Notes: generated from the letters alone by a model not told the origin. A stretch of 64,000 bases of DNA from an uncultured bacterium (GCA_963753285.1 CAVWBT010000011.1:69354-133353), one strand, 5' to 3'. Positions 1-64,000 are shown, numbered from the stretch's first letter. A program made the numbers and translations.

Positions 1-25
1 ACCCACGCCCGTGCGTTGCGGTCCG

Positions 26-973
26 TCATTGCTCCGCCTCGTTTCGCAGGGTGTACCAGAGATATGGGATGACGAGGACCGCCACGCTGAGCAGGAGCAC
101 GATGCCGATCGATGCGCCACGACCGAAGAAGTAGCCGTCGAAGGTCGTGGTCCACATGTAGATGGCGGGGACGTCGAGCGCTACCTGTTTGCCCGCGAGG
201 GCGATGATCAGGTCGAAGACCTTCAGGGAGATGTGGCCGAGGATGATGAGCGCGCTGAGCGTCACTGGGCGGAGCAAAGGCAGGACGACCCTCCGATAGA
301 CCTGCCACTCACCGGCGCCATCGACCCGGGCAGCTTCGCGGAGGCCTTCGGGCACCGCGCGGAGCCCGGCGAGGTAGATCGCCATCGTGTATCCCGACAT
401 CTGCCAGACGGCCGGAAGGGCGACCGCGGCGATACCCCAGGTTGGGGTGGTGTGCCACCGGTTGACGAGTGAGTCCAAACCGATGTTCTCGAACAGCAGG
501 TTCAGCCCGCTTGCGCGATCTCCGACCGCTGGGTTCATCAGCCACCGCCAGACCACGCCAGTGACGATGAACGAGATCGCCATCGGGAAGAGGAACAGAC
601 TCCGATAGAAGCCCTCGGCCCGGATCCCTTTGTCCAGCAACATCGCCAGGCCCAGTCCGATGAACAGGCAGCCGAGCACGAACACGACCGTGAAGATGGC
701 CGTGTTCCTCACGTCGATGGCGAACCGTGGGTCCTTCGCCAGGTTCACATAGTTCTCCGCGCCGACGAACGTGTAGTCGGGGAGGAGTCCCTTCCAACGA
801 CTCACCGAGACTCGGGCTGTCCACGCGATGAACCCATAGACGAATATCAACACCGCGAGGATCGAGGGCAGGACGAGCAACAGCCCGGCTCCGCCCTTCA
901 TGCGCACCGGATTCGGGCGCGGCAGTCTCAGCCTGGGAGCCCTCGATTCGGTCTCGGTTCGGGTTGCCTGCAT
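26..973 (-). CDS. ABC transporter permease (sugar/MalF-UgpA-like binding-protein-dependent permease)
   Basis: The ORF 26..1330 translation has 6 TM segments and the EAA-like permease signature region (YLAGLRAVPEGLREAARVDGAG). Start chosen at the ATG at 973 (the alternative is 901). It lies downstream of the SBP gene on the same strand. Confidence 0.75.
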   Translation of the reverse strand: MQATRTETESRAPRLRLPRPNPVRMKGGAGLLLVLPSILAVLIFVYGFIAWTARVSVSRWKGLLPDYTFVGAENYVNLAKDPRFAIDVRNTAIFTVVFVLGCLFIGLGLAMLLDKGIRAEGFYRSLFLFPMAISFIVTGVVWRWLMNPAVGDRASGLNLLFENIGLDSLVNRWHTTPTWGIAAVALPAVWQMSGYTMAIYLAGLRAVPEGLREAARVDGAGEWQVYRRVVLPLLRPVTLSALIILGHISLKVFDLIIALAGKQVALDVPAIYMWTTTFDGYFFGRGASIGIVLLLSVAVLVIPYLWYTLRNEAEQ

Positions 974-1038
974 CTCTCGATCCCATGTCGGCCCGCCCTC
1001 GAGTCGAGGGCGGGCCGACCGATGAGTTCTCCTCCGAT

Positions 1039-2337
1039 CTAGGCGTTGGGTGATGCTTCGGCGGCAGCAACCAGTGCGCTCTGGAACGCTGCGACGTCCC
1101 TGCTCGCCAGGAACAGGCCAAGCGCCGTGTCGATCTCCGACTTCCACGAGTCGTTGGCGACGACGCCGTGGGTCAGGCTCCCGACGACGGTGTTCGATGC
1201 CCAGTCGTCCATCGCCGACAGCAGGTATTCCCCGTAGAGGCTGCGATCGCCATCGCTGCGGGCAGGGATCGATCCCTTGACGGGGTTGAACGCGTCCTGT
1301 CCCTCGCGGGATCCAGCGACCTTCAACCACTCGATCGCCGCGTCGCGATGCGGGGCGTTCTTGGCCAGCACGAAGCTGTCCGAGAGGAACTGGAAGTTGC
1401 CTCCCGTCCCGGGGACCGGTGCCCAGGTGTACCCCTCCTGTGGGATCGAACCGATCTCACGGAAGAAGCCCTCCTGCCAGTCACCCATGATGTTGAATGC
1501 TGCGGAGCCCTCGATCACCAGCTGGCCGGCGTCCTGCCACGACAGGGCCGAGGCGTCGGAGTTGGTGTAGTCGAGCAGCGTGCCGAAGTTCTCGATCGCG
1601 GTCGCGACCTCGGGTGCGTCCCACGAGCCACTTCCGTCCCACAAGGCGTTGTAGTCATCCGCACCCAGCGTTGCGAGCAACACGGTCTCGAACAGGTGCA
1701 TCGCCGTCCACTGCTCACCCATGGCGAGCGGAGCGTCCATTCCTCCGGCCTCGAGCGTCTCGAGCGCTGCGACGAAGTCATCGAACGACTCGGGCATGTC
1801 GATGCCTGCGTCCGCGAGCACCGTCGGGTTGGCCCAGAGCACGTTCGCGCGGTGGATGTTCACAGGGACCGAGTAGATGTCTCCGTCTTTCGAGATCAGC
1901 GGGATCAGTGTGTCGGGCATGACGTCGAGCCAGCCTTCCTCGTCGTAGAGGAAGTTGAGCGGTTCGATCTGATCCGCGGCGACGTATGTGCCGATCAGCT
2001 CCCAGCCGGCGTGACCCTGCCAGCTGTCTGGCGGGTCGTTCGCCTGGAGTCGCGACGCCAGCACCGCCCGGGCGTTGGTTCCTGCGCCTCCGGCGACCGC
2101 CGAGTTGATGAATTCGATGTCTGGATCGACCTCTCCGAAGACCCCAATCATCGCATCGAGGCCGGCGGCCTCTCCACCGCCCGTCCACCACGAGAACACC
2201 TCGACCTCTCCGGTCATGTCTTCTCCGGCGCCGGTGGTTGTGGTCTCGTCGCTTCCCTCATCGCTCCCGCAACCCATGACGACCATGGCCATGACGAGCA
2301 CGATGGTGAGCCAGCGAAGGCCCTTGTATGACTGCAT
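1039..2337 (-). CDS. ABC transporter substrate-binding lipoprotein (extracellular solute-binding protein family 1, sugar type)
   Basis: Signal peptide plus lipobox (LTIVLVMAMVVMGCGSDEG). Start is the ATG at 2337, preceded by a GGAGGA RBS (ctcgaggaggacacATG). Size and composition are typical of a sugar SBP. Confidence 0.85.
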   Translation of the reverse strand: MQSYKGLRWLTIVLVMAMVVMGCGSDEGSDETTTTGAGEDMTGEVEVFSWWTGGGEAAGLDAMIGVFGEVDPDIEFINSAVAGGAGTNARAVLASRLQANDPPDSWQGHAGWELIGTYVAADQIEPLNFLYDEEGWLDVMPDTLIPLISKDGDIYSVPVNIHRANVLWANPTVLADAGIDMPESFDDFVAALETLEAGGMDAPLAMGEQWTAMHLFETVLLATLGADDYNALWDGSGSWDAPEVATAIENFGTLLDYTNSDASALSWQDAGQLVIEGSAAFNIMGDWQEGFFREIGSIPQEGYTWAPVPGTGGNFQFLSDSFVLAKNAPHRDAAIEWLKVAGSREGQDAFNPVKGSIPARSDGDRSLYGEYLLSAMDDWASNTVVGSLTHGVVANDSWKSEIDTALGLFLASRDVAAFQSALVAAAEASPNA

Positions 2338-2591
2338 GTGTCCTCCTCGAGAATGCGGCGGACGCCAGCGGCGTTCGCCAGTCTCCGCGACCGTATTCCG
2401 GGGCGACCAGCACATACAGTGCCGAAAGTCCGGGGCGGTGGGCGCTGCGTCGGGAAGCGTGACGCCGGCGCGCCGGCGATGCGTGTGAGAAGCGGGCCGG
2501 GTCTCGTCGACCGAGCCCGGACACGCCGCCGAGTCGGGTCCGAGTGGTGGCGGCTGACGGTGTTCTGCGGTAGCCTGTCGTCAGCGCCAAT

Positions 2592-2622
2592 TTGAGACAT
2601 CAGCTTGCGGGCGCTCTACAAA
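2592..2622 (+). promoter_or_regulatory. candidate sigma70-like promoter (TTGAGA, 18 nt spacer, TACAAA) for the homocysteine methyltransferase leader
   Basis: This is the only AT-rich patch in a 388-nt intergenic region. The hexamers resemble TTGACA/TATAAT. Confidence 0.3.
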
Positions 2623-2629
2623 TGCAGCT

Positions 2630-2725
2630 AAAGCGATGACGTGAGAACCGTCCCGCAGACGCTGCCGGACGGTTTCGTGCCGTCTGGTGGGAAATACGCA
2701 AGCGCCACCCGACGGAGGTTGCGCA
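2630..2725 (+). promoter_or_regulatory. structured 5' leader with mutually exclusive hairpins (candidate riboswitch/attenuator) upstream of homocysteine S-methyltransferase
   Basis: CCGTCC-CGCAG-ACG-CTGC-C-GGACGG forms one hairpin. Its GACGG arm can instead pair with the downstream CCGTC in GGACGG-TTTCGTG-CCGTC. A third GACGG sits next to the RBS. No known SAM-I/SAM-IV consensus was recognised. Confidence 0.2.
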
Positions 2726-3739
2726 ATGACCACGAAGACCGAACCCGACTGTGCGAGGTTCGAGCAGCTGCTCTCCGACAAGGGCCTATTGGTCGCCGAC
2801 GGTGCCATGGGAACCACGCTGTTCGAGATGGGACTCGAGAGCGGTGGTTGCCCCGAGCTCCTCAACGTCGAACGACCCGATCTGGTGCGGCGTGTTCACC
2901 AGGCCTTCGTCGACGCCGGCGCCGACATCATTCTCACCAACACGTTCGGTGGGAACCGGCGCCGTCTCGCTCTGCATCGGCTCGAGGGCCGTGTCGCCGA
3001 GCTCAACGCGGCCGCGGTGGGAATCGCAGCGTCCGTTCGGGATGCCGCGGACCGGCCGGTTCTCGTCGCCGGGAGCATCGGCCCGACCGGGGACCTGTTC
3101 GTTCCGCTGGGGCCGCTCACCCACGAGCAGGGCGTCGAGGTGTTCGCCGAGCAGGCGAAGGCGCTGGTCGACGCCGGTGTCGACGTCCTGTGGATCGAGA
3201 CGCTGTCCTCGTGGGAAGAGCTCGGCGCCGCCATCGAAGGATGCTCCGGTCTGGGGATCCCCGTCTCGGCCACGCTGAGCTTCGATACGAACGGCAAGAC
3301 GATGATGGGACTCTCGCCTCGTGAGTTCGGCGAATGGTGGACGAGACAGGACGATCCTCCGACCGCCATCGGGGCGAACTGCGGCATCGGGCCGGGCGAC
3401 GCAGTGGCGGCGGCGTTCGACATCACGTCGGTCGCAAACGACATCCCGGTCATCACGAAGGCGAACTGCGGCGTGCCGCTCTACAAGACCGACGCACCCG
3501 AGTACCCGGTCGGACCCGAGGGCATGTCCGACTACGTCGAGCTGGCCGTGCGGAGCGGTGCGAGGATCATCGGCTCGTGCTGCGGGTCGACACCGGCCCA
3601 CGTGGCCGCCATTCGTGCGGCGGTCGACGCCGGGATCACAGGAGAGAGGCCGGAGCGAGCCGAGATAGAGGAGCGCCTCGAAGCGGCACCGGATGCACCT
3701 CCAAAGGCCCGACGCGCCCGGTCAGGGCGTCGGGGCTGA
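2726..3739 (+). CDS. homocysteine S-methyltransferase family protein (Pfam S-methyl_trans; MmuM/BHMT-like)
   Basis: The translation matches the homocysteine-binding domain, including the GxNCGxGP and C-terminal SCCG zinc-binding cysteine motifs. ATG at 2726 with a GGAGG RBS 9 nt upstream. Confidence 0.85.
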   Translation: MTTKTEPDCARFEQLLSDKGLLVADGAMGTTLFEMGLESGGCPELLNVERPDLVRRVHQAFVDAGADIILTNTFGGNRRRLALHRLEGRVAELNAAAVGIAASVRDAADRPVLVAGSIGPTGDLFVPLGPLTHEQGVEVFAEQAKALVDAGVDVLWIETLSSWEELGAAIEGCSGLGIPVSATLSFDTNGKTMMGLSPREFGEWWTRQDDPPTAIGANCGIGPGDAVAAAFDITSVANDIPVITKANCGVPLYKTDAPEYPVGPEGMSDYVELAVRSGARIIGSCCGSTPAHVAAIRAAVDAGITGERPERAEIEERLEAAPDAPPKARRARSGRRG

Positions 3740-3747
3740 ACGAGGCC

Positions 3748-4635
3748 TCAGCCTCGAGCGGCAGGGTGACGCGAGCGGGATCCGGCTCGCTGAATGAGGC
3801 TGACGATCCCGAATCCGATCACCACCAACACCAGGACGGTGAGTGCGCTGTCATCGGGGCCGAGCAGGCTCCGGTCGACGTCCTGCCACGGCCAGAGTGC
3901 TCTGAGCGACCCGATCATGAGTCCGACGAGGGCTGCCATGGTCCGGTCGTGATTCGTCGAGAGCAGCCTGCGAAGCAGCGTCGCGAACGATCCGAGGCCG
4001 GCGATCGCGCCGAGGGCAAATACCGCGACGTACGCCAGATCGAGGTCTCGCACCGCTTCGAGGGTCGGCTCGTAGAGACCCAGGACGAGCAGGAGGAACG
4101 AGCCGCTCACACCCGGCAGGATCATGGCGCAGATCGCCACGGCTGCACCGGCAAACGCCATCCACAGCGCAGGGTCCTCGATCGTCCCGCTCGGCAGGCC
4201 AGACAGAAAGAAAGCCGGTACCGCGAAGATGAACGCCGTCATCACCGCCGGATATCCCGGGTTGGGAATGCGATTCCACGGGATGGCGATCGACGCGCCG
4301 ACCAGACCCAGGAACAGCGCACGACTCTCGGTCGGATAGCGCTCGAGCAGGTCGGGGACGAAGACCGATGCGATGCCGATTGCGGCTCCGATGCCTCCGA
4401 TGAGCGGAAGGATGAAGCTCCACTGGATGGACCTGAACTGCTCGGCGGCTTGGGAACCGTTTCCCCGCACGGCTGCGAGGATCATGTGGAACCCCTGCGA
4501 GATCGCCGTCAGGAGCTGTTCGTAGATCCCCATGATCAAGGCCATGGTTCCCCCGCTGACCCCAGGAACGGCGTCCGCCGCCCCCATCACCAGGCCTTGG
4601 AGGACATGGCGACCGGGTTGCGTCGCTGAGTCCAT
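3748..4635 (-). CDS. DUF368 family membrane protein
   Basis: GVSGGTMALIMGIY-type motif and multiple TM helices. Start trimmed to the ATG at 4635. Confidence 0.7.
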   Translation of the reverse strand: MDSATQPGRHVLQGLVMGAADAVPGVSGGTMALIMGIYEQLLTAISQGFHMILAAVRGNGSQAAEQFRSIQWSFILPLIGGIGAAIGIASVFVPDLLERYPTESRALFLGLVGASIAIPWNRIPNPGYPAVMTAFIFAVPAFFLSGLPSGTIEDPALWMAFAGAAVAICAMILPGVSGSFLLLVLGLYEPTLEAVRDLDLAYVAVFALGAIAGLGSFATLLRRLLSTNHDRTMAALVGLMIGSLRALWPWQDVDRSLLGPDDSALTVLVLVVIGFGIVSLIQRAGSRSRHPAARG

Positions 4636-4744
4636 CCGAATCAGGTTACGTCGCGCACGGCTGGGCTCTGACCACCCACCGATGGTGCTGCCGGCGGTGA
4701 CCGGCTGTCCGATCCAACCCGCTCGGCTCACCGGCTCCTGGCGG

Positions 4745-5041
4745 TCATCCGCCCGCCATAGCCCCAACGATCAGGTATGGCTCGGTGCCCGCTGCGACTG
4801 GTTCCGGGAGAGGATCATCGGGGTGTTCGTTCGACAGATCCTCCTCGCAGGCGAAGAACCGCACGAACGGGCGGCGGCCACCCGTGGTTCGCTCGCGAAT
4901 CGTTCCGATCAGCACGGGGTGTGCCGTCTCCAGTGCGTCGAGCACCTTCCGCTGGGTCACGGTGCCGTCGACCTGGAGCTCGAGTTCCGGTCCGACACCG
5001 GCCAGCGTGCGGAGGTGATGTGGCAGCCGGATCCTGATCAC
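4745..5041 (-). CDS. MoaD/ThiS-family ubiquitin-like sulfur-carrier-type protein (C-terminal Gly-Gly)
   Basis: 98 aa ending ...VGAMAGG. Its start overlaps the stop of the upstream BNR gene (ATGA). Confidence 0.65.
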
Positions 5042-6153
5042 GAGAGCGTCTGCACCTCGACCGAGTACACGGCTGGGAGGTCACGCACGATCGCCTCCCA
5101 GGTGTCGCCACCGTCCGGCGATGCATAGACCTGCCCACCGGTCGTACCGAAGTAGATGCCGCACGGGTCGTGGCCGTCGACCGCCATCGAGTCGCGCAAC
5201 ACGTTGACGTAGCAGTCCTCCTGTGGAAGGCCGTCGGTGAGGGCCTCCCATTCGTTCCCGCCTGATCGGCTCCGGTAGACACGCAGGCGACCCTCGGGTG
5301 GGTAGTGCTCGGAATCGCTCTTGATCGGAATGACGAACACGGTCTCGGGGTCGTTCGAGTCGATCGCCACCGGGAACCCGAAGTCGGATGGCAGATTGCC
5401 GCTCACCTCGTGCCAGTTGTCTCCGCCGTCGTCCGAGCGCATCACGTCCCAGTGTTTCTGCATGAACAGCACGTCGGGCCTGTCGGGGTGCATGGCGATC
5501 CGATGCACGCAGTGGCCCACCTCCGCGTCCGGATCGGGGAGCTCCGGGTTGGAGACCAGGCCACGGTTGATCGCGTTCCACGTCTCCCCGCCGTCCTCGG
5601 ACCGGAACGCCCCGGCGGCCGAGATGGCCGTGAACATCCGTCCGGGGTCGTTCGGGTCGAGGATGATCGTGTGCAGGCACAACCCGCCGGCACCGGGCTG
5701 CCAGGTGTTGCCGGTGCCGTGACCACGCATACCGGTCAGCTCCCGCCAGTTCTCGCCTCCGTCGGTCGACTTGAACAGCGCGGCGTCCTCGACTCCGGCG
5801 AACAGGGTGTCTGGATCGTTCGGTGAGGGCTCGAGGTGCCACACCTTGTGGAACTCCCATGGGCGAGGCGTGCCGTCGTACCAGAGGTGGGTGCCGGGAT
5901 CGCCTGCGTAGCTGAAGTCGTTGCCGACCGGTTCCCAGGTGGCGCCGCCGTCGTCGGAACGCTGGATCAGCTGACCGAACCAGCCGGTCCACTGGGCGGC
6001 ATAGAGCCGGTTGGGGTCTACGGGCGAACCGGTGATGTGGTGGACCTCCCATCCGGGGAAGTGGGGTCCCGCCACAGACCAGGTCATGCGGTCCTTCGAC
6101 GTGAGAACGAACGCACCTTTCTTGGTGCCGACCAGCACCCTGACACCGACCAT
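5038..6153 (-). CDS. BNR/Asp-box repeat protein (sialidase/Ycf48-like beta-propeller fold)
   Basis: Repeated S-x-D-x-G-x-T-W Asp-box motifs ([40 protein letters not shown]). ATG at 6153 with an AAAGGA RBS. Confidence 0.7.
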
Positions 6154-6298
6154 GCCTGATCCTTTCTCGGGCCATCCGAGGGTAGGCATGGGTGGGTGTC
6201 CGATGCCGCCGAGAAACGATGCTTGCGCTCCGGCCGCCAGGCGGACCCTCTGAGTGTGCAGCGGACACCCGCCGAGATCCATCCGATCAGACGGTCAC

Positions 6299-6700
6299 TC
6301 AGTCGAGACCGAGCGCCTGGCGGGTCCTCTTCGTGAGGCCTGCGACGACCAGCCGGTAGGAGTCCTCGAGCCAGTCCTCCAACTCGAAGTCGGGGACCTC
6401 GGCGATCTTGACCCGGTTCCAGTGCCGCTCGTGCATGTACGGGGCGCGATCGACGGCGTCGGGGAAGATCGCACGCTGTTCGTCGATGACGTCCGGCAGG
6501 GCTTTGATGGAGGCGGTGTGCGGGGGGTCCTCCGACAGCGTGCAGAACATCTTGCCGCCGACCTTGTAGACCCGCGAATCGGGTCCGAACGGGTACTCGA
6601 GCACACTGCCCGGGAAGCTCTCTGCCAGGGCGACAAACTCGTCGAAGGTCACGTTCGGAAGGCTATACCCTCGACGGATGCAGGGATCGGTCACCGCCAT
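6299..6700 (-). CDS. MmcQ/YjbR family DNA-binding protein
   Basis: 133-aa translation typical of the MmcQ/YjbR family. The start may instead be the GTG at 6694. Confidence 0.6.
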   Translation of the reverse strand: MAVTDPCIRRGYSLPNVTFDEFVALAESFPGSVLEYPFGPDSRVYKVGGKMFCTLSEDPPHTASIKALPDVIDEQRAIFPDAVDRAPYMHERHWNRVKIAEVPDFELEDWLEDSYRLVVAGLTKRTRQALGLD

Positions 6701-7133
6701 TCACATCGCCCCCGAATATGGCAGACCAGTCGAGCCGGTAGAGCGGGTCGAGGCGGTCGCCGGGAAGGGGCTGTGTGGCGACCGCTATTTCGGAACCAGG
6801 CGTCAGGTCACGTTGGTCGCGACCGGTGAGTTGCAGGCTGCCGCGGCCCAGTTGGGTGTAGAGGTGATCGACGGTGGTGCGACCCGTAGAAACATCACGG
6901 TCGATCTGCCCTCACTCCCGAGGACTCATGGGGCACGCATCGAGATAGGGGAGGTGCTGTTCGAGGTGTGGCGTGATTGCGCCCCGTGCGAGGTGATGGA
7001 GTCGGCGGTCGGGCCCGGAGCGCGCGCTGCACTCAGGGATCGGGCGGGAGTCTCCGCAACGGTCGTTGCCGGAGGCGTCATCCGGATCGGCGATCCGGTT
7101 CACCTGGGTCAGTCAGGTCGAGCGGTCCTCTAG
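6678..7133 (+). CDS. MOSC domain-containing protein
   Basis: 150-aa beta-barrel MOSC-like translation with a conserved Cys near the C-terminus (CAPCEVM). Confidence 0.65.
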   Translation: MQGSVTAIHIAPEYGRPVEPVERVEAVAGKGLCGDRYFGTRRQVTLVATGELQAAAAQLGVEVIDGGATRRNITVDLPSLPRTHGARIEIGEVLFEVWRDCAPCEVMESAVGPGARAALRDRAGVSATVVAGGVIRIGDPVHLGQSGRAVL

Positions 7134-7206
7134 ATCATCCCGCGGAGGCCCGTCAATGGTCTTGGCCGCGATCACAGGGGCGCCGCCCGCCTCGGGCGTT
7201 CACGAT

Positions 7207-7262
7207 TCCGAACCCAGGGTTGCTGACGACACAGGATGTCGATTTCAGGTCAAGGTTCGCCG
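7207..7262. repeat. GC-rich palindromic REP-like element, copy A (GCGAACCCAGGGTTGCTGACGACA...TCAGGTCAAGGTTCGCC)
   Basis: About 55 bp with terminal inverted motifs CGAACC/GGTTCG. Highly similar copies are at 8706-8760 (inverted orientation) and 32884-32938. Confidence 0.6.
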
Positions 7263-8630
7263 TCAGCCCGCACTCAGCGTGACCGGGTATTCACGGACGC
7301 CGATCTGCGCGCCGTCCTTGGCGGACGTGTCGAAGGTGATCACGGCTCCACGCTGGGTCGAGTCGAGCGGATACGGGATCGTCACGTCGAACGACGTCCA
7401 CGGGATTCCGCCGGGGCTGATCACCTGGGGGCCGTTCGCCAGCACCGGAACTTCGGCGATGATGAGCCCGTCTGCATCGACGACGACCACCTGGAACTGC
7501 GCTTCGAAGGCGAACGTTCGACCGACCAACCGCACCGGGTTGGCTGCAGTGCCTCCGAAGAGAGGTTGGTCCACGAAGACCATCGGCAGCACTCCGGCGT
7601 CGAGGAAGGCCTCCCGGGTGAACGGAGCCTCGATCCCGCCGACCTCGATCAATGGGATCGAGTCGGCGACGACTTCGACCCGGTCGACAGTTGGGAACTG
7701 GGTCAGCGTGAACACGACCTGAGCGACACTCCGCACTGTTGCCGGGCCGAATCCGGTCAGGCGGACGGTCGCCGTGTCTCCGCTGATCACGATGGACGAC
7801 ACCCTGGCGCTCGAGGGGATCGCAGTCGACATCGCGGGGATCGATGCCGACTCGCCTGGCGTGGGGCCTGCCAGCAGCTGCGTCATCGCGTCGGTTGCGG
7901 GCGTGAGCGACCAGGGCACGTCCCGGGCCACCGGGGCGAGGTAGGGGCCCGGGCCCAGCGGCTCGTCGCCGAGCGAGTCGAGATACAGATACGCCGCGAC
8001 GGTTCGCGTCCGCGGAAGGGGGATGATCGGCGTGAGACCGAGGGCTCGGACGAGCATCGACGCCATCTCGGCTCGGCTGATCGGGGTGTCCGGTCTGAAG
8101 GTGCCGTCGGTGTAGCCGAGGGAGATGGCGTTTTCGGCGATGGTGTCGATGTTGGGTTCGTGGACGTTGCCGTCGTCGTCTGCGAACCAGTCGCGGGTTG
8201 CGGGTTCGAGCTCGGGGAGGGCCCTGGCGAGGAAGCTCGCCATCTCGGCCCGCGTGACAGTCACCTCCGGTCTGAAGGTGCCGTCGGTGTAGCCGAGGGT
8301 GATGGCGTTTTCGGCGATGGTGTCGATGTTGGGTTCGTGGACGTTGCCGTCGTCGTCTGCGAACCAGTCGCGGGTTGCGGGTTCGAGCTCGGGCAGCGCC
8401 CTGGCGAGGAAGCTCGCCATCTGGCCCCTCGTGACCGGGTCATCCGGGCAGTACCGATCTGTGTCGCAGCCCTGCGTGATCCCGGTGGCGACGAGGGCCT
8501 CGATCGCCGGCTCGTGGGCGCTTCCGTCGTCGTCGATGAACGTGCCTCCAGGTGGAAGTTCCTGGGCCGCCGCCGGGATGAACGGAATGGCCAGTGCAAC
8601 GGCGAGGGCGATCGTCGCGAGTCGTTTCAT
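7263..8630 (-). CDS. secreted cell-surface protein: three SLH-like repeats, then a GerMN domain and a C-terminal Gmad2 Ig-like domain
   Basis: Signal peptide MKRLATIALAVALAIPFIPAAAQE. The ATG at 8630 has a strong GGGAGGAGG RBS. The repeats carry the SLH signature (DGxF.P....TRA.MASFLARAL). Confidence 0.8.
   Translation of the reverse strand: MKRLATIALAVALAIPFIPAAAQELPPGGTFIDDDGSAHEPAIEALVATGITQGCDTDRYCPDDPVTRGQMASFLARALPELEPATRDWFADDDGNVHEPNIDTIAENAITLGYTDGTFRPEVTVTRAEMASFLARALPELEPATRDWFADDDGNVHEPNIDTIAENAISLGYTDGTFRPDTPISRAEMASMLVRALGLTPIIPLPRTRTVAAYLYLDSLGDEPLGPGPYLAPVARDVPWSLTPATDAMTQLLAGPTPGESASIPAMSTAIPSSARVSSIVISGDTATVRLTGFGPATVRSVAQVVFTLTQFPTVDRVEVVADSIPLIEVGGIEAPFTREAFLDAGVLPMVFVDQPLFGGTAANPVRLVGRTFAFEAQFQVVVVDADGLIIAEVPVLANGPQVISPGGIPWTSFDVTIPYPLDSTQRGAVITFDTSAKDGAQIGVREYPVTLSAG
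8092..8445. repeat. intragenic tandem duplication (2 x 177 bp, about 97% identical) encoding two SLH repeats
   Basis: Near-identical 177-bp units begin at 8092 and 8269. Each encodes LPELEPATRDWFADDDGNVHEPNIDTIAENAI(T/S)LGYTDGTFRP... Confidence 0.85.
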
Positions 8631-8705
8631 GCTCTCCTCCTCCCGACGGTGTACCAGCCGACTCGAAGCCACGACAGGGTCTCTGTTCCCTGCCGCCATC
8701 GTGGC

Positions 8706-8760
8706 GAACCTTGACCTGAGATATACAACAGATGTCGTCAGCAACCCTGGGTTCGCCTTG
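8706..8760. repeat. GC-rich palindromic REP-like element, copy B (inverted relative to copy A)
   Basis: Its reverse complement matches 7207-7262 over about 50 bp. It sits between the LLM stop and the SLH gene start. Confidence 0.6.
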
Positions 8761-8766
8761 GGCGGT

Positions 8767-9648
8767 TCAGGCGTTGTGGATCGCTTGGACCACCGGGGCG
8801 AGGGTTTCGATCGACTCGATCGTGATCGGGTCGACGACCAATTGGACGTGGTCGACCAGACCGGTGAACTCGAGCAGGCGGTCGACGATCTCCGTCGTGC
8901 CACCCGAGATCGGAGTGCTGCGCTTCCTCGGCGTGCGTTCTCCGCCACCGGGGAGTTCGACGAACAGCGCGGCCGACTTCACGACGTCGGCGGGATCACG
9001 TGCTGCCTCGACCAGCGCGGCGTCGAGCTGGTCGGCGAGTTTGGCGAGCTTGTCGGGTCGGTTGCCGAAGTTGGCGAACCACTCGTTCCACCAGTCCATC
9101 TCGCCCGCTGTGATCTCGAGCATCCTCGGCCCGGTCGAGCCGATCATGATCGGCAGGTCCGGACGTGCGGGCGGGATGAGGACGTTGTCGTCCTGGGTGA
9201 AGAACTCCCCGGAGAAACTCGACCGGCCCGTGCGGACGAGGTCTCTGATGATGGCGAACTCCTCTTCGAACCGGCTGACCCGGCGGTCATAGGGGACCCC
9301 GTAGGCGTCGAATTCACGTTCGTTCCAGCCCGAGCCCAAACCTAGGATCAGCCGCCCTCCGCTGATCTCGTCGACGGTCGATGCCATCTTCGCGAGCACG
9401 GCCGGGTTGCGGAATCCGGTAGGCGAGACCAGAGGCCCCAGTAGGACTCGATCGGTGACCGCGGCCAGCGCGGCGAGCATCGACCAGCACTCCCACGGTC
9501 CCAGATCCTCGTCCTTCTGCCGATACAGGAAGTGATCACCGAGCCAGATCGAGGCGTATCCGGCTTCTTCCGCCATTTGGGCCATGGCGCGGTACTCGCT
9601 CCAGGGGACGAACCGTTCTACCTCGGGAAGCTGGATGCCAATCTGCAT
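8767..9648 (-). CDS. LLM-class (luciferase-like) F420-dependent oxidoreductase
   Basis: N-terminus MQIGIQLPEVE... and TIM-barrel luciferase-like motifs. Confidence 0.8.
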   Translation of the reverse strand: MQIGIQLPEVERFVPWSEYRAMAQMAEEAGYASIWLGDHFLYRQKDEDLGPWECWSMLAALAAVTDRVLLGPLVSPTGFRNPAVLAKMASTVDEISGGRLILGLGSGWNEREFDAYGVPYDRRVSRFEEEFAIIRDLVRTGRSSFSGEFFTQDDNVLIPPARPDLPIMIGSTGPRMLEITAGEMDWWNEWFANFGNRPDKLAKLADQLDAALVEAARDPADVVKSAALFVELPGGGERTPRKRSTPISGGTTEIVDRLLEFTGLVDHVQLVVDPITIESIETLAPVVQAIHNA

Positions 9649-9683
9649 CGGGGACAGTCAAGCAGACCTGGAACCGCCGACGA

Positions 9684-10676
9684 TCAGATCGGCTTGTGCC
9701 ATGTGAGCCACATCGACTCGACCTCGAAGCCGAGCGACTCGTAGAGCCGGAACGCTCCTGTCGGGTTCTCGGCGTGGACGCCCAGCGCAGCCTCCGTCAT
9801 TCCGGCGTCGCGAAGCGCCCGGAAGCTCGCTGCGATGAGCGCCGAGGCGACACCTTGCTTGCGCCACTTGCGGCCGGTCGAGATGTATTCGGTCCACCCG
9901 CGCTTCTTCCCCAGTGCCTCGTTCTCTTCGTGATTGATGAACGACTTGACCTGTCCGGCGACTTCGTCACCGTCCCAGGCGACCCGCCACAACGAGATGT
10001 CGCGAAGGGGATCCTCGAGGAACCGCTGGTAGTCGTTCTCGGTCGGCTCGGACCAGCCCCAGTGGTCTCGGAACGCCGCCTGATCAGCCTCCCAGATCTG
10101 ACGGAGTTGATCCTCGGTGACCGGTCGGATCTCCAGACCGTCCGGCAACCGGTGATCCGGTAGTTCGCCTTCGATGCTCCTAGCCATCGAGGCGCCATAG
10201 GTCTCGACCTCGAATCCGAGCGACTCGTACCACGCACAGACATCCGGTTCCAGGTCTCGTTCACTGAAGCCTTCCAGCACCTTGCCCGTCGTGGATTCGT
10301 GGTCGGCTGCGAGTTCCAGATTCCGGGCGATCGCCGCTTCCGCCAACGCCATCCACAAGCCGGTGTCCCGGAACGCCGGATCGATGTGGGGGACCATCCA
10401 GTAGCGGGTGGGTTCGCCGGGCACGTCGGCCCATTCGACTCTCACGTATCCCGCCAACGATCCGTCGACGGCGTCCACCATGACCATGTCGTCGTCGGGG
10501 TTGCAGTTGTCGAGGTGGGCGTAGGACGTGTCGACGCTCGCCGTCGTGACGCGTTCGGGTAGCCCGATGGCCTCGTTCCATCGGTTCAGCAGTCCGGCCA
10601 TGGCTCGGTGGTCGCCTGCGCCTGCATATAGGCGGGCCGTGAGCTCAGGCATGCCGGTGAGGTCTGGATTCATCAT
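9684..10676 (-). CDS. GNAT family N-acetyltransferase with two GNAT domains (mycothiol synthase MshD-like architecture)
   Basis: About 330 aa with tandem acetyltransferase-like halves. The C-terminal half has the QGVASALI acetyl-CoA motif. Confidence 0.65.
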   Translation of the reverse strand: MMNPDLTGMPELTARLYAGAGDHRAMAGLLNRWNEAIGLPERVTTASVDTSYAHLDNCNPDDDMVMVDAVDGSLAGYVRVEWADVPGEPTRYWMVPHIDPAFRDTGLWMALAEAAIARNLELAADHESTTGKVLEGFSERDLEPDVCAWYESLGFEVETYGASMARSIEGELPDHRLPDGLEIRPVTEDQLRQIWEADQAAFRDHWGWSEPTENDYQRFLEDPLRDISLWRVAWDGDEVAGQVKSFINHEENEALGKKRGWTEYISTGRKWRKQGVASALIAASFRALRDAGMTEAALGVHAENPTGAFRLYESLGFEVESMWLTWHKPI

Positions 10677-10717
10677 CGGCTTCGACGGTATCGACCCATC
10701 CGCGACGATGCTGGGGA

Positions 10718-12475
10718 TTAACCGTCGGTACGGGCAAGGGTCGCCGATTCCCAGCCGCGCACGGCGTTCAGTCTGGCGAGTTGCGGCGCGGCCCGGAGCT
10801 CGTCGACGGTCACCGATCGTTCGATCAGATCACCCGTCGCGAGCATGGCCGCGCGTCGGACGCCTGCGAGCAGGCCGTCACGGACCGGGGGAGTGACCCA
10901 CATCCCGTCGATCAGGACCGCCAGATTGCCGATCGTGGTCTCGGTGACACGCCCTGCCTCGTTGACCAGCACCACGTCGTCGGCTTCGGGGACCCGTCGT
11001 GCGGCCTGCTCGTAGACCGAGCGGCTGGTCGTCTTGTGGAAGAGCAGCGGATCGTGGGAGTCGATCCTGTCGGTGTCGATCGCCAGCATCAGGGGCCGTT
11101 CTGACGGCGCAGGCAGTGGTTCGGTCTCGACGGTGATCCACCCGATGCGATCGACGAGCAGCCTCACCTTCATCGCCTGCTCTGCGCCCCGGGTGGCCCG
11201 GTCGAGGCCGACTCGCACCTCGGCCGGGTCGAGCGGCACGTCGAAGTACCACGCCGAGTCGGACAGTCGCGAGAGATGCCTCGCGAGCTCGTAGAAGCCG
11301 CTCTCGGGGTCCCAGCGCATGGTTTCGATCAACTGGAGATCGGCGGATCGGCGTTCCAGCACCTGGGTCTTGAGCAGCGCTTCGGCGTACTCGTCTCCGG
11401 GCGTCGAGTCATACGTGATTCCACCGCCTGTTCCGTACATCGCCAGCTTCTGTTCGCGATCGATCAGCACCGTTCGGATGGCGACGTTGAACGCCCATTC
11501 GGGGCCGGCCGCCCCGGGCCCTCCGAACCCGACGGTGCCGCAGTACACACCGCGAGGCGTGGTCTCGAGGCGGGAGATGATCTCCATCGTCGAGACCTTC
11601 GGGGCGCCGGTGATCGACGCACACGGGAAGAGCGCTCCGAAGACGTCGACCAGCCCCACGTTCGGCAGCGGTCGCCCCTGGACCGTCGACGTCATCTGCC
11701 AGACCGTGTCGTATTTCTCGGTCGAGAACAGCTCGGGGACCTCGACCGAGCCGATCCGGCTGATACGCCCCAGGTCGTTGCGGACCATGTCGACGATCAT
11801 CAGGTTCTCGGCCCGGTTCTTCTCCGAGCCGAAGAGACGCTGTCGCCGCTCCTCGTCGTCGGCCAGGGTCGTTCCCCGATCGGTCGTGCCCTTCATCGGC
11901 CTGGAGACGATGCGATCGTGGCGCCACTCGAAGAAGAGCTCAGGCGATGCAGACGCGACCGCCCATCTCCCGGCATCGATGAAGCTCCCATATCCGCACG
12001 TCTGCGACGAGGCGAGGTCGGCATAGAGCGCCAGCGCATCGCCGTCGAACGGCGCGTCGAGTCGAAAGGTGTGGTTGACCTGATAGGTGTGCCCCTGCCG
12101 GATCTGTCGGCGGATCTCGGAGATGGCGGCGTGGTGGCGGGCTTCGTCGGTGGACGGAGTCCATGGTCCCAGGTCGAAGCTGCCAACGTGCGGAGTCGTT
12201 GCGACCCGGCGGTCGAACACGGCGAACCAGGCGAGCGGGAGATCTTCGACGTTCGTGCCGGATACGTCCCGTACCACTAGCGACCGGTCGAAGGCGGGGG
12301 CAGCCTCGTAGCTGACGAATCCCGCCACCCACTTGTGTCGTGCGACGGCGCGCTCGACCGCTTCGAGGACGCCGACGACCTCGTCGATGTGGGTGGTCGA
12401 GAGGATCTCGATCGGCTCGTCGAGTTGGAACGATCGACGGCGGTGCGGCCTGAGGTCGTCGAAGCGGGCGAACAA
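10718..12475 (-). CDS. pabB: aminodeoxychorismate synthase component I fused to aminodeoxychorismate lyase (PabB-PabC)
   Basis: The N-terminal chorismate-binding domain carries the PIKGT-like/anthranilate synthase motifs (SRPMKGTTDRG, GAPK). The C-terminal roughly 150 aa is a class IV aminotransferase/ADC lyase-like region. Confidence 0.8.
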   Translation of the reverse strand: MFARFDDLRPHRRRSFQLDEPIEILSTTHIDEVVGVLEAVERAVARHKWVAGFVSYEAAPAFDRSLVVRDVSGTNVEDLPLAWFAVFDRRVATTPHVGSFDLGPWTPSTDEARHHAAISEIRRQIRQGHTYQVNHTFRLDAPFDGDALALYADLASSQTCGYGSFIDAGRWAVASASPELFFEWRHDRIVSRPMKGTTDRGTTLADDEERRQRLFGSEKNRAENLMIVDMVRNDLGRISRIGSVEVPELFSTEKYDTVWQMTSTVQGRPLPNVGLVDVFGALFPCASITGAPKVSTMEIISRLETTPRGVYCGTVGFGGPGAAGPEWAFNVAIRTVLIDREQKLAMYGTGGGITYDSTPGDEYAEALLKTQVLERRSADLQLIETMRWDPESGFYELARHLSRLSDSAWYFDVPLDPAEVRVGLDRATRGAEQAMKVRLLVDRIGWITVETEPLPAPSERPLMLAIDTDRIDSHDPLLFHKTTSRSVYEQAARRVPEADDVVLVNEAGRVTETTIGNLAVLIDGMWVTPPVRDGLLAGVRRAAMLATGDLIERSVTVDELRAAPQLARLNAVRGWESATLARTDG

Positions 12476-12482
12476 CGGATCC

Positions 12483-13478
12483 TCAGCGAGTCGTTCGGGC
12501 GGGTGCCGGGCCCGGACCGGACATCGAGAGGAGTTCGACGATGTGACCGATCATTGCACGCGTGGTGTCTTCGCTGCGCGGCCAGGGTGAGTGCCCGCGG
12601 CATGCCTGAGCGAACGCCTCGAGCATGAGACGGTACGGATCGGCTCCACCGGTGACCACCCGGTCCCGGGATTGGCCGTGTCGTTGAATCAGGTAGTGGT
12701 CGTCGTTCACCGAAGGGGTGTAGGCGCGGTCGACGACGATGGTCCCGCTCGTTCCGCGGATCTCCAGGAGTTGGCGCTCCGGCATCTCGAACGAGCACAG
12801 CGCCGTGGCAGTGGCGGTCTCGGTTGCAAGCATCACCGAGGTCGTGACGTCGACCCCGGAGGGTCCGAGGTGCGAAGTCACGTTGCGAACGCCGGGATCG
12901 TCGAACAACTCGTGGATCGGGGACAGCGTGTAGATGCCCACATCCCACAGCGCTCCACCCCCATGATCCGGCGCCCATCGGTAGTTGTCCGAATGGTTCG
13001 GTCCGATCGTGAAGCTGAACTCCGAGCGGATCGAGCGGAGGTCGCCGATCGCGCCCGATCGCACGTCGTCGAGGACGGCCGTCGACCGGGGATGAAACGG
13101 AGTCATGAAGGCCTCGGCGAGCAGCACGCCGGCGGCTCGGCACGCCGTGTACATGGAAGCGACGGCATCGGGGGTCGTCGCCAACGGCTTCTCGCACAGC
13201 ACGTGCTTGCCGGCCGCCGCGGCTCGCTCGGTCCACGGTCGATGCAGGTCGTTGGGCAGCGGGATGTAGACGGCCTCGACTGCCGGGTCGTCGAGCACGG
13301 CCTCGTACGAGCTGCGCGCCACACCGGAGAGCTCGGAAGGGATGTGAGAGTTCGAAGCCGCAGCCACGATTTCGACCTCGTTCGAGGCGGCCACTGCCGG
13401 GTAGATCGCTGCTCGCGCCACGAACGAGTTGGCGCCGATCACACCCAGCCGAAGCGGATCAGTCAAGGGTGATGACAC
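12483..13478 (-). CDS. Gfo/Idh/MocA family oxidoreductase
   Basis: N-terminal Rossmann fold LRLGVIGANSFVARAAIYPA. The EKP motif is present. Confidence 0.85.
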   Translation of the reverse strand: MSSPLTDPLRLGVIGANSFVARAAIYPAVAASNEVEIVAAASNSHIPSELSGVARSSYEAVLDDPAVEAVYIPLPNDLHRPWTERAAAAGKHVLCEKPLATTPDAVASMYTACRAAGVLLAEAFMTPFHPRSTAVLDDVRSGAIGDLRSIRSEFSFTIGPNHSDNYRWAPDHGGGALWDVGIYTLSPIHELFDDPGVRNVTSHLGPSGVDVTTSVMLATETATATALCSFEMPERQLLEIRGTSGTIVVDRAYTPSVNDDHYLIQRHGQSRDRVVTGGADPYRLMLEAFAQACRGHSPWPRSEDTTRAMIGHIVELLSMSGPGPAPARTTR

Positions 13479-14835
13479 TTCCGCCCTCGGCAGCGGAGCG
13501 ATGTCCGGCCTCGAGGACCCGGACCACGTCGCGCGTCGACTCAGGGGTCACGGCGAGGGGTTCGCCGAGCAGCAGGTGGTCGGCGAGGTTCGCATGGAAC
13601 CCCCACCCGGGGTGGTCGGCCGGCTTGACCATCGTGGTCGAGCCGTCGAACCGCTGTACCTCGAGGTCGACCGGAGCCTCGGCGTGGTGGGACTCTTCGC
13701 GGACGAATCCGCGTCCGGGTTCCAGCTGTTCGGTGACGAGGGGTCGGTAGTGGCCCTCGAGCGTCCCCGACTCGCCCTGCACGTAGAACTTGGGTCTACG
13801 GATCGCCGCGATGTCGGACTGGCGGAATGTCGCCTCGCGCCCATCCGGCCACATCATGTGCAGCGTCAGCTGGTCCAGGTTGGTGACGTCGTGCCACACA
13901 CGCTTGTGGCCGACGCACCGGATCGTGGTGGGCATCGAGCCGTACAGCTGGATGATCCAGTCGACGTGGTGGCTTCCCCAGTCGTAGATCGCTCCGCCGG
14001 AGATCGACGCTTCGCTGTGCCATGCCCGGCACGGGTGACCGAACCCGCCGACGAACGTCTCGATGTTGAACACGTTGCCGAGTTGACCGGACTCGACGAC
14101 CGATCGAAGGGCCAGGTAATCCCGGTCCCAACGTCGCGACTGGTGGACCGTCACGAGCAGACTCCGCTCGTCCGCCAGCGAGATCAGCTGATTGGCGTCT
14201 TCGGTGGTGAGACACATCGGTTTCTCGACGACCGCGTGGATTCCGTGCTCGAGCAGTTCTCTGGCGATCGGAGCGTGGTACACCGGCGGAGTGGCCACGA
14301 TGGCGAGATCGATGTCACCGTCCTCGATCATCTCGGTCACGGCGGCGTAGGTGCGGATGCCCGTGAAGTCGGCTTCGGCGGCTTTCCGCCGTTCATCGCT
14401 CGTGTCGACGGCGGCGACGAATTCGAGTCCGGCGGTCTCCGAGCACGCCAGGCCGTGGGCGTATCCCATGCCGCCGAACGGCCCGTATCCGATCACACCG
14501 ACCGACAGGGTTTCGGCCGTCGATCTCCCGGTGGCTGCGCGATCGAGATAGGTCAGCAGCTCCGGACTGGTTTGAATCGCCTGGAGATCGATCCCACTGA
14601 CGACCCGTGTCTGGTCGCCGTCGGTTCGCTCCAGAAGCACGACCCGATCGGCGAAGCCGATGTTCACGTGTGCGAGGATCCGGTCCCCGTCGCGTGGTGT
14701 CAGTTCGGAGATCTCAGCGGTCACCGGCACCTGATCCGGGAGTCTGGTGGCGGCCGTGCGGTCGGTGAGCTTCACGAACCATTCGGTTCGGGGGAAGGTG
14801 GGACCGGTCGTGTCGAGTGTGATCGGGGGATTCAT
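13459..14835 (-). CDS. Gfo/Idh/MocA family oxidoreductase with an N-terminal extension of about 100 aa
   Basis: VGVIGYGPFGGMGYAHG...VEKP motifs. It overlaps the downstream gene by 20 nt. Confidence 0.8.
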   Translation of the reverse strand: MNPPITLDTTGPTFPRTEWFVKLTDRTAATRLPDQVPVTAEISELTPRDGDRILAHVNIGFADRVVLLERTDGDQTRVVSGIDLQAIQTSPELLTYLDRAATGRSTAETLSVGVIGYGPFGGMGYAHGLACSETAGLEFVAAVDTSDERRKAAEADFTGIRTYAAVTEMIEDGDIDLAIVATPPVYHAPIARELLEHGIHAVVEKPMCLTTEDANQLISLADERSLLVTVHQSRRWDRDYLALRSVVESGQLGNVFNIETFVGGFGHPCRAWHSEASISGGAIYDWGSHHVDWIIQLYGSMPTTIRCVGHKRVWHDVTNLDQLTLHMMWPDGREATFRQSDIAAIRRPKFYVQGESGTLEGHYRPLVTEQLEPGRGFVREESHHAEAPVDLEVQRFDGSTTMVKPADHPGWGFHANLADHLLLGEPLAVTPESTRDVVRVLEAGHRSAAEGGSVITLD

Positions 14836-14923
14836 GTGGTTCGGACCTCGGCGGCAGCGTCACACAACGGTATCGGCGTGCCCGCCCTAGTGGCTACCCG
14901 AGCGCCCCGGTAGCCTCGTTCGC

Positions 14924-15604
14924 ATGCAACAGATCGCAGCCGGAATCCACCAGGTCTCCAAAGGCACCAACGCATTCATCGTCGACGGTGACGACGGCGT
15001 CGTCCTCATCGACACCGGTCTCCCGAAGCGGCACGGCGCGATCCTCGACGGTGTGAAGGCGATCGGGCGTGAGCCCGAGGACATCGCTGCGATCGTGATC
15101 ACCCACGGCCATGCCGACCACGCCGGCGGAGCTGCGGCGCTCAAGCGGGAGTCGGGCGCAGCGTTGATCGCATCGGAGACCGATGCGCCGGTGGTTCGGG
15201 GCGAGGCGCCGGCTCCTGCGCCGCCGATCATGGATTTCCCCGTGTTGCGCCGTCTCGTCGGCCTGGTCCCGACAGCAGAGGGGGTCTCGGTGGATCACGC
15301 GCTCGTCGAGGGCCCGGTGCCGGTCGTTTCCGATCTCACTGCCGTTCCCACACCCGGCCACACCCCCGGGCACATCTCACTCCTCCTGGACCGCAACGGA
15401 GGCGTGCTGTTCGCCGGGGACTCGGCCATGGCGACGCGGTCGGGTGGCGTGCAGCGGGGATTCATGAACCGGAGATCGGCGACGTTCGACTCGAGCCTCC
15501 GCAGGATGGCCCAGCTCGAGTTCGAGATCGCCTGTTTCGGGCATTCTGCCGCCATCGTCGGCGGCGCGAGCGGCTCGTTCCGGGCCTTCGTCGCTGGGCT
15601 CTGA
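14924..15604 (+). CDS. MBL-fold metallo-hydrolase
   Basis: THGHADHAGG motif. Confidence 0.8.
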   Translation: MQQIAAGIHQVSKGTNAFIVDGDDGVVLIDTGLPKRHGAILDGVKAIGREPEDIAAIVITHGHADHAGGAAALKRESGAALIASETDAPVVRGEAPAPAPPIMDFPVLRRLVGLVPTAEGVSVDHALVEGPVPVVSDLTAVPTPGHTPGHISLLLDRNGGVLFAGDSAMATRSGGVQRGFMNRRSATFDSSLRRMAQLEFEIACFGHSAAIVGGASGSFRAFVAGL

Positions 15605-15605
15605 T

Positions 15606-16556
15606 TCACCGAGTGTCGGCGCGGGCGGCGCGCAACACCTCGTCGATCGGTGACGTGGCGAGGTCGCCGAGTTCCTGGACGTAGTCGTAGCCGAACCGGC
15701 CCTTGATGCACAGGTTGCCGTGGGTGACGGAATGGTCGAGCGGTGAGGTGACCTTGACGATCCGGTTGTCCTGGACGTGGAGTTCGAGGTTGCAGCCGAT
15801 GGCGCAGTACGAGCACACGGTGCGGGTCACCGTCTGCTCGTCTTCGCGCCAGATGCCCGCCCGGCGCATCTCGTATTCGGAACGGAACTGCAGCGCACCC
15901 GTCGGGCACACGCCGACGCAGTTGCCGCAGAAGACGCAGGCCGAGTCGGTGAGGGGAGTGTCGAGCTCGGTCGAGATCCTGGCGTCGAAGCCGCGTCCGG
16001 CGACTGCAATGGCAAAGGTGTTCTGAGCCTCCTCACCGCACGCCTGGACGCACTTGTAGCAGAGGATGCAGCTGGCGTAGTCCCGGATGTACAGGGCGTT
16101 GTCCACCTTGACGGGCTGGTCGACGCTCTCGGCGGTCGTGCCGTCGGGCTCTGGGTGGTGGCCGGCGTGACGGTGATCCCTGTCGTCGTGCGGACCGGAC
16201 GGTGGCCCGTAGCGAGACGAGTCGACGCCGTAACGCTCCATCCAAGGAGCCATCTCGCTGTTCGAGAGGTCGGCGGAGGAGTCGAGGAACTCCAGGACCA
16301 TCTTGCGGGAGTGGCGGACCCGTTCGGAGTCGGTGTCGATGACCATCCCGTCTTCGACCTTGCGCGAGCATGACGGGACGAGCGTCCGGGATCCTTCGAC
16401 CTCCACCACACACACCCGACAGGCATTGACCGGCGTGAGCGTCGACACCCAACACAGGGTCGGCTGCTCGCTCCCGATCTCCCGACACGCGTCGAGGATG
16501 GTCGACCCTTCGGCCACGTCGACCCGGGTGCCATCGATGGTCACCGAGACGGTCAT
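15606..16556 (-). CDS. NuoG/HylA-like iron-sulfur subunit: 2Fe-2S ferredoxin, 4Fe-4S clusters and a C-terminal molybdopterin-oxidoreductase Fe4S4 domain. This is the detached N-terminal module of formate dehydrogenase alpha.
   Basis: Cys clusters CxxC...C and CILCYKCVQAC, CVFCGNCVGVCP, CSYCAIGCNL. It ends just after the Fe4S4 domain. ATG at 16556. Confidence 0.8.
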   Translation of the reverse strand: MTVSVTIDGTRVDVAEGSTILDACREIGSEQPTLCWVSTLTPVNACRVCVVEVEGSRTLVPSCSRKVEDGMVIDTDSERVRHSRKMVLEFLDSSADLSNSEMAPWMERYGVDSSRYGPPSGPHDDRDHRHAGHHPEPDGTTAESVDQPVKVDNALYIRDYASCILCYKCVQACGEEAQNTFAIAVAGRGFDARISTELDTPLTDSACVFCGNCVGVCPTGALQFRSEYEMRRAGIWREDEQTVTRTVCSYCAIGCNLELHVQDNRIVKVTSPLDHSVTHGNLCIKGRFGYDYVQELGDLATSPIDEVLRAARADTR

Positions 16557-16563
16557 GCTCGGT

Positions 16564-16598
16564 CCACGTTCCACGTTGCACGTTTCACGTTCCACGTC
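16564..16598. repeat. heptanucleotide tandem repeat, 5 x (N)CACGTT (coding-strand sense GGACGTG/GAACGTG/AAACGTG/CAACGTG/GAACGTG), 8-42 nt upstream of the hylA-like start codon
   Basis: Read directly from ggtCCACGTTcCACGTTgCACGTTtCACGTTcCACGTcc. Confidence 0.8.
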
Positions 16599-16933
16599 CT
16601 CTCGGCAGCTGCGTCGATGGAACCTGCAGCAGGTAGGCGTCTCCGGCTTCGGTGCGTGTGGCCCGGCTCCTGTGCCCGGGAGACCCGGCCGGAGAACGGG
16701 ACTGGTTGGGCCCAACTGTGCGAGGGCGCGCCGGTAGGTGATGTCGGGTGTCGGGGTGGTGCGTTGCGGGCGAGGCAAGCCTCGCCCCTACACCTCGTCG
16801 TCCGCCGTACCGACGACCGACGACCGACGATCGGCAACTTGCGTCGCAGGGGCCGTCCAGGGGTAGGGGCGGCCGCCTGCGGCACCCGCAGCCCGGGCCG
16901 TCCGACCCACCGAACCCGGTCCATCGTCAAGCT

Positions 16934-16964
16934 TCTGTCACGCATCTGTCATCTGTCATCTGTC
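16934..16964. repeat. heptanucleotide tandem repeat TCTGTCA x4 (one interrupted), overlapping the stop codon of the NuoEF-like gene
   Basis: Read directly: tctgtcacgcatctgtcatctgtcatctgtc. Confidence 0.75.
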
Positions 16965-18707
16965 GAGAAGCCCCAGCCTGATCGCCGACTGGATGGCGGT
17001 GGCGGCGGTGTGGCCGAGGCCACAGATCGAGGCGTCCTTCATCGCCCGGTCGATGTCGTCGATCAGGTCGGCTTCGAGCGGTGATCCGCCAGTCAGATTG
17101 CGGGCCAGTGCCTCTTCGAGTCGAACAGTGCCGACCCGGCAGGGGACGCATTGGCCACACGACTCGTCGCGGAAGAAGCGGGCAATCCGCCGGGCGACGG
17201 CCTTCATGTCGGCCGAACTGTCGTAGACGACCACCACGCCGGAGCCCAGGCTGACCCCGGCGGCGCGGCTGTCTTCGAACGTGAGCGGCAGATCCAGCAT
17301 GTCGGGACCAACGAAGCTGCCCGCTGCTCCGCCCAGCAGGATGGCGGTGAGGTCGTCGGGCGGTCCGCCGGCGAAGTCGAGCAGTTCTCGGAGCGTCGTC
17401 CCGAAGTCGACCTCGTACACCCCGGGCCGATCGATCGCTCCGCTGAGACAGAACAGCCTGGTCCCCGTCGAGTCCGGTGTGCCGGTCTCGGCGAATGCCT
17501 CTCCGCCGAGCAGCACGATGTCGAGCACGTTGACCAGGGTTTCGACGTTGTTGACGACGGTGGGTTTGCCGAACAAGCCTGCCTCGGTGGGGAACGGCGG
17601 CTTCTGGCGTGGCTCGCCGCGGAAGCCTTCGATCGAGTTGAAGAGGGCGGTCTCCTCGCCGCAGATGTAGGCGCCCTGCCCCTGGCGGATCTCGATGTCG
17701 AACCGGATGCCCTCGCCGAGGATGTCGTCGCCGAGGAGCCGGGCCTCGATCGCCTGGTCGATGGCGTTCTGGAGCGCGTCGGCGGCATCGGGATACTCGC
17801 CGCGGACGTACAGGTAGCCCTGTTCGGCGCCGATGGCGAAGCCGGCGATCGTCATCGCTTCGATGACCGAGAACGGGTCACCCTCCAAGATCGTGCGGTC
17901 CTTGAAAGTGCCCGGTTCGGATTCGTCGGCGTTGCAGATGAGATATCGGGTCTCCGAGTCCGAGTCGGCTGCGCCCTGCCACTTCACACCGGTCGGGAAG
18001 GCGGCTCCGCCCCGCCCCCGCAGACCCGATGTCTTGACCTCGTCGATGACCAGATCCGGACCGATCTCGAGAGCCCGCTCGAGAGCGGCGTAGCCGCCGT
18101 GGTCGCGATACGAGTCGAGGCGTGCGGGATCGACGGTGCCGATCCGGTCGAGGATGTCGATCGATCGCCTCGGTTTCGCGGGTGAACGTCGTGGCGGTTC
18201 GTCGCCTGCCAGGGCTGCCTCGATCGCCTCGGCCGTGGCCGGAGCGATCACGACATCTGGCCGGCCCGCTCGCTGGACGAACGCCCCCGACCCGTAGTCG
18301 CATTGACCGAGGCAGGGACTCGAAGCCACATCGTCGCGTTCTCCCAGCTGGGCCAAGACGGCCTCGCCGCCGCTCGCGCGGCAGGCCGAGTCGTCACAAA
18401 CGTGTGCCATCCGCTGCGGCCGTGGGTCGACAGACAGCAGCGCATAGAAGGTGGCAACCGAGTAGACCTCGGCAGGTGGCACCGCCAGCCGGCGGCTGAT
18501 CTCGTCGATGGCACCTGGGGAGATCCATCCGATCTCGCCCTGGACTGCCGCGAGGGCGGGGAGGAGCAGGTGGCGGAGCGCGCGCGCCCGGTGACCACCG
18601 GCGACTGCCCGACCCGAGCTGATCTCGATTTCGGCCTCGGGCACGGCCGTGCGGACGGCGCGTTGCTCCGCTTCGGTGGCATCCGCGCCGATCAGCCTGA
18701 GATCCAC
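16956..18707 (-). CDS. NuoE-NuoF fusion protein (NAD(H)-binding flavoprotein with an N-terminal thioredoxin-like 2Fe-2S domain; FdsB/HylB-HylC-like)
   Basis: NuoE Cys motifs (CDDSACRASG...CLGQCDYG), then the NuoF FMN/NADH site (GLRGRGGAAFPTG, ICNADESEPGTFKDR) and 4Fe-4S site (ESCGQCVPCR). Confidence 0.85.
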   Translation of the reverse strand: MDLRLIGADATEAEQRAVRTAVPEAEIEISSGRAVAGGHRARALRHLLLPALAAVQGEIGWISPGAIDEISRRLAVPPAEVYSVATFYALLSVDPRPQRMAHVCDDSACRASGGEAVLAQLGERDDVASSPCLGQCDYGSGAFVQRAGRPDVVIAPATAEAIEAALAGDEPPRRSPAKPRRSIDILDRIGTVDPARLDSYRDHGGYAALERALEIGPDLVIDEVKTSGLRGRGGAAFPTGVKWQGAADSDSETRYLICNADESEPGTFKDRTILEGDPFSVIEAMTIAGFAIGAEQGYLYVRGEYPDAADALQNAIDQAIEARLLGDDILGEGIRFDIEIRQGQGAYICGEETALFNSIEGFRGEPRQKPPFPTEAGLFGKPTVVNNVETLVNVLDIVLLGGEAFAETGTPDSTGTRLFCLSGAIDRPGVYEVDFGTTLRELLDFAGGPPDDLTAILLGGAAGSFVGPDMLDLPLTFEDSRAAGVSLGSGVVVVYDSSADMKAVARRIARFFRDESCGQCVPCRVGTVRLEEALARNLTGGSPLEADLIDDIDRAMKDASICGLGHTAATAIQSAIRLGLLDR

Positions 18708-18974
18708 TCAGCACCACCCCCGGACGAGATCTTCGGGGTATTCAGTGTTTGTCCCCCCTTCGGGGGGACGGACCGCCCGCTGTCCTAGCCAGGGGGACGG
18801 CGAACCCGCGAGTATGGACTGAGTGATCGGGCGGTCAGGGGGGCATTCAACCTGGGTGACGGTGAGACGCAACGCCCCCTCGGCTTGCTGGCGCAAGCCT
18901 GTTCCCCCGGAGGGGGAACAGACAATCCGCCGCTTGCATGGGGTCGGGGTGAGCGAAGGCATTCCGGTCATGGG
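18708..18974 (-). other. structured intergenic region with several perfect GC hairpins (candidate sRNA/terminator/REP cluster)
   Basis: Hairpins GTCCCCCC-TTCG-GGGGGAC (18761-18779), GCTTGC-TGGC-GCAAGC (18884-18899) and CTGTTCCCCC-GGA-GGGGGAACAG (18899-18921). No ORF is present. Confidence 0.25.
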
Positions 18975-20881
18975 TCAGATCTTCTCCACTCGGATGGCGG
19001 TCGCTTTGAAGTCGGCGGTTCCCGACTTCTGGTCCCAGGCATCGATGGTCAGGACGTTCACGTCGACGTCGTCGGGGAAGTGGATCGGCATGAACATGAG
19101 GCCCGGGCGGAGCGCGTCGCTGATCAGCACGGGGACTTCGATCGAACCGCGGCGCGATGTGACCCGCACCGTGTCTCCGTCGGCGATCTCGAGTTCGTCG
19201 GCGTCGCGCCGGCAGAGCTCGAGGGCGCCACCCGGGCGGCGTGGCGAGGAGTAGCCGCCGGATTGGACCCCGGTGTTGTACGAGTCGAGGTGGCGCCCGG
19301 TCGTGAGCCGGTATGGATAATCGGGTGCGAGTGCATCGGCGGGCAGGACGTGCTCGACCGGGGTGAACTGGGCGGACCGGCCGACGTCATCGGTCCAGAG
19401 CCTCGAGTGGAGGAACTGCTCGCCCGGGATGGGACTCGTCGTAGCACGGCCACTGGATCCCGCCGAGCTGCTCGAGGCGGTCGTAGCGCATTCCCGCATG
19501 AGGCGGGGACAGGCTTCTGCACTCGTCCCAGATCTCTTCGGGTCGTGGCATGCCCCAGTCGAATCCGAGCCGCTGGGCCATCAGGTGGAGGATGTCGGTG
19601 TCGGTCTTGGCCTCACCGGGCGGTTCGAGTGCTTTGCGGACGAGTTGCACGCGACGCTCCGAGGACGTGACCGTCCCATCGGACTCGCACCAGTCGGCGG
19701 CGGCCGGGAAGACGACGTCGGCCAGCTCGGCGGTCTTGGTGAGGAACATGTCCTGGACGACCAGGAATTCGAGTTCTCTCGAGCGCCCGCCGGGTCACGG
19801 CGACATCCGCCTCGGATTGGGCCGGGTTCTCGCCGATGACGTACAGCGCCCGTAGCTTGCCCGCTTCCATGGCCTCGAACATCTGAGTGAGATGCCATCC
19901 GCGCTTGGGGTTCAGCTCGGCGCCGTAGGCGGCCTCGAACTTGGCGAGATGTTCGGGGTTCTCGAGGTCCTGGAAACCCGGGAGCTTGTTCGGGAGTGCG
20001 CCCATGTCGCCGCCACCCTGGACGTTGTTCTGGCCGCGGATCGGAACGAGCCCGGATCCGTAGCGACCGACGTGACCGGTCAGCAGTGCGAGGTTGATCA
20101 ATGCGAGGACGTTGTCGGTTCCGTTGTGGTGTTCGGTGATGCCGAGTGTCCAGCAGATCTGCGCCGTCGGGGCTTTGGCGTAGTTGATCGCCATCTCTTC
20201 GATCAACTCAGCCGGTACGCCGGTCTCTCGGCTGGTGCGTTCGAGGGTCCATTCCTCGACGCTCGCCGCGTAGGACTCGAAGTCGCTGGTGGCCCGCTCG
20301 ATGAACTCGGTGTTGGCGAGTCCCTGTTCGATGATGACCCGAGCCATGCCGTTTGCGAGGGCGATGTCGGTCCCGACGTCGATGCCGAGCCAGACGTCGG
20401 CCCACTGGGCGGTCTCAGAGCGGCGCGGGTCGACGCAGTACATCCGGGCGCCGTTGTGGATGCCCTTCAGTACGTGGTGGAAGAAGATCGGATGGGCGGC
20501 GCGGGCGTTCGAGCCCCACATGATGATGAGATCGGTGTTCTCGATCTCCTCATAGGAGCTGGTTCCACCGCCTGCGCCGAGGACGGCCACCAGACCGGCG
20601 ACCGAAGGAGCGTGTCAAGTGCGGTTGCAGCTGTCGATGTTGTTGCTGCCCATGGTGACCCGAATGAACTTCTGTGCCAGATAGTTCAACTCGTTGGTCG
20701 CCTTCGAGCAGCTGAACATGCCGACGGCCGTGCCGCCGTGCGTGTCGCGCACCTCCGACAGGCCTGCGGCTGCCCGGTCGAGGGCTTCATCCCATGATGC
20801 GGCCCGTAGAACCCCGTCTTCGCGAACGAGTGGCGTGGTCAGTCGAGTCCGTGGTCGGCGTGAACGTGTCGTCGTCATCAT
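18975..20881 (-). pseudogene. fdhA: formate dehydrogenase catalytic (molybdopterin) subunit, selenocysteine-containing. The reading frame is interrupted by two single-base indels near 19774-19780 and 19432-19437, so this is either a pseudogene or assembly error.
   Basis: Four ORF fragments (20615..20929, 19613..20590, 19387..19749, 18975..19499) together span a complete FdhF-like protein. Fragments 1 and 2 are in the same frame across the TGA at 20615-20617, where the NNIDSCNRT-U-HAPSVAGL motif matches the FDH-H ARVUHGPSVAGL selenocysteine site. ALE(K)LEFLVVQD and DESHPG/EQFLHSRLW continue in shifted frames. The start is the ATG at 20881 (MMTTTRSRR...) with a GGAGAGGAGG RBS. Confidence 0.75.
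20584..20604 (-). promoter_or_regulatory. bacterial SECIS-like hairpin 10 nt downstream of the in-frame UGA (CGGUCGCC-GGUCU-GGUGGCCG)
   Basis: 8-bp stem with G-U wobbles and an apical GGUC(U) loop. Its position and shape are analogous to the E. coli fdhF SECIS. Confidence 0.55.
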
Positions 20882-21064
20882 CTCACCTCCTCTCCGGCCA
20901 TTGGCTCTTGGCTGTCGGCTCTTGGCCATTGTGGTACATCGGTGAGCCGTCGGGGGGCGACCGCCGGGATTCCCACATGGTGGAACTGAGGGCCTGGCTT
21001 GCCTGGCGGCTCGCCTTGGCCCGTCGTCGGTAGTCAGTTCTCGGTCATCGGTCTAGCGAGCGGG

Positions 21065-21397
21065 TCAGTCGCACACGATGACGCGACCCTCATCGAGTCT
21101 GAACTTGGCGACCACTGATGCGCTCGTGAGCTCGTCGGGGAGATCCGAAGCGATGTAGCTATCGGGCGCTGCCCATATCGATCGGGTGCTCGAGGGGAGC
21201 AGCTCCATGACAGCGTCCCAATCGGGGTTGAAGTCGATGAGCACGCCTGCGCCTCCTTCGTCGCCGCACGCTTCTTCATAGGAGATCGCATCCGTCTCCC
21301 GGACCTGGTCCGGCGTGACCGAAATCGGACCCTGCGAACACCCTGCGGTCACGGCTAGGCAAACCGCGATGAGACCTGAGCGCAGCAGATTGGCCAT
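21065..21397 (-). CDS. small lipoprotein, hypothetical
   Basis: Signal peptide plus lipobox (LIAVCLAVTAGCSQ). Confidence 0.5.
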   Translation of the reverse strand: MANLLRSGLIAVCLAVTAGCSQGPISVTPDQVRETDAISYEEACGDEGGAGVLIDFNPDWDAVMELLPSSTRSIWAAPDSYIASDLPDELTSASVVAKFRLDEGRVIVCD

Positions 21398-21498
21398 CCC
21401 CACCAGGTCGCCGCTTCCACCTCCCGAGCTGCGACGCGACCGATAACCGACAACTGATGACCGAAGACGCCGATGCGAAGCGAGGCCAGAAGCGAGGC

Positions 21499-23256
21499 TC
21501 AGAACAGGCCCACCACGTCGCCGTCGTCGTTTATGTCGACCTTGAGGTAGGCCGGGGTGGCGCCGAGTCCGGGCATCGTCCGCATCTCCCCGAGCAGCGG
21601 ATAGATGAACCCGGCGCCGACGCTGGCGCGAACCTCTCGGACGGGGACCGTGTAGCCGGTCGGGGCGCCCTTCATTGCGGGGTCGTGGCTGATCGACAGG
21701 TGGGTCTTCGCCATGCAGATCGGCAGATACCCGAACCCGGCCTCCTCGAACTCGCGGATCTGTTGGCTGGCGAGTGGGGAGTACTCGATCTCACCCGCCC
21801 CGTAGATGTCGCGGCAGATGATGTTGATCTTGTCGGTGATCGACATGTTGAGGGGATACAGGTACGAGAACTCGTTCGGCTCCTCACACGCTTGGACCAC
21901 CGCTTCGGCCAGTGCCACAGCTCCTTCGCCGCCCTTCGCCCAGTGTTCGGCGAGCACCGCGTCGAACGCTCCGGCCGCGAGCGCCTTCTCCTTGATGAGG
22001 TTGATCTCGGCCCACGAGTCGGTGGGGAACGAGTTGATCGCCACTACCACCGGCACGCCGAATCGCTTGGCGTTCTTGATGTGTGCCTCGAGGTTCGACA
22101 TGCCGGCGTTCAACAACGCGAGGTTCTCCTCGGTGTACACCTTGTCGAGCGGGCGGCCGGCGACCACCTTCGGGCCACCCCCGTGGGTCTTGAGGGCCCG
22201 GACGGTTGCGACGAGCACCACACAGTCGGGAGTGAGGCCCGATGTCCGGCACTTGATGTCCATGAACTTCTCCATGCCCATGTCGGCTCCGAACCCCGAC
22301 TCGGTGATCACGTAGTCGCCGAGGTGGAGGGCGACCCGGTCGGCCAGGATCGAGCTGTTGCCATGTGCGATGTTGGCGAATGGCCCGGCATGCACCATGG
22401 CCGCCTGGCCTTCGAGCGTCTGCATGATCGTTGGGTGCAGCGTGTCCTTCATCAGCACCGCGACGGCTCCTGCCACGCCGAGGTCTTCGAGTGTCAGCGG
22501 CTTCCCTTCCTTCGACGTCCCGAACACGACGCGACCGACCCGCTCTCTGAGGTTGCGCAGCGCCGAGGCGTAGCTGTCACCGTCGACCAGCGCCAGGATG
22601 GCCATGAGCTCGGACGCGACGGTGATGTCGAACCCGGTCTCGCGCGGCCGGCCGTCGGCCTTGCCGCCCAGTCCGACGATGACGTTTCGGAGGGTGCGGT
22701 CGTTGATGTCCACGACCCGGTTCCACTGGAGCTTGAACGTGTCGATCGACAGCCTGGTGAGACCGAGGTCGGCGAGTTCGGCGTCGTGGAGGCGTGACTC
22801 GTGGTACCAGCGTGCGTCGATGGCGGCGGCGACCAGATTGTGGGCAGCGGTTATGGCGTGGATGTCGCCGGTGAGGTGGAGGTTGAACTCGTCCATCGGG
22901 ATCACCTGGCTGTAGCCACCACCGGCGGCGCCGCCTTTGATGCCGAACGTCGGTCCCATCGATGGCTGGCGGATGGCGGCGATGGCGTTCTTGCCGATCT
23001 TGCCGAGACCCTGGGTGAGCCCGATCGTGGTCGTCGTCTTGCCCTCGCCCAGCGGTGTCGGCGTGATGGCGGTCACGTCGATGTACTTGCCTTTGGGGTT
23101 GGCGCCGATCCGTTTGAGAGCGTCGAGATGCACCTTGGCCTTGGTGTGGCCGTAGGGGATGACCTCCTCGGGCAGCAGACCGACGCGTTCGGTGAGTTCG
23201 GAGATGGGGATGACGTCGGCCGCTCTGGCGATGTCGATGTCGCTGGGGACTGTCAC
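21499..23256 (-). CDS. fhs: formate--tetrahydrofolate ligase
   Basis: Full-length FTHFS-like translation (PTPLGEGKTTTTIGL P-loop). Start chosen at the GTG at 23256 (VTVPSDIDIARAA...) with a GAGGA RBS. The first in-frame ATG would add about 30 atypical residues. Confidence 0.85.
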   Translation of the reverse strand: MTVPSDIDIARAADVIPISELTERVGLLPEEVIPYGHTKAKVHLDALKRIGANPKGKYIDVTAITPTPLGEGKTTTTIGLTQGLGKIGKNAIAAIRQPSMGPTFGIKGGAAGGGYSQVIPMDEFNLHLTGDIHAITAAHNLVAAAIDARWYHESRLHDAELADLGLTRLSIDTFKLQWNRVVDINDRTLRNVIVGLGGKADGRPRETGFDITVASELMAILALVDGDSYASALRNLRERVGRVVFGTSKEGKPLTLEDLGVAGAVAVLMKDTLHPTIMQTLEGQAAMVHAGPFANIAHGNSSILADRVALHLGDYVITESGFGADMGMEKFMDIKCRTSGLTPDCVVLVATVRALKTHGGGPKVVAGRPLDKVYTEENLALLNAGMSNLEAHIKNAKRFGVPVVVAINSFPTDSWAEINLIKEKALAAGAFDAVLAEHWAKGGEGAVALAEAVVQACEEPNEFSYLYPLNMSITDKINIICRDIYGAGEIEYSPLASQQIREFEEAGFGYLPICMAKTHLSISHDPAMKGAPTGYTVPVREVRASVGAGFIYPLLGEMRTMPGLGATPAYLKVDINDDGDVVGLF

Positions 23257-23444
23257 GGGGATCCTCGATCGAGACTGGCGGCGACGATAGCGCCCGGTGT
23301 TCCGGATGGCGGAACGAATCCACATGTCGGAACGCAGATTGTGGGCACTCTCCGTGAGATATTGACCACGGACAGTGACTAGTCCCACCACGCACAGTGA
23401 GATTGGTGCTGGGTAGCGGTGCCCATCAAGCTGATAGTGATGGC

Positions 23445-23993
23445 ATGAACCTCAGGCACCCATCCCGCGACTCAGAACGAGGAGCATCGCTCGTCGAGTT
23501 CTCGCTCGTGTTGCCGATCCTGCTCGTGATCGTCTTCGGCATCCTCGAGATGGGGATGGCGTTCGGCACCAAGATCACCGTGGGCTCGGCTGCCCAAGAG
23601 GGAGCCAGGGTCGCCTCGTTCAAGGGCAACGACCTCGACGCCGACTGCGTGGCGCTCGAATCGACGATCGCCGAACTCGGCAACGAGGTGGACCAGGTGA
23701 CCATGATCAGGATCTACCGGGTGGACAGCGCCGGGAACCGCGAGCCGCTCAATACCAACACCTACACATACGGTGGCGTCGGCGACATCAACGACTGCAC
23801 CAAGTGGAACGGGACCGTGCTCTGGCCGTCGACCGATCGCAAGGTGACGGTCGGGACCACACCGCTCGACGTCCTCGGGGTGGAGGTCGCCAGCACCCAC
23901 CAGTGGGTCACCCAGTTCCCACCATTCACCGGAGTCATCGACGTCGCCGAGTCGACGATCGTCCGGCTCGAACCGGAGGCCTACGACACATGA
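23445..23993 (+). CDS. TadE-like (Flp pilus assembly) protein
   Basis: N-terminal ERGASLVEFSLVLPILLVIVFGILE TadE/TadG signature. Confidence 0.7.
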   Translation: MNLRHPSRDSERGASLVEFSLVLPILLVIVFGILEMGMAFGTKITVGSAAQEGARVASFKGNDLDADCVALESTIAELGNEVDQVTMIRIYRVDSAGNREPLNTNTYTYGGVGDINDCTKWNGTVLWPSTDRKVTVGTTPLDVLGVEVASTHQWVTQFPPFTGVIDVAESTIVRLEPEAYDT

Positions 23994-24049
23994 GAGTCAT
24001 CCGGCGAATCAGAACCGCAACACGACCAGAAGGAAGGAGGCACCAAACG

Positions 24050-25522
24050 ATGAAACAGAGCAACACCAACACCACGGAACGAGGAGCGGCCCTCCCGTTC
24101 GTATCGATCGCGCTCGTGCTGCTGCTCGGTGCCGCCGCTTTCGCCGTCGACCTCGGATGGGTGTATCTCAACGGCAACCGGGTCCAGAAGGCCGCCGACG
24201 CCGCGGCCTTGGCAGGAGTCGTCCACATCACCAACTCGATGGCCGACGCCCAGACCGATGCCGAACTCGCCGCCAGCCTCAACGGGTTCCCGGTCGGCGG
24301 TGGGACCGTGATGGCGCTGGCTCCCACGACCGATAGCGACCTCGAGGTGGAACTCACCGCCGAGGTCGAGACCTTCTTCCTCAACGTGTTCGGCTTCGAC
24401 GACATCAACGTGTCGAAGACGTCCACCGCCCGCTTCGTCAGTGCCGTCAAGATCGGCAACCCCGGCCAATGCTTCGGGGTCGGTGCGGCGGCCGTCAGTG
24501 CCGCAAACAGCCCGTGCGCCAACACCTCGAACATCTGGGCCGCCATCTCTGGCAAGGACGCCGCCAAGCTCAACGGCGATCCGTACTCCACCAAGTGCAT
24601 CCAGTACTCGCCCGGCTGCATGTCGACCAACCCGAACCCCGAGGAGCACAACAACGGCTACAACTACGGCATCGAGGTGGTCTCGGGCACCAACAACCTG
24701 ATGATCCACCTCTACGACGCCGGGTTCTACCAGCGGCCCAACTTCAGCACCGAGACCGGTGACGGGATCGCCTACGGCGACAAGAACAACAACGGCCCGA
24801 TCACCAACTTCACGCTCTATAAGCCCGACTCGACGCCGGCCAACCCCAACGACAACACCGTCGTCCAGCCGGGTTGCTCGCTGACGCTCAACCCTGGCAA
24901 CCAGGAGGCGACCTACAAGAACAAGTGGGTGGTCTACTGCACGGTCTCAGGGCCGGTCGATCCGGGCGTGTGGGTGTTGAACGTCGAGCCGCAGGGCAAC
25001 TTCGGTGGATCCAACCAGTACGCCGTTGCAGCCACGGCCGCGTCCGGTCCGCAGCCCAGCCTCTTCGGGATCGACAACATCTCGATCTTCACGAACCAGG
25101 TCTCGTCGATCGCCAACCTGAGCCTGGCCGAGATCGAAGAGATCCACGCCGGCAAGAAGCTGATCCTCCGGTTCTTCGACGCCGGTGAAGACAACTCCTC
25201 CGACGCCTACATGGCGGTGAAGATGCCAGACGGCTCGACCGCCGACTGCACCTGGGTGGCCACCGATGAGGGCACCGTGACCTACTCGCAGGCGAGCAGC
25301 GCACCCTGCAAGATCGACACCACCAAGCCGAAGTCCGGCGGGGGCTACGAGTCGAAGTTCAACGGCCAGTGGATCACCGCCACCATCCAGATCCCCGACA
25401 CCTACACCTGCGGCAGCGACTGCTGGTGGGAGATGGAGATCAAGCTCAACCAGCCACACGACCGCACCACCTGGGAGGTCGAAGTCATCGGCAACCCGGT
25501 CCGACTCGTGGAGAACAACTGA
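24050..25522 (+). CDS. large TadG-like/pilus-associated secreted protein (Tad_N N-terminal domain, Asn/Gly/Thr-rich, multiple Cys pairs)
   Basis: ERGAALPFVSIALVLLLGAAAFAVDLGWVYLNGNRVQKAADAAALAG matches the TadG N-terminal domain. ATG at 24050 with a GGAAGGAGG RBS. Its GC content is lower than the flanking genes. Confidence 0.65.
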   Translation: MKQSNTNTTERGAALPFVSIALVLLLGAAAFAVDLGWVYLNGNRVQKAADAAALAGVVHITNSMADAQTDAELAASLNGFPVGGGTVMALAPTTDSDLEVELTAEVETFFLNVFGFDDINVSKTSTARFVSAVKIGNPGQCFGVGAAAVSAANSPCANTSNIWAAISGKDAAKLNGDPYSTKCIQYSPGCMSTNPNPEEHNNGYNYGIEVVSGTNNLMIHLYDAGFYQRPNFSTETGDGIAYGDKNNNGPITNFTLYKPDSTPANPNDNTVVQPGCSLTLNPGNQEATYKNKWVVYCTVSGPVDPGVWVLNVEPQGNFGGSNQYAVAATAASGPQPSLFGIDNISIFTNQVSSIANLSLAEIEEIHAGKKLILRFFDAGEDNSSDAYMAVKMPDGSTADCTWVATDEGTVTYSQASSAPCKIDTTKPKSGGGYESKFNGQWITATIQIPDTYTCGSDCWWEMEIKLNQPHDRTTWEVEVIGNPVRLVENN

Positions 25523-26061
25523 TGGCACGAGGGAAGCATGACAGTGGGGACGAGCGAGGGCTGGCAACGGTCGAGCTCGGGCTCATGCTCGGATTCCTGA
25601 TGCTGCTGGCCCTCGGCGCCTTCGAATACGGCATGCTGTTCTCCAAGTCACAGGACGTCGCATCCGCCTCCCGTGAGGGAGCGCGGACTGCAGCCTCGGC
25701 CGGTAGCGAGACCACCGCCGACTGTCTCATCCTCGAAGCGGCCTCGGGAACCCTGTTCGGAACAACCGGCGGCACCGTTTCGGAGATCGTGATCGAGAAG
25801 GGCAATGCCGGCAACAATCCACCCCGCCAGCGGTATCGCCCGGCGGTCGCCACCGACGACCCGCTGCTGCTCGCCTGCGGCTCGTGGTATCCCATCCAGA
25901 TCAGCTGGCCGCCGGTGAACCGTGACGACACCGGCGTGACTCGCGACTGGGTGACGGTCGAAGTCACCTACGAACACGAGTGGATCACCGACTTCCTGTT
26001 CTTCACGGGCACCGAGACGTTCTCGGAGGCGACGACCATGCACATGCCGCCCAACAACTGA
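25522..26061 (+). CDS. TadE-like (Flp pilus assembly) protein, second copy
   Basis: DERGLATVELGLMLGFLMLLALGAFEYG. Its start overlaps the upstream stop (TGATG). Confidence 0.7.
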   Translation: MARGKHDSGDERGLATVELGLMLGFLMLLALGAFEYGMLFSKSQDVASASREGARTAASAGSETTADCLILEAASGTLFGTTGGTVSEIVIEKGNAGNNPPRQRYRPAVATDDPLLLACGSWYPIQISWPPVNRDDTGVTRDWVTVEVTYEHEWITDFLFFTGTETFSEATTMHMPPNN

Positions 26062-26062
26062 G

Positions 26063-26458
26063 TCAGAATCGAGCCGGTCTCGGCCAGTAGCGGACGAGGA
26101 TGCGGAAGCTCCCGTTGATCGGGATCGCACCGAACACTCGAGAATCGGCCCTGGTCGAGCGGCGATTGTCGGACAGCACGAACACCTCGCCGACCGGGAT
26201 CTCGAACGAGCCTGACTCGATCTCCTCTCGAAACGGGTCGTCGTATGCCACGCCGTTCACCGTCCCCGAATCGAGGTCGATGGTCCCGGCCGTCGCAACC
26301 ACCCGCTTGATCAGCCAGAAACCTGGGCGGTCCGGATGCTCGAACGCAACGATGTCCTGCGGCGTGACCCGATCTACCCGATGTCCGACGACGTAGTCGC
26401 CGGACCTGAGCGTGGGGAGCATCGAGTCACCATCGACGACGAATCTGCGGAATCTCAT
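26063..26458 (-). CDS. sodX: S26-family peptidase, nickel-SOD maturation protease SodX-like
   Basis: Signal-peptidase catalytic motifs GDSMLPTL ... VLSDNRRSTRADSRVFGAIP. It is divergent from sodN. Start set at the ATG at 26458 (the alternative is 26506). Confidence 0.65.
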   Translation of the reverse strand: MRFRRFVVDGDSMLPTLRSGDYVVGHRVDRVTPQDIVAFEHPDRPGFWLIKRVVATAGTIDLDSGTVNGVAYDDPFREEIESGSFEIPVGEVFVLSDNRRSTRADSRVFGAIPINGSFRILVRYWPRPARF

Positions 26459-26526
26459 CACGCTCCGGTACGGGTGGCTCCGAGGCGGGAGTATGGTCGG
26501 ATACACGCAATCGATGGAGGTATCTC

Positions 26527-26943
26527 ATGGGTCTGTTCCGGCCCACGACCGTAGCCCACGCACACTGTGATCTGTACTGCGGCGTCTACGACCCCGCACA
26601 GGCGAAGATCGAAGCGATGTCCGTCTGGAAGTCGGCTCAGAAGTATCACGACTCCGACGACGAGGTGTTCAAGGCCCGCGCCATCAACATCAAGGAGCAG
26701 CAGGCGGAGTTGGTCAAGCACCACCTCTCGGTGCTGTGGACCGACTTCTTCACCGCCGACCATCGGTCCGAGTTCTCCAACCTCGACGACCTGTTCTGGC
26801 GGGCGATCCACCAGGCCGGCGTCGCCAAGAAGTCCGTCGACCCGGCCGACGGCGAGAAGTTGGTGCAGCTGATCGACGAGATCGCCGAGATCTTCTGGCA
26901 GACCGACAAGTCCAAGGGAATGGGCGTCTACCCGCCCTCCTGA
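26527..26943 (+). CDS. sodN: nickel superoxide dismutase precursor
   Basis: A 12-aa leader is followed by the Ni-hook HCDLYCGVYDP and then conserved NiSOD helices. GGAGG RBS. Confidence 0.9.
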   Translation: MGLFRPTTVAHAHCDLYCGVYDPAQAKIEAMSVWKSAQKYHDSDDEVFKARAINIKEQQAELVKHHLSVLWTDFFTADHRSEFSNLDDLFWRAIHQAGVAKKSVDPADGEKLVQLIDEIAEIFWQTDKSKGMGVYPPS

Positions 26944-27025
26944 TCTCGGAGGATTCAACCACAACGATGGCCGCCCTGTCCGGGGCGGCCATCGTTGTTT
27001 GTCTCCCCTTCGGGACGCCAAGCGT

Positions 27026-27170
27026 GTAGGGGCGGGGCTCGCCCCGCCCGCGACCCGGGCCGCGATGTCAGACGATCGGGACCCCAGGCGCGAGGCGTGG
27101 CGCAACGGGCCTGTTGGTGATCGACGGGTGTGACGGGGTGCGCGGCGGGCGACGTGAACGTCGCCCCTAC
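27026..27170. repeat. imperfect inverted-repeat element with GTAGGGGCG ... CGCCCCTAC termini, plus an internal GGGCGGGG-CTCG-CCCCGCCC hairpin
   Basis: Member of the dispersed GTAGGGGCG palindrome family (see 16777-16801, 16863-16891, 38191-38216, 53791-53816). It sits in a convergent intergenic region. Confidence 0.5.
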
Positions 27171-27196
27171 CCGCCAGGCCGGATGACGCGCGGTAG

Positions 27197-27436
27197 CTAG
27201 CGAGCGCGATCGGGGAGTCTGCTCGTGATGCTCGAAACGGCCCGGTCCGCCCAGGCGAAGCGGCGGGCGAGCACGGTCATGCCCGCAGCGATCGGGATGA
27301 CGCCGGGCAGGACCGGCAGGAAGATCCCGGCGATCCCGACCAGCACCAGGGTGGTTCCGACGGTGGTGATGCCCGCTGTGGAGAGCCATCGACGTGTGCG
27401 CATGCCTCCACGATGCCACAGATCAGGACTTGTCAT
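27197..27436 (-). CDS. small PGPGW-type transmembrane protein
   Basis: Two TM helices with a central LPVLPGVIP motif. Confidence 0.45.
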   Translation of the reverse strand: MTSPDLWHRGGMRTRRWLSTAGITTVGTTLVLVGIAGIFLPVLPGVIPIAAGMTVLARRFAWADRAVSSITSRLPDRAR

Positions 27437-27441
27437 GTCGG

Positions 27442-28920
27442 TCAGACGGCATCGACGTTGTACGACGCGGTGGACTTCGCGATCAGTCTCATGCCGATCT
27501 CGTCGGCCAGATCTCCCGGAAGATCAATGATTCGAATCTGCGCACTGCCTCCGGCGGTGTCGATGGACACCGTTGCCAACCCGAGCCGACGCTGAAACGG
27601 GCTCCTCCGGATTGCGACGGTCTGGACCTTTGGCAGCGGGACACTCCACCAACGACGGGTCAACACGCCTTCCCTGGTGACCACGTGGCCTTCGGAGACC
27701 CGGTAGCCCAGTGCCCGGTATCGGGCCCGGGCGTACCACAGCGCACCGATCACCGCCAGCAACGGAGCTCCCAACCAGGCGACCGGACCGGAGTCGACGG
27801 TGAGAAACACGACGGCCGCCACGGGAAGTGATAGCACCAGCAGCGCTCGGATCGAGCCGCGCCGGATGGTCAATCGTGACACCGATTGCAGGGACACGAT
27901 GTCGGCCTCTGCGGGGCCGAGCACACGGGCGGTGAGCGCCAGTGCCGGACCGTTCGGAGCGATCGGCGTCAGCATGCCCGACCCTCCGCCTTCACCTCCC
28001 GGCGAGCCCGCGGTCTCTGCGATCACCGACGAATAGCCGAACACCCGGCGGAGCAGTGGTTGTTCGATCCTCACGGCCTGAATGCGGTTCAGTGGCGACG
28101 AGGCCTGGAACCGTGAGAGCAGCCCGTGCGATCTGCGGAGCTCGTCATCGGTCAACACGAGGCGGAACTCGAAGAAGCGGAGCACCGTGGTCGCGATGGA
28201 GGCGATCCAGCCGACGACGAGGGCGAGCAGAACGATCACAGCGCCCGCGACGATTGCGCCGGACCCGGACGAGAACGGCTCGGCGATCGCCGGGAACCAC
28301 CGCTCGATGATCTCGTAGGTGTCGGCGGTGGCGTCGTCGAACAGCTGGAAGGCGGTCCCGACGAGCACGGCGAGCGCGCCGATGCGGTTCGAGGTGGCGC
28401 CGCCGATGATCAGATCCATGAAGGGCGTCGAGGTCAGCAGCTCTTCCACCTTCTCGATCTGCTGTTCTCCCAGGTCACCGTGACGACGCTCTTCGAGCCA
28501 CCGTTCGAGCGCGTCGGCCTCGACGGCGGAGAGATAGCGCAGCGACAGCTCGGACCCCGATCCGCCGGCGGTCTCCGCTTTGAGCTCGTACAGCCCGAGA
28601 AAACGCGACGCCAGCGTCTGGTTGCGATCGATGCGCTGGATCCGATCGACCGGGATCGTGCGATCGTCGATCTGAAGCAGGCCGGAACGCACCCGCAAAC
28701 GGTCGCCCTCCACCCACCACCGCTGGCGCAGCCACGACACGAGGCGGGAGGCGGACAAGACGGCGATCAGGCCGCCGGCGCTGATCGCGGATTGTGCGAT
28801 GTCTCCGGCGTTGAATGCGATCACGACCACGAGCGGCAGGATGAACTGCCTGAGCAGATCGAAGGCAGTGAGGAGCGGCGTCCACCCGCTCGTGCGACGC
28901 GGCTCACCGAGGTCGTTCAA
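27442..28920 (-). CDS. YdbT-like membrane protein with three bacterial PH (bPH_2) domains
   Basis: N-terminal TM pair followed by repeated bPH_2-like segments. There is no ATG; the start is inferred at the TTG at 28920, overlapping the ydbS stop (TTGA) and preceded by GGAG. Confidence 0.75.
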   Translation of the reverse strand: MNDLGEPRRTSGWTPLLTAFDLLRQFILPLVVVIAFNAGDIAQSAISAGGLIAVLSASRLVSWLRQRWWVEGDRLRVRSGLLQIDDRTIPVDRIQRIDRNQTLASRFLGLYELKAETAGGSGSELSLRYLSAVEADALERWLEERRHGDLGEQQIEKVEELLTSTPFMDLIIGGATSNRIGALAVLVGTAFQLFDDATADTYEIIERWFPAIAEPFSSGSGAIVAGAVIVLLALVVGWIASIATTVLRFFEFRLVLTDDELRRSHGLLSRFQASSPLNRIQAVRIEQPLLRRVFGYSSVIAETAGSPGGEGGGSGMLTPIAPNGPALALTARVLGPAEADIVSLQSVSRLTIRRGSIRALLVLSLPVAAVVFLTVDSGPVAWLGAPLLAVIGALWYARARYRALGYRVSEGHVVTREGVLTRRWWSVPLPKVQTVAIRRSPFQRRLGLATVSIDTAGGSAQIRIIDLPGDLADEIGMRLIAKSTASYNVDAV

Positions 28921-29549
28921 CGACCGGCTCCGCGGGCGATCAGGGCCTGTCTCAACTCCTCGGCCCGCTCGGCGGTCAGACCGGGGATGGATGCGTCGGC
29001 TTCTCGTGTCCCCGCCGTGTAGATCGAGAGCTGGCGCAGGTTGAACAGTCGATCGACCGGACCGCTCGAGAGATCGACGTGCTGAATCCTCACCCGAGGG
29101 ATGATCCTGGTCAGCTTGAACACCACCCCGCGATCGATGACCAGCTCGGTCTCGTCGAGTTCCCACGACCAGTGCCGGTAGCGGGTCACCGTCCGCCAGA
29201 CACTGAAGGCGAGCAACCCGACGATCGTCAAGGACGTGGCGAGGCCGGTCCTCGTCGGGAACACGAAGATGTCCAGTTGGAGCACCACGAGGGTCACCAA
29301 CAGCGACGGAATCAGATAGCCGACGAACCACACCCATCGCACCGACGTCGAGAGCATCTGCCGCTCGAACGTCACTGGTGCGGGGTCGACGACCTCGGTG
29401 TCCGGATCCGGCTCCGGCAACGGATCGACCTCGTCGGCCCAGGCGGACCAGAGCGGATCCTGCGTCACCGCTTCGCCGGCGCGTGTCTCGTGTTCGGGGC
29501 GTGCGTCCTCCACCTCGGGGATCTCACTGCCGTCGTGGTCTGGCGTCAT
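28917..29549 (-). CDS. YdbS-like bPH_2 domain membrane protein with an acidic N-terminal extension
   Basis: Two TM helices plus a PH domain. Its ATG overlaps the metG stop (ATGA). Confidence 0.7.
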   Translation of the reverse strand: MTPDHDGSEIPEVEDARPEHETRAGEAVTQDPLWSAWADEVDPLPEPDPDTEVVDPAPVTFERQMLSTSVRWVWFVGYLIPSLLVTLVVLQLDIFVFPTRTGLATSLTIVGLLAFSVWRTVTRYRHWSWELDETELVIDRGVVFKLTRIIPRVRIQHVDLSSGPVDRLFNLRQLSIYTAGTREADASIPGLTAERAEELRQALIARGAGR

Positions 29550-31195
29550 TCGTCGAGGGCGTCCGCTTCCAGCTTCGTGAACAGCGGGCGGACTTCACCC
29601 AGGCTGCTCCCGCCCAGTAGCTCGGGTCGCTCCCACGCCGACACGGGGTCGAGTCCGAGGATCTGACCGAGTCGATCCGACGTGAACGGCAGATACGGGG
29701 TCAGCGCCACGCGCAACCCGGAGATCGCCTGGAGTGCGGTCCACAGCACCGTGGCGCCGCGGTCGCGATCGGTCTTGAGCAGCCTCCACGGCTCCTCGGC
29801 GTTCAGATAGACGTTGACAGACTGGGCACCGTCCATCGCCCTGCGGAGACCGGTGCGCAGTTCCACCTTCCCGATCGCTTCCGCCACTTCGGCGAGGGTG
29901 CGGTCGGTGTCGTCGAGGACCTGTCGGTCCCCGTCGGTCAGTTCAGCGGGCTCCGGCACCGTCGACTCGAAGTTCTTTGCGGTGATCGACAGCACCCGAT
30001 TGACCAGGTTGCCCCACGTTGCCACGAGCTCTTCGTTGATGCGGGCGATCATCTGGTCGTCGGAGAGGTCGGTGTCGTTCTGTTCGGGCAGGATCGCCGC
30101 GATCGCATAGCGCAGCGCATCGGGTTCGAGCCGGTCGGCGTACCAGCCGATCGACCGTCCGACACCGCGCGATGCGGATGCCTTGTCGCCCTTGAACGTG
30201 ATGTACTGGTTCGCCGGCACGTCGGTCGGGAGGTTGAGCCCGCCGTACCCCATCAGCTGGCAGGGCCAGATGACTGCGTGGAACACGACGTTGTCTTTGC
30301 CGATGAAGTAGTAGCTCTCGGCGTCGGGGTCCTCCCACCACGCCTTCCAGGCATCTGGGTCGCCCGAGTTCTTCGCCCACTCGACCGAGGCACTGAGGTA
30401 TCCGATCACGGCGTCGAACCAGACGTAGATCCGTTTGCCGTCGCCGATCGTGTCGTACGGACTCGGGATCGGGACACCCCAGTCGAGGTCCCGGGTGATT
30501 GCCCGATCCTGGAGGCCGCCTTCGGTGAAGCCGATCGCCATGTTTTGGACGTGCTTGCGCCATCCCTGGCGGCTCTTCAGCCAATCGAGGAGGCGGTCCT
30601 GGAACTTCGAGAGCAGCAGGAAGTAGTGCTCGGTCGGGCGCATCTCGGGGGTGGCGCCGGTGAGGCGGCTCCGCGGGTCGATCAGGTCGATGGGGTCGAG
30701 CTGGCGGCCGCAGTTGTCGCACTGGTCGCCTCGCGCTGCGTCGTACTCGCAGTGAGGGCAGGTGCCCTCGACATACCGATCGGGAAGGAACCGCTCCGCC
30801 TCGGGGTCGTACAACTGGTCGCTGGAGCGGGCCTCGATGTACCCGCCTTCGGCGAGGCGGGAGAACACGTCCTGGGTGACCTGGTGATGGTTCTCGGTCC
30901 CCGTCGAGGTGTACAGGTCCCAGGCGATCCCGACCTTGTCCCACGCCTCGAGGAATTCGCTGTGGTAGCGGTCGACGATCACCTGCGGCTCGACGCCCTC
31001 CTGTTCTGCGCGGACCGTGATCGGCGTGCCGTGGACGTCGGAGCCAGACACCATGAGAACGTTGTCCCCGGCCAGTCGATGGAACCGGGCGAAGATGTCT
31101 GCGGGGAGATAGGCCCCGCCGAGATGCCCGAGGTGGCGCGGACCGGACGCGTAGGGCCATGCGACGGCGACGAGGATGTTTCGGGGTTCTGGCAT
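29546..31195 (-). CDS. metG: methionine--tRNA ligase
   Basis: HLGH (PRHLGHLGG) and KMSKS-like (KGDKASASRG) motifs. The zinc knuckle is CPHCEYD...CDNCG. ATG at 31195. Confidence 0.9.
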   Translation of the reverse strand: MPEPRNILVAVAWPYASGPRHLGHLGGAYLPADIFARFHRLAGDNVLMVSGSDVHGTPITVRAEQEGVEPQVIVDRYHSEFLEAWDKVGIAWDLYTSTGTENHHQVTQDVFSRLAEGGYIEARSSDQLYDPEAERFLPDRYVEGTCPHCEYDAARGDQCDNCGRQLDPIDLIDPRSRLTGATPEMRPTEHYFLLLSKFQDRLLDWLKSRQGWRKHVQNMAIGFTEGGLQDRAITRDLDWGVPIPSPYDTIGDGKRIYVWFDAVIGYLSASVEWAKNSGDPDAWKAWWEDPDAESYYFIGKDNVVFHAVIWPCQLMGYGGLNLPTDVPANQYITFKGDKASASRGVGRSIGWYADRLEPDALRYAIAAILPEQNDTDLSDDQMIARINEELVATWGNLVNRVLSITAKNFESTVPEPAELTDGDRQVLDDTDRTLAEVAEAIGKVELRTGLRRAMDGAQSVNVYLNAEEPWRLLKTDRDRGATVLWTALQAISGLRVALTPYLPFTSDRLGQILGLDPVSAWERPELLGGSSLGEVRPLFTKLEADALDE

Positions 31196-31260
31196 CCCGC
31201 GAGGGTACCGGTCTGCCCGATCTGTACCCACACGGATTTGCCCGGAGCGTCCACTCTCCG

Positions 31261-32196
31261 TCAGAGCACCGTGCTCGGACGGGACGGGGATTTCGCCAGG
31301 CGGTCCGAGAGCCACACGCCGACCACGATCATGACGGCCCCCGAGGCGAACGCAGCGGTGACCGGGTCGCCGAGGAAGAGGATGGACCCGATGGCGGCGA
31401 CGATCGGAACCAGGTATCCGATGTTGGCGACGGTGGCCGCCGACGCGAGTTCCGCCGCCTTGAGAAGCGAGTAGAAGGGAATCGCAGTCGACACGACGGC
31501 CATGACCACGAGCCCGAGCCACTGGATCGCTTCGAAGCTGCCCAGCTCGAGCCCGCCCACGGGCGCTGCCACCACCACCAGTGCGATCGCAGCTGCGACG
31601 AACTGGGAGCCGGCGAGGTCGATCGCGGGGATCTGCATGGCGAAGCGCCGGTTCATCGCTCCGCCCAACCCCGCCGACGCGACACCGGAGATGCCTAGCA
31701 CGACCCCGATGATCGAGAGGGCGGTGCCGTCGGCGGAACGAGATCCGGTGACGAGGATCGCCGCTCCGACCACGGCGACTGCCACACCCGGAAGCCTGCG
31801 CACGACGAACCGCTCACCCGGGACGATCGTGTGGGCGAACGCGATGGTCGTCACGGGGATGAACGCAGCCAGGATTCCGGCGACCGATGCGGGGAGCAGG
31901 TCGGTTGCGAACGTGAGGAACACGGTCGGAATCGCGACGTTGATCAATCCGAGTGCCACTCCCCGGTTGCGGGTGAGTCGTTCGACCCTGCGGCCGCGGG
32001 TGATGAATGCCACGATCACGATCGCCGCGATCACGTATCTCGGAGCGAAGAACTGCCAGACCCCCACGCCCGAATCGAGCAGGGCCTTGGAGAGCGGGAA
32101 CCCGCCTCCGAACCCCAGCGCTGCAAGCGTGATCCAGGTCCACGGGTTGGTGGACAGGCGAGAGGAGAGCGATTCGGTCGGCGGCACGGTCGGCAC
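31261..32196 (-). CDS. EamA/DMT-family transporter
   Basis: Ten TM helices in two EamA halves. The start is uncertain (GTG cluster at 32187-32196). The long upstream ORF extension is Arg/Pro-rich and non-membrane. Confidence 0.65.
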   Translation of the reverse strand: MPTVPPTESLSSRLSTNPWTWITLAALGFGGGFPLSKALLDSGVGVWQFFAPRYVIAAIVIVAFITRGRRVERLTRNRGVALGLINVAIPTVFLTFATDLLPASVAGILAAFIPVTTIAFAHTIVPGERFVVRRLPGVAVAVVGAAILVTGSRSADGTALSIIGVVLGISGVASAGLGGAMNRRFAMQIPAIDLAGSQFVAAAIALVVVAAPVGGLELGSFEAIQWLGLVVMAVVSTAIPFYSLLKAAELASAATVANIGYLVPIVAAIGSILFLGDPVTAAFASGAVMIVVGVWLSDRLAKSPSRPSTVL

Positions 32197-32400
32197 CACG
32201 GCAGTCTCGACACCCGGGCTGTCAACGGCAACTCGGCGCTCGGGTGATTCCGGCGTGATCCGATCGCCTGTTCGCGGGTTCGCCTTGCCTGCACATCCCG
32301 TGTCGTCGACGGACCATGTGCGATCGATGCTTGCCGTTCGAGGACCCGTCCTCGGACCGTCGACCGTTACGCTCGTCGTCGAACGCACCCGAGGAGCAAC

Positions 32401-32881
32401 CGTGCCTGCCATCGATCCGATCAAGTTCCGGAACGCCGCCGGACAGTTCATGACCGGCGTGACCGTTGTGACGACGATCGACGCCGCCGGCGAGCGGGCC
32501 GGCCTCACGGCCAACTCGTTCAGCTCGGTGTCGCTCGACCCGCCCATGGTCCTGGTGTGCATCGGCAACGAGACGTCGACGGTCGAGGCGTTCAAGGCCG
32601 GCAAGGGCTTCGTGGTCCATGTGCTGGCGGATGCCCAGAAGGGCGTGTCCATGCAGTTCGCCGCCAAGGGGATCGACCGGTTCGAGGGCCTCGACGTCAG
32701 TGAGGGATTCAATGGCCTTCCGGTGGTCGCCGGGGCACTGGCGACGTTCGAGTGCAGCACCGCCCACGTCTACGAGGGCGGTGATCATCTGATCTTCGTC
32801 GGAGAGGTGCAGCGTCTCTCGACCGGCGACACCGACGCCCCCGCCCTCGGCTACTTCCGCGGCCGCTACTTCTCGAGCTGA
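32401..32881 (+). CDS. flavin reductase family protein (HpaC-like FMN-binding split barrel)
   Basis: 160-aa translation. GTG start with a GAGGAG RBS. Confidence 0.8.
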
Positions 32882-32883
32882 TG

Positions 32884-32938
32884 CGAACCCAGGGTTCCTG
32901 ACGACACCTGGTGTCGATCTCGGCGCAAGGTTCGGACG
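32884..32938. repeat. GC-rich palindromic REP-like element, copy C
   Basis: GCGAACCCAGGGTTCCTGACGACACCTGGTGTCGATCTCGGCGCAAGGTTCGG, related to 7207-7262. Confidence 0.55.
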
Positions 32939-33050
32939 TCAATGTGCGCTCACGGTGGGCGCTGCAGTCGGGTCCTCCTCCTCTGGACGAGTCGACCCCA
33001 TTCAGATAGTTGCGGTTGTGGAGTCGTCGCTAGCTGCTCAGAGGTGACTC

Positions 33051-34274
33051 GTGACGCTATCAGGGCACACGCCGACACGGTCGGGGCAGGGGAGCACGGC
33101 GCCGGACACGGATCCGATCCAGCAGCCCGTTTCGTCTCTTCCCGAGGGGTCGACCGAGTGCAGCGATGCATTCGACGCCCGTGTGGAGGAGGTCCGCAGA
33201 CTGTACGGCTCCGGCGGTGCCTATCTCTTCGGGCGGCTGGAGGATGTGATTCGGCGGCGGCTCGGCCTGGCTGCCAGGAGCGGGACGAACGCAGCACTCG
33301 GGGGACTGATGAGTGTGGGCATCAGACTGGGCCTCGCGCTGCTGGTGACGGCGCTCGTCGGGCAGTGGTCCGACATTCCGTGGGGCCGGTGGGCGGTCAT
33401 CCTCGTGTACTTCGGGTTGTTCGATGCCACACTGCCGTGGAGATTCCCGCCTCTCGACGAGCCCCTGTCGCCAAGACAACGCCGTTTCGTCGAGGACATG
33501 ACCCCGCTGCTTCCTGCGATCGTTCGAGAGCGCGACGTGCAGGATCTGGCGGACTTCGTGCGGCGTTGGAATCGGCCGTCAGTCTCCGCAGCAGCCGGTG
33601 TGCTCGTGACGGCACTCATGTTCGGAGCCGGCTGGTTGTTCACGCCTGCGGCGATGTCCGAGCTCCCAGCCGGCAGCGTGGTCCTGTTGGCTTTCCTGCT
33701 CTTCGACGTCGGGGCGGTGCTCGGAGGTCTCTTCGAGTGGGCGTTCGTAGCACGCCAGGCCCGGTACGACCATCATCTGTTCTGGCCGAGTCCATCCGAC
33801 TCGCCTGAAGTTCGGAGGGCAACACAGATGTTGAGCCTGAAGGGCACGGCGGGTTGGATCACCGGCGTTCTGGTGCTCACGTTGGTCCTGGTGTCGTGGG
33901 ACTCGGCACTGGTGCTACCCCTGTCTGGGTGGTTCATCGGGATTGGCTATCTGGTCGTGATCGGCTCGGCTCTCGGAAGTCGTGCCAGCATCCGCAAGAT
34001 CGTCGAGCGGGCCCGCCACCAGCAATTAGGAGAGCTTCGGCAATGTATCGAGCCCTTCAAGTCACGCTTCAGCGACTTGTCCACACAGGAGCTCGAGCAT
34101 CTGCGGGGGCTTCTCTTCCTCCACGACAGGATTCGTGATGCGCCTGCCAGTCCCTCCACCACCCACACCCTCTTGCGCGCCGCAGCGGGATTGATCCTCC
34201 CCACCATCGTGTTCGTGATCACCGTGCTGGGCGAGGTGACGGTCGAGCGGCTCCTCGACGCCATTCTCCCTTGA
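33051..34274 (+). CDS. 7-TM membrane protein, unknown family (paralog 1 of a tandem array)
   Basis: GTG start within the conserved leader GAGGTGACTCGTG. The conserved C-terminus is PTIVFVITVLGEVTVERLLDAILP. Confidence 0.7.
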   Translation: MTLSGHTPTRSGQGSTAPDTDPIQQPVSSLPEGSTECSDAFDARVEEVRRLYGSGGAYLFGRLEDVIRRRLGLAARSGTNAALGGLMSVGIRLGLALLVTALVGQWSDIPWGRWAVILVYFGLFDATLPWRFPPLDEPLSPRQRRFVEDMTPLLPAIVRERDVQDLADFVRRWNRPSVSAAAGVLVTALMFGAGWLFTPAAMSELPAGSVVLLAFLLFDVGAVLGGLFEWAFVARQARYDHHLFWPSPSDSPEVRRATQMLSLKGTAGWITGVLVLTLVLVSWDSALVLPLSGWFIGIGYLVVIGSALGSRASIRKIVERARHQQLGELRQCIEPFKSRFSDLSTQELEHLRGLLFLHDRIRDAPASPSTTHTLLRAAAGLILPTIVFVITVLGEVTVERLLDAILP

Positions 34275-34455
34275 GCCGGGCATCGACGGCCTGCGATGGG
34301 GTGAACATGGACCGAGAGCGTCCTACCGCATCGTGCGCTCATGCTGCGGCCGCGATTGGGCCTCATGCCTCTGGCCGGACCGAACCAGTTCGGGTACTTA
34401 ACGGGTTGGGCGCCATTCCGATGCCGGGAGCAGGTGAGTGGCGCCGAGGTGGCTC

Positions 34456-35706
34456 GTGACTGAAACACCGAAAGCGTTGACCGAGTCGGAAGTGCTGGAT
34501 CGACCTCTCTTCGATGCGGGTGTGACACCGGAGTCCGTGTTCTTCTCGGCCGGTGTCGAACCTCGACGCGATGAGTCATCGGACCGGCGGGAGCGGATCG
34601 AAGCGGGTGTGGAGGAGATCGGCAGACGATTTGCGTCCATCGACGTGTTTCTTCTTCCCGGTCTCGAGGATCGGATTCGGCGCAGACTCGGGCTGGCACC
34701 TCAAAGCGCTGGCGGAGCTGCGCTGTCGGGGCTGGTCGGTGTGGGGATCAGGCTCGGGCTCGTGTTGTTGGTCACTGCGGTGGCCGGACAGTGGACAGCG
34801 GTTGCCTGGGGTCAGTGGGTGGCCATCATCATGTGGTACGGGGTGTGGGATGCCACGCAGCCGTGGAGAACTCCGCCGGTCGACGCCTCGATCCGGCCGA
34901 GCATGAGGCGATACCTGGACAACTGGTTTGCGTTACCCACGACCATCGTCCGGGAATCAGACGTGCGAGACCTCGCCGACTTCACCGGGCGCTGGGTGCG
35001 GCTGCGCGTCTCCGCGCCGGTGGGGGTTGGTGTGGCAGCCCTCATGCTGGGCACCTGCTGGCTGTTGACACCTACCGCCTTGAGCGAGCTTCCGGTCGGG
35101 AGCGTCGTCTTGCTGGCCTTTCTGCTCTACGACTTCGGGGCACTCATGGTCTTCGGGGACTTCTTCTGGTGGGGGTTCACGGCGCGCCAAGCCCGCTACG
35201 ACCACCACTTGTTCTGGCCGAGCCCCGGCGACTCGCCCGAAGTCGGAAAGGCGATGCGGATGCAGCCGCTGCTGGCCAACGCCTGGTGGATCACCGTCTA
35301 TCTGGCGCTGACCCTGGTCTTGTTGTCCTGGGACTCCCTGCTTGTCGTGCCACTGGCATTGGGTTTCATCGTGATCGGCTACCTCGTAACGATCGCTGCA
35401 GCCATCGGGAGCCGGGCCGGCGTCCGCAAGATCATCGACGGAAGCCGCCGGCAGCGCCTGGCCCGATTGCGACATCGCATCGATGCCTTCGAATCGCGTT
35501 TCGAGGACCTCTCGAGGAAAGAGTCGGCGCGACTCCGTGATCTCCTCTTCCTCCACAACGCCATCCGCGACGCTCCCACCTCATCTCCGCACGGGAGCAC
35601 ACTCGCTCGTACTGCGGCCGCCCTGATCCTTCCCACGATCATGTTCGTCGTCACGGTCTTCGGTGAGGTGTCTGCGGAGAGGTTCCTGGACGCGATCCTC
35701 CCCTGA
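34456..35706 (+). CDS. 7-TM membrane protein, unknown family (paralog 2)
   Basis: About 60% identical to paralog 1 after a divergent N-terminal region of about 60 aa. Start set at the GTG matching the conserved leader (GAGGTGGCTCGTG). The ORF track begins 18 nt earlier. Confidence 0.65.
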   Translation: MTETPKALTESEVLDRPLFDAGVTPESVFFSAGVEPRRDESSDRRERIEAGVEEIGRRFASIDVFLLPGLEDRIRRRLGLAPQSAGGAALSGLVGVGIRLGLVLLVTAVAGQWTAVAWGQWVAIIMWYGVWDATQPWRTPPVDASIRPSMRRYLDNWFALPTTIVRESDVRDLADFTGRWVRLRVSAPVGVGVAALMLGTCWLLTPTALSELPVGSVVLLAFLLYDFGALMVFGDFFWWGFTARQARYDHHLFWPSPGDSPEVGKAMRMQPLLANAWWITVYLALTLVLLSWDSLLVVPLALGFIVIGYLVTIAAAIGSRAGVRKIIDGSRRQRLARLRHRIDAFESRFEDLSRKESARLRDLLFLHNAIRDAPTSSPHGSTLARTAAALILPTIMFVVTVFGEVSAERFLDAILP

Positions 35707-35880
35707 GCCCGAAGAGGCTGAACCGATGGCCTCCATCGGTGATTGGTCCTGGTGCGGCGCTGCGAAGCAGTGCCTCCAGGCAGGAGTTCGGGTCCTCTTG
35801 CTCTAGCCGGGGCGAATCCGGGAGCCACTATTTGAGTAGCGGGAGATGTCGATTCGCACGCCGAGGTGCGGAGGTGATTC

Positions 35881-36655
35881 GTGCACGGCACGCCGGTTCC
35901 GACGGGAGCACACAACCGCCGCTCGAGCAGGGGATCGGAAAGCAGACACCGAGGGGGACCACTGGCGCCGGACGTGAGTCGCCGTTACGCACGTCGACAA
36001 GCGTTCGAAGGCTACGAACAGCAGCCCCGTGGCCGAAGCGAGAGGACGGTTCGGAGGACATCGTGGACGGAGATTCGCGATTGCTGTACGGCTCGACTCG
36101 GATTTCCTCTCGCTCTGGGAAGATGCCATCCGCCGTTGGATCGGGCTTTCTCCGGCGAGTTCGGGAGCCGCGGCGTTGGCCGTTCTCGATGCACTCAGGC
36201 ATCAGGCTGGTGTACACGGTCGATTGCCGGTTCTGGACCACCACCTTCCTGATCCTGACCTTGGTCCTGGTGTCCTGGGACTCGCCGGTGGTACTGCCGC
36301 TCGCCGTGGCCTTCGTGGTGATCGGCTACCTCACCACCATCGGCCTGACCGTCTCCAACCGTGCAAGCGTCCGGAAGATCATCGAGCGAAGCCGGGCCCA
36401 ACGGCTGACCGCGCGCTGCGGAGCGAGATCGACACGTTCGAGTCGAGCTTCGTTCGTCTTTCGCCGGAGGAGTCGGGGCATCTCCGGGATCTCATGCTCC
36501 TCCACGACAAGGTCCGGGACGCTCCGGGCGCTCCGACTCGCTCCAGCACGCTCGTGCGCACGGCTGCTGCGTTGGTCCCCCCAACCATCGCATTCGTGAT
36601 CACCGTCTTCGGTGAGGTGTCGGCCGAACGGATCCTCGAGGCGGTCCTTCCCTGA
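35881..36655 (+). pseudogene. decayed paralog 3 (internal deletion of about 190 codons plus a frameshift)
   Basis: The conserved leader and GTG are at 35881. Homologous segments are split between ORF fragments 35881..36252, 36029..36655 and 35739..36599. The conserved C-terminus AFVITVFGEVSAERILEAVLP is present. Confidence 0.55.
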
Positions 36656-36813
36656 GTTTGCAGACACCCGTCATCGGTGCATGCCTGCGGGTCGCCGGTC
36701 GCGTAGTCAGGAGATCGGGCCCTCCTCCTCTGGTGCGATCGAGACCGGTGTGTGAACGTTCGAGTTGCGGAGCGACGTCGTCGCGTTCCGCCAAAGCGGC
36801 GCAGAGGTGAGTC

Positions 36814-38074
36814 GTGATACGAACACCCCCCGCAGCGAGAGACACGCGGATCGCCGGGTCCGCGTCGGAGGTCCTTGCGGCCGCCGGAGCGGAGGTGGGT
36901 TCCCATTCGGAGCCATCGCAGCCATGGTCCGAGTTGCGGCTCGAACGCATGGAGGCGTTCGATGCCTGCGTGGAGGACATTCGCAGAACGTACTTCTCCA
37001 GCGGCATCGACTGGCTTCCCAGATTGGCAGATCGCATTCGGAGGCGGGCCGGTCTGGATGCGAGGAGTGTTGGGTCTCTGCGTTGGCGGGAATCATCCCC
37101 GCCGGTCTCAGGCTCGCCGTCATGCTGGCCGCCACCGTTCTGTCGGGGAGTGGTCAGCGAGTTCCATGGGGTCCATGGGCGGCAATCGTCGCTCTTCTCG
37201 CGCCTGAATGATGCGACGACTCCACATGGTACCGCCTCTCGACGCTCGTCGCGGACCGCGCTTGGCGGAGACTCGTCGAGGACTGGACGGCGATGGTCCC
37301 GACCATCCCCCGGGAGTCCGACCTTCGCGACCTCGCACGCCTCACGAGACGGTGGATGCGGACGTCGATGTCGGTGGCGGCCGGGGTTGCAGTAGCGAGC
37401 ATGATGTTGTTCGTCAGCTTGGTGTACGCCCCGGTTGCCCTGCGCACACTTCCGATCGGTAGCACTGTCCTGCTGTTTCTGGTGCTCTACGAGTTTGGGG
37501 TGAACGTTGTCTTCTGGGGAAACCTCTTCAACCGGGCGTTCATGGCTCGCGAAAGCAGATACGAGCATCGCTGTACTGGCCGAGTCCGGCCGACTCGCTC
37601 GAGGTTCGCAAGGTCATGCGGAAGACGAGCAGCCAGGCGTTCATCGCCGGTTGGTGGATCACGGTCTTCCTGGTCATGTCCGTCGTACTGGTCGGTTGGA
37701 GCTCTCCGCTGGTGCTGCCGCTGGCGTTGGGCTTTGTGACGATCGGCTACTTGACCACGATTGGGCTGGCGATCAGCAATCGTGCCAGCGTTCGGGTGAT
37801 CGTCGAACGGAGCCGCCAGCAGGCGATTGGGACCCTGCGGCAGCGTATCGATGTCTTCGAATCACGCCTTGTCGAGCTTGCTCCGCAGGAAGCTGAGGAG
37901 CTCGAGCGTTTGCTGTTCCTGCACGACAGGATTCGCGACGCTCCGTCATCTCCCGCCGCCACCCATGCGATCGCGAGCACCGCTGCCGGGCTGCTCCTGC
38001 CGACCATCGCCTTCATCATCACCGTGTTCGGCGAGGTGTCCGCCGAACGCCTGCTCGACGCCATCCTCCCGTGA
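36814..38074 (+). pseudogene. decayed paralog 4 (at least three frame disruptions; a 1-nt deletion is identifiable at about 37570)
   Basis: The full length is alignable to paralogs 1 and 2 but is distributed over four ORF fragments (36814.., 36765.., 37293.., 37616..). Confidence 0.55.
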
Positions 38075-38190
38075 TCGGAAGCAGGCGACCGGCCGCGCCT
38101 CCCTGGGTGACGTCTACGGTGTGCGGGCCGTACGCAATACGCATGAGCCTTCGCGCCAGTGGGTGGTCATCGAGTCTGGCGGGATGCGCT

Positions 38191-38216
38191 TAGGGGCGAG
38201 GCGAGCCTCGCCCCTA
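38191..38216. terminator. perfect 11-bp-stem hairpin TAGGGGCGAGG-CGAG-CCTCGCCCCTA (GTAGGGGCG family) between convergent genes
   Basis: Read directly from the sequence. It lies between the paralog array and the BMC operon. No T-tract follows. Confidence 0.45.
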
Positions 38217-38489
38217 CCGATCGCTCGTCTGCACGTCGTCGACGATACCGACGACCACCGCCCGGATCGGTCCGACCTTCTTCTCCATGATCTGGCGTGC
38301 GCCGGTGCCCTCGTCGAGGATCAGCACGGTTTCGCCGGGCCCGGCCCCGACGACATCGACCGCGATCACGTAGCCGCCGCTCGGCTCACCATCGGGGGAG
38401 AGATAGTCGCAGAACAGCAGCCGTTGGCCGTCGAAGGTGGGCTCGTTGATCGTCGAGACGACCGTGCCTGCGACCCGGGCGAGCTTCAT
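38214..38489 (-). CDS. BMC vertex protein (BMC-P, EutN/CcmL/PduN family), copy 1
   Basis: [21 protein letters not shown]...VDVVGAGPGETVL. Confidence 0.8.
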   Translation of the reverse strand: MKLARVAGTVVSTINEPTFDGQRLLFCDYLSPDGEPSGGYVIAVDVVGAGPGETVLILDEGTGARQIMEKKVGPIRAVVVGIVDDVQTSDR

Positions 38490-38782
38490 CGCTTCCGCCG
38501 TTTCTTCGGCAGGGGAGAGACGTCGACCTGATCGACGATGCCGACGATGGCGTGATCCACCGGTACGAACGGCTCGGGCATCGCCTGGGCGGCTTCCCGC
38601 GAAGCTACGAAGTAGACGAGTTCGCCCGGGCCCGCCATGGCGACGCCGTCGGCGGCGATCACCGGTCTCCCGGTCGGCTCCTGATCGCGGGTGAGTGGCT
38701 GGACGATCAGGAACCTCACCCCCTCGAGGTCGGGGGTCTTTTCCGATGCGACCACCGTGCCAATGACCTCGCCGAGTTGCAC
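38486..38782 (-). CDS. BMC vertex protein (BMC-P), copy 2
   Basis: (V)QLGEVIGTVVASEKTPDLEG...ADGVAMAGPGELV. GTG start inferred. Confidence 0.65.
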   Translation of the reverse strand: MQLGEVIGTVVASEKTPDLEGVRFLIVQPLTRDQEPTGRPVIAADGVAMAGPGELVYFVASREAAQAMPEPFVPVDHAIVGIVDQVDVSPLPKKRRKR

Positions 38783-38784
38783 GA

Positions 38785-39366
38785 TCAGCGCTCGATCCGG
38801 GAGGCGAACCGGCCATCGCCGCCGATGTTGACTGCCATCTCGTCGTGCAACCGGGGAATCACTCGCCGGCCGATCAGTCCGCCTTCGACCTGCGCAGATC
38901 CGTGTTCCACCGCGGCGTCGATTTCGGTCAACGTCCCGGAGAAGAGCACGTAGCCCTTTCCGCCGAGATCGTCGGCCAGATAGATCTTGAGCATGTCGAC
39001 CTCGGCGCCCTTCAGGCCGGCGTCGGCGGCGCGGATCACGTCTGCAACCGTCTCGGTCTCGATGATCCCGAGTGACTCGCCATGACGGGACACCTCGGCA
39101 CCGCCAAGTCCTCCGACGAGTGCGGGGTGTGGGTCGGGAAGAAACATCGCAGACTGCAGGTGCTCGCCGTTCCTCAGCTCGGCGGCAGCCAGCGCCTCCT
39201 CGACGTCGCCCACCGATCCCGACACCAGCACCAGGTACTTGCCGGGATGCACGGTTCCGGCGTGGATCACCTGGAGCGGTGCACGCTTGACCATGTCGTC
39301 GCCGGACTCGATCCCGGCGGCGATCGAGTCGTATTCGAAGAGGGCGATGGCGGTGCCGAGCTCCAT
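38785..39366 (-). CDS. BMC-T shell protein with tandem BMC domains (PduT-like)
   Basis: Two BMC-domain halves (IALFEYDSIAAGIESGDDMVKRA / LGIIETETVADVIRAADAGLKGAEV). Confidence 0.75.
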   Translation of the reverse strand: MELGTAIALFEYDSIAAGIESGDDMVKRAPLQVIHAGTVHPGKYLVLVSGSVGDVEEALAAAELRNGEHLQSAMFLPDPHPALVGGLGGAEVSRHGESLGIIETETVADVIRAADAGLKGAEVDMLKIYLADDLGGKGYVLFSGTLTEIDAAVEHGSAQVEGGLIGRRVIPRLHDEMAVNIGGDGRFASRIER

Positions 39367-40823
39367 CAGACGATCCGGAGGGCGCCGACGACACTGACGC
39401 GGCGGGGCCGTGAGAAGGTTCGCGGGCGGGTGAGTCCGTCGCCGGTCGGGCTGGCGATCGAGAACGACGAGTATCCCTCGCCTCCCTGGCCGAGGCCGGC
39501 GAAGAAGGAGCCGTTCGCCACGAAGATCGAGCAGTTCATCGCCCGAGCCATCTTCGTGATCGTCTCGACGTTCGTGGAGTGGATCCCTGCGGTGTGCCGG
39601 AAGCCGTGCTCGGCGCGGACGGCCAGATCGATCGCAGCGTCGACATTGGCGACCCTCGTGACCGGGAAGACCGGCATCATCTGCTCGGTCCACACCAGGT
39701 TGTGCTCGTTGGGGACCTCGGCGACGAGCAGCCGGATGGGCTGCTCCGCCTGGACACCGATCTGGCTGAGGATCACGTCGGCGTTCTTGCCGATCCACTC
39801 GGTGTTGATGACGCCCGGCTTGTTCGGCGGGCCCATCTCGCGGAAGATCACGCGCTCGAGCCGCTTGAGCTCGTGCTGTTTGAGCACGTAGGCGCCGGCG
39901 TCCGCCATCTCCCGCACCAGCCGGTCGGCGACCGTGTCCACCACGATCGCCTCCTTCTCGTCGGTGCAGATGATGTTGTTGTCGAACGAGGCGCCGGCGA
40001 CGATCGCGCGGGCTGCTCGTTCGATGTCTGCGGTCTCGTCGACCACCACCGGTGGGTTACCCGGGCCGGCAGCCACGGCTCGCTTGTCCGTCCGCAGCGC
40101 CTCTCTCACCACTCCCGGCCCGCCGGTCACGAGCAGCACCCGGACATCGGGGTGTGCCATCAGCTCCTTGGCCGAGTCGATGGTCGGGGTCGCAACGGCC
40201 GTGATGAGATCCGGAGGGCCGCCGGCGGCGACGATCGCGCGATTGAGGAGCCTGATGTTCTCGGCGGAGACCTTCCGAGCGCCGGGGTGCACGTTGAACA
40301 CCACGGCGTTCCCACCGGAGAGGATGGCGATGGAGTTGTTGATGATCGTGGACGTCGGATTGGTCGTCGGTGTGATCGCCCCGACGATGCCGAGTGGCGC
40401 CCATTCGGTCACGGACATCCCGTCGTCGCCGGTCACGGCCTGCGGTTCGAGGTCCTCCGGCCCTGGGGTCTTTCTGGTGACCAGGAGGTTCTTCTTGATC
40501 TTGTCCTCGTACCGGCCGAGTCCCGTCTCGGTGTGGGCGAGCATCGCCAGCGATTCGGCGTGTTCCAGCATCGAGCGGCGCATCGACTCGACGATGGTCC
40601 GGCGGACGCCGAGACCCATCTCGGCGTATCTCGGCTGTGCCCGACGCGCGGCCGCAACGGCCTCGTCGATGCTGCGATAGATCCCGTCACCCAGTTCGAT
40701 GTCGGGAGCGAGTTCCTCCCTGGCTGCGAGGGTCGCGCCCGGCCGGCTGCCGGCCGGCACCTCGCCGAGCCGGTGCTTGACCCGGCCGATGATGTCCTGG
40801 ATCTCCTGATCCGAGAGACTCAT
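39366..40823 (-). CDS. CoA-acylating aldehyde dehydrogenase (EutE/PduP family)
   Basis: Translation of ALDH-superfamily acetaldehyde dehydrogenase type, including a catalytic Cys region (ICTDEK). Confidence 0.85.
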   Translation of the reverse strand: MSLSDQEIQDIIGRVKHRLGEVPAGSRPGATLAAREELAPDIELGDGIYRSIDEAVAAARRAQPRYAEMGLGVRRTIVESMRRSMLEHAESLAMLAHTETGLGRYEDKIKKNLLVTRKTPGPEDLEPQAVTGDDGMSVTEWAPLGIVGAITPTTNPTSTIINNSIAILSGGNAVVFNVHPGARKVSAENIRLLNRAIVAAGGPPDLITAVATPTIDSAKELMAHPDVRVLLVTGGPGVVREALRTDKRAVAAGPGNPPVVVDETADIERAARAIVAGASFDNNIICTDEKEAIVVDTVADRLVREMADAGAYVLKQHELKRLERVIFREMGPPNKPGVINTEWIGKNADVILSQIGVQAEQPIRLLVAEVPNEHNLVWTEQMMPVFPVTRVANVDAAIDLAVRAEHGFRHTAGIHSTNVETITKMARAMNCSIFVANGSFFAGLGQGGEGYSSFSIASPTGDGLTRPRTFSRPRRVSVVGALRIV

Positions 40824-40826
40824 CGG

Positions 40827-41114
40827 CTATTTGTGGTAACGCTCATCGCCTCCCACCTCCCAGGAGTCCACGATCGCCATGACGACGGCGTCGCATGGCC
40901 GCTCGTGGGTTGCCTCGGTCTGCCGTGCGGAACTGCCGCTGGCGTACATCACGACTTCGCCTACACCGGCGCCGACGGCGTCGATCGCCACCACATGGCC
41001 ACCCGTCGGGGAGCCGTCGACGTCGATCTGCTCGAGCAGCAGGAACTTCAGCCCGTCGAGCTTGGGCTCCTTCTTGCTGGCAACGACGGTGCCTGCCACG
41101 CGTGCGAGAAGCAT
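40827..41114 (-). CDS. BMC vertex protein (BMC-P), copy 3
   Basis: [21 protein letters not shown]...[21 protein letters not shown]. Confidence 0.8.
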
Positions 41115-41127
41115 CGGTGCCCTCCGC

Positions 41128-41418
41128 CTATTCGGTGTCTCCTCGACGGCCGAGCGGCAGGATCGCGTCGATCGACTCGTGGGGGCGTGCGATGATGTGG
41201 CTCGAGATGACCTCGCCGACTCGCTCGGCGCCACGCAGGCCGGCCTCGACGGCTGCCTTGACCGCAGCGACGTCGCCGCGGACCACGGCAGTCACGTATC
41301 CGCCGCCGGTCTCCTCATAGGACACGAGCTCGACCTTCGCCGCCTTCACCATGGCGTCGGCCGCCTCCACCATCGCCGGGAAGCTGCGTGCTTCGATCAT
41401 TCCCAGTGCATCTGCCAT
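41128..41418 (-). CDS. BMC-H hexamer shell protein (PduA/EutM family)
   Basis: [32 protein letters not shown]. Confidence 0.85.
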
Positions 41419-41457
41419 TCCGGTTCCTCCTCAGGTACCTCTCGTCGTCTGTTCCGA

Positions 41458-42084
41458 TCACTTCTGTTCTCTGCCTTCGAGGCCTTCCAGAGCGGCGACC
41501 GCAGCCCGCCACCCGACGTCGATGTCCGCCTCTTCGCCACCGAGGTAGACCCGGCCGACCGCGCCGAAGGCGCGGACCTCCAGCACGTTGATGTTGGCGG
41601 CCTTCTCCGCCTCGTTTGCGGCGAGCGCCGCATAGGCGGCCGGCCCGCACTCCATCACGTACAGGGTCTGGCCCGGGGTGATCATCTGGCCGTGCCGCAT
41701 CCGGTTGATGAGCTGGGCCTGGTGGTCGTCGATGTTTCTGACGATCTGGCTGGACAGGATCTCCGGCTTCAGTCGGTCGGATTCTTTCATGCCGATGGCG
41801 TCGAGGATGGCGGTGCCCGCCCCGCGCGTCTCCGCCTGTTCGGGGGAGTGGACCTCGAGCAGTCCGAACACACGCTCGACGATCTGCATGCCGGGCTTGA
41901 CCTTGTTCGACTTGAGAGCGATGTCGGTCAGACGGTTGATCTCGATGCCCGGCGAGATCTCGACGAACAGCGCCGATTCGTGGGCGAGGGGGAGGAAGCC
42001 GGACGCAGTGGTGCCGATGAACGCCGCGTATTGGGGTTGCAGGCTGTCGAGGAACGCAAACGACCGCAGCTCAATATTGCTCAT
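41458..42084 (-). CDS. BMC-T shell protein with tandem circularly permuted BMC domains (EutL/PduB-like)
   Basis: About 208 aa with two permuted BMC-like halves. ATG at 42084 with a GGAGG RBS. Confidence 0.6.
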
Positions 42085-42919
42085 TCGACACGCCTCCTGT
42101 GACGATTGCGATGCCCGCCGACGCACCGATCCTGGTTGCTCCGGCGGCGATCATCTCCTCGGCATCTTCGCGGCTCCGAACGCCGCCCGATGCCTTGATG
42201 CCCATCTTGGGACCCACCGTCTCTCGCATCAGCAGGACGTCGGCGACGGTGGCGCCGCCGCCGGCGAAGCCGGTCGACGTCTTGACGAAGTCGGCCTTGG
42301 CGAGCTTGGCGAGGTGTGAGGCCATGACCTTCTCCTCGTCGGTGAGCAGTGAGGTCTCGATGATGACCTTGTTGAGGGCGCCCGACTCGTGGCAGGCGTC
42401 GGAGACCTTTGCGATGTCGGTCTGGACGACGTCGTGTTGCCCGGACTTGAGTGCGCCGATGTTGATCACCATGTCGATCTCCCGGGCGCCGTCCCGCAGG
42501 ACACGACGAGCCTCCATGGCCTTGATCTCCGGCAGGGTGGCGCCGAACGGGAATCCGACGACCGAGGCCACCCGGACCTCGGTGCCTCGCAGGTTCTTTG
42601 CGGCTCGCTTGACCCAGGCGGGATTGACGCACACCGAGGCGAACCCGTACTCCTTCGCCTCGGCACAGAGCACGTCGATGTCCTCTGCGGTGGTGTCCGG
42701 CTTGAGCAGGGTGTGGTCGATGTACTTGGCGAGGTCCATCGGGACCTCGGCTCCGCCTCCGCGGTAGCTCACCCGGTCTGCTCCGTTGGCGACGACGCTC
42801 CGCACCTTGTCGGGGCTGTGTGCGGCACAGGACCCGTGGCAGTCCTCGCACGGGTCGCCGCTGCTCAGGGCGGCGAGCACCTCGCGGGTGACGGCTTCGA
42901 TCAGTTCGGCCTGGTTCAT
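42071..42919 (-). CDS. deoC: deoxyribose-phosphate aldolase with an N-terminal extension of about 50 aa (putative encapsulation peptide)
   Basis: DeoC core (KPDTTAEDI..., catalytic Lys region KTSTGF). The N-terminus [20 protein letters not shown] is a predicted amphipathic helix followed by a Cys/Gly-rich linker. ATG at 42919 overlaps the rpiB stop (ATGA). Confidence 0.8.
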
Positions 42920-43485
42920 GGTCTGCTCCGGAGATGGCTTCGCTCGATCGCGGTGATCTTTGCGACCCGGTCGGCATGGCGACCGGGCGCCCAGGGTGTC
43001 GAGAGCCACGTCTCGACGATCTGTTGCGCCAGGTTGGTGCCGATCAGGCCGGCGCCGAGCGTCAGCACGTTCGCATGGTTGTGTTCTCGGGAGTTACGGG
43101 CGCTCGAGAGGTCGTAGCAGAGCGCAGCTCTGACGCCGGGAACCTTGTTGGCGACGATCGACGAGCCGATCCCGGCGCCGTCGATGATGATCCCGTAGGT
43201 TGATTCGCCCGAGGAGACCCGCTGGGCCACGGCGTGGGCAAAATCCGGGTAGTCGACCGATTCGGCGCTGTGCGTGCCGCAGTCGGTCACGTCGTAGCCC
43301 TGTTCTCGGAGGCGGAATCCGATGCGCTCCTTCAGGGGATAGCCGCCGTGGTCGCATCCGATCGCGATCGACGGCTTGTCGCCGGGGGTGGGCCGTGGCG
43401 TCGGTGTCGTTTGCATCGTCTCGGCGGTCGTCAACCCGGCGACGACCCGGCTGACCACCTGGCGGATCTCGGCTTCGGTCGGCAT
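42916..43485 (-). CDS. rpiB: ribose-5-phosphate isomerase B (RpiB/LacAB family) with an N-terminal extension (putative encapsulation peptide)
   Basis: RpiB core ([14 protein letters not shown]...). The extension is [22 protein letters not shown]. An alternative start at 43560 overlaps the stop of the upstream regulator (ATGA). Confidence 0.7.
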
Positions 43486-43556
43486 CGCCGCGGACACTAG
43501 CGCTGGCTGACGGGTGCTGCGGCTCCGACGCGAGCCGGGTGGGGCGAGCGTGCACG

Positions 43557-43952
43557 TCATGGCCGCTGCCTGGAAGAGGGGAGTGGCCGGCGATCGTGAC
43601 GACCGGAGCGGGGGCCGTGTCCGGCGGTCTCGTCCTGGGCGGGCTCCTGTCTCCGACCGATCCCGAGGAGCTGGCGGAGCGGAGCCGCGTACGGGCTGTT
43701 CTCGTCGATCTGTGCGGTCCGAGCGCGTCCCACGCGCTCCTCGACGATCAGTCCGCTGTCGGTGAGTCGATCGACTTCGCGCATCACGGTCGTGGGATCC
43801 ACCTCGAGCGCCCTGGCGAGGTCGGACAGCGTGCGTCGTTCGTCCTGGTCGAAGAACAATTCGACGAGCAGACGTCGCTGCGTGTCACTTCGAAACACCG
43901 GGAGTGGCCCTCGGTTCTGCATAATGTGCAGCATATCGTGCGTGATACGCAA
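43557..43952 (-). CDS. putative winged-helix transcriptional regulator
   Basis: HTH-like segment RTLSDLARALEVDPTTVMREVDRLTDSGLI. The family is not resolved. Confidence 0.45.
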   Translation of the reverse strand: MRITHDMLHIMQNRGPLPVFRSDTQRRLLVELFFDQDERRTLSDLARALEVDPTTVMREVDRLTDSGLIVEERVGRARTAQIDENSPYAAPLRQLLGIGRRQEPAQDETAGHGPRSGRHDRRPLPSSRQRP

Positions 43953-44088
43953 AACAAGGAGCTGTTCGCCTCGTTCGCCACTCGTAGGAGACGTCGGTTG
44001 CCATTCGGCTCAGGTCCCGATCCGGGCTTTCTGCCCTGGTGCAACCTCCCGGCGTGCTCGCAGAATGGGTGGGAACCGGGAGGAAGCG

Positions 44089-44631
44089 ATGGCGAGGTGG
44101 CTGTTCCGAGTCTTCAAGGTGCTGGTGGGCCTGTATCTGGTGGCGGCTGTGGCCGTCCTGGCCTTCTCGTGGTCTGTGAGAGGTGGATTGCGCGACCCGG
44201 TCCGGAGATTCAACCGTGACACGTTGAATCCGTGGATGCTCGAGCGGGCCGGCGGGGAGCATTGGTATGCGTCGGTCGTCAAACACGTCGGGCGACACTC
44301 TGGTGCTGCGTACGAGACACCGGTGGTGATGCACGAGGTCGATGGGCGGTTGGCCATCCCGCTGCCATATGGGCGCGAGGTGGACTGGCTGATGAATCTC
44401 GAACACTCCAATCGGGGAGCGGTGGTGCACAAGGGTGTCGAATACACCGTTTCGGATCCCGAGATCGTCACCAGGACCTCGATTGCCAGGGAACTGGGCG
44501 TCCGCGATGTCCTCCGCTATCGGGCGTTCGGCATCGACGAGTTCGTGGCTCTCCGTGCCGAGCCCGCCAATGCCGGGCGGCCCACGGTCGACGAGCCGCA
44601 AGTCGGCGCGATGGAGGACGCACTCACCTGA
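44089..44631 (+). CDS. nitroreductase-family deazaflavin (F420H2)-dependent oxidoreductase (Ddn-like, PF04075)
   Basis: N-terminal TM helix plus NPWMLERAGG...GRHSGAAYETPVVMHEVDGRLAIPLPYGREVDWLMNL, matching Ddn-family motifs. GGGAGGAAG RBS. Confidence 0.7.
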   Translation: MARWLFRVFKVLVGLYLVAAVAVLAFSWSVRGGLRDPVRRFNRDTLNPWMLERAGGEHWYASVVKHVGRHSGAAYETPVVMHEVDGRLAIPLPYGREVDWLMNLEHSNRGAVVHKGVEYTVSDPEIVTRTSIARELGVRDVLRYRAFGIDEFVALRAEPANAGRPTVDEPQVGAMEDALT

Positions 44632-44678
44632 CGTCATCACACCCTTGACGATTGCACTCTTGACAGGAAGACATCAAG

Positions 44679-44699
44679 CTGACATCATCGTGATGTCAG
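44679..44699 (+). promoter_or_regulatory. perfect 9-bp inverted repeat CTGACATCA-TCG-TGATGTCAG (candidate operator) upstream of the MFS transporter gene
   Basis: Read directly. It is preceded by two CTTGAC direct repeats. Confidence 0.4.
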
Positions 44700-44726
44700 T
44701 TTTGGATCTGTCAGAGGGTGCCTCGC

Positions 44727-46028
44727 ATGAAGACGTTCATAACGGTCTGGGCCGGTCAGGTGCTCTCCCAGATCGGCTCCACGATGACCGGGTTCGCGCT
44801 CTCGATCTTCATCTATCAGGAGACGGGCTCCGTGACCCGTCTGGCGACCGTGCTCCTGGCGGCCAACCTGCCGGCGATCCTGCTGGCTCCGGTCGCAGGA
44901 GTCTGGGTCGACCGGCTCGATCGTCGACTCGTGATGATGGTGTCGGACTCCGCCGCAGGGCTCGGAGCGCTCGCTCTCCTCTCATTGGCGTGGCGCTCAG
45001 AGCTCACGTTCTGGCCCGTGTTGGTCGTTGCAGGGCTCGGCTCGGCGGCCGGAAGCTTCCAGGAACCCGCCTATCGAGCGTCGATCGTGACGCTGGTCCC
45101 GACGGACCGGCTCGGACGTGCCAACGGGATGATCGAGATGGGACCAGCCCTCGGCACCCTGATCGCCCCCGCCATCGCCGGCGCACTCATCGTGTCGGTG
45201 GGAGTGGAGGCGGTCCTGGCGGTCGACGTCGTCACGTTCATCGCAGCGGTCGGCACGCTGGCAGTCGTGCGGTTTCCTCGGCTGGCGCCCGTCGAGGGGC
45301 GGGCGGCCCGATCGATGAAGCTGGAGGTGCTCGAAGGTCTCCACTACCTGCGGGATCGTTCCGGTCTGCTGGGTCTGCTCTCCATGGCAGCCGGGCTCAA
45401 CTTCTTCCTGGTCTTCGCGAATGTGTTGTGGCTCCCGGTGTTCCTCGGGCTGGGTGACGAGGCGACCATCGGCCTGGTGATGACCGGAGTCGGACTCGCG
45501 ATGGTCGCGGGCTCGGTCGTCATGAGCGCATGGGGTGGGCCGGAGCGTCTCGTGAGAACGATGGTCGGTCTGCTCGTTGTTGCAGGGGTGATGTTGTCGG
45601 TTTCGGGCCTTCGTCCATCGTTGTGGCTTGCGGGCGGTGCGGTCATGGCGTTCATGTTCTTCATTCCGCTCGTCAACGGGATCTCCCAGACGCTCTGGCA
45701 GCGCAAGGTCGAGCCGGCGATCCAGGGGCGGGTGTTCTCCACCCGTCGCATGATCGCCACGATCGCATCGCCGATCGCATATGTCGCAGCAGGGCCCCTG
45801 GCGGACGGGGTCTTCGAGCCTCTGCTCGCTCCGGACGGGCCGCTCTCGCCATCGATCGGCGAGATCGTGGGCGTCGGGGCGGGCCGCGGCGCTGCGCTCC
45901 TCATCGTGCTGTCGGGGATCGGCGTCGTTGCGGTCGCCGGAGGAGCATGGTTGGTCCCTGCGGTCCGGAACATCGAACGCGACGTCCCCGATGCCTTGCT
46001 CCAGATCGACGTCGAGGCGACGACCTGA
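44727..46028 (+). CDS. MFS transporter
   Basis: 12-TM major-facilitator-type translation. ATG at 44727 with a GAGGGTG RBS. Confidence 0.85.
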   Translation: MKTFITVWAGQVLSQIGSTMTGFALSIFIYQETGSVTRLATVLLAANLPAILLAPVAGVWVDRLDRRLVMMVSDSAAGLGALALLSLAWRSELTFWPVLVVAGLGSAAGSFQEPAYRASIVTLVPTDRLGRANGMIEMGPALGTLIAPAIAGALIVSVGVEAVLAVDVVTFIAAVGTLAVVRFPRLAPVEGRAARSMKLEVLEGLHYLRDRSGLLGLLSMAAGLNFFLVFANVLWLPVFLGLGDEATIGLVMTGVGLAMVAGSVVMSAWGGPERLVRTMVGLLVVAGVMLSVSGLRPSLWLAGGAVMAFMFFIPLVNGISQTLWQRKVEPAIQGRVFSTRRMIATIASPIAYVAAGPLADGVFEPLLAPDGPLSPSIGEIVGVGAGRGAALLIVLSGIGVVAVAGGAWLVPAVRNIERDVPDALLQIDVEATT

Positions 46029-46169
46029 GCGCCTCACGCATCCCCCGGCATGGAGGGTTGCGGTTCATCGTCGCATCTCACGAGCACACCGATCCAACCG
46101 GGCTGTGAGGTGACCTTCGGCTCTTCAGCGCTGTCGGTCTGCGAGCGACGCTCGAACACGAGGGTGTCG

Positions 46170-46595
46170 ATGGCTGGCACACATGTCTCGAGTGTCCTGA
46201 CCCGCGTCTCGAGCCTGGCGCTCGTTGTCGCTCTGGCCGCCTGCGTTCCCGTCGAAGGCGGCCCGCCGGACATCGAAGACGTCGAAGCGCACTTGCACAT
46301 CCAGATCGGCGGCGTGCCGGAAGGGTGCGTTCCGGTGGGACTCGATGGCGATGGCAGGGGCAGGGTCGAAGGTGCTGCGTTCGACTGTGGAGACGGTGCG
46401 ACGCTCCGGATCGAGCGACTCGACCCAGAAGTGGTGCCCGGTTCGCCTTCGACGGTTCCGACAGAGACCGATTCGGGGCGTGTCGAGTGGAGCGACGGTC
46501 GGACCGGCGACGTGATTCGCGTGGTGTCCGACCAGTTGGGCAGCGAGATCCTCTTCGGGATCGCCGAGTCGATCGGCGTTGGTGATCGGAGGTAG
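46170..46595 (+). CDS. lipoprotein, hypothetical
   Basis: Signal peptide plus lipobox (LALVVALAACVP). Immediately upstream of the CPBP protease gene. Confidence 0.5.
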   Translation: MAGTHVSSVLTRVSSLALVVALAACVPVEGGPPDIEDVEAHLHIQIGGVPEGCVPVGLDGDGRGRVEGAAFDCGDGATLRIERLDPEVVPGSPSTVPTETDSGRVEWSDGRTGDVIRVVSDQLGSEILFGIAESIGVGDRR

Positions 46596-46599
46596 TGAC

Positions 46600-47457
46600 A
46601 TGGTGGCGACGCACACGGCGACGGACGTGCAGGACCGTACCGAACCATCGACCTCCGGGGTGGTCCGCTTCGTTCTCTGGAGCTACGGCCTCGCATGGGT
46701 TTGGTGCGCACCATTGGTGATTTCCGGTGCGACCGTGGAACAAGGCAGCGGATGGCCGACCCACGTTCCTGCGCTCCTCGCTCCGCTCGGAGCCGCACTG
46801 CTCGCGACCCTCGCCGTCGATGGTCGACGAACGGTGCCGGATCTCGTACGTCGGCTCGGCCGATGGCGCTTTCCGGCGGTCTGGTGGCTCGTGGTCGTGA
46901 GCCCGATCGTCGTGTTGGCGCTGACGCTCGGCGGGATGCGCCTGGCCGGCAGCGAGCTGCCGAGGTGGGGCGACTTCGCCGAGTTCGGTGGGCTCCCCTC
47001 CTTCGGGGTCCTGACCACGTTCCTTCTCGTCTTCGTCCTGAACGGGTTCGGCGAGGAGGCGGGTTGGCGTGGGTTCCTCCAAGACCGTCTACAACGACGC
47101 CTCGACCCACTCCGGGCGACCCTCGTCGTCGCCGTGATCTGGGCCGTATGGCATACGCCTTTCTTCTTCATTCTCTCGACATACGCCGGGTTCAATGCGG
47201 CGACGCTCGTCATGTTCCCACTGGGTCTGGCGTCGGGCGCGGTCGTCCTGACCTGGTTGTACAACCACACCGGGAGAAGCATCCTGGCGGCTGCGCTCTG
47301 GCACACGCTGTACAACATGGCGGTTGCCACTGCGGGCGCCACCGACCTGATCCAGGGTGTGGTGACGGCGGTGGTCATGTGTGCGGCCGCCGTACTCGTC
47401 GTGGCCGAGGTCGTCGCCAGACGCCGGGGGACACGGTCGATTCTCGGAGCAAACTGA
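46600..47457 (+). CDS. CPBP-family intramembrane glutamic endopeptidase (CAAX protease-like)
   Basis: EExxxR motif (GFGEEAGWRGFL) and the WAVWH and LWHTLYN motifs. GGAGG RBS. Confidence 0.8.
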   Translation: MVATHTATDVQDRTEPSTSGVVRFVLWSYGLAWVWCAPLVISGATVEQGSGWPTHVPALLAPLGAALLATLAVDGRRTVPDLVRRLGRWRFPAVWWLVVVSPIVVLALTLGGMRLAGSELPRWGDFAEFGGLPSFGVLTTFLLVFVLNGFGEEAGWRGFLQDRLQRRLDPLRATLVVAVIWAVWHTPFFFILSTYAGFNAATLVMFPLGLASGAVVLTWLYNHTGRSILAAALWHTLYNMAVATAGATDLIQGVVTAVVMCAAAVLVVAEVVARRRGTRSILGAN

Positions 47458-47552
47458 GGACGCGCCGAGCCGGGGACGAGGCCTGACCGAGGACCTCAGC
47501 AGCGCCCGTCGCTCGGCTTCCACAGGCCGGAGGTCCGTCTACCGTCGCAGCT

Positions 47553-48434
47553 GTGACGACCAGGACGATCACGGTCGATGTTCCACTCGACCTTCGCGCG
47601 ACGCTGCGGTCGCTCACCGGGGTGTGGGGGAGGCAGGCCGCCGACGGCTGGTATCGGCCGATGCGGACTCCGGATGGTCCAGCGACGCTGCATGTTCGAC
47701 GCGATGCAAGCGGCGTCCACGGCGAGGCCTGGGGCGATGGCGCGACCTGGGTGATCGATCGTCTCGACCGTTGGATCGGGCTCGGCGACCGGCCCGATGA
47801 CTTCCAGCCGGACCACGAGCTGCTCGCCAACCTCCACCGGCGCACGAGGGGGCGTCGATTCGGGGCCACCGGCCTGGTCTTCGAGGCGCTCCTCGTTGCG
47901 ATCTGCTCACAGAAGGTCACGGGGAAGGAGGCCGCCATGGCGATGCGGTCCATGGCTCGGGCAATGTCGGATCCGGCACCCGGGCCGCTTCCGCTCCGGC
48001 TTCCACCCGACCCCGAGCGGATCGCTGCCGCCCGGTATCACGACTTCCACCCGATGAGGATGGAGCGCAAGCGCGCGGACACGCTGATCGGGGCCGCCCG
48101 TGATGCCGCCCGGATCGATCGACTCGCAGATGTCGAGCCGGCCGACGCTCGCCGCTTTCTGGAGAGACTACGCGGTGTCGGGGAGTGGTCCAGCGCCGAG
48201 ACCGTCGCGATCAGCCACGGCGACGCGGATGCCGTGTCGGTCGGCGACTACCACCTCAAGCACTACGTGAGCTGGCACCTCGCCGGCGAGCCGCGCGGCA
48301 CCGATGAGCGGATGCTGGAGTTGCTGGAACCGTTTCGGCCACATCGAGGACGGGTGATCAAGTTGCTCGAGTCGGCGGGTCACTATCCCCGCTACGGACC
48401 GAGGATGACGATCAGGGACTACCGAGACCATTGA
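47553..48434 (+). CDS. DNA-3-methyladenine glycosylase II family (AlkA-like, HhH-GPD)
   Basis: HhH-GPD region (VGEWSSAETVAISHGDADAVSVGDYHL). GTG start. Confidence 0.75.
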   Translation: MTTRTITVDVPLDLRATLRSLTGVWGRQAADGWYRPMRTPDGPATLHVRRDASGVHGEAWGDGATWVIDRLDRWIGLGDRPDDFQPDHELLANLHRRTRGRRFGATGLVFEALLVAICSQKVTGKEAAMAMRSMARAMSDPAPGPLPLRLPPDPERIAAARYHDFHPMRMERKRADTLIGAARDAARIDRLADVEPADARRFLERLRGVGEWSSAETVAISHGDADAVSVGDYHLKHYVSWHLAGEPRGTDERMLELLEPFRPHRGRVIKLLESAGHYPRYGPRMTIRDYRDH

Positions 48435-49407
48435 GGAAAGCGGCGATGCGGTCTCCGACGACCCTCGGTGAATTCAGGTCGGAGTGGCTCCTGCCTTCGA
48501 GAGCTTCGAACGTCACGTCTCTCCCTGCCTCCTCGAGCGCCCCCGCCAACTCCTCGGAGAACGCGATCGGTGCCACCCGGTCGGCGTCGCCGTGCAGCAG
48601 CAGGGTCGGGACGTCGGGGGAATCGGGGATCCAACTGAACGGGTTGCCGCTCGCCCACAGCTCTGGGTCGTCGGCGATGGGAACACCGAACATCGGCGTG
48701 AGCAGCCCTCCGAGTTGGCTGATGTCGTAGGGGCCGGCGAGTCCGACGAAGGCGTCCGGGGAACGCGTGGGGCCCTCGGGACAGTCCTGTCCGAACACAC
48801 CGGGTGCGTACGTCACGAGGGATGCCAGATGGGCGCCCGCGGAGTGGCCGACGATGGTCACGTTCTCGGGTGTCGTCGTGAATTCGGAGGCGGCGTTCAC
48901 CGCGAACTGCACGGCGCAGGCGACGTCGTCGACCATGCCGGGGAAGGTCCCACCGAGTGTGAGCGTGCGGTACGTGGCGTTGAACACGACTGCCTTTCTC
49001 GACGCAAGCCCGTCTGCGAGGCTTCCCATCGACTGCCGATCCCCGATGAACCATCCGCCACCGTGGATGGTGACCACCACCGGCCACGGTCCCACCTCGT
49101 CGGGAGCGTGGATGTCCAGTTCGAGACCGTTGCCGTAGGTCTCCGTCCGTACGTAGTTGCTGTACAGCAGCGTCGGGTCCGGCTCGCCGACGGTGGAGGC
49201 GGATTGGCCGGCTGTCGTGGTTGTCGTGTCCTGGGGGCGTGTGGTCGGGGGCGCGCTCGTGGCCGGCTGGGCATCCGTCGTCGTGGTGGCGGGGGTCGCC
49301 ACCGTCGACGCCGGTGGTGTGGTCGATTCGACCTGGCCGGTTCCGGCTCCGCACGCGGTCAGGACGAGCGTGAACGCAGTCGCAATCAGGAGCAGGCGTC
49401 GGGACAT
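48412..49407 (-). CDS. alpha/beta hydrolase (esterase-type) lipoprotein with a Thr/Pro-rich linker
   Basis: Lipobox LVLTACGAG. HGGGW...GHSAGAH nucleophile elbow. Confidence 0.8.
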   Translation of the reverse strand: MSRRLLLIATAFTLVLTACGAGTGQVESTTPPASTVATPATTTTDAQPATSAPPTTRPQDTTTTTAGQSASTVGEPDPTLLYSNYVRTETYGNGLELDIHAPDEVGPWPVVVTIHGGGWFIGDRQSMGSLADGLASRKAVVFNATYRTLTLGGTFPGMVDDVACAVQFAVNAASEFTTTPENVTIVGHSAGAHLASLVTYAPGVFGQDCPEGPTRSPDAFVGLAGPYDISQLGGLLTPMFGVPIADDPELWASGNPFSWIPDSPDVPTLLLHGDADRVAPIAFSEELAGALEEAGRDVTFEALEGRSHSDLNSPRVVGDRIAAFLNGLGSP

Positions 49408-49442
49408 GATCGAGAGTGTATGGAGAGTGCCCGGCTAGCGGA

Positions 49443-50135
49443 TCAGCCCGAGAGCGAGGCCGCAGCCTCGTGATCACAGAGCACCGTGACCGAGCCGCTC
49501 GAGCGGTGCAGCAACTCGATCGGATATCGACCCTCCGGTCGCTCGATGACCTCGGCGAGGACATCGGCCTTGGCGCTGCCCGACACGATGACGGCGACCC
49601 GCTCGGCGATCTCGAGCAGATGCGGGGTCACCGTGAGGCGCCACGTGTCCAGTTGCGGGACGTGATTGGCGATGAACCAGCGGTCGCTGGTGTCTTCGGT
49701 TGCGGCCGTTCCGGGGAAGAGTGATGCGGTGTGGCCGTCGGTTCCCATGCCGAGCAGGACGAGCTTCGGCCGGCTTCCGATCATGCTCCGCAACGCCGCT
49801 TCGTAGTACACGGCCGAATCCACCGGCTCCAGGTGGCTCGAATGGCGGGGACGGAGAAACGTCGCCGGCTCGATGCCGTCGAGGAGCGTCCGCTCCGCCT
49901 GGTGGCCGTTCGATTCCTCCGAGTCGTGCGGCACCCATCGTTCGTCGGACAGCCAGAGGTCGATCGAACCCCAGTCTATGTCACGTGAGCGAAGCAGTGC
50001 ATAGGTCGCCTGTGGCGTCGAGCCGCCTGCGAGCCCGATGTCACATCGACCTTCCGATTCCTTCACCGTCCTCTCGATGAGATCGGCGGCGCCGATCGCC
50101 AACTCGGTGGGCCCGGCGAAGATCTCGACATCCAT
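49443..50135 (-). CDS. pgl: 6-phosphogluconolactonase
   Basis: Glucosamine-6-P isomerase/6PGL fold with GLAGGSTP and LLGMGTDGHTASLFPG motifs. Confidence 0.8.
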   Translation of the reverse strand: MDVEIFAGPTELAIGAADLIERTVKESEGRCDIGLAGGSTPQATYALLRSRDIDWGSIDLWLSDERWVPHDSEESNGHQAERTLLDGIEPATFLRPRHSSHLEPVDSAVYYEAALRSMIGSRPKLVLLGMGTDGHTASLFPGTAATEDTSDRWFIANHVPQLDTWRLTVTPHLLEIAERVAVIVSGSAKADVLAEVIERPEGRYPIELLHRSSGSVTVLCDHEAAASLSG

Positions 50136-50167
50136 GGTGCGATCGTACCGCCGGTACCGTTGCGGCC

Positions 50168-50830
50168 GTGCGAATCCTCACTGCCAATCTCTACACCGGT
50201 CGGGCGATCGTGTCCTCCTTCTCGAGGGTGATCGACCGGGAACAGCCCGACGTCGTGATCTGCCAAGAGGTCGGCACCGATGTTGCCGGGATGCTCGAGC
50301 GGCGGTTCGAGCACGGGGTCGTGATCGGCGATGACCACCACAACACCGGGCGGGCGATGGTCTCGCAGCATCCCATCGACGTCGACGAGGTGGTGATGGC
50401 TCATCGCCCCGGTCTGGCAACCCGGCTCGACATCGAGGGGGCGGGTGTCGAGTTGATCGGTGTCCACCTTGCCAACCCGGTCATGGGTGTCAGGGCCGTG
50501 CTCGATCGCAAGCGACAGGTGCAAGCCGTACTCGACCGCCTCGATCGGCGTGGGACCCCGGCCGTCGTCGTCGGCGACATGAATGCGACTCCTGCATGGC
50601 CCGCGTATCGACGGCTCCGGACTCGGCTCCGTGACGGAGTGTCCGATGCGCGGCGCGCCGACGGCAGCTCGACCGAACGTACCTGGTCGGTCCGGCCGGG
50701 TTGGCCCGCGCTGCTCCGAATCGACCACATCCTGACCGCCGGGGTGCGTCTCGCAGACGTGACCGTCCATCAGGTCGACGGCTCCGATCATCGTGCCGTG
50801 GTCGCGACGATCCGTCGGATCACGCCGTGA
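50168..50830 (+). CDS. endonuclease/exonuclease/phosphatase (EEP) family protein
   Basis: DVVICQEVG ... GDMNATP ... DHIL ... SDHRAV. Confidence 0.75.
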   Translation: MRILTANLYTGRAIVSSFSRVIDREQPDVVICQEVGTDVAGMLERRFEHGVVIGDDHHNTGRAMVSQHPIDVDEVVMAHRPGLATRLDIEGAGVELIGVHLANPVMGVRAVLDRKRQVQAVLDRLDRRGTPAVVVGDMNATPAWPAYRRLRTRLRDGVSDARRADGSSTERTWSVRPGWPALLRIDHILTAGVRLADVTVHQVDGSDHRAVVATIRRITP

Positions 50831-51465
50831 CGGTCGAGTTCCGGATCGCATGGGGCGACGACCAGGCGGTGACGGCGGTCGAGTATCGGAGCGGTGCGCC
50901 GATGATGGTGCTGGCTCACGGCGCCGGCACGGATCAGCGTCATGCGATGGTCGGCGGCGTCGCCGAGGCGCTGGCCGCCGCGGGCCACGGCGTGATGACG
51001 TTCAACTATCCCTACACCGAGGCCGGGCGCCGTGCCCCCGATCGAGTTCCCAAACTGCTGACATGTCATCGGGCGGTGACCGCCGAAGCACACCGCAGAT
51101 ATGGTGCCGCGCCGGTCCTGGCAGGTCGATCCATGGGGGGGCGCATGGCGACGATGCTCGCCGCCGACGGTGCCGATGTCGTCGGCGTCGTCTGTCTGGC
51201 GTATCCGCTCCATCCGGCCGGCAAGCCGGACAGGCTGCGGATCGAGCATCTGCCGAGGATCACGGTGCCGATGCTGTTCTTCCAGGGCTCACGTGACTCG
51301 TTGAGCCGGTCCGATCTGTTCGACGAACACGTCAGGCCGCTGTCGAATGTCACCGTCGTCGACATGGAAGGCGCCGACCACTCGTTCCGGGGTCGTGGCT
51401 GGACGCCCGACCGGGTCTACTCGACCGTTGTCGAGGGGTACGAGGCGTGGTTGGCGAGTCTGTGA
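50827..51465 (+). CDS. alpha/beta hydrolase (dienelactone hydrolase-like)
   Basis: MVLAHGAG ... GRSMGGRMA nucleophile elbow. The GTG start overlaps the upstream stop (GTGA). Confidence 0.7.
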   Translation: MTVEFRIAWGDDQAVTAVEYRSGAPMMVLAHGAGTDQRHAMVGGVAEALAAAGHGVMTFNYPYTEAGRRAPDRVPKLLTCHRAVTAEAHRRYGAAPVLAGRSMGGRMATMLAADGADVVGVVCLAYPLHPAGKPDRLRIEHLPRITVPMLFFQGSRDSLSRSDLFDEHVRPLSNVTVVDMEGADHSFRGRGWTPDRVYSTVVEGYEAWLASL

Positions 51466-51502
51466 TGGGAGATTCATCCAACGCCGCGGGAGTCTGCTGA
51501 CC

Positions 51503-51919
51503 ATGCCCGGGTTCGCGGCCTCGGTGGCCATCCCGGGGCCGGCCACCGACGTGTTCGAGGTCGTCTCCGATCTCGCCACCCATCCGAAGTGGGCCGCCGA
51601 CGATCTGAGGCTCGAGCGAACCGGCGAGAGGACCTGGCGGTCGATCTCACGCGCAAAAGGCCGAACCTTCCACGCGGACATCATCGTGACGCTGATCGAC
51701 CCCGATCGAGCATTCGAGTTCGTGTCGTCCGACGAGACCGGGACGTACGGTCACCGCTTCACCGTGCGAGATCTCCCGGACGGTTGCGAGTTGACCAGAT
51801 CGGTCACCGCCAGGCGACTCGGGCCCGGTCAGCGGGCTCTCTTCTGGCTCACGCTCGTCCCAGTGCGGCGGCCGGCGCTCCGATCCTCGCTCGCACGTCT
51901 CGCCTCGCTCTTCGTCTGA
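51503..51919 (+). CDS. SRPBCC-family (polyketide cyclase/START-like) protein
   Basis: 138-aa translation with the HPKWAADDL motif. Confidence 0.6.
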   Translation: MPGFAASVAIPGPATDVFEVVSDLATHPKWAADDLRLERTGERTWRSISRAKGRTFHADIIVTLIDPDRAFEFVSSDETGTYGHRFTVRDLPDGCELTRSVTARRLGPGQRALFWLTLVPVRRPALRSSLARLASLFV

Positions 51920-51933
51920 GTCTGCTCCGGGTT

Positions 51934-51962
51934 TTGCATGATCAGCGTGCGACGGTCATAAT
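51934..51962 (+). promoter_or_regulatory. sigma70-like promoter (TTGCAT, 17 nt spacer, CATAAT) for rplY-pth
   Basis: Read directly. It lies 45 nt upstream of the rplY ATG, which has a GAGGAG RBS. Confidence 0.5.
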
Positions 51963-52007
51963 TCTGCGCTCAGGTCTTCCCCTGTCACCCTTCGAGGAGT
52001 TACCGCA

Positions 52008-52676
52008 ATGTCCGACCAGATCACTCTCCGCGCCCAGAAGGGCCGCGAGACCGGCAGCGCCGCATCGCGCCGGATCCGCAACGAGGGGAACGTCCCCGCC
52101 ATCGTCTACGGCGCCGACCTCGACGAGCCGGTCCTCGTCACCGTCAACCGACGCGAGCTTCGCGCCGCCCTCACCACCGAGGCGGGCCTCAACGCCCTGA
52201 TCAACCTCGACATCGAGGGAAACGAGCAACTCGCGCTCGCCCGTCAGATCGACAAGCACCCGTACCGGACCGAGATTCGCCACGTCGACTTCGTGACCGT
52301 GTCGCTCACCGACACGATCGTCACCGACGTGGTGCTCGACTTCGTCGGCCACCCCGTGGCCGCCGAGGAGGGCGGAGTGCTCTCCACCCCGATCTCGTCG
52401 GTGTCGATCGAGGTGCTCGCCACGAAGATCCCGTCGGCGATCGAAGTCGATGTCAGTGAGATGACGATGACAGACTCGATCCGGATCTCCGACCTGCCCG
52501 AGATGGAGGGCGTCACCTACCTCGACGACCCCGAGCAGACCGTCGCCACCATCGTCATCCCGCGGGCGATGATCGAGGAAGAGGAAGAGGTCGTCGAGGG
52601 CGAAGAGCTCGAAGAGCCTGCCATCGTCGGCGAAGAGCCCGCCGACGAGGCGGACTCAGGGGAGTCCGCCGAATAG
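52008..52676 (+). CDS. rplY: 50S ribosomal protein L25/general stress protein Ctc
   Basis: Typical L25/Ctc N-terminus and an acidic C-terminal tail. Confidence 0.9.
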   Translation: MSDQITLRAQKGRETGSAASRRIRNEGNVPAIVYGADLDEPVLVTVNRRELRAALTTEAGLNALINLDIEGNEQLALARQIDKHPYRTEIRHVDFVTVSLTDTIVTDVVLDFVGHPVAAEEGGVLSTPISSVSIEVLATKIPSAIEVDVSEMTMTDSIRISDLPEMEGVTYLDDPEQTVATIVIPRAMIEEEEEVVEGEELEEPAIVGEEPADEADSGESAE

Positions 52677-52678
52677 CG

Positions 52679-53263
52679 GCCGTCAAGGCAGCGATCGGGC
52701 TCCGCAACCCGGGCCTGAAATACGTCGGCACCCGCCACAACGTCGGGTTCGAGGTCATCGAGGTCCTCTGTGCCCGTCACGATGCGATGCTCAAGCCAGG
52801 GCCTGCGCGCGTCCGGGCAGACGTCGCCGACGTGCGAATCGGCGCCAACCGATTGGTGCTCGCCGCTCCCCAGTCGTTCATGAACGAGAGCGGTCGCCCG
52901 GTCGCTTCGGTCGCCTCGTACTTCAAGGTCGAGCTCGAGGATCTGCTCGTCGTCTACGACGACATCGATCTCCCGTTCGGCCGGCTCAAGCTGGCCTTCG
53001 AAGGCGGGCACGGCGGTCACAACGGTCTTCGCTCGGTCGAGGCCGCGCTCGGAACCAAGGAGTATCCACGGCTCAAGGTTGGGGTCGGGCGCCCGCCCGG
53101 CCGTATGGACCCTGCGGCGTACGTGTTGAAGCCCTTTGCGAAGGCCGAACGCGAGGAGGTGGACTTCCTCCTCGAGGATGCCGCCGATGCGGTCGAGCAA
53201 TTCCTCGTCGACCCGATCGCCGCCCAGCAGAGCGCAAACTCGCGTCGTCCGCCGACCGACTGA
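52679..53263 (+). CDS. pth: peptidyl-tRNA hydrolase (5' boundary unresolved: no canonical in-frame start precedes the conserved N-terminus)
   Basis: The conserved IGLRNPGLKYVGTRHNVGF motif is encoded at 52694-52750 in the same frame as ORF 52787..53263. There is no in-frame ATG/GTG/TTG between the rplY stop and 52787. Confidence 0.75.
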   Translation, partial: AVKAAIGLRNPGLKYVGTRHNVGFEVIEVLCARHDAMLKPGPARVRADVADVRIGANRLVLAAPQSFMNESGRPVASVASYFKVELEDLLVVYDDIDLPFGRLKLAFEGGHGGHNGLRSVEAALGTKEYPRLKVGVGRPPGRMDPAAYVLKPFAKAEREEVDFLLEDAADAVEQFLVDPIAAQQSANSRRPPTD

Positions 53264-53278
53264 TGTAGATTTCCGCAC

Positions 53279-53674
53279 ATGGCGACACTCGATGCATTCG
53301 GCATGGTTTGTGAGGACATGGCCGAGTCGGTTCGTTTCTACCGGCTGCTCGGCTTGAGCGTTCCCGAAGGGGCCGAGGCCGAACAACACGTCGACATCGA
53401 ACTCGGCGGGGGAGTCCGCCTGATGCTCGACACGGTTGAGCTCGTGAAGTCGTTCTCCGATTGGGAGCCGGCATCCGGTGGGCATCGCATGGGCCTGGCG
53501 TTCCGCTGTGACGATGCCGCCGATGTCGACCGTGTCCATGCCGCGGTGACGGCTGCCGGCTACCGCTCGGTCACCGACCCGTTCGATGCGTTCTGGGGCC
53601 AGCGCTACGCAACCGTTTCGGATCCGGACGGAAATCCGGTCGACCTGTACGCGGAGTTGCCGGGTTCGTCCTGA
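53279..53674 (+). CDS. VOC-family (glyoxalase/bleomycin-resistance fold) protein
   Basis: 131-aa paired beta-alpha-beta-beta-beta translation. Confidence 0.7.
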   Translation: MATLDAFGMVCEDMAESVRFYRLLGLSVPEGAEAEQHVDIELGGGVRLMLDTVELVKSFSDWEPASGGHRMGLAFRCDDAADVDRVHAAVTAAGYRSVTDPFDAFWGQRYATVSDPDGNPVDLYAELPGSS

Positions 53675-53790
53675 GCGTTCGGTGATCGTCCCCAAGCGCG
53701 TCAAGCCTGACTCTCGAAGACCATCCAGTGGTGGTGCACGTCGCAATCAGCGCGCCTGGGCCGGGTCGACGGACGCACCCGGCCCGGGCC

Positions 53791-53816
53791 TAGGGGCGGC
53801 ATGAATGCCGCCCCTA
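53791..53816. terminator. perfect 11-bp-stem hairpin TAGGGGCGGCA-TGAA-TGCCGCCCCTA (GTAGGGGCG family) downstream of the VOC gene
   Basis: Read directly. It has the same end motifs as the 38191-38216 hairpin. Confidence 0.45.
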
Positions 53817-53874
53817 CCTCCGGCGACCTCAGCGTTCGCCGGGCTAATTTGGGGCACCCCGGTGAAGGAGAGGC

Positions 53875-55359
53875 GTGGCTCAACTCGTAGGTGCACTCGA
53901 TCAGGGCACGACCAGTACCCGATTCATGATCTTCGACCGATCGGGAAAGATGATCTCTTCGGCGCAACAGGAGCACACCCAGATCTTCCCGCGCTCGGGT
54001 TGGGTCGAGCACGACCCCGACGAGATCACCCAGCGTATGTGGAGCGTGATATCGGCCGCTCTCGGCTCAGCGGGGGTGTCGGGAGCGGACCTCTCGGCGA
54101 TCGGCATCACGAACCAGCGTGAGACGGCCGTCGTCTGGGATCGCAAGACCGGCCATCCGGTGCACAACGCCATCGTGTGGCAGGACACCCGGACCGATCA
54201 GCTCGTCAAGGAGCTCGGTGGCGACGAGGGTATGGACCGGTTCCGTCACCAGACCGGCCTCCCGCTCGCCACGTACTTCGCCGGTCCCAAGGTTCGTTGG
54301 CTGCTCGATTCCGACCCCGAGCTCGCTGCGAGGGCGGAACGGGGAGAGCTGGCATTCGGCACCATCGATTCGTGGGTCGTCTATCAGCTGACGCGTGGGG
54401 CAGAGCACGTCACCGATGTGACGAATGCGTCGAGAACCATGCTGATGGACCTCGAGACCCTGGCGTGGTCCGAGGAACTGTGCGACGCCATCGGCGTGCC
54501 CATGTCGATGCTGCCCCGAATCGTCCCGTCGGTGGGAGTGATCGCAGATGCCACCGGGCCGTTGGCCGGTGTCCCCATCGCCGGCATTCTCGGTGACCAG
54601 CAGGCTGCCATGTTCGGTCAGACGTGTTTCGACGTCGGAGACGCCAAGAACACCTACGGAACCGGATGCTTCATGCTGTTGAACACCGGCACCGAACTGG
54701 TCCGTTCCGACAACGGTCTGCTCACGACGGTCAATTACCAGATCGAGGGCCAACCGCCGGTGTACGCACTCGAGGGCTCGATCGCAATCGCGGGCGCCCT
54801 CGTGCAATGGCTGCGTGACAACATGGCGATGTTCGAGAACTCCGAGGACATCGAAGAGCTCGCGTCTGAGGTCGAGGACAACGGCGACGTCTACTTCGTG
54901 CCGGCGTTCTCCGGCCTGTTCGCCCCATACTGGAGATCTGATGCCAGAGGCGTGATCGTCGGCCTGACCCGGTTCAACAACCGGCATCACATCGCCCGGG
55001 CGGCGCTCGAATCTACCGCATTCCAGACCCGCGAGGTGCTCGACGCGATGCGGGCGGACTCGGGCGTCGAACTCAACGAGCTGAGAGTCGACGGCGGGAT
55101 GGTTGCGAACAACCTGCTCATGCAGTTCCAGGCCGACATCCTCGACAAGCCCGTGATCCGGCCGAAGGTCTCCGAGACGACGGCGCTCGGCGCCGCCTAT
55201 GCCGCCGGGCTCGCCACCGGGGTGTGGGAGGATCTCGATGCGCTGCGCACGAACTGGGCGGAGGACCGCCGGTGGCTCCCACAGATGGGTGACGGCCGGC
55301 GCGCCGAGTTGCTCGCACGCTGGAAGCAGGCCGTCGAGCGGACCTTCGACTGGGTGTGA
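53875..55359 (+). CDS. glpK: glycerol kinase
   Basis: Full-length FGGY kinase (GAIDQGTTSSR-like start region, GTGCFML). GTG start with a GAAGGAGAG RBS. Confidence 0.9.
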
Positions 55360-56210
55360 GCCGACGCGCCGTCGTCTGCGGCGGTATCGCCTGGAACCGG
55401 ATGATCCATCTCGACCGGTTCCCCGATCCGCTCCCGGCAACCATCTTCGCCAGCCGGACCATCGATGCGGTCGGCTCCTCCGGGGCCGGGAAGGCGATGA
55501 ACTTCGCATCGCTCGGTTGGGACGTGACCTTCTGGACGCCGGTCGGTGACGACGAGGCCGGTGATAGAGCCGTCGCCGAGGTCGAGGCATGCGGTGTCGA
55601 AGTGGTGCGCTTCACCGACCCTGCCGGCACCGCCGAGCACGTCAATCTCATGGACGCGAGAGGTGAGCGGATCTCGATCTTCGCCCGCTCCGGGTCGCAT
55701 GATCTCGCCATCCCGGTCGCTGAGGTGTCCAGCCTGTTTGATGGGGCAGACGTCATCTCGATCACCCAGTACGACTACTGCCGTCCGCTGCTCGATCCGG
55801 CGAGAGGGACCGGCATTCCGGTGCTCATCGACATCCACGACTACGACGGCGCCAACCCGTACCACAGGGAGTTCTACGAGGCCGCCGACTGGCTGTTCCT
55901 GAGCAGCGTCGCCCTACCGACATGGAAGGACTTCGCACTGGATCGGCACCGGGCAGGTTCCGGCATCGTCGTCACCACTCACGGAGCCGATGGTGCCACC
56001 GCGTTGATCGACGGGCAGTTCCACTCCAGCCCGGCGCCGCACGTCGACGGAGTGATCGATACGAACGGCGCCGGTGACGCATTCGCTTGTGGATTCGTCG
56101 ATGGCTGGTTGGGCTCGGGCGATCCGGGGCGGGCGCTCGATGCGGCTGCAGCGCAGGCCGGCAAGGCGATCGCATCACCGGGCCTCGCCCCATCTGATCG
56201 ACCCACCTGA
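55356..56210 (+). CDS. PfkB-family carbohydrate kinase (ribokinase-like)
   Basis: [13 protein letters not shown]-terminal motif. The GTG start overlaps the glpK stop. Confidence 0.75.
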
Positions 56211-56399
56211 CGCGGCGGCCGGGCCCGCACGGGGTTCGATGAGAGCGCGGCTACGATTTCGGCTGTCACCGGGGTCTCCGCGTGACTCGGGGGAGCCTTC
56301 GCACATCGATGCAGAATCGCTCATCCTCGACCGCATTCGGCCGACAGCTCATCGAGCCGATCCGGCTGACCGAACACCTCACGAGAACACGCGAGACCC

Positions 56400-57071
56400 A
56401 TGTCCATCCAACTCACCGTCGCGACTCGACGCGACGCATCGCTCGAACGCCTCAGGCGCCGACGTCATGACTTCGCCCGATACCTGCTCGGCGTCACCGT
56501 GTGCTCGCTCGGTGTTGCACTGGCGATCGACTCCGGCCTCGGGGCGGCGCCGTACGACACGGTGCTGACCGGGCTCTCGTCCATGACGGCGATTCCGTTC
56601 TGGATGAGCGCATGGCTGTTCACCGGCGTGTGGATCGTCGTCGTGAAGGTGCTGGGTGGAGCGATCTCGGCAAAGCAGATCCTGCACGGCGCCCTGTTCG
56701 GCCCGATCATCGAGTTCTGTCTGTGGGCCCTTCCCTCGCCCGGATCGTTGGTGATCGCAATCCTGTACGGGCTGACGGGTGTCATGGGAATCGCGCTCGG
56801 AATCCACATGTTCCTGTCGGCGCAACTGCTGTCCGGGGTTCTCGACACGCTCTTCGAGACCGTTTCCGGACGGTTCGCGCTCGGGCCGCGCAGGGTGCGT
56901 CTGGCGTTCGACCTGACCAGTCTCGCTGCGGGTGTGGCGTTGGGCGGCGCCATCGGTCCGTTGACGGTCGTCGTCGCAGTGTCGGTGGCTCCGCTTCTCG
57001 GGGTCTTGAACACGTTCGACGGTCGTCGCGTGACGGTGAGATCGTGGCGGGGAATCCGACTGACGGATTGA
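56400..57071 (+). CDS. YczE/YitT-like membrane protein
   Basis: Six TM helices with the GLGAAPYDTV motif. Confidence 0.45.
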   Translation: MSIQLTVATRRDASLERLRRRRHDFARYLLGVTVCSLGVALAIDSGLGAAPYDTVLTGLSSMTAIPFWMSAWLFTGVWIVVVKVLGGAISAKQILHGALFGPIIEFCLWALPSPGSLVIAILYGLTGVMGIALGIHMFLSAQLLSGVLDTLFETVSGRFALGPRRVRLAFDLTSLAAGVALGGAIGPLTVVVAVSVAPLLGVLNTFDGRRVTVRSWRGIRLTD

Positions 57072-57089
57072 TTCGCAGGCGGGGGCCCT

Positions 57090-57650
57090 CTAGCCCTCCC
57101 AGATCGGGCCGACTCGCCCGATCGCGTCGATGATCTGATCGGCCGGGACCCCGAGTCGAGTTTCGGGCACTCCTTCGTCGGCCCAGGCGACGATCAGATC
57201 CATGCGTCCAGGCGCAGGCACGGCGTGCACCCAGAGGCGCTGTCGGATCTGAAATGGGGAACCGCCTCCGCCGCGGGACCGGATCGCGAAGGCACCGCGG
57301 TGCACCATGTCGCGCGTCAGATACCCGCGCCGGCCGTCGGAGAACTCGAGGCCGATCCGCAGCCTCCCTGGCCCCATGCTCCGGTCCGCATTCATTCCAC
57401 GCTCATCGACAGTGTGCCCTGGCCGGGCAATCGCCAACAGGTCGGCGTTGAATCCCTCCGGGAAGGCCCTGAACTGGTCCATCGTGATTGCCAGCCGATC
57501 GGTGCGAATCGGTTCGAGCTCGATCGACACCGGGACTCCCAGGAAGCCGGGGAAATCGCCGTTGACCGGGTCCCAACGATCGACCATCTCGGCGTCGCGC
57601 GAGGACGTGGGCTCGGGCTCGGGTGGGAAGAACGACATGCCGTCATTCAA
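57090..57650 (-). CDS. hypothetical protein
   Basis: 186-aa ORF with normal third-position GC bias. No family recognised. Confidence 0.45.
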   Translation of the reverse strand: MNDGMSFFPPEPEPTSSRDAEMVDRWDPVNGDFPGFLGVPVSIELEPIRTDRLAITMDQFRAFPEGFNADLLAIARPGHTVDERGMNADRSMGPGRLRIGLEFSDGRRGYLTRDMVHRGAFAIRSRGGGGSPFQIRQRLWVHAVPAPGRMDLIVAWADEGVPETRLGVPADQIIDAIGRVGPIWEG

Positions 57651-57670
57651 CCAGCCGCCGGTTGTCGCCG

Positions 57671-58018
57671 TCAGTGCGGGAAGATGACCTCGCCGAGCAT
57701 GAAGAAGACCGCAAAGGAGCTCACCACGAGCGCAACGACCACGGAGACGGCCCGGTCCCTCCGAACAAGGGCTCTGATCGAGCTACCGAACGCAACGAAC
57801 GCGGACACCGCCGCGACGGCTCCCGGGCCCGCCAGCCACCAGTTGTCCGAGAACGTCTCGCCACCCTCCTGTCCCAGAGCCGCCGCAGTCAGCAACCCTG
57901 CCAAGCCGAGGGCGAATGTGGAGACCGCGCCGACCGACCACCGGCCGGCGCCGGAGGTGGGCCAGAAGCGTGTTCGGGTCGCGGTCGGCATCTGCTCGGT
58001 GTCCATCTCCTCCTCCAA
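57671..58018 (-). CDS. small membrane protein, hypothetical
   Basis: Three predicted TM helices. Immediately upstream of 57090..57650 on the same strand. Confidence 0.4.
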   Translation of the reverse strand: MEEEMDTEQMPTATRTRFWPTSGAGRWSVGAVSTFALGLAGLLTAAALGQEGGETFSDNWWLAGPGAVAAVSAFVAFGSSIRALVRRDRAVSVVVALVVSSFAVFFMLGEVIFPH

Positions 58019-58221
58019 GCGCCGTTCTTCGACGGCTCACACAACGTATGACGCGGTCGACGATCTCCCCAGATCGCAAAGCCTCACTCTCCTCGGCCGA
58101 ACGTGAGAACGTTTCGGGCGAAATCCGTCCATGGGCACGACGAGACCTGCGAGGGTTGTCGAAACGGTGCCTGGTCGTTCGTCGAGAGGTGAAACGATCC
58201 CACAGCGAGAAAGGAGACGGG

Positions 58222-58581
58222 ATGCCCAAGTACGCAGCACTCATCTATTCGGTCGAGGGGGAGGCCACCCCTGAGGAGTGGGCGGCCGTGATGGCCGAGT
58301 ACAACGAGTTCGGTGAGAAGGCCGGCGCCGCCGGTGTCGTCGTAGGTGGTGAGGCACTCGAGGACACCCACACCGCCACCACCGTGCACGTCGAGGCCAA
58401 GGGCGGCCAGATCCACACGACCGACGGCCCGTTCGCCGAGACGAAGGAAGCACTCGGCGGGTTCTATCTGCTCGACTGCAAGGACCTCGACGAGGCGATC
58501 CACTGGGCTGCTCAGATTCCAGGCGCATGGCACGGTCGTGTCGAGGTGCGTCCGCTGATCGACTTCAGTCAGGACGGATGA
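58222..58581 (+). CDS. YciI-family (DGPF domain) protein
   Basis: MPKYAALIYS...DGPFAETKEALGGFYLLDCKDLDEAI. GAAAGGAGA RBS. Confidence 0.75.
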   Translation: MPKYAALIYSVEGEATPEEWAAVMAEYNEFGEKAGAAGVVVGGEALEDTHTATTVHVEAKGGQIHTTDGPFAETKEALGGFYLLDCKDLDEAIHWAAQIPGAWHGRVEVRPLIDFSQDG

Positions 58582-59777
58582 CCCTCGACGAGGTCCTCCG
58601 CCTCGAGGGTGGCCAGGTTCTGGCCACCCTCGTCCGGCTGACCAGGGACATCGGCATTGCCGAAGACGCCCTCCAGGAGGCAGTCATCACCGCCCACGCC
58701 CGGTGGACCGACGACGACATGCCCGACAACCCCGCCGCCTGGTTGACCACGACCGCGCGCAACAAGGCACTCGACCGGATTCGGCGCGAGGCCAGGCGGT
58801 CCGAGAAGGAACGGGAAGCGGTGGCGCTGCTCGACCAACAACTCTCAGAGGAGCCGAACGAACCGACCGACCTCCTTCGTCTTCTGTTCACCTGTTGTCA
58901 TCCTGCGCTTGCACAGGAGGCGCAGATCGCGCTCGCGCTCCGAACGCTGTGCGGTATGACCACCACCGAGATCGCCGCGGCGTTTCTCGTGCAGGATGCC
59001 ACGATGGGGCAGCGCATCAGCCGGGCGAAGAAGAAGATCGCCACCGCACAGATCCCCTACAGGGTTCCAGACGATCACGAACTGCCCGATCGGCTGCCCG
59101 CCGTTCTCCAGGTGCTCTACCTCGTGTTCACGACCGGACACCATGCCATCGAGGGCTCGCTCGACTCGCGGGTCGATCTCGCAACCGAGGCGATCCGCCT
59201 GTGCCGGATGCTGGCCGAGCTCATGCCGGACGAGCCCGAAGTCAGTGGACTGCTGGCGTTGATGCTCGCCACACACGCCCGGAGCCATGCTCGGCTGGCG
59301 CCGGATGGCTCGATCATCCTGCTCGCCGACCAGGACCGAACCCTGTGGGATCGGACGATGATCGACGAGGCGTCCGTGTTGGTCGAGGGTTCGCTGCGCC
59401 AATGGGCGGCGGGCGAGTATCGGATCCAGGCTGCGATCGCCACTCTCCACGGGCTCGCCCCGAGCTACGCCGAGACCGACTTCGAACAGATCGCTGAGCT
59501 CTACCGGCTGCTCGAAGCGGTCAAGCCGACACCCGTCGTCCGTGTGAACCGGGCGGTCGCCGAAGCCCAGGTCGCCGGGCCTCAGCGGGGCCTCGAGCTG
59601 CTCGAGGGTGTCGAAGGGCTCGACGCCTGGCACCTGTTCTGGGCGACGAAAGCCGACTTCCACCGGCGGCTCGACGAGAAGGAGGCTGCTGCCGCGGCGT
59701 ACCGGCGCGCCCTCGAATGCCAGATGAACCAGACCGATCGAGCGTTCCTCGAGGACCGCCTCGCCTCCGTCGTTTGA
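58578..59777 (+). CDS. RNA polymerase ECF-type sigma factor with a long C-terminal domain (ECF41/SigJ-like)
   Basis: Sigma region 2 and region 4 (MTTTEIAAAFLVQDATMGQRISRAKKKI), then an SnoaL-like/DUF6596-like C-terminal extension. The ATG overlaps the YciI stop (ATGA). Confidence 0.75.
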   Translation: MTLDEVLRLEGGQVLATLVRLTRDIGIAEDALQEAVITAHARWTDDDMPDNPAAWLTTTARNKALDRIRREARRSEKEREAVALLDQQLSEEPNEPTDLLRLLFTCCHPALAQEAQIALALRTLCGMTTTEIAAAFLVQDATMGQRISRAKKKIATAQIPYRVPDDHELPDRLPAVLQVLYLVFTTGHHAIEGSLDSRVDLATEAIRLCRMLAELMPDEPEVSGLLALMLATHARSHARLAPDGSIILLADQDRTLWDRTMIDEASVLVEGSLRQWAAGEYRIQAAIATLHGLAPSYAETDFEQIAELYRLLEAVKPTPVVRVNRAVAEAQVAGPQRGLELLEGVEGLDAWHLFWATKADFHRRLDEKEAAAAAYRRALECQMNQTDRAFLEDRLASVV

Positions 59778-59974
59778 GGAACCAGCTTGCGGCCGGCCCG
59801 CTCTTTGAGTGCGGGCGCCAAAGAACGCCATTCACGGGCCGCCGGAGATAGCGACCGGTCACTGGCGAGCTGTATGTCTGGGCGGACCGCTGCATTGGCC
59901 GACCTCATGGAAGGGAGTCGGCTCGCGCCTCGTGTGGCCAGGAGCCAAGAGCCAGCGGCCAACAGCCAATCCCG

Positions 59975-61624
59975 TCAGAGGGCTTCTGCGGTGAGCTCGT
60001 TCTCGTGGGAGGCCAATTGCGAGGCCAGTTCCTCATCAGTCCATCCGAGCTCCCGCTGCATGATCGACGCGATCTCGGGGGCGTCGATCCGGGCGTGATC
60101 CCTGGTGAACCAGGCGAGGTGGGTCCGTCGGAGCGTGATGTCGCTGATGCGGCTGGCTGCCTCGTAACGAACCGCATAGGCCACGTCGGCGCGTGACGTT
60201 CGCCCATCTCCCAGAGGTTTGGCGAGATCGGGATCCTCGTCCATCAGGTTCGCCAGCGTCATGACCTCGGTCCCGTACCGGGTGATGCTCGGTGCGATCA
60301 CCGAATCCGTGGCGCCGGCCTCCCGCAATCGCCGTTCGAGCGCCGGCACCGATCCGTTGGCGCCGACGAGGGTGACCTCATCGGTCGAGGACTTCACCTC
60401 GAGATCGAGATGGCCGGCCACGACGTCAGCTGCCTCGGCAGCGATCTTCCGATACGTGGTCAGCTTTCCGCCTGCGACCTGCACCAGTCCGGGGACGGGC
60501 TCACCGACGACATGGCCTCGTGACGCCTTGGCGGTCGATTCGCCGGCCGGGTCGGCGAGCGCACGCAGGCCGGCGAAACTCGAGATCGGCTCGAAGTCCG
60601 GCACGTCCAGATAGCGGCGCACGTGGCGGATGAGGTAGGCGGTGTCATCGTCGGAGGCCGTCGGGTGGGTCGGGTCCTCGGTGTATTCGGTGTCGGTGGT
60701 GCCGATCATCGAGTGGCCGAGCCACGGGACGATGAACAGGACGCGCCCGTCGTCAGTGGTCGGGAGCACGAGCGCCCTCCCGCCCAGTGGGAGGTCGTCC
60801 TTGGCGACCATCAGGTGGGTGCCCTTGCTCGCCACGAGCTTCATCGGCTTGGCCGGCCCGTCGATTCCGGGGAGCTGGAAGGCGCCCGTTGCGGCGATCA
60901 CCGTCGTCGCTTCGATCGTGAAGGCGTCACCGGTTGCGATGTCTTCGACGTCGATCGAGAACCGCCCGTCGTGGGGGTGGACCATCACGACCTTGATGCC
61001 GCTGGCGGCGGTTGCGCCGTAGCGGCGGACCGCCGTCTTGAGCAAGGTGACGACGAGGCGGGCGTCGTCGGTCTGTGCGTCGGAGTACACGACGCCGCTC
61101 TTCAATCCCTCGGTCCGCAGATCGGGCATCATCCCGATCAACGTCTCGACATCGACACCGCGGTGACGGTCGCCGGGGCGACCGAAGCCACCGAGAACGT
61201 CGTAGAGGGTCAACCCGGCACGGAGGGCGATCGGGGCGATCCAGCCCTTCGACGCCCACTTCGGTGCGTCGGCGAGCCCGTACTGCTCGTAGATCGGGAT
61301 CACGAACTCGAGCGGGTCGTACAGGAAGTCGGCGATGTGATTGAGGATCTTCTGTTCGCGCAGGCCCTCGGACACGAGGTGGAACTCGAAGTGGGGCAGA
61401 TATCGAATGCCACCATGGAACAGCTTCGTAGAGCGCGAAGAGGTCCCCTGGGCGAAATCGGACTGTTCGACGAGCCCGACGTCAACACCTCGAACCGACA
61501 GATCGAGGGCTGCTCCTGCGCCGATGATCCCGCCTCCGATGATCAGCGTGTCGAAGCGCCCGTGAGACTTCAGGCGTTGGACGTGGTCGGCCCGATTCCA
61601 GGCTGTGGTGACTGTCGTTGCCAT
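59975..61624 (-). CDS. glpD: glycerol-3-phosphate dehydrogenase (FAD-dependent)
   Basis: FAD Rossmann motif DTLIIGGGIIGAGAALDL. Full-length GlpD-like. ATG at 61624. Confidence 0.9.
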   Translation of the reverse strand: MATTVTTAWNRADHVQRLKSHGRFDTLIIGGGIIGAGAALDLSVRGVDVGLVEQSDFAQGTSSRSTKLFHGGIRYLPHFEFHLVSEGLREQKILNHIADFLYDPLEFVIPIYEQYGLADAPKWASKGWIAPIALRAGLTLYDVLGGFGRPGDRHRGVDVETLIGMMPDLRTEGLKSGVVYSDAQTDDARLVVTLLKTAVRRYGATAASGIKVVMVHPHDGRFSIDVEDIATGDAFTIEATTVIAATGAFQLPGIDGPAKPMKLVASKGTHLMVAKDDLPLGGRALVLPTTDDGRVLFIVPWLGHSMIGTTDTEYTEDPTHPTASDDDTAYLIRHVRRYLDVPDFEPISSFAGLRALADPAGESTAKASRGHVVGEPVPGLVQVAGGKLTTYRKIAAEAADVVAGHLDLEVKSSTDEVTLVGANGSVPALERRLREAGATDSVIAPSITRYGTEVMTLANLMDEDPDLAKPLGDGRTSRADVAYAVRYEAASRISDITLRRTHLAWFTRDHARIDAPEIASIMQRELGWTDEELASQLASHENELTAEAL

Positions 61625-61646
61625 GATCTGATCGTACCGATGGGAT

Positions 61647-61784
61647 GCACCCACCCAAAGCCCGGGTGCGTGTGGCGGGCGGTGTCGGGTGGGCACCCAC
61701 CCAAAGCCCGGGTGCGTGGGGCGGGCGGTGTCGGGTGGGCACCCACCCAAAGCCCGGGTGCGTGTGGCGGGCGGTGTCGGGTGG
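61647..61784. repeat. tandem repeat, 3 x 46 bp (GCACCCACCCAAAGCCCGGGTGCGTGTGGCGGGCGGTGTCGGGTGG), upstream of glpD
   Basis: Units are at 61647, 61693 and 61739. The copies differ by one nucleotide. Each unit has internal inverted symmetry (GCCCG...CGGGC). Confidence 0.85.
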
Positions 61785-61793
61785 GCACCCCAC

Positions 61794-61821
61794 ACGTCAC
61801 GTCTCACGTCTCACGTCTCAC
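61794..61821. repeat. heptanucleotide tandem repeat ACGTCAC + 3 x GTCTCAC (coding-strand sense GAGACGTG repeats), about 170 nt upstream of the glpD start
   Basis: Read directly: acgtcacgtctcacgtctcacgtctcacc. Confidence 0.8.
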
Positions 61822-61941
61822 CTGGAACCTGGACCGTAACGCCATGACCGCTGCCCTTGGGCGGTCGTCAACGTATGCTCTCAGCCAGTCAGACCGGAGC
61901 GGTGGAACATCTCGATACCCGACATCCTCGCCATCACCAGG

Positions 61942-62469
61942 GTGGTCCTGGTCCCCGCGATCATGGTGCTGGCGCGCTCGGAGGACCGGATGGACGCTGC
62001 GCTCGGCTGGGCTGCGGCGCTCTTCACGGTGGCCGCGATCACGGACTTTCTCGACGGGTATCTGGCTCGGCGCTGGCAGATCGAGTCGACTCTCGGCGCC
62101 TTTCTCGACACGACGGCCGACAAGCTGTTGGTGACCGGCTCGCTGATGGCACTCATTTCGATCGATCGTGTGTCGATCTGGGCTGCGCTGATCATCGTGA
62201 TGAGGGAGTTCATCGTCATGGCCCTGCGTGGTCTGGTGGCCCTGACCGGCGGCCTCGTCAAGCCTTCTCAGCTCGGGAAGGCCAAGGCCCTGATCCAGTT
62301 CGTCGCCATCGGGTTTGCGTTCATCCGGTTCTCGAGCCCTGTCGGTCCGCTGTTCTTCGATGAGTGGCTGATGCTCCTCGCGGTCGTCGTCACGCTCGCC
62401 AGCGGGTGGGGATACGTGCAGGCGTTCTGGGAGACGGTTCGTTCGGAGAGCGCCGGCGCTCCGGCATGA
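61942..62469 (+). CDS. pgsA: CDP-diacylglycerol--glycerol-3-phosphate 3-phosphatidyltransferase (5' boundary unresolved)
   Basis: CDP-alcohol phosphatidyltransferase motif DFLDGYLAR...AFLDTTADK. The conserved N-terminal helix (NISIPDILAITRVVLVP) is encoded in-frame at 61906-61950, upstream of the first possible start (GTG at 61942), with an in-frame stop at 61837. Confidence 0.7.
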   Translation: MVLVPAIMVLARSEDRMDAALGWAAALFTVAAITDFLDGYLARRWQIESTLGAFLDTTADKLLVTGSLMALISIDRVSIWAALIIVMREFIVMALRGLVALTGGLVKPSQLGKAKALIQFVAIGFAFIRFSSPVGPLFFDEWLMLLAVVVTLASGWGYVQAFWETVRSESAGAPA

Positions 62470-63437
62470 GGGTCGCCGTCACCGGCGGCTCGGGCGTGGT
62501 GGGCCGCGCCGTCGTCTCTCATATGGCCGAAGAGGGTTTCGACGTGGTCGCGACATCGCGCAGCGCGGCGGCGGACCGGATCCTCGCCGACCTCGGAGCC
62601 ACTCCGGTCCGCGCCGAGCTCGCCGACTACGACTCATTGGTGGCTGCTTTCAAAGGTGCAGAACGGGTGTTCCACATCGCCGGGATGAACGCCATGTGCG
62701 TGGCCGATCCGGTTCCCATGTGGGAGGCGAACATCGACGGGACCCTCGACGTTGCGGAAGCTGCGGTCGAGGCCGGGGTGTCACGCCTCGTCTACACGTC
62801 GTCGGCAGCAGTGCTGGGGGAGCGGCAGGGGACGGTCGGAGACGAGGATTCCGAACACCGCGGCTCGTTCCTCTCCCGCTACGAGGAGTCCAAGTATCTC
62901 GCCGAACGGGCACTCGTGGATCTCGATCCTGAGATCGAGATCGTGATCGTCAATCCGTCGTCGGTGCAGGGACCGGGACGTGCCACCGGCACCGGTGAGC
63001 TCATCCTCGACGTGATCAACGGGCGGTTGCGGGTCCTGGCGGACACGTCGCTTTCGATCGTCGACATCGATGACTGCGCTCGGGGGCATTTGCTCGCTGC
63101 CGAGCACGGGCAGGATCGCCGGCGATACGTGCTCAATTCGTTCACGTTCGGAACCGTCGACGCCGTCGACATGATCTCCGACGTCATCGGCAGCCGCCTG
63201 GACGTTCGGTTCGTGTCCCCGCGGCTGGTGAGGTCCGTGGCACCGCTGGCCGACTTCCTCCGATGGCTTCGCCTGCCGATTCCGTTCTGCGGCGAGATGA
63301 TCGCCACCGTCGCCCACGGCCACAGCTACGACGGGAGCAGGGCGACCAGGGAACTCGGCCTCGAGTACACCGAGCCGGGCCCGTTCATGGAACGGCTGGT
63401 CGGGTGGTTCCGCTCCGAGGGTCTCACGGATCGGTGA
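62466..63437 (+). CDS. NAD-dependent epimerase/dehydratase family (SDR) protein
   Basis: VAVTGGSGVVG Rossmann motif. The ATG overlaps the pgsA stop (ATGA). Confidence 0.8.
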   Translation: MRVAVTGGSGVVGRAVVSHMAEEGFDVVATSRSAAADRILADLGATPVRAELADYDSLVAAFKGAERVFHIAGMNAMCVADPVPMWEANIDGTLDVAEAAVEAGVSRLVYTSSAAVLGERQGTVGDEDSEHRGSFLSRYEESKYLAERALVDLDPEIEIVIVNPSSVQGPGRATGTGELILDVINGRLRVLADTSLSIVDIDDCARGHLLAAEHGQDRRRYVLNSFTFGTVDAVDMISDVIGSRLDVRFVSPRLVRSVAPLADFLRWLRLPIPFCGEMIATVAHGHSYDGSRATRELGLEYTEPGPFMERLVGWFRSEGLTDR

Positions 63438-63455
63438 CACCGGTTCTGCGTCTGT

Positions 63456-64000
63456 TCAGTCTCGCTGGAGTTTCGAGAGCAGGCGCAGGAACTCGAGGTA
63501 CAGCCAGACGATCGTGACCATCAGCCCGAACGCGGCGTACCAGTTCATGTAGCCGGGGGCGCGTCCCTTGACGCCGCGTTCGATGAGGTCGAAGTCGAGC
63601 AGCAGGTTGAAGGCGGCGATCCCGATCACGAGCAGGCTGAACCCGATGCCGAGCAGCCCGGCGTCCCAGATCAAGGGCACGCCGATGTCGAAGAAGGACA
63701 GTCCGAAGCTGATCAGATAGAAGGCGAAGACCGCCAGGGTCGCTCCGGTCACGACCGATCGCAGGCGGTCGGTCACGCGGATGGTCCGCGTGACATACAG
63801 CACCGCCATCACGAACGTGGTGACCGTCGTGGCGAGGATGGCCTGGACGATGAGGCCGTCGAATGCGGTCTCGTACAACCGTGAGACGACACCGACGATC
63901 GCACCCTCGACCACCGCATACACCGGGCCGATGAACGGAGCCCAAGTCGGCTTGAGGCTCCCGGCGATCACGGCGATGATCGCGACCACGAAGGCGCCGA
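63456..64000 (-). CDS. Bax inhibitor-1/YccA family membrane protein (partial; the N-terminus lies beyond the window end)
   Basis: C-terminal 177 aa with multiple TM helices and a charged C-terminal tail typical of BI-1/YccA. Confidence 0.65.
   Translation of the reverse strand, partial: GAFVVAIIAVIAGSLKPTWAPFIGPVYAVVEGAIVGVVSRLYETAFDGLIVQAILATTVTTFVMAVLYVTRTIRVTDRLRSVVTGATLAVFAFYLISFGLSFFDIGVPLIWDAGLLGIGFSLLVIGIAAFNLLLDFDLIERGVKGRAPGYMNWYAAFGLMVTIVWLYLEFLRLLSKLQRD

Follow-up and report, generated by a model that had tools for sequence, protein, structure and literature searches.

An SPU3-type microcompartment operon, most likely for the degradation of DNA-derived deoxyribose-5-phosphate, in an uncultured Acidimicrobiia bacterium

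The window analysed here, the whole stretch of 64,000 nucleotides from an uncultured bacterium, carries a bacterial microcompartment (BMC) locus, and all ten of its open reading frames are present on the minus strand. In order of transcription they encode a winged-helix (wHTH) regulator, an RpiB-like protein, DERA (DeoC), BMC-Tdp, BMC-H, a first BMC-P, a CoA-acylating aldehyde dehydrogenase (AldDH), BMC-Ts and two further BMC-P. The first-pass annotation had described a single minus-strand operon with three BMC-P, two BMC-T and one BMC-H gene together with deoC, rpiB and an acylating AldDH, and matches to Pfam, NCBIfam and the PDB bear this out. The features are as follows.

38214-43952, minus strand: whole operon, ten genes, compact and single
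43557..43952, minus strand: small winged-helix regulator, 131 aa from TTG (Pfam HTH_20 4.7e-7, MarR_2 1.5e-6)
42916..43485, minus strand: RpiB-like protein, 189 aa (PF02502 3e-54; TIGR01120 165 bits)
42071..42919, minus strand: DERA/DeoC, 282 aa, signature enzyme (PF01791 1e-21; TIGR00126 deoC 283 bits, cut-off 117)
42866..42913, minus strand: DERA amphipathic helix, residues 3-18 (AF2 helix 3-18; hydrophobic moment 0.50)
42818..42850, minus strand: DERA Cys cluster C24-x2-C27-x3-C31-x2-H34, residues 24-34, in the N-terminal extension
41458..42084, minus strand: BMC-Tdp, 208 aa, CcmP/CsoS1D-like double-stacking pseudohexamer (CcmP 4HT5 2.7e-82, residues 3-207)
41128..41418, minus strand: BMC-H, 96 aa, the only hexamer gene (PF00936 6.4e-30)
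40827..41114, minus strand: BMC-P1, 95 aa, encoded apart from P2/P3 (PF03319 1.2e-28)
39366..40823, minus strand: CoA-acylating AldDH, 485 aa (PF00171; NF011927 623 bits vs 403)
40767-40808, minus strand: AldDH N-terminal amphipathic helix, residues 6-19 (hydrophobic moment 0.59)
38785..39366, minus strand: BMC-Ts, 193 aa, PduT-like tandem-domain trimer (PF00936 twice, 1.6e-31; PduT 3N79 8e-30)
38486..38782, minus strand: BMC-P2, 98 aa, GTG start at 38782 (PF03319 1.1e-23)
38489-38509, minus strand: tail codons of BMC-P2, C-terminal basic tail PKKRRKR
38214..38489, minus strand: BMC-P3, 91 aa (PF03319 1.2e-24), ATGA overlap with P2
38191..38216, minus strand: G+C-rich hairpin, beginning inside the BMC-P3 stop codon, with no U-tract

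Genes overlap at rpiB/deoC and P2/P3 (ATGA in both cases), at deoC/Tdp (14 nt) and at ald/Ts (1 nt). Compared gene by gene with two orthologous loci, third codon positions differ at 36-59% and position 2 at 0-27%, evidence that these are real genes, every one of them under clear purifying selection. At the 3' end, the hairpin at the BMC-P3 stop codon (11-bp stem, -26.7 kcal/mol, z=-3.2 against shuffles) is the likely transcript end, and a consensus terminator scan missed it because it has no T run. At the 5' end, the regulator had been described as coupled to the operon by an ATGA overlap, which does not hold: rpiB starts at ATG 43485 and not at the ATG overlapping the regulator stop codon, since in one orthologous locus (L006) a stop codon precedes the homologous Met by three codons, and the regulator lies upstream on the same strand across a gap of 71 nt. 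Its winged HTH (HTH_20/MarR_2) scores barely over the Pfam cut-off, it has no match in NCBIfam, and its translation may really begin at an internal ATG rather than the TTG. An orthologue (56% identity) occurs only in the closest locus, L001, and L006 has an EamA transporter gene in its place. Its position suggests that the regulator belongs to the BMC system, and the adjacent wHTH protein may govern operon expression.

DERA matches the solved enzyme 8QPS (6e-85) from residue 61 on, and its D149, K213 and K242, invariant in 20 homologues, align to the catalytic Asp/Lys/Lys of E. coli DeoC (D102/K167/K201). The two proteins share a fold, 37% identity and identical catalytic residues, but the window DERA adds an N-terminal extension of ~60 residues that lies outside the alignment to solved DERAs and is conserved over its full length in >100 homologues. 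In E. coli both DeoC and RpiB are cytosolic housekeeping enzymes and deoC sits in a deoCABD operon, whereas the window deoC and rpiB are embedded among shell genes. The motif LIEA(V/I)TREVL in helix 3-18 is conserved across phyla, and in sequence and in the AF2 model, which is of low confidence for the extension, this helix looks like an encapsulation peptide. It is followed by the cluster C24, C27, C31 and H34, invariant in 20 homologues; SPU3-like, SPU6-like and shell-less loci most often have a four-Cys version, which some Acidimicrobiia have lost.

The closest solved relative of AldDH is the BMC AldDH 5JFL (2.3e-127), matching from residue 41; an EIQxIIxRV helix is conserved in its orthologues and leads into a variable linker. 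The RpiB-like protein is laid out in the same manner, with an amphipathic helix (residues ~5-19, hydrophobic moment 0.52), a Pro/Thr-rich linker and then the RpiB fold. These helices are conserved across orthologues of all three enzymes and look like encapsulation peptides. Lack of an extension on DeoC and RpiB would have counted against the initial reading, but both proteins carry one.

Relative to E. coli RpiB, with which it shares its fold and 48% identity, the RpiB-like protein has a 39-residue N-terminal extension and a changed active site: H99 is retained as H135, but the catalytic C66 is replaced by D102. The same Asp and His occupy these positions in 76/76 BMC-linked homologues examined, and the Cys-to-Asp change has been reported for all SPU RPIs; an SPU6 RPI that carries it has negligible ribose-5-phosphate (R5P) isomerase activity (PMC11585597). 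The window protein exceeds the curated rpiB equivalog cut-off; it would most likely act as a non-isomerising partner or scaffold on DERA that aids core packaging.

Judged by sequence, the operon encodes a full predicted shell set: one BMC-H, a gated CcmP-like Tdp, a PduT-like Ts without an Fe-S ligand and three distinct BMC-P. A search with the shell Pfams, proposed with the first-pass annotation, returned three PF03319 proteins (1e-24 to 1e-29), BMC-H with PF00936 and a BMC-T with PF00936 in tandem; the sixth, BMC-Tdp, is below the cut-off but CcmP-like. Despite its PF00936 score of 20.2 bits (cut-off 24.5), ORF 41458-42084 is unambiguously a double-stacking BMC-T: it matches NCBIfam CcmP (2.6e-97, 324.6 bits vs 340), its orthologues carry PF27545 CsoS1D_N, and among solved structures it is nearest to CcmP 4HT5 and 5LSR (~3e-82), ahead of CsoS1D (1.3e-52), which places it in the CcmP-like clade. 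It also matches the RMM shell proteins MSM0275 and MSM0271. Its E70-R71 pair, which we take to be the gating residues of the pore in the CsoS1D/CcmP structures, is conserved as ER in 52/52 homologues. BMC-H, 96% identical in L001, has the interface motifs KAAK and ARPH, the canonical second motif being PRPH. BMC-Ts contains no Cys at all and has HPGK in place of the Fe-S motif CPGK (bioRxiv 2025.11.08.687404); among 27 homologues this pore position is H or Q, never C.

The P2 and P3 genes adjoin and P1 is separate, with 39-46% identity of P1 to P2 and P3. The basic tail of P2 is kept in L001 and L006, and a similar one occurs on P2 or P3 in six more loci, so that a K/R tail is found in nine loci in all, the window included. 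The overlap with the P3 ribosome-binding site may account for part of this tail of 7-9 residues.

None of the ~60 larger ORFs in the 64 kb window encodes PTAC, Pta, Fe-ADH, PduS, TPI or a class II aldolase, and PF06130, PF01515 and PF00465 matched nothing in the operon or those ORFs. That the operon has no PduL or alcohol dehydrogenase had been remarked on before; it is correct, extends to the larger ORFs of the window, and is the normal state of SPU3 rather than an anomaly (Sutter et al. 2021). No gene for deoxyribose-5-phosphate (dR5P) supply (nucleoside phosphorylase, phosphopentomutase or deoxyribokinase) adjoins the operon, and the sole candidate, a PfkB kinase, lies 11 kb off and falls under all curated cut-offs. 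The window has a single Complex1_51K protein, a NuoE/F-like subunit encoded 20 kb from the operon next to formate-dehydrogenase-like genes. Two other parts of the window are frameshifted in appearance: at 35.9-38.1 kb there are paralogue copies, and at 19-20.6 kb a molybdopterin oxidoreductase gene is split.

Membership of the sugar-phosphate-utilising (SPU) class had been proposed from the outset, and the genes present, their order and the set of shell proteins agree with the published description of SPU3, the assignment being made by match to the written description of Sutter et al. 2021. SPU3 comprises 31 loci in phyla including Actinobacteria (Sutter et al. 2021, Nat Commun, Supplementary Data 2). 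The window locus shares with it an enzyme set of only AldDH, PF01791 and PF02502, with PF02502 before PF01791 and no PTAC; N-terminal peptides on AldDH and DERA; one BMC-H, a BMC-P triplet and a CcmP-like BMC-Tdp, the last being the stated condition of SPU2 and SPU3 (Sutter et al. 2021; PMC11585597); and a BMC-Ts with neither a pore cysteine nor a PduS partner. It differs in encoding RpiB and DERA separately, where 12-20 SPU3 loci have them as a fusion, and in having ARPH rather than PRPH in BMC-H, an upstream wHTH gene and the basic tail on BMC-P2. The order rpiB-dera-Tdp-H-P1-ald-Ts-P2-P3 is identical in 24 loci, some of them in Acidimicrobiia and Chloroflexota and one in a Planctomycetota MAG, and the MAG Actinobacteria bacterium RBG_16_68_12 has a catalogued SPU3 locus with a 210-aa CcmP-like Tdp.

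The class had been described as experimentally uncharacterised, which is outdated. The only SPU enzymes characterised in vitro are those of SPU6 from Chloroflexi bacterium GWB2_54_36, whose DERA and RPI were purified, the DERA being active on dR5P and a DERA-RPI complex being shown (Dwyer, Sutter & Kerfeld 2024, Commun Biol, PMC11585597), and SPU-like shells from Hodarchaeales have been reconstituted (2025 preprint, bioRxiv 2025.11.08.687404). SPU6 resembles the window locus in its RPI-DERA-AldDH core, in a DERA with an N-terminal extension of ~60-70 residues and the Asp/Lys/Lys triad, in an RPI with Cys66 changed to Asp and an N-terminal peptide, and in having three BMC-P, one BMC-H and one BMC-Tdp with no PTAC or PduS. 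However, its gene order is dera-P1-ald-H-Tdp-P2-P3; its AldDH belongs to another (EUT3-like) branch, with 30-37% identity and a C-terminal peptide; it has no BMC-Ts; its Tdp, ~50% identical to that of the window, is of the 'blue' clade and not CcmP-like; its regulator is GntR/UTRA; its Cys cluster is spaced Cx3Cx4Cx3C; and it is confined to Chloroflexi. We rejected SPU6 as the identity of the window locus on the presence of BMC-Ts, the N-terminal position of the AldDH peptide and the 30-37% identity of the AldDH to those of loci with SPU6-like order. The Hodarchaeales 'archaeal microcompartments' share the DERA and AldDH core and the BMC-P triplet, and their second pentamer protein has a positively charged extension comparable with the PKKRRKR tail of P2, but their IDRs span 36-137 residues against 7-9 in the window, and they encode PduS/MNdh along with a CPGK Ts, PTAC or citrate synthase, and a DERA fused to a flavoprotein.

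Taking the enzyme families together with the published SPU6 work, dR5P from (deoxy)nucleoside or DNA breakdown would enter the shell and be split by DERA into glyceraldehyde-3-phosphate, which would leave for glycolysis, and acetaldehyde, which the shell would hold until AldDH, with CoA and NAD+, converts it to acetyl-CoA and NADH. Since PTAC, alcohol dehydrogenase and PduS are all missing from the locus, acetyl-CoA/CoA and NADH/NAD+ would most likely be exchanged with the cytosol through the large gated BMC-Tdp pore, and PTAC-less subtypes have been proposed to export acetyl-CoA through Tdp (PMC11585597). Shell assembly, encapsulation and the traffic of substrate and cofactors at this locus are all predictions. 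Of the chemistry first suggested, the route from dR5P through acetaldehyde and glyceraldehyde-3-phosphate to acetyl-CoA fits all features tested, but the ribose-5-phosphate branch is unsupported, given Asp102 for Cys66 and the negligible R5P isomerase activity of the SPU6 homologue.

The same organelle might serve another substrate, with an active RpiB-like isomerase of altered specificity (Asp as base) supplying a promiscuous DERA with an unusual sugar phosphate, or with a different 2-deoxy or 5-deoxy sugar phosphate as the substrate of DERA; DNA-derived deoxyribose would then not be primary. The RpiB-like protein passes its equivalog cut-off and keeps His135; its constant retention beside DERA argues for selection beyond a scaffold role; M. 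tuberculosis RpiB uses Glu as base, and activity of SPU RPIs on rare sugar phosphates was left open by Dwyer et al. (both in PMC11585597); and genes supplying dR5P are absent beside the operon. We nevertheless consider this unlikely, since the SPU6 homologue with the same substitution is a negligible isomerase whose partner DERA is active on dR5P, the window DERA lies far over its deoC cut-off with its triad intact, and there is no transketolase or other enzyme connecting an isomerase product to DERA.

A decaying or silent cluster, whose genes remain while the organelle is no longer made, is highly improbable. Other window genes do look frameshifted, and no sigma-70-like promoter was found, but in high-G+C Actinomycetota a consensus scan for promoters is uninformative, the ten ORFs are intact, tightly coupled and clearly under purifying selection, catalytic and gating residues are conserved, and operon order is kept in many genomes. 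Least credible is another BMC type sharing parts with this one, whether carboxysome-like, an actinobacterial RMM/AAUM, or EUT/PDU with its signature enzyme elsewhere. Its attraction lies in the shell: Ts is PduT-like, RMM proteins are matched, and Tdp, nearest to carboxysomal CcmP, aligns end to end with CcmP (4HT5, 5LSR; beta-carboxysome; E 2.7e-82) and CsoS1D (3F56; alpha-carboxysome) with Glu-Arg kept. Such a Tdp is, however, the stated SPU2/SPU3 condition, and gene content already effectively refutes the idea: this is a catabolic aldehyde-processing locus, the operon and the window ORFs scanned have no RuBisCO, carbonic anhydrase, aminotransferase/kinase/phospholyase, EutBC, PduCDE or glycyl-radical enzyme, and no BMC type other than SPU has DERA (PMC11585597), which here carries a BMC-specific extension.

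We put the probability at about 0.8 that this is the complete main locus of an SPU3 metabolosome of an uncultured Acidimicrobiia bacterium, with the dR5P mechanism as a whole. The conserved Cys cluster in the DERA extension and the basic tail on P2 or P3 in a subset of loci may be new, as minor side observations. The locus itself is an ordinary member of SPU3, a class already catalogued and partly characterised, and from its sequence and the comparisons made here the operon most likely encodes an organelle that degrades DNA-derived deoxyribose-5-phosphate.

The ten consecutive open reading frames within 38214-43952 span 5.7 kb, all on the minus strand, and had been taken in the first-pass annotation for a bacterial microcompartment (BMC) operon of the sugar-phosphate-utilising (SPU) class. 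Gene content, shell set and gene order fit the published description of subtype SPU3, and this interpretation is supported, with corrections.

Genes of the operon in transcription order, each with its junction to the next gene where the two were compared
43557-43952, minus strand: winged-helix protein, 131 aa; first
42916-43485, minus strand: RpiB-like protein; 4-nt ATGA overlap with deoC
42071-42919, minus strand: DERA (DeoC); 14-nt overlap with the Tdp gene
41458-42084, minus strand: double-stacking BMC-T (Tdp), 208 aa; 39 nt to the BMC-H gene, with GAGGAGG
41128-41418, minus strand: BMC-H; 13 nt to the BMC-P1 gene
40827-41114, minus strand: BMC-P1; 3 nt to the aldehyde dehydrogenase gene
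39366-40823, minus strand: aldehyde dehydrogenase (AldDH); 1-nt overlap with the Ts gene
38785-39366, minus strand: tandem-domain BMC-T (Ts), 193 aa; 2 nt to the BMC-P2 gene
38486-38782, minus strand: BMC-P2, GTG start, from the DNA; 4-nt ATGA overlap with the BMC-P3 gene
38214-38489, minus strand: BMC-P3; tenth and last

These genes are genuine and form a single unit. Nine of the ten proteins pass curated Pfam cut-offs, the exception being Tdp (20.2 bits, PF00936), and comparison with homologous loci from two other genomes (L001 and L006) gave, for each gene, differences of 36-59% at codon position 3 versus 0-27% at position 2. A G+C-rich hairpin with an 11-bp stem (-26.7 kcal/mol, z=-3.2) starts within the BMC-P3 stop codon; a sigma-70 promoter scan returned no match, and the matches of a terminator scan were only intragenic or irrelevant to the minus strand. 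The ATGA coupling claimed between regulator and rpiB holds only for the longest rpiB reading frame. In L006 a stop codon lies 3 codons upstream of the Met homologous to the rpiB start, and between L001 and the window the N-terminal pattern MP(T/S)E(A/S)E(I/V)R(Q/E)VV is kept while residues upstream of it are not conserved; we therefore place the start at 43485, 71 nt past the regulator. L001 alone yielded a homologue of this protein (56% identity), and a transporter gene occupies its place in L006.

The earlier count of three BMC-P, two BMC-T and one BMC-H proteins is right by Pfam and by structure and NCBIfam matches; the two BMC-T proteins differ in class, one being a Tdp and the other a Ts. 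Five of the six shell proteins score above the shell Pfam cut-offs; Tdp falls below that of PF00936 but is CcmP-like, aligning end to end with the carboxysomal double-stacking CcmP (4HT5, E=2.7e-82), scoring 324.6 bits on the NCBIfam CcmP model and further matching HO-BMC-T, RMM MSM0275 and CsoS1D, and its orthologues contain PF27545 (CsoS1D_N). Its Glu-Arg pair E70-R71, which from the CsoS1D and CcmP structures we take to be the gating residues, is kept in 52 of 52 homologues. The tandem protein Ts is PduT-like (3N79, 8e-30) and has zero cysteines: where PduT-type proteins carry CPGK, the Fe-S motif that binds a 4Fe-4S cluster (bioRxiv 2025.11.08.687404), it reads HPGK, and at this residue (H40, 39247-39249, minus strand) all 27 homologous Ts proteins examined have either His or Gln and none has Cys. 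A trimer pore with three His might even so be a binding site. In BMC-H, KAAK is present and ARPH replaces PRPH; the three pentamer proteins share 39-46% identity, with the P2 and P3 genes adjoining and P1 set apart.

DERA scores 283 bits against the deoC equivalog model (cut-off 117), and its D149, K213 and K242, which align with D102, K167 and K201 of E. coli DeoC, are invariant in 20 homologues; solved DERAs match it only from residue 61 on. Its closest homologues, at 73-98% identity, derive from Acidimicrobiia MAGs, and every one of them is ~282 aa long and keeps the whole extension. With 623 bits on NF011927, the aldehyde dehydrogenase is an acylating enzyme of the EutE/PduP-like family, and among solved structures it matches the BMC-associated enzyme 5JFL best (2.3e-127, aligned from residue 41); no public assembly in the collection searched contains its exact sequence, so that collection lacks the source genome. 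DERA, the RpiB-like protein and AldDH each have a conserved N-terminal amphipathic helix, at about residues 5-19, and then a poorly conserved linker; the hydrophobic moments of these helices are 0.50-0.59 against a protein mean of ~0.25, and in the AlphaFold2 model of DERA residues 3-18 are helical. Such a helix plus linker is the mark of encapsulation peptides, and the N-terminal extensions of DeoC and RpiB on which the first-pass reading had staked itself are present on both.

SPU loci have been known since 2014; a 2021 catalogue lists over 280 of them, divided into seven subtypes (Sutter et al. 2021). That catalogue describes SPU3 as encoding AldDH, PF01791 and PF02502, with PF02502 first and with AldDH and DERA bearing N-terminal peptides; a single BMC-H, a triplet of BMC-P and a CcmP-like Tdp; and a Ts without pore cysteine and without PduS, in phyla including Actinobacteria. 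Every checkable item of this written description is found in the operon. The catalogue assigns to SPU3 an Actinobacteria MAG, RBG_16_68_12, whose CcmP-like Tdp has 210 aa, and 'Acidimicrobi*' is absent from the supplements of the catalogue that were searched. Across 82 compared loci (80 found with a DERA alignment, plus L001 and L002), the exact order rpiB-dera-Tdp-H-P1-ald-Ts-P2-P3 recurs in 24, among them loci from Acidimicrobiia, Chloroflexota and a Planctomycetota MAG. A second order, dera-P1-ald-H-Tdp-P2-P3, occurs in Anaerolineae, has no Ts and an AldDH only 30-37% identical, and corresponds to SPU6.

The view that the class is experimentally uncharacterised is outdated, as SPU6 DERA and RPI (the RpiB-like protein) were assayed in 2024 (Dwyer, Sutter and Kerfeld, PMC11585597). 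The searched literature contains no in vivo study of a native SPU organelle in a bacterium. The SPU6 DERA was active on deoxyribose-5-phosphate (dR5P) and was rendered insoluble by its N-terminal extension; the RPI had negligible R5P isomerase activity, yet formed a stable complex with DERA, and Cys66 is replaced by Asp in all SPU RPIs (PMC11585597). The window protein, 48% identical to E. coli RpiB over 145 residues, likewise has Asp102 at the position of catalytic Cys66 and His135 at that of His99, and Asp and His stand at these positions in 76 of 76 BMC-linked homologues examined. Were it nevertheless a true isomerase of another sugar phosphate, the physiological substrate would be a different one; we regard this main rival as quite unlikely. 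The reading we prefer, of a compartment supplied with dR5P, starts from gene content, conserved catalytic and gating residues, peptide-like helices and operon conservation, all of which are observed. In it, dR5P would enter the shell, DERA would convert it to G3P and acetaldehyde, AldDH would yield acetyl-CoA and NADH, and the RpiB-like protein would act as the packaging partner of DERA. Since no enzyme for recycling inside the shell is encoded, acetyl-CoA and cofactors would pass out and in via the gated Tdp; release of acetyl-CoA through the Tdp pore has been proposed for subtypes without PTAC, the PduL-type phosphotransacylase (PMC11585597).

The absence of a PduL-like protein and of an alcohol dehydrogenase, reported earlier for the operon, extends to the ~60 larger reading frames of the 64 kb window: a Pfam scan of these gave no PTAC (PF06130), Pta, iron-type alcohol dehydrogenase or PduS, and no triosephosphate isomerase, class II aldolase, RuBisCO or other BMC signature enzyme. 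A Complex1_51K protein (16956-18707) was rejected as PduS: it is a fusion of NuoE/F type, lies 20 kb away and has formate-dehydrogenase-like genes as neighbours. In that cluster (15606-20614, minus strand) a Fer2_4/Fe4S4 N-terminal part (15606-16787) lies downstream of the NuoE/F-like gene, and the molybdopterin subunit is split into three overlapping minus-strand reading frames (19613-20614, 19387-19794 and 18975-19580), which could reflect frameshifts, selenocysteine read-through or assembly errors.

The upstream side of the operon has a deazaflavin-type nitroreductase-like gene and genes for MFS, CPBP protease, HhH-GPD, esterase, 6-phosphogluconolactonase, Exo_endo_phos, L25, glyoxalase, glycerol kinase and a PfkB kinase; downstream are four tandem paralogues of a membrane protein, then Flavin_Reduct, EamA, MetRS and bPH_2. 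Synteny with L001 holds on both flanks and the G+C content is even, so the operon looks ancestral in the lineage, not recently acquired. Three neighbours were rejected as substrate suppliers, each separated from the operon by unrelated genes: the FGGY kinase, which is the glycerol kinase (742 bits), the PfkB kinase, which stays below all curated cut-offs, and the Exo_endo_phos gene. The PfkB gene (55293-56210, plus strand) lies 11 kb upstream, its weak best matches, below cut-off, being ribose-1-phosphate kinase and ribokinase; another PfkB gene (7304-8230) stands ~1.3 kb upstream and divergent in the homologous locus L002. A role of such a PfkB protein as deoxyribokinase, providing dR5P, would be conceivable. 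The membrane-protein array (33051-38074, plus strand) lies between the Flavin_Reduct gene and the operon and is missing from syntenic L001. Its multi-pass products of ~410 aa share 40-63% identity, end in ER(L/I)L(D/E)A(I/V)LP and have no Pfam or NCBIfam match; the first two copies are intact, whereas the third is reduced to a C-terminal fragment with a frameshift and the fourth contains two frameshifts. Together with the split molybdopterin subunit, these suggest indel errors typical of long-read MAG assemblies. Divergent genes for a nickel superoxide dismutase (26410-26943, plus strand) and its dedicated S26-type maturation peptidase (26063-26524, minus strand) adjoin Tad/Flp pilus assembly genes (23441-26061); the dismutase is consistent with an aerobic actinobacterial host.

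Two apparently unreported features might hint at functions outside the published SPU model, a Cys cluster in the DERA extension and basic pentamer tails. DERA residues 24-34 (codons 42818-42850, minus strand) read C24-x2-C27-x3-C31-x2-H34, invariant in 20 close homologues, between the amphipathic helix and a conserved VRxVVxxGAxR segment. Four Cys is the modal state over the 82 loci, as CxxCxxxCxxxC in SPU3-like Chloroflexota and Cx3Cx4Cx3C in SPU6-like loci, and mostly also in shell-less lineages; Ilumatobacter-type Acidimicrobiia have lost the cluster, which is dispensable in some lineages. The 2024 SPU paper makes no mention of it in its main text (PMC11585597). A metal site is plausible, possibly an Fe-S centre inside the lumen, and such a centre could be structural, redox-sensing or part of NADH re-oxidation in compartments that lack PduS, alcohol dehydrogenase and PTAC. 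With phmmer, the 62-residue extension found only 38 matches among 1.8 billion representatives and no link to a known metal-binding domain; all were N-termini of DERAs or DERA fragments save one Cys-rich eukaryote-like repeat protein, judged spurious, and the extension is thus no module common to other cargo. AlphaFold2 models the DERA barrel confidently and the extension at pLDDT 40-63. Pairs of rpiB and dera with the BMC-type extension and the Asp-variant RpiB also occur in Acidobacteriota MAGs (Pyrinomonadaceae, Vicinamibacterales, Terriglobia), with neither shell nor AldDH genes in the surrounding 8 kb (loci L040, L043, L050, L056, L061, L063, L065, L066, L069, L071, L075-L078, L080 and L083-L085); they may be satellite loci, or the extension may be used outside any compartment.

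BMC-P2 ends in PKKRRKR (codons 38489-38509, minus strand). Nine SPU3-like loci, the window's and L001, L002, L006, L008, L009, L015, L016 and L027, have a P2 or P3 with a tail of 14-47 residues that is net-positive and rich in Pro, Ala and Arg; those elsewhere reach 47 residues with net charges of +3 to +7. They resemble the disordered DNA-binding regions of the Hodarchaeales P2 protein AMC-P2, from an SPU-like archaeal system whose K/R-rich extensions were stated to be unknown in bacterial BMCs (bioRxiv 2025.11.08.687404), and such tails, on vertex proteins, could tether nucleic acid to the shell, as has been claimed for the Hodarchaeales compartments. The window's own tail is short, its purine-rich codons overlap the P3 ribosome-binding region, and it may partly be a by-product of that site. 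That the DERA extension binds a cofactor and the pentamer tails bind nucleic acid, which would take the system beyond the published SPU model, we consider unlikely.

As a discovery the locus carries little weight: it is a further SPU3 member, ordinary to specialists. Its use is as a clean, compact ten-gene example from the Acidimicrobiia, a class of Actinomycetota that is widespread and for the most part uncultured, and it shows one gene order common to several phyla. The minimal operon is a handy test object for NAD+ and CoA recycling in the absence of PTAC, alcohol dehydrogenase or PduS, for the role of an inactive-looking RpiB and for the reason behind three pentamers, and the DERA Cys cluster and basic pentamer tails could refine the published SPU model.
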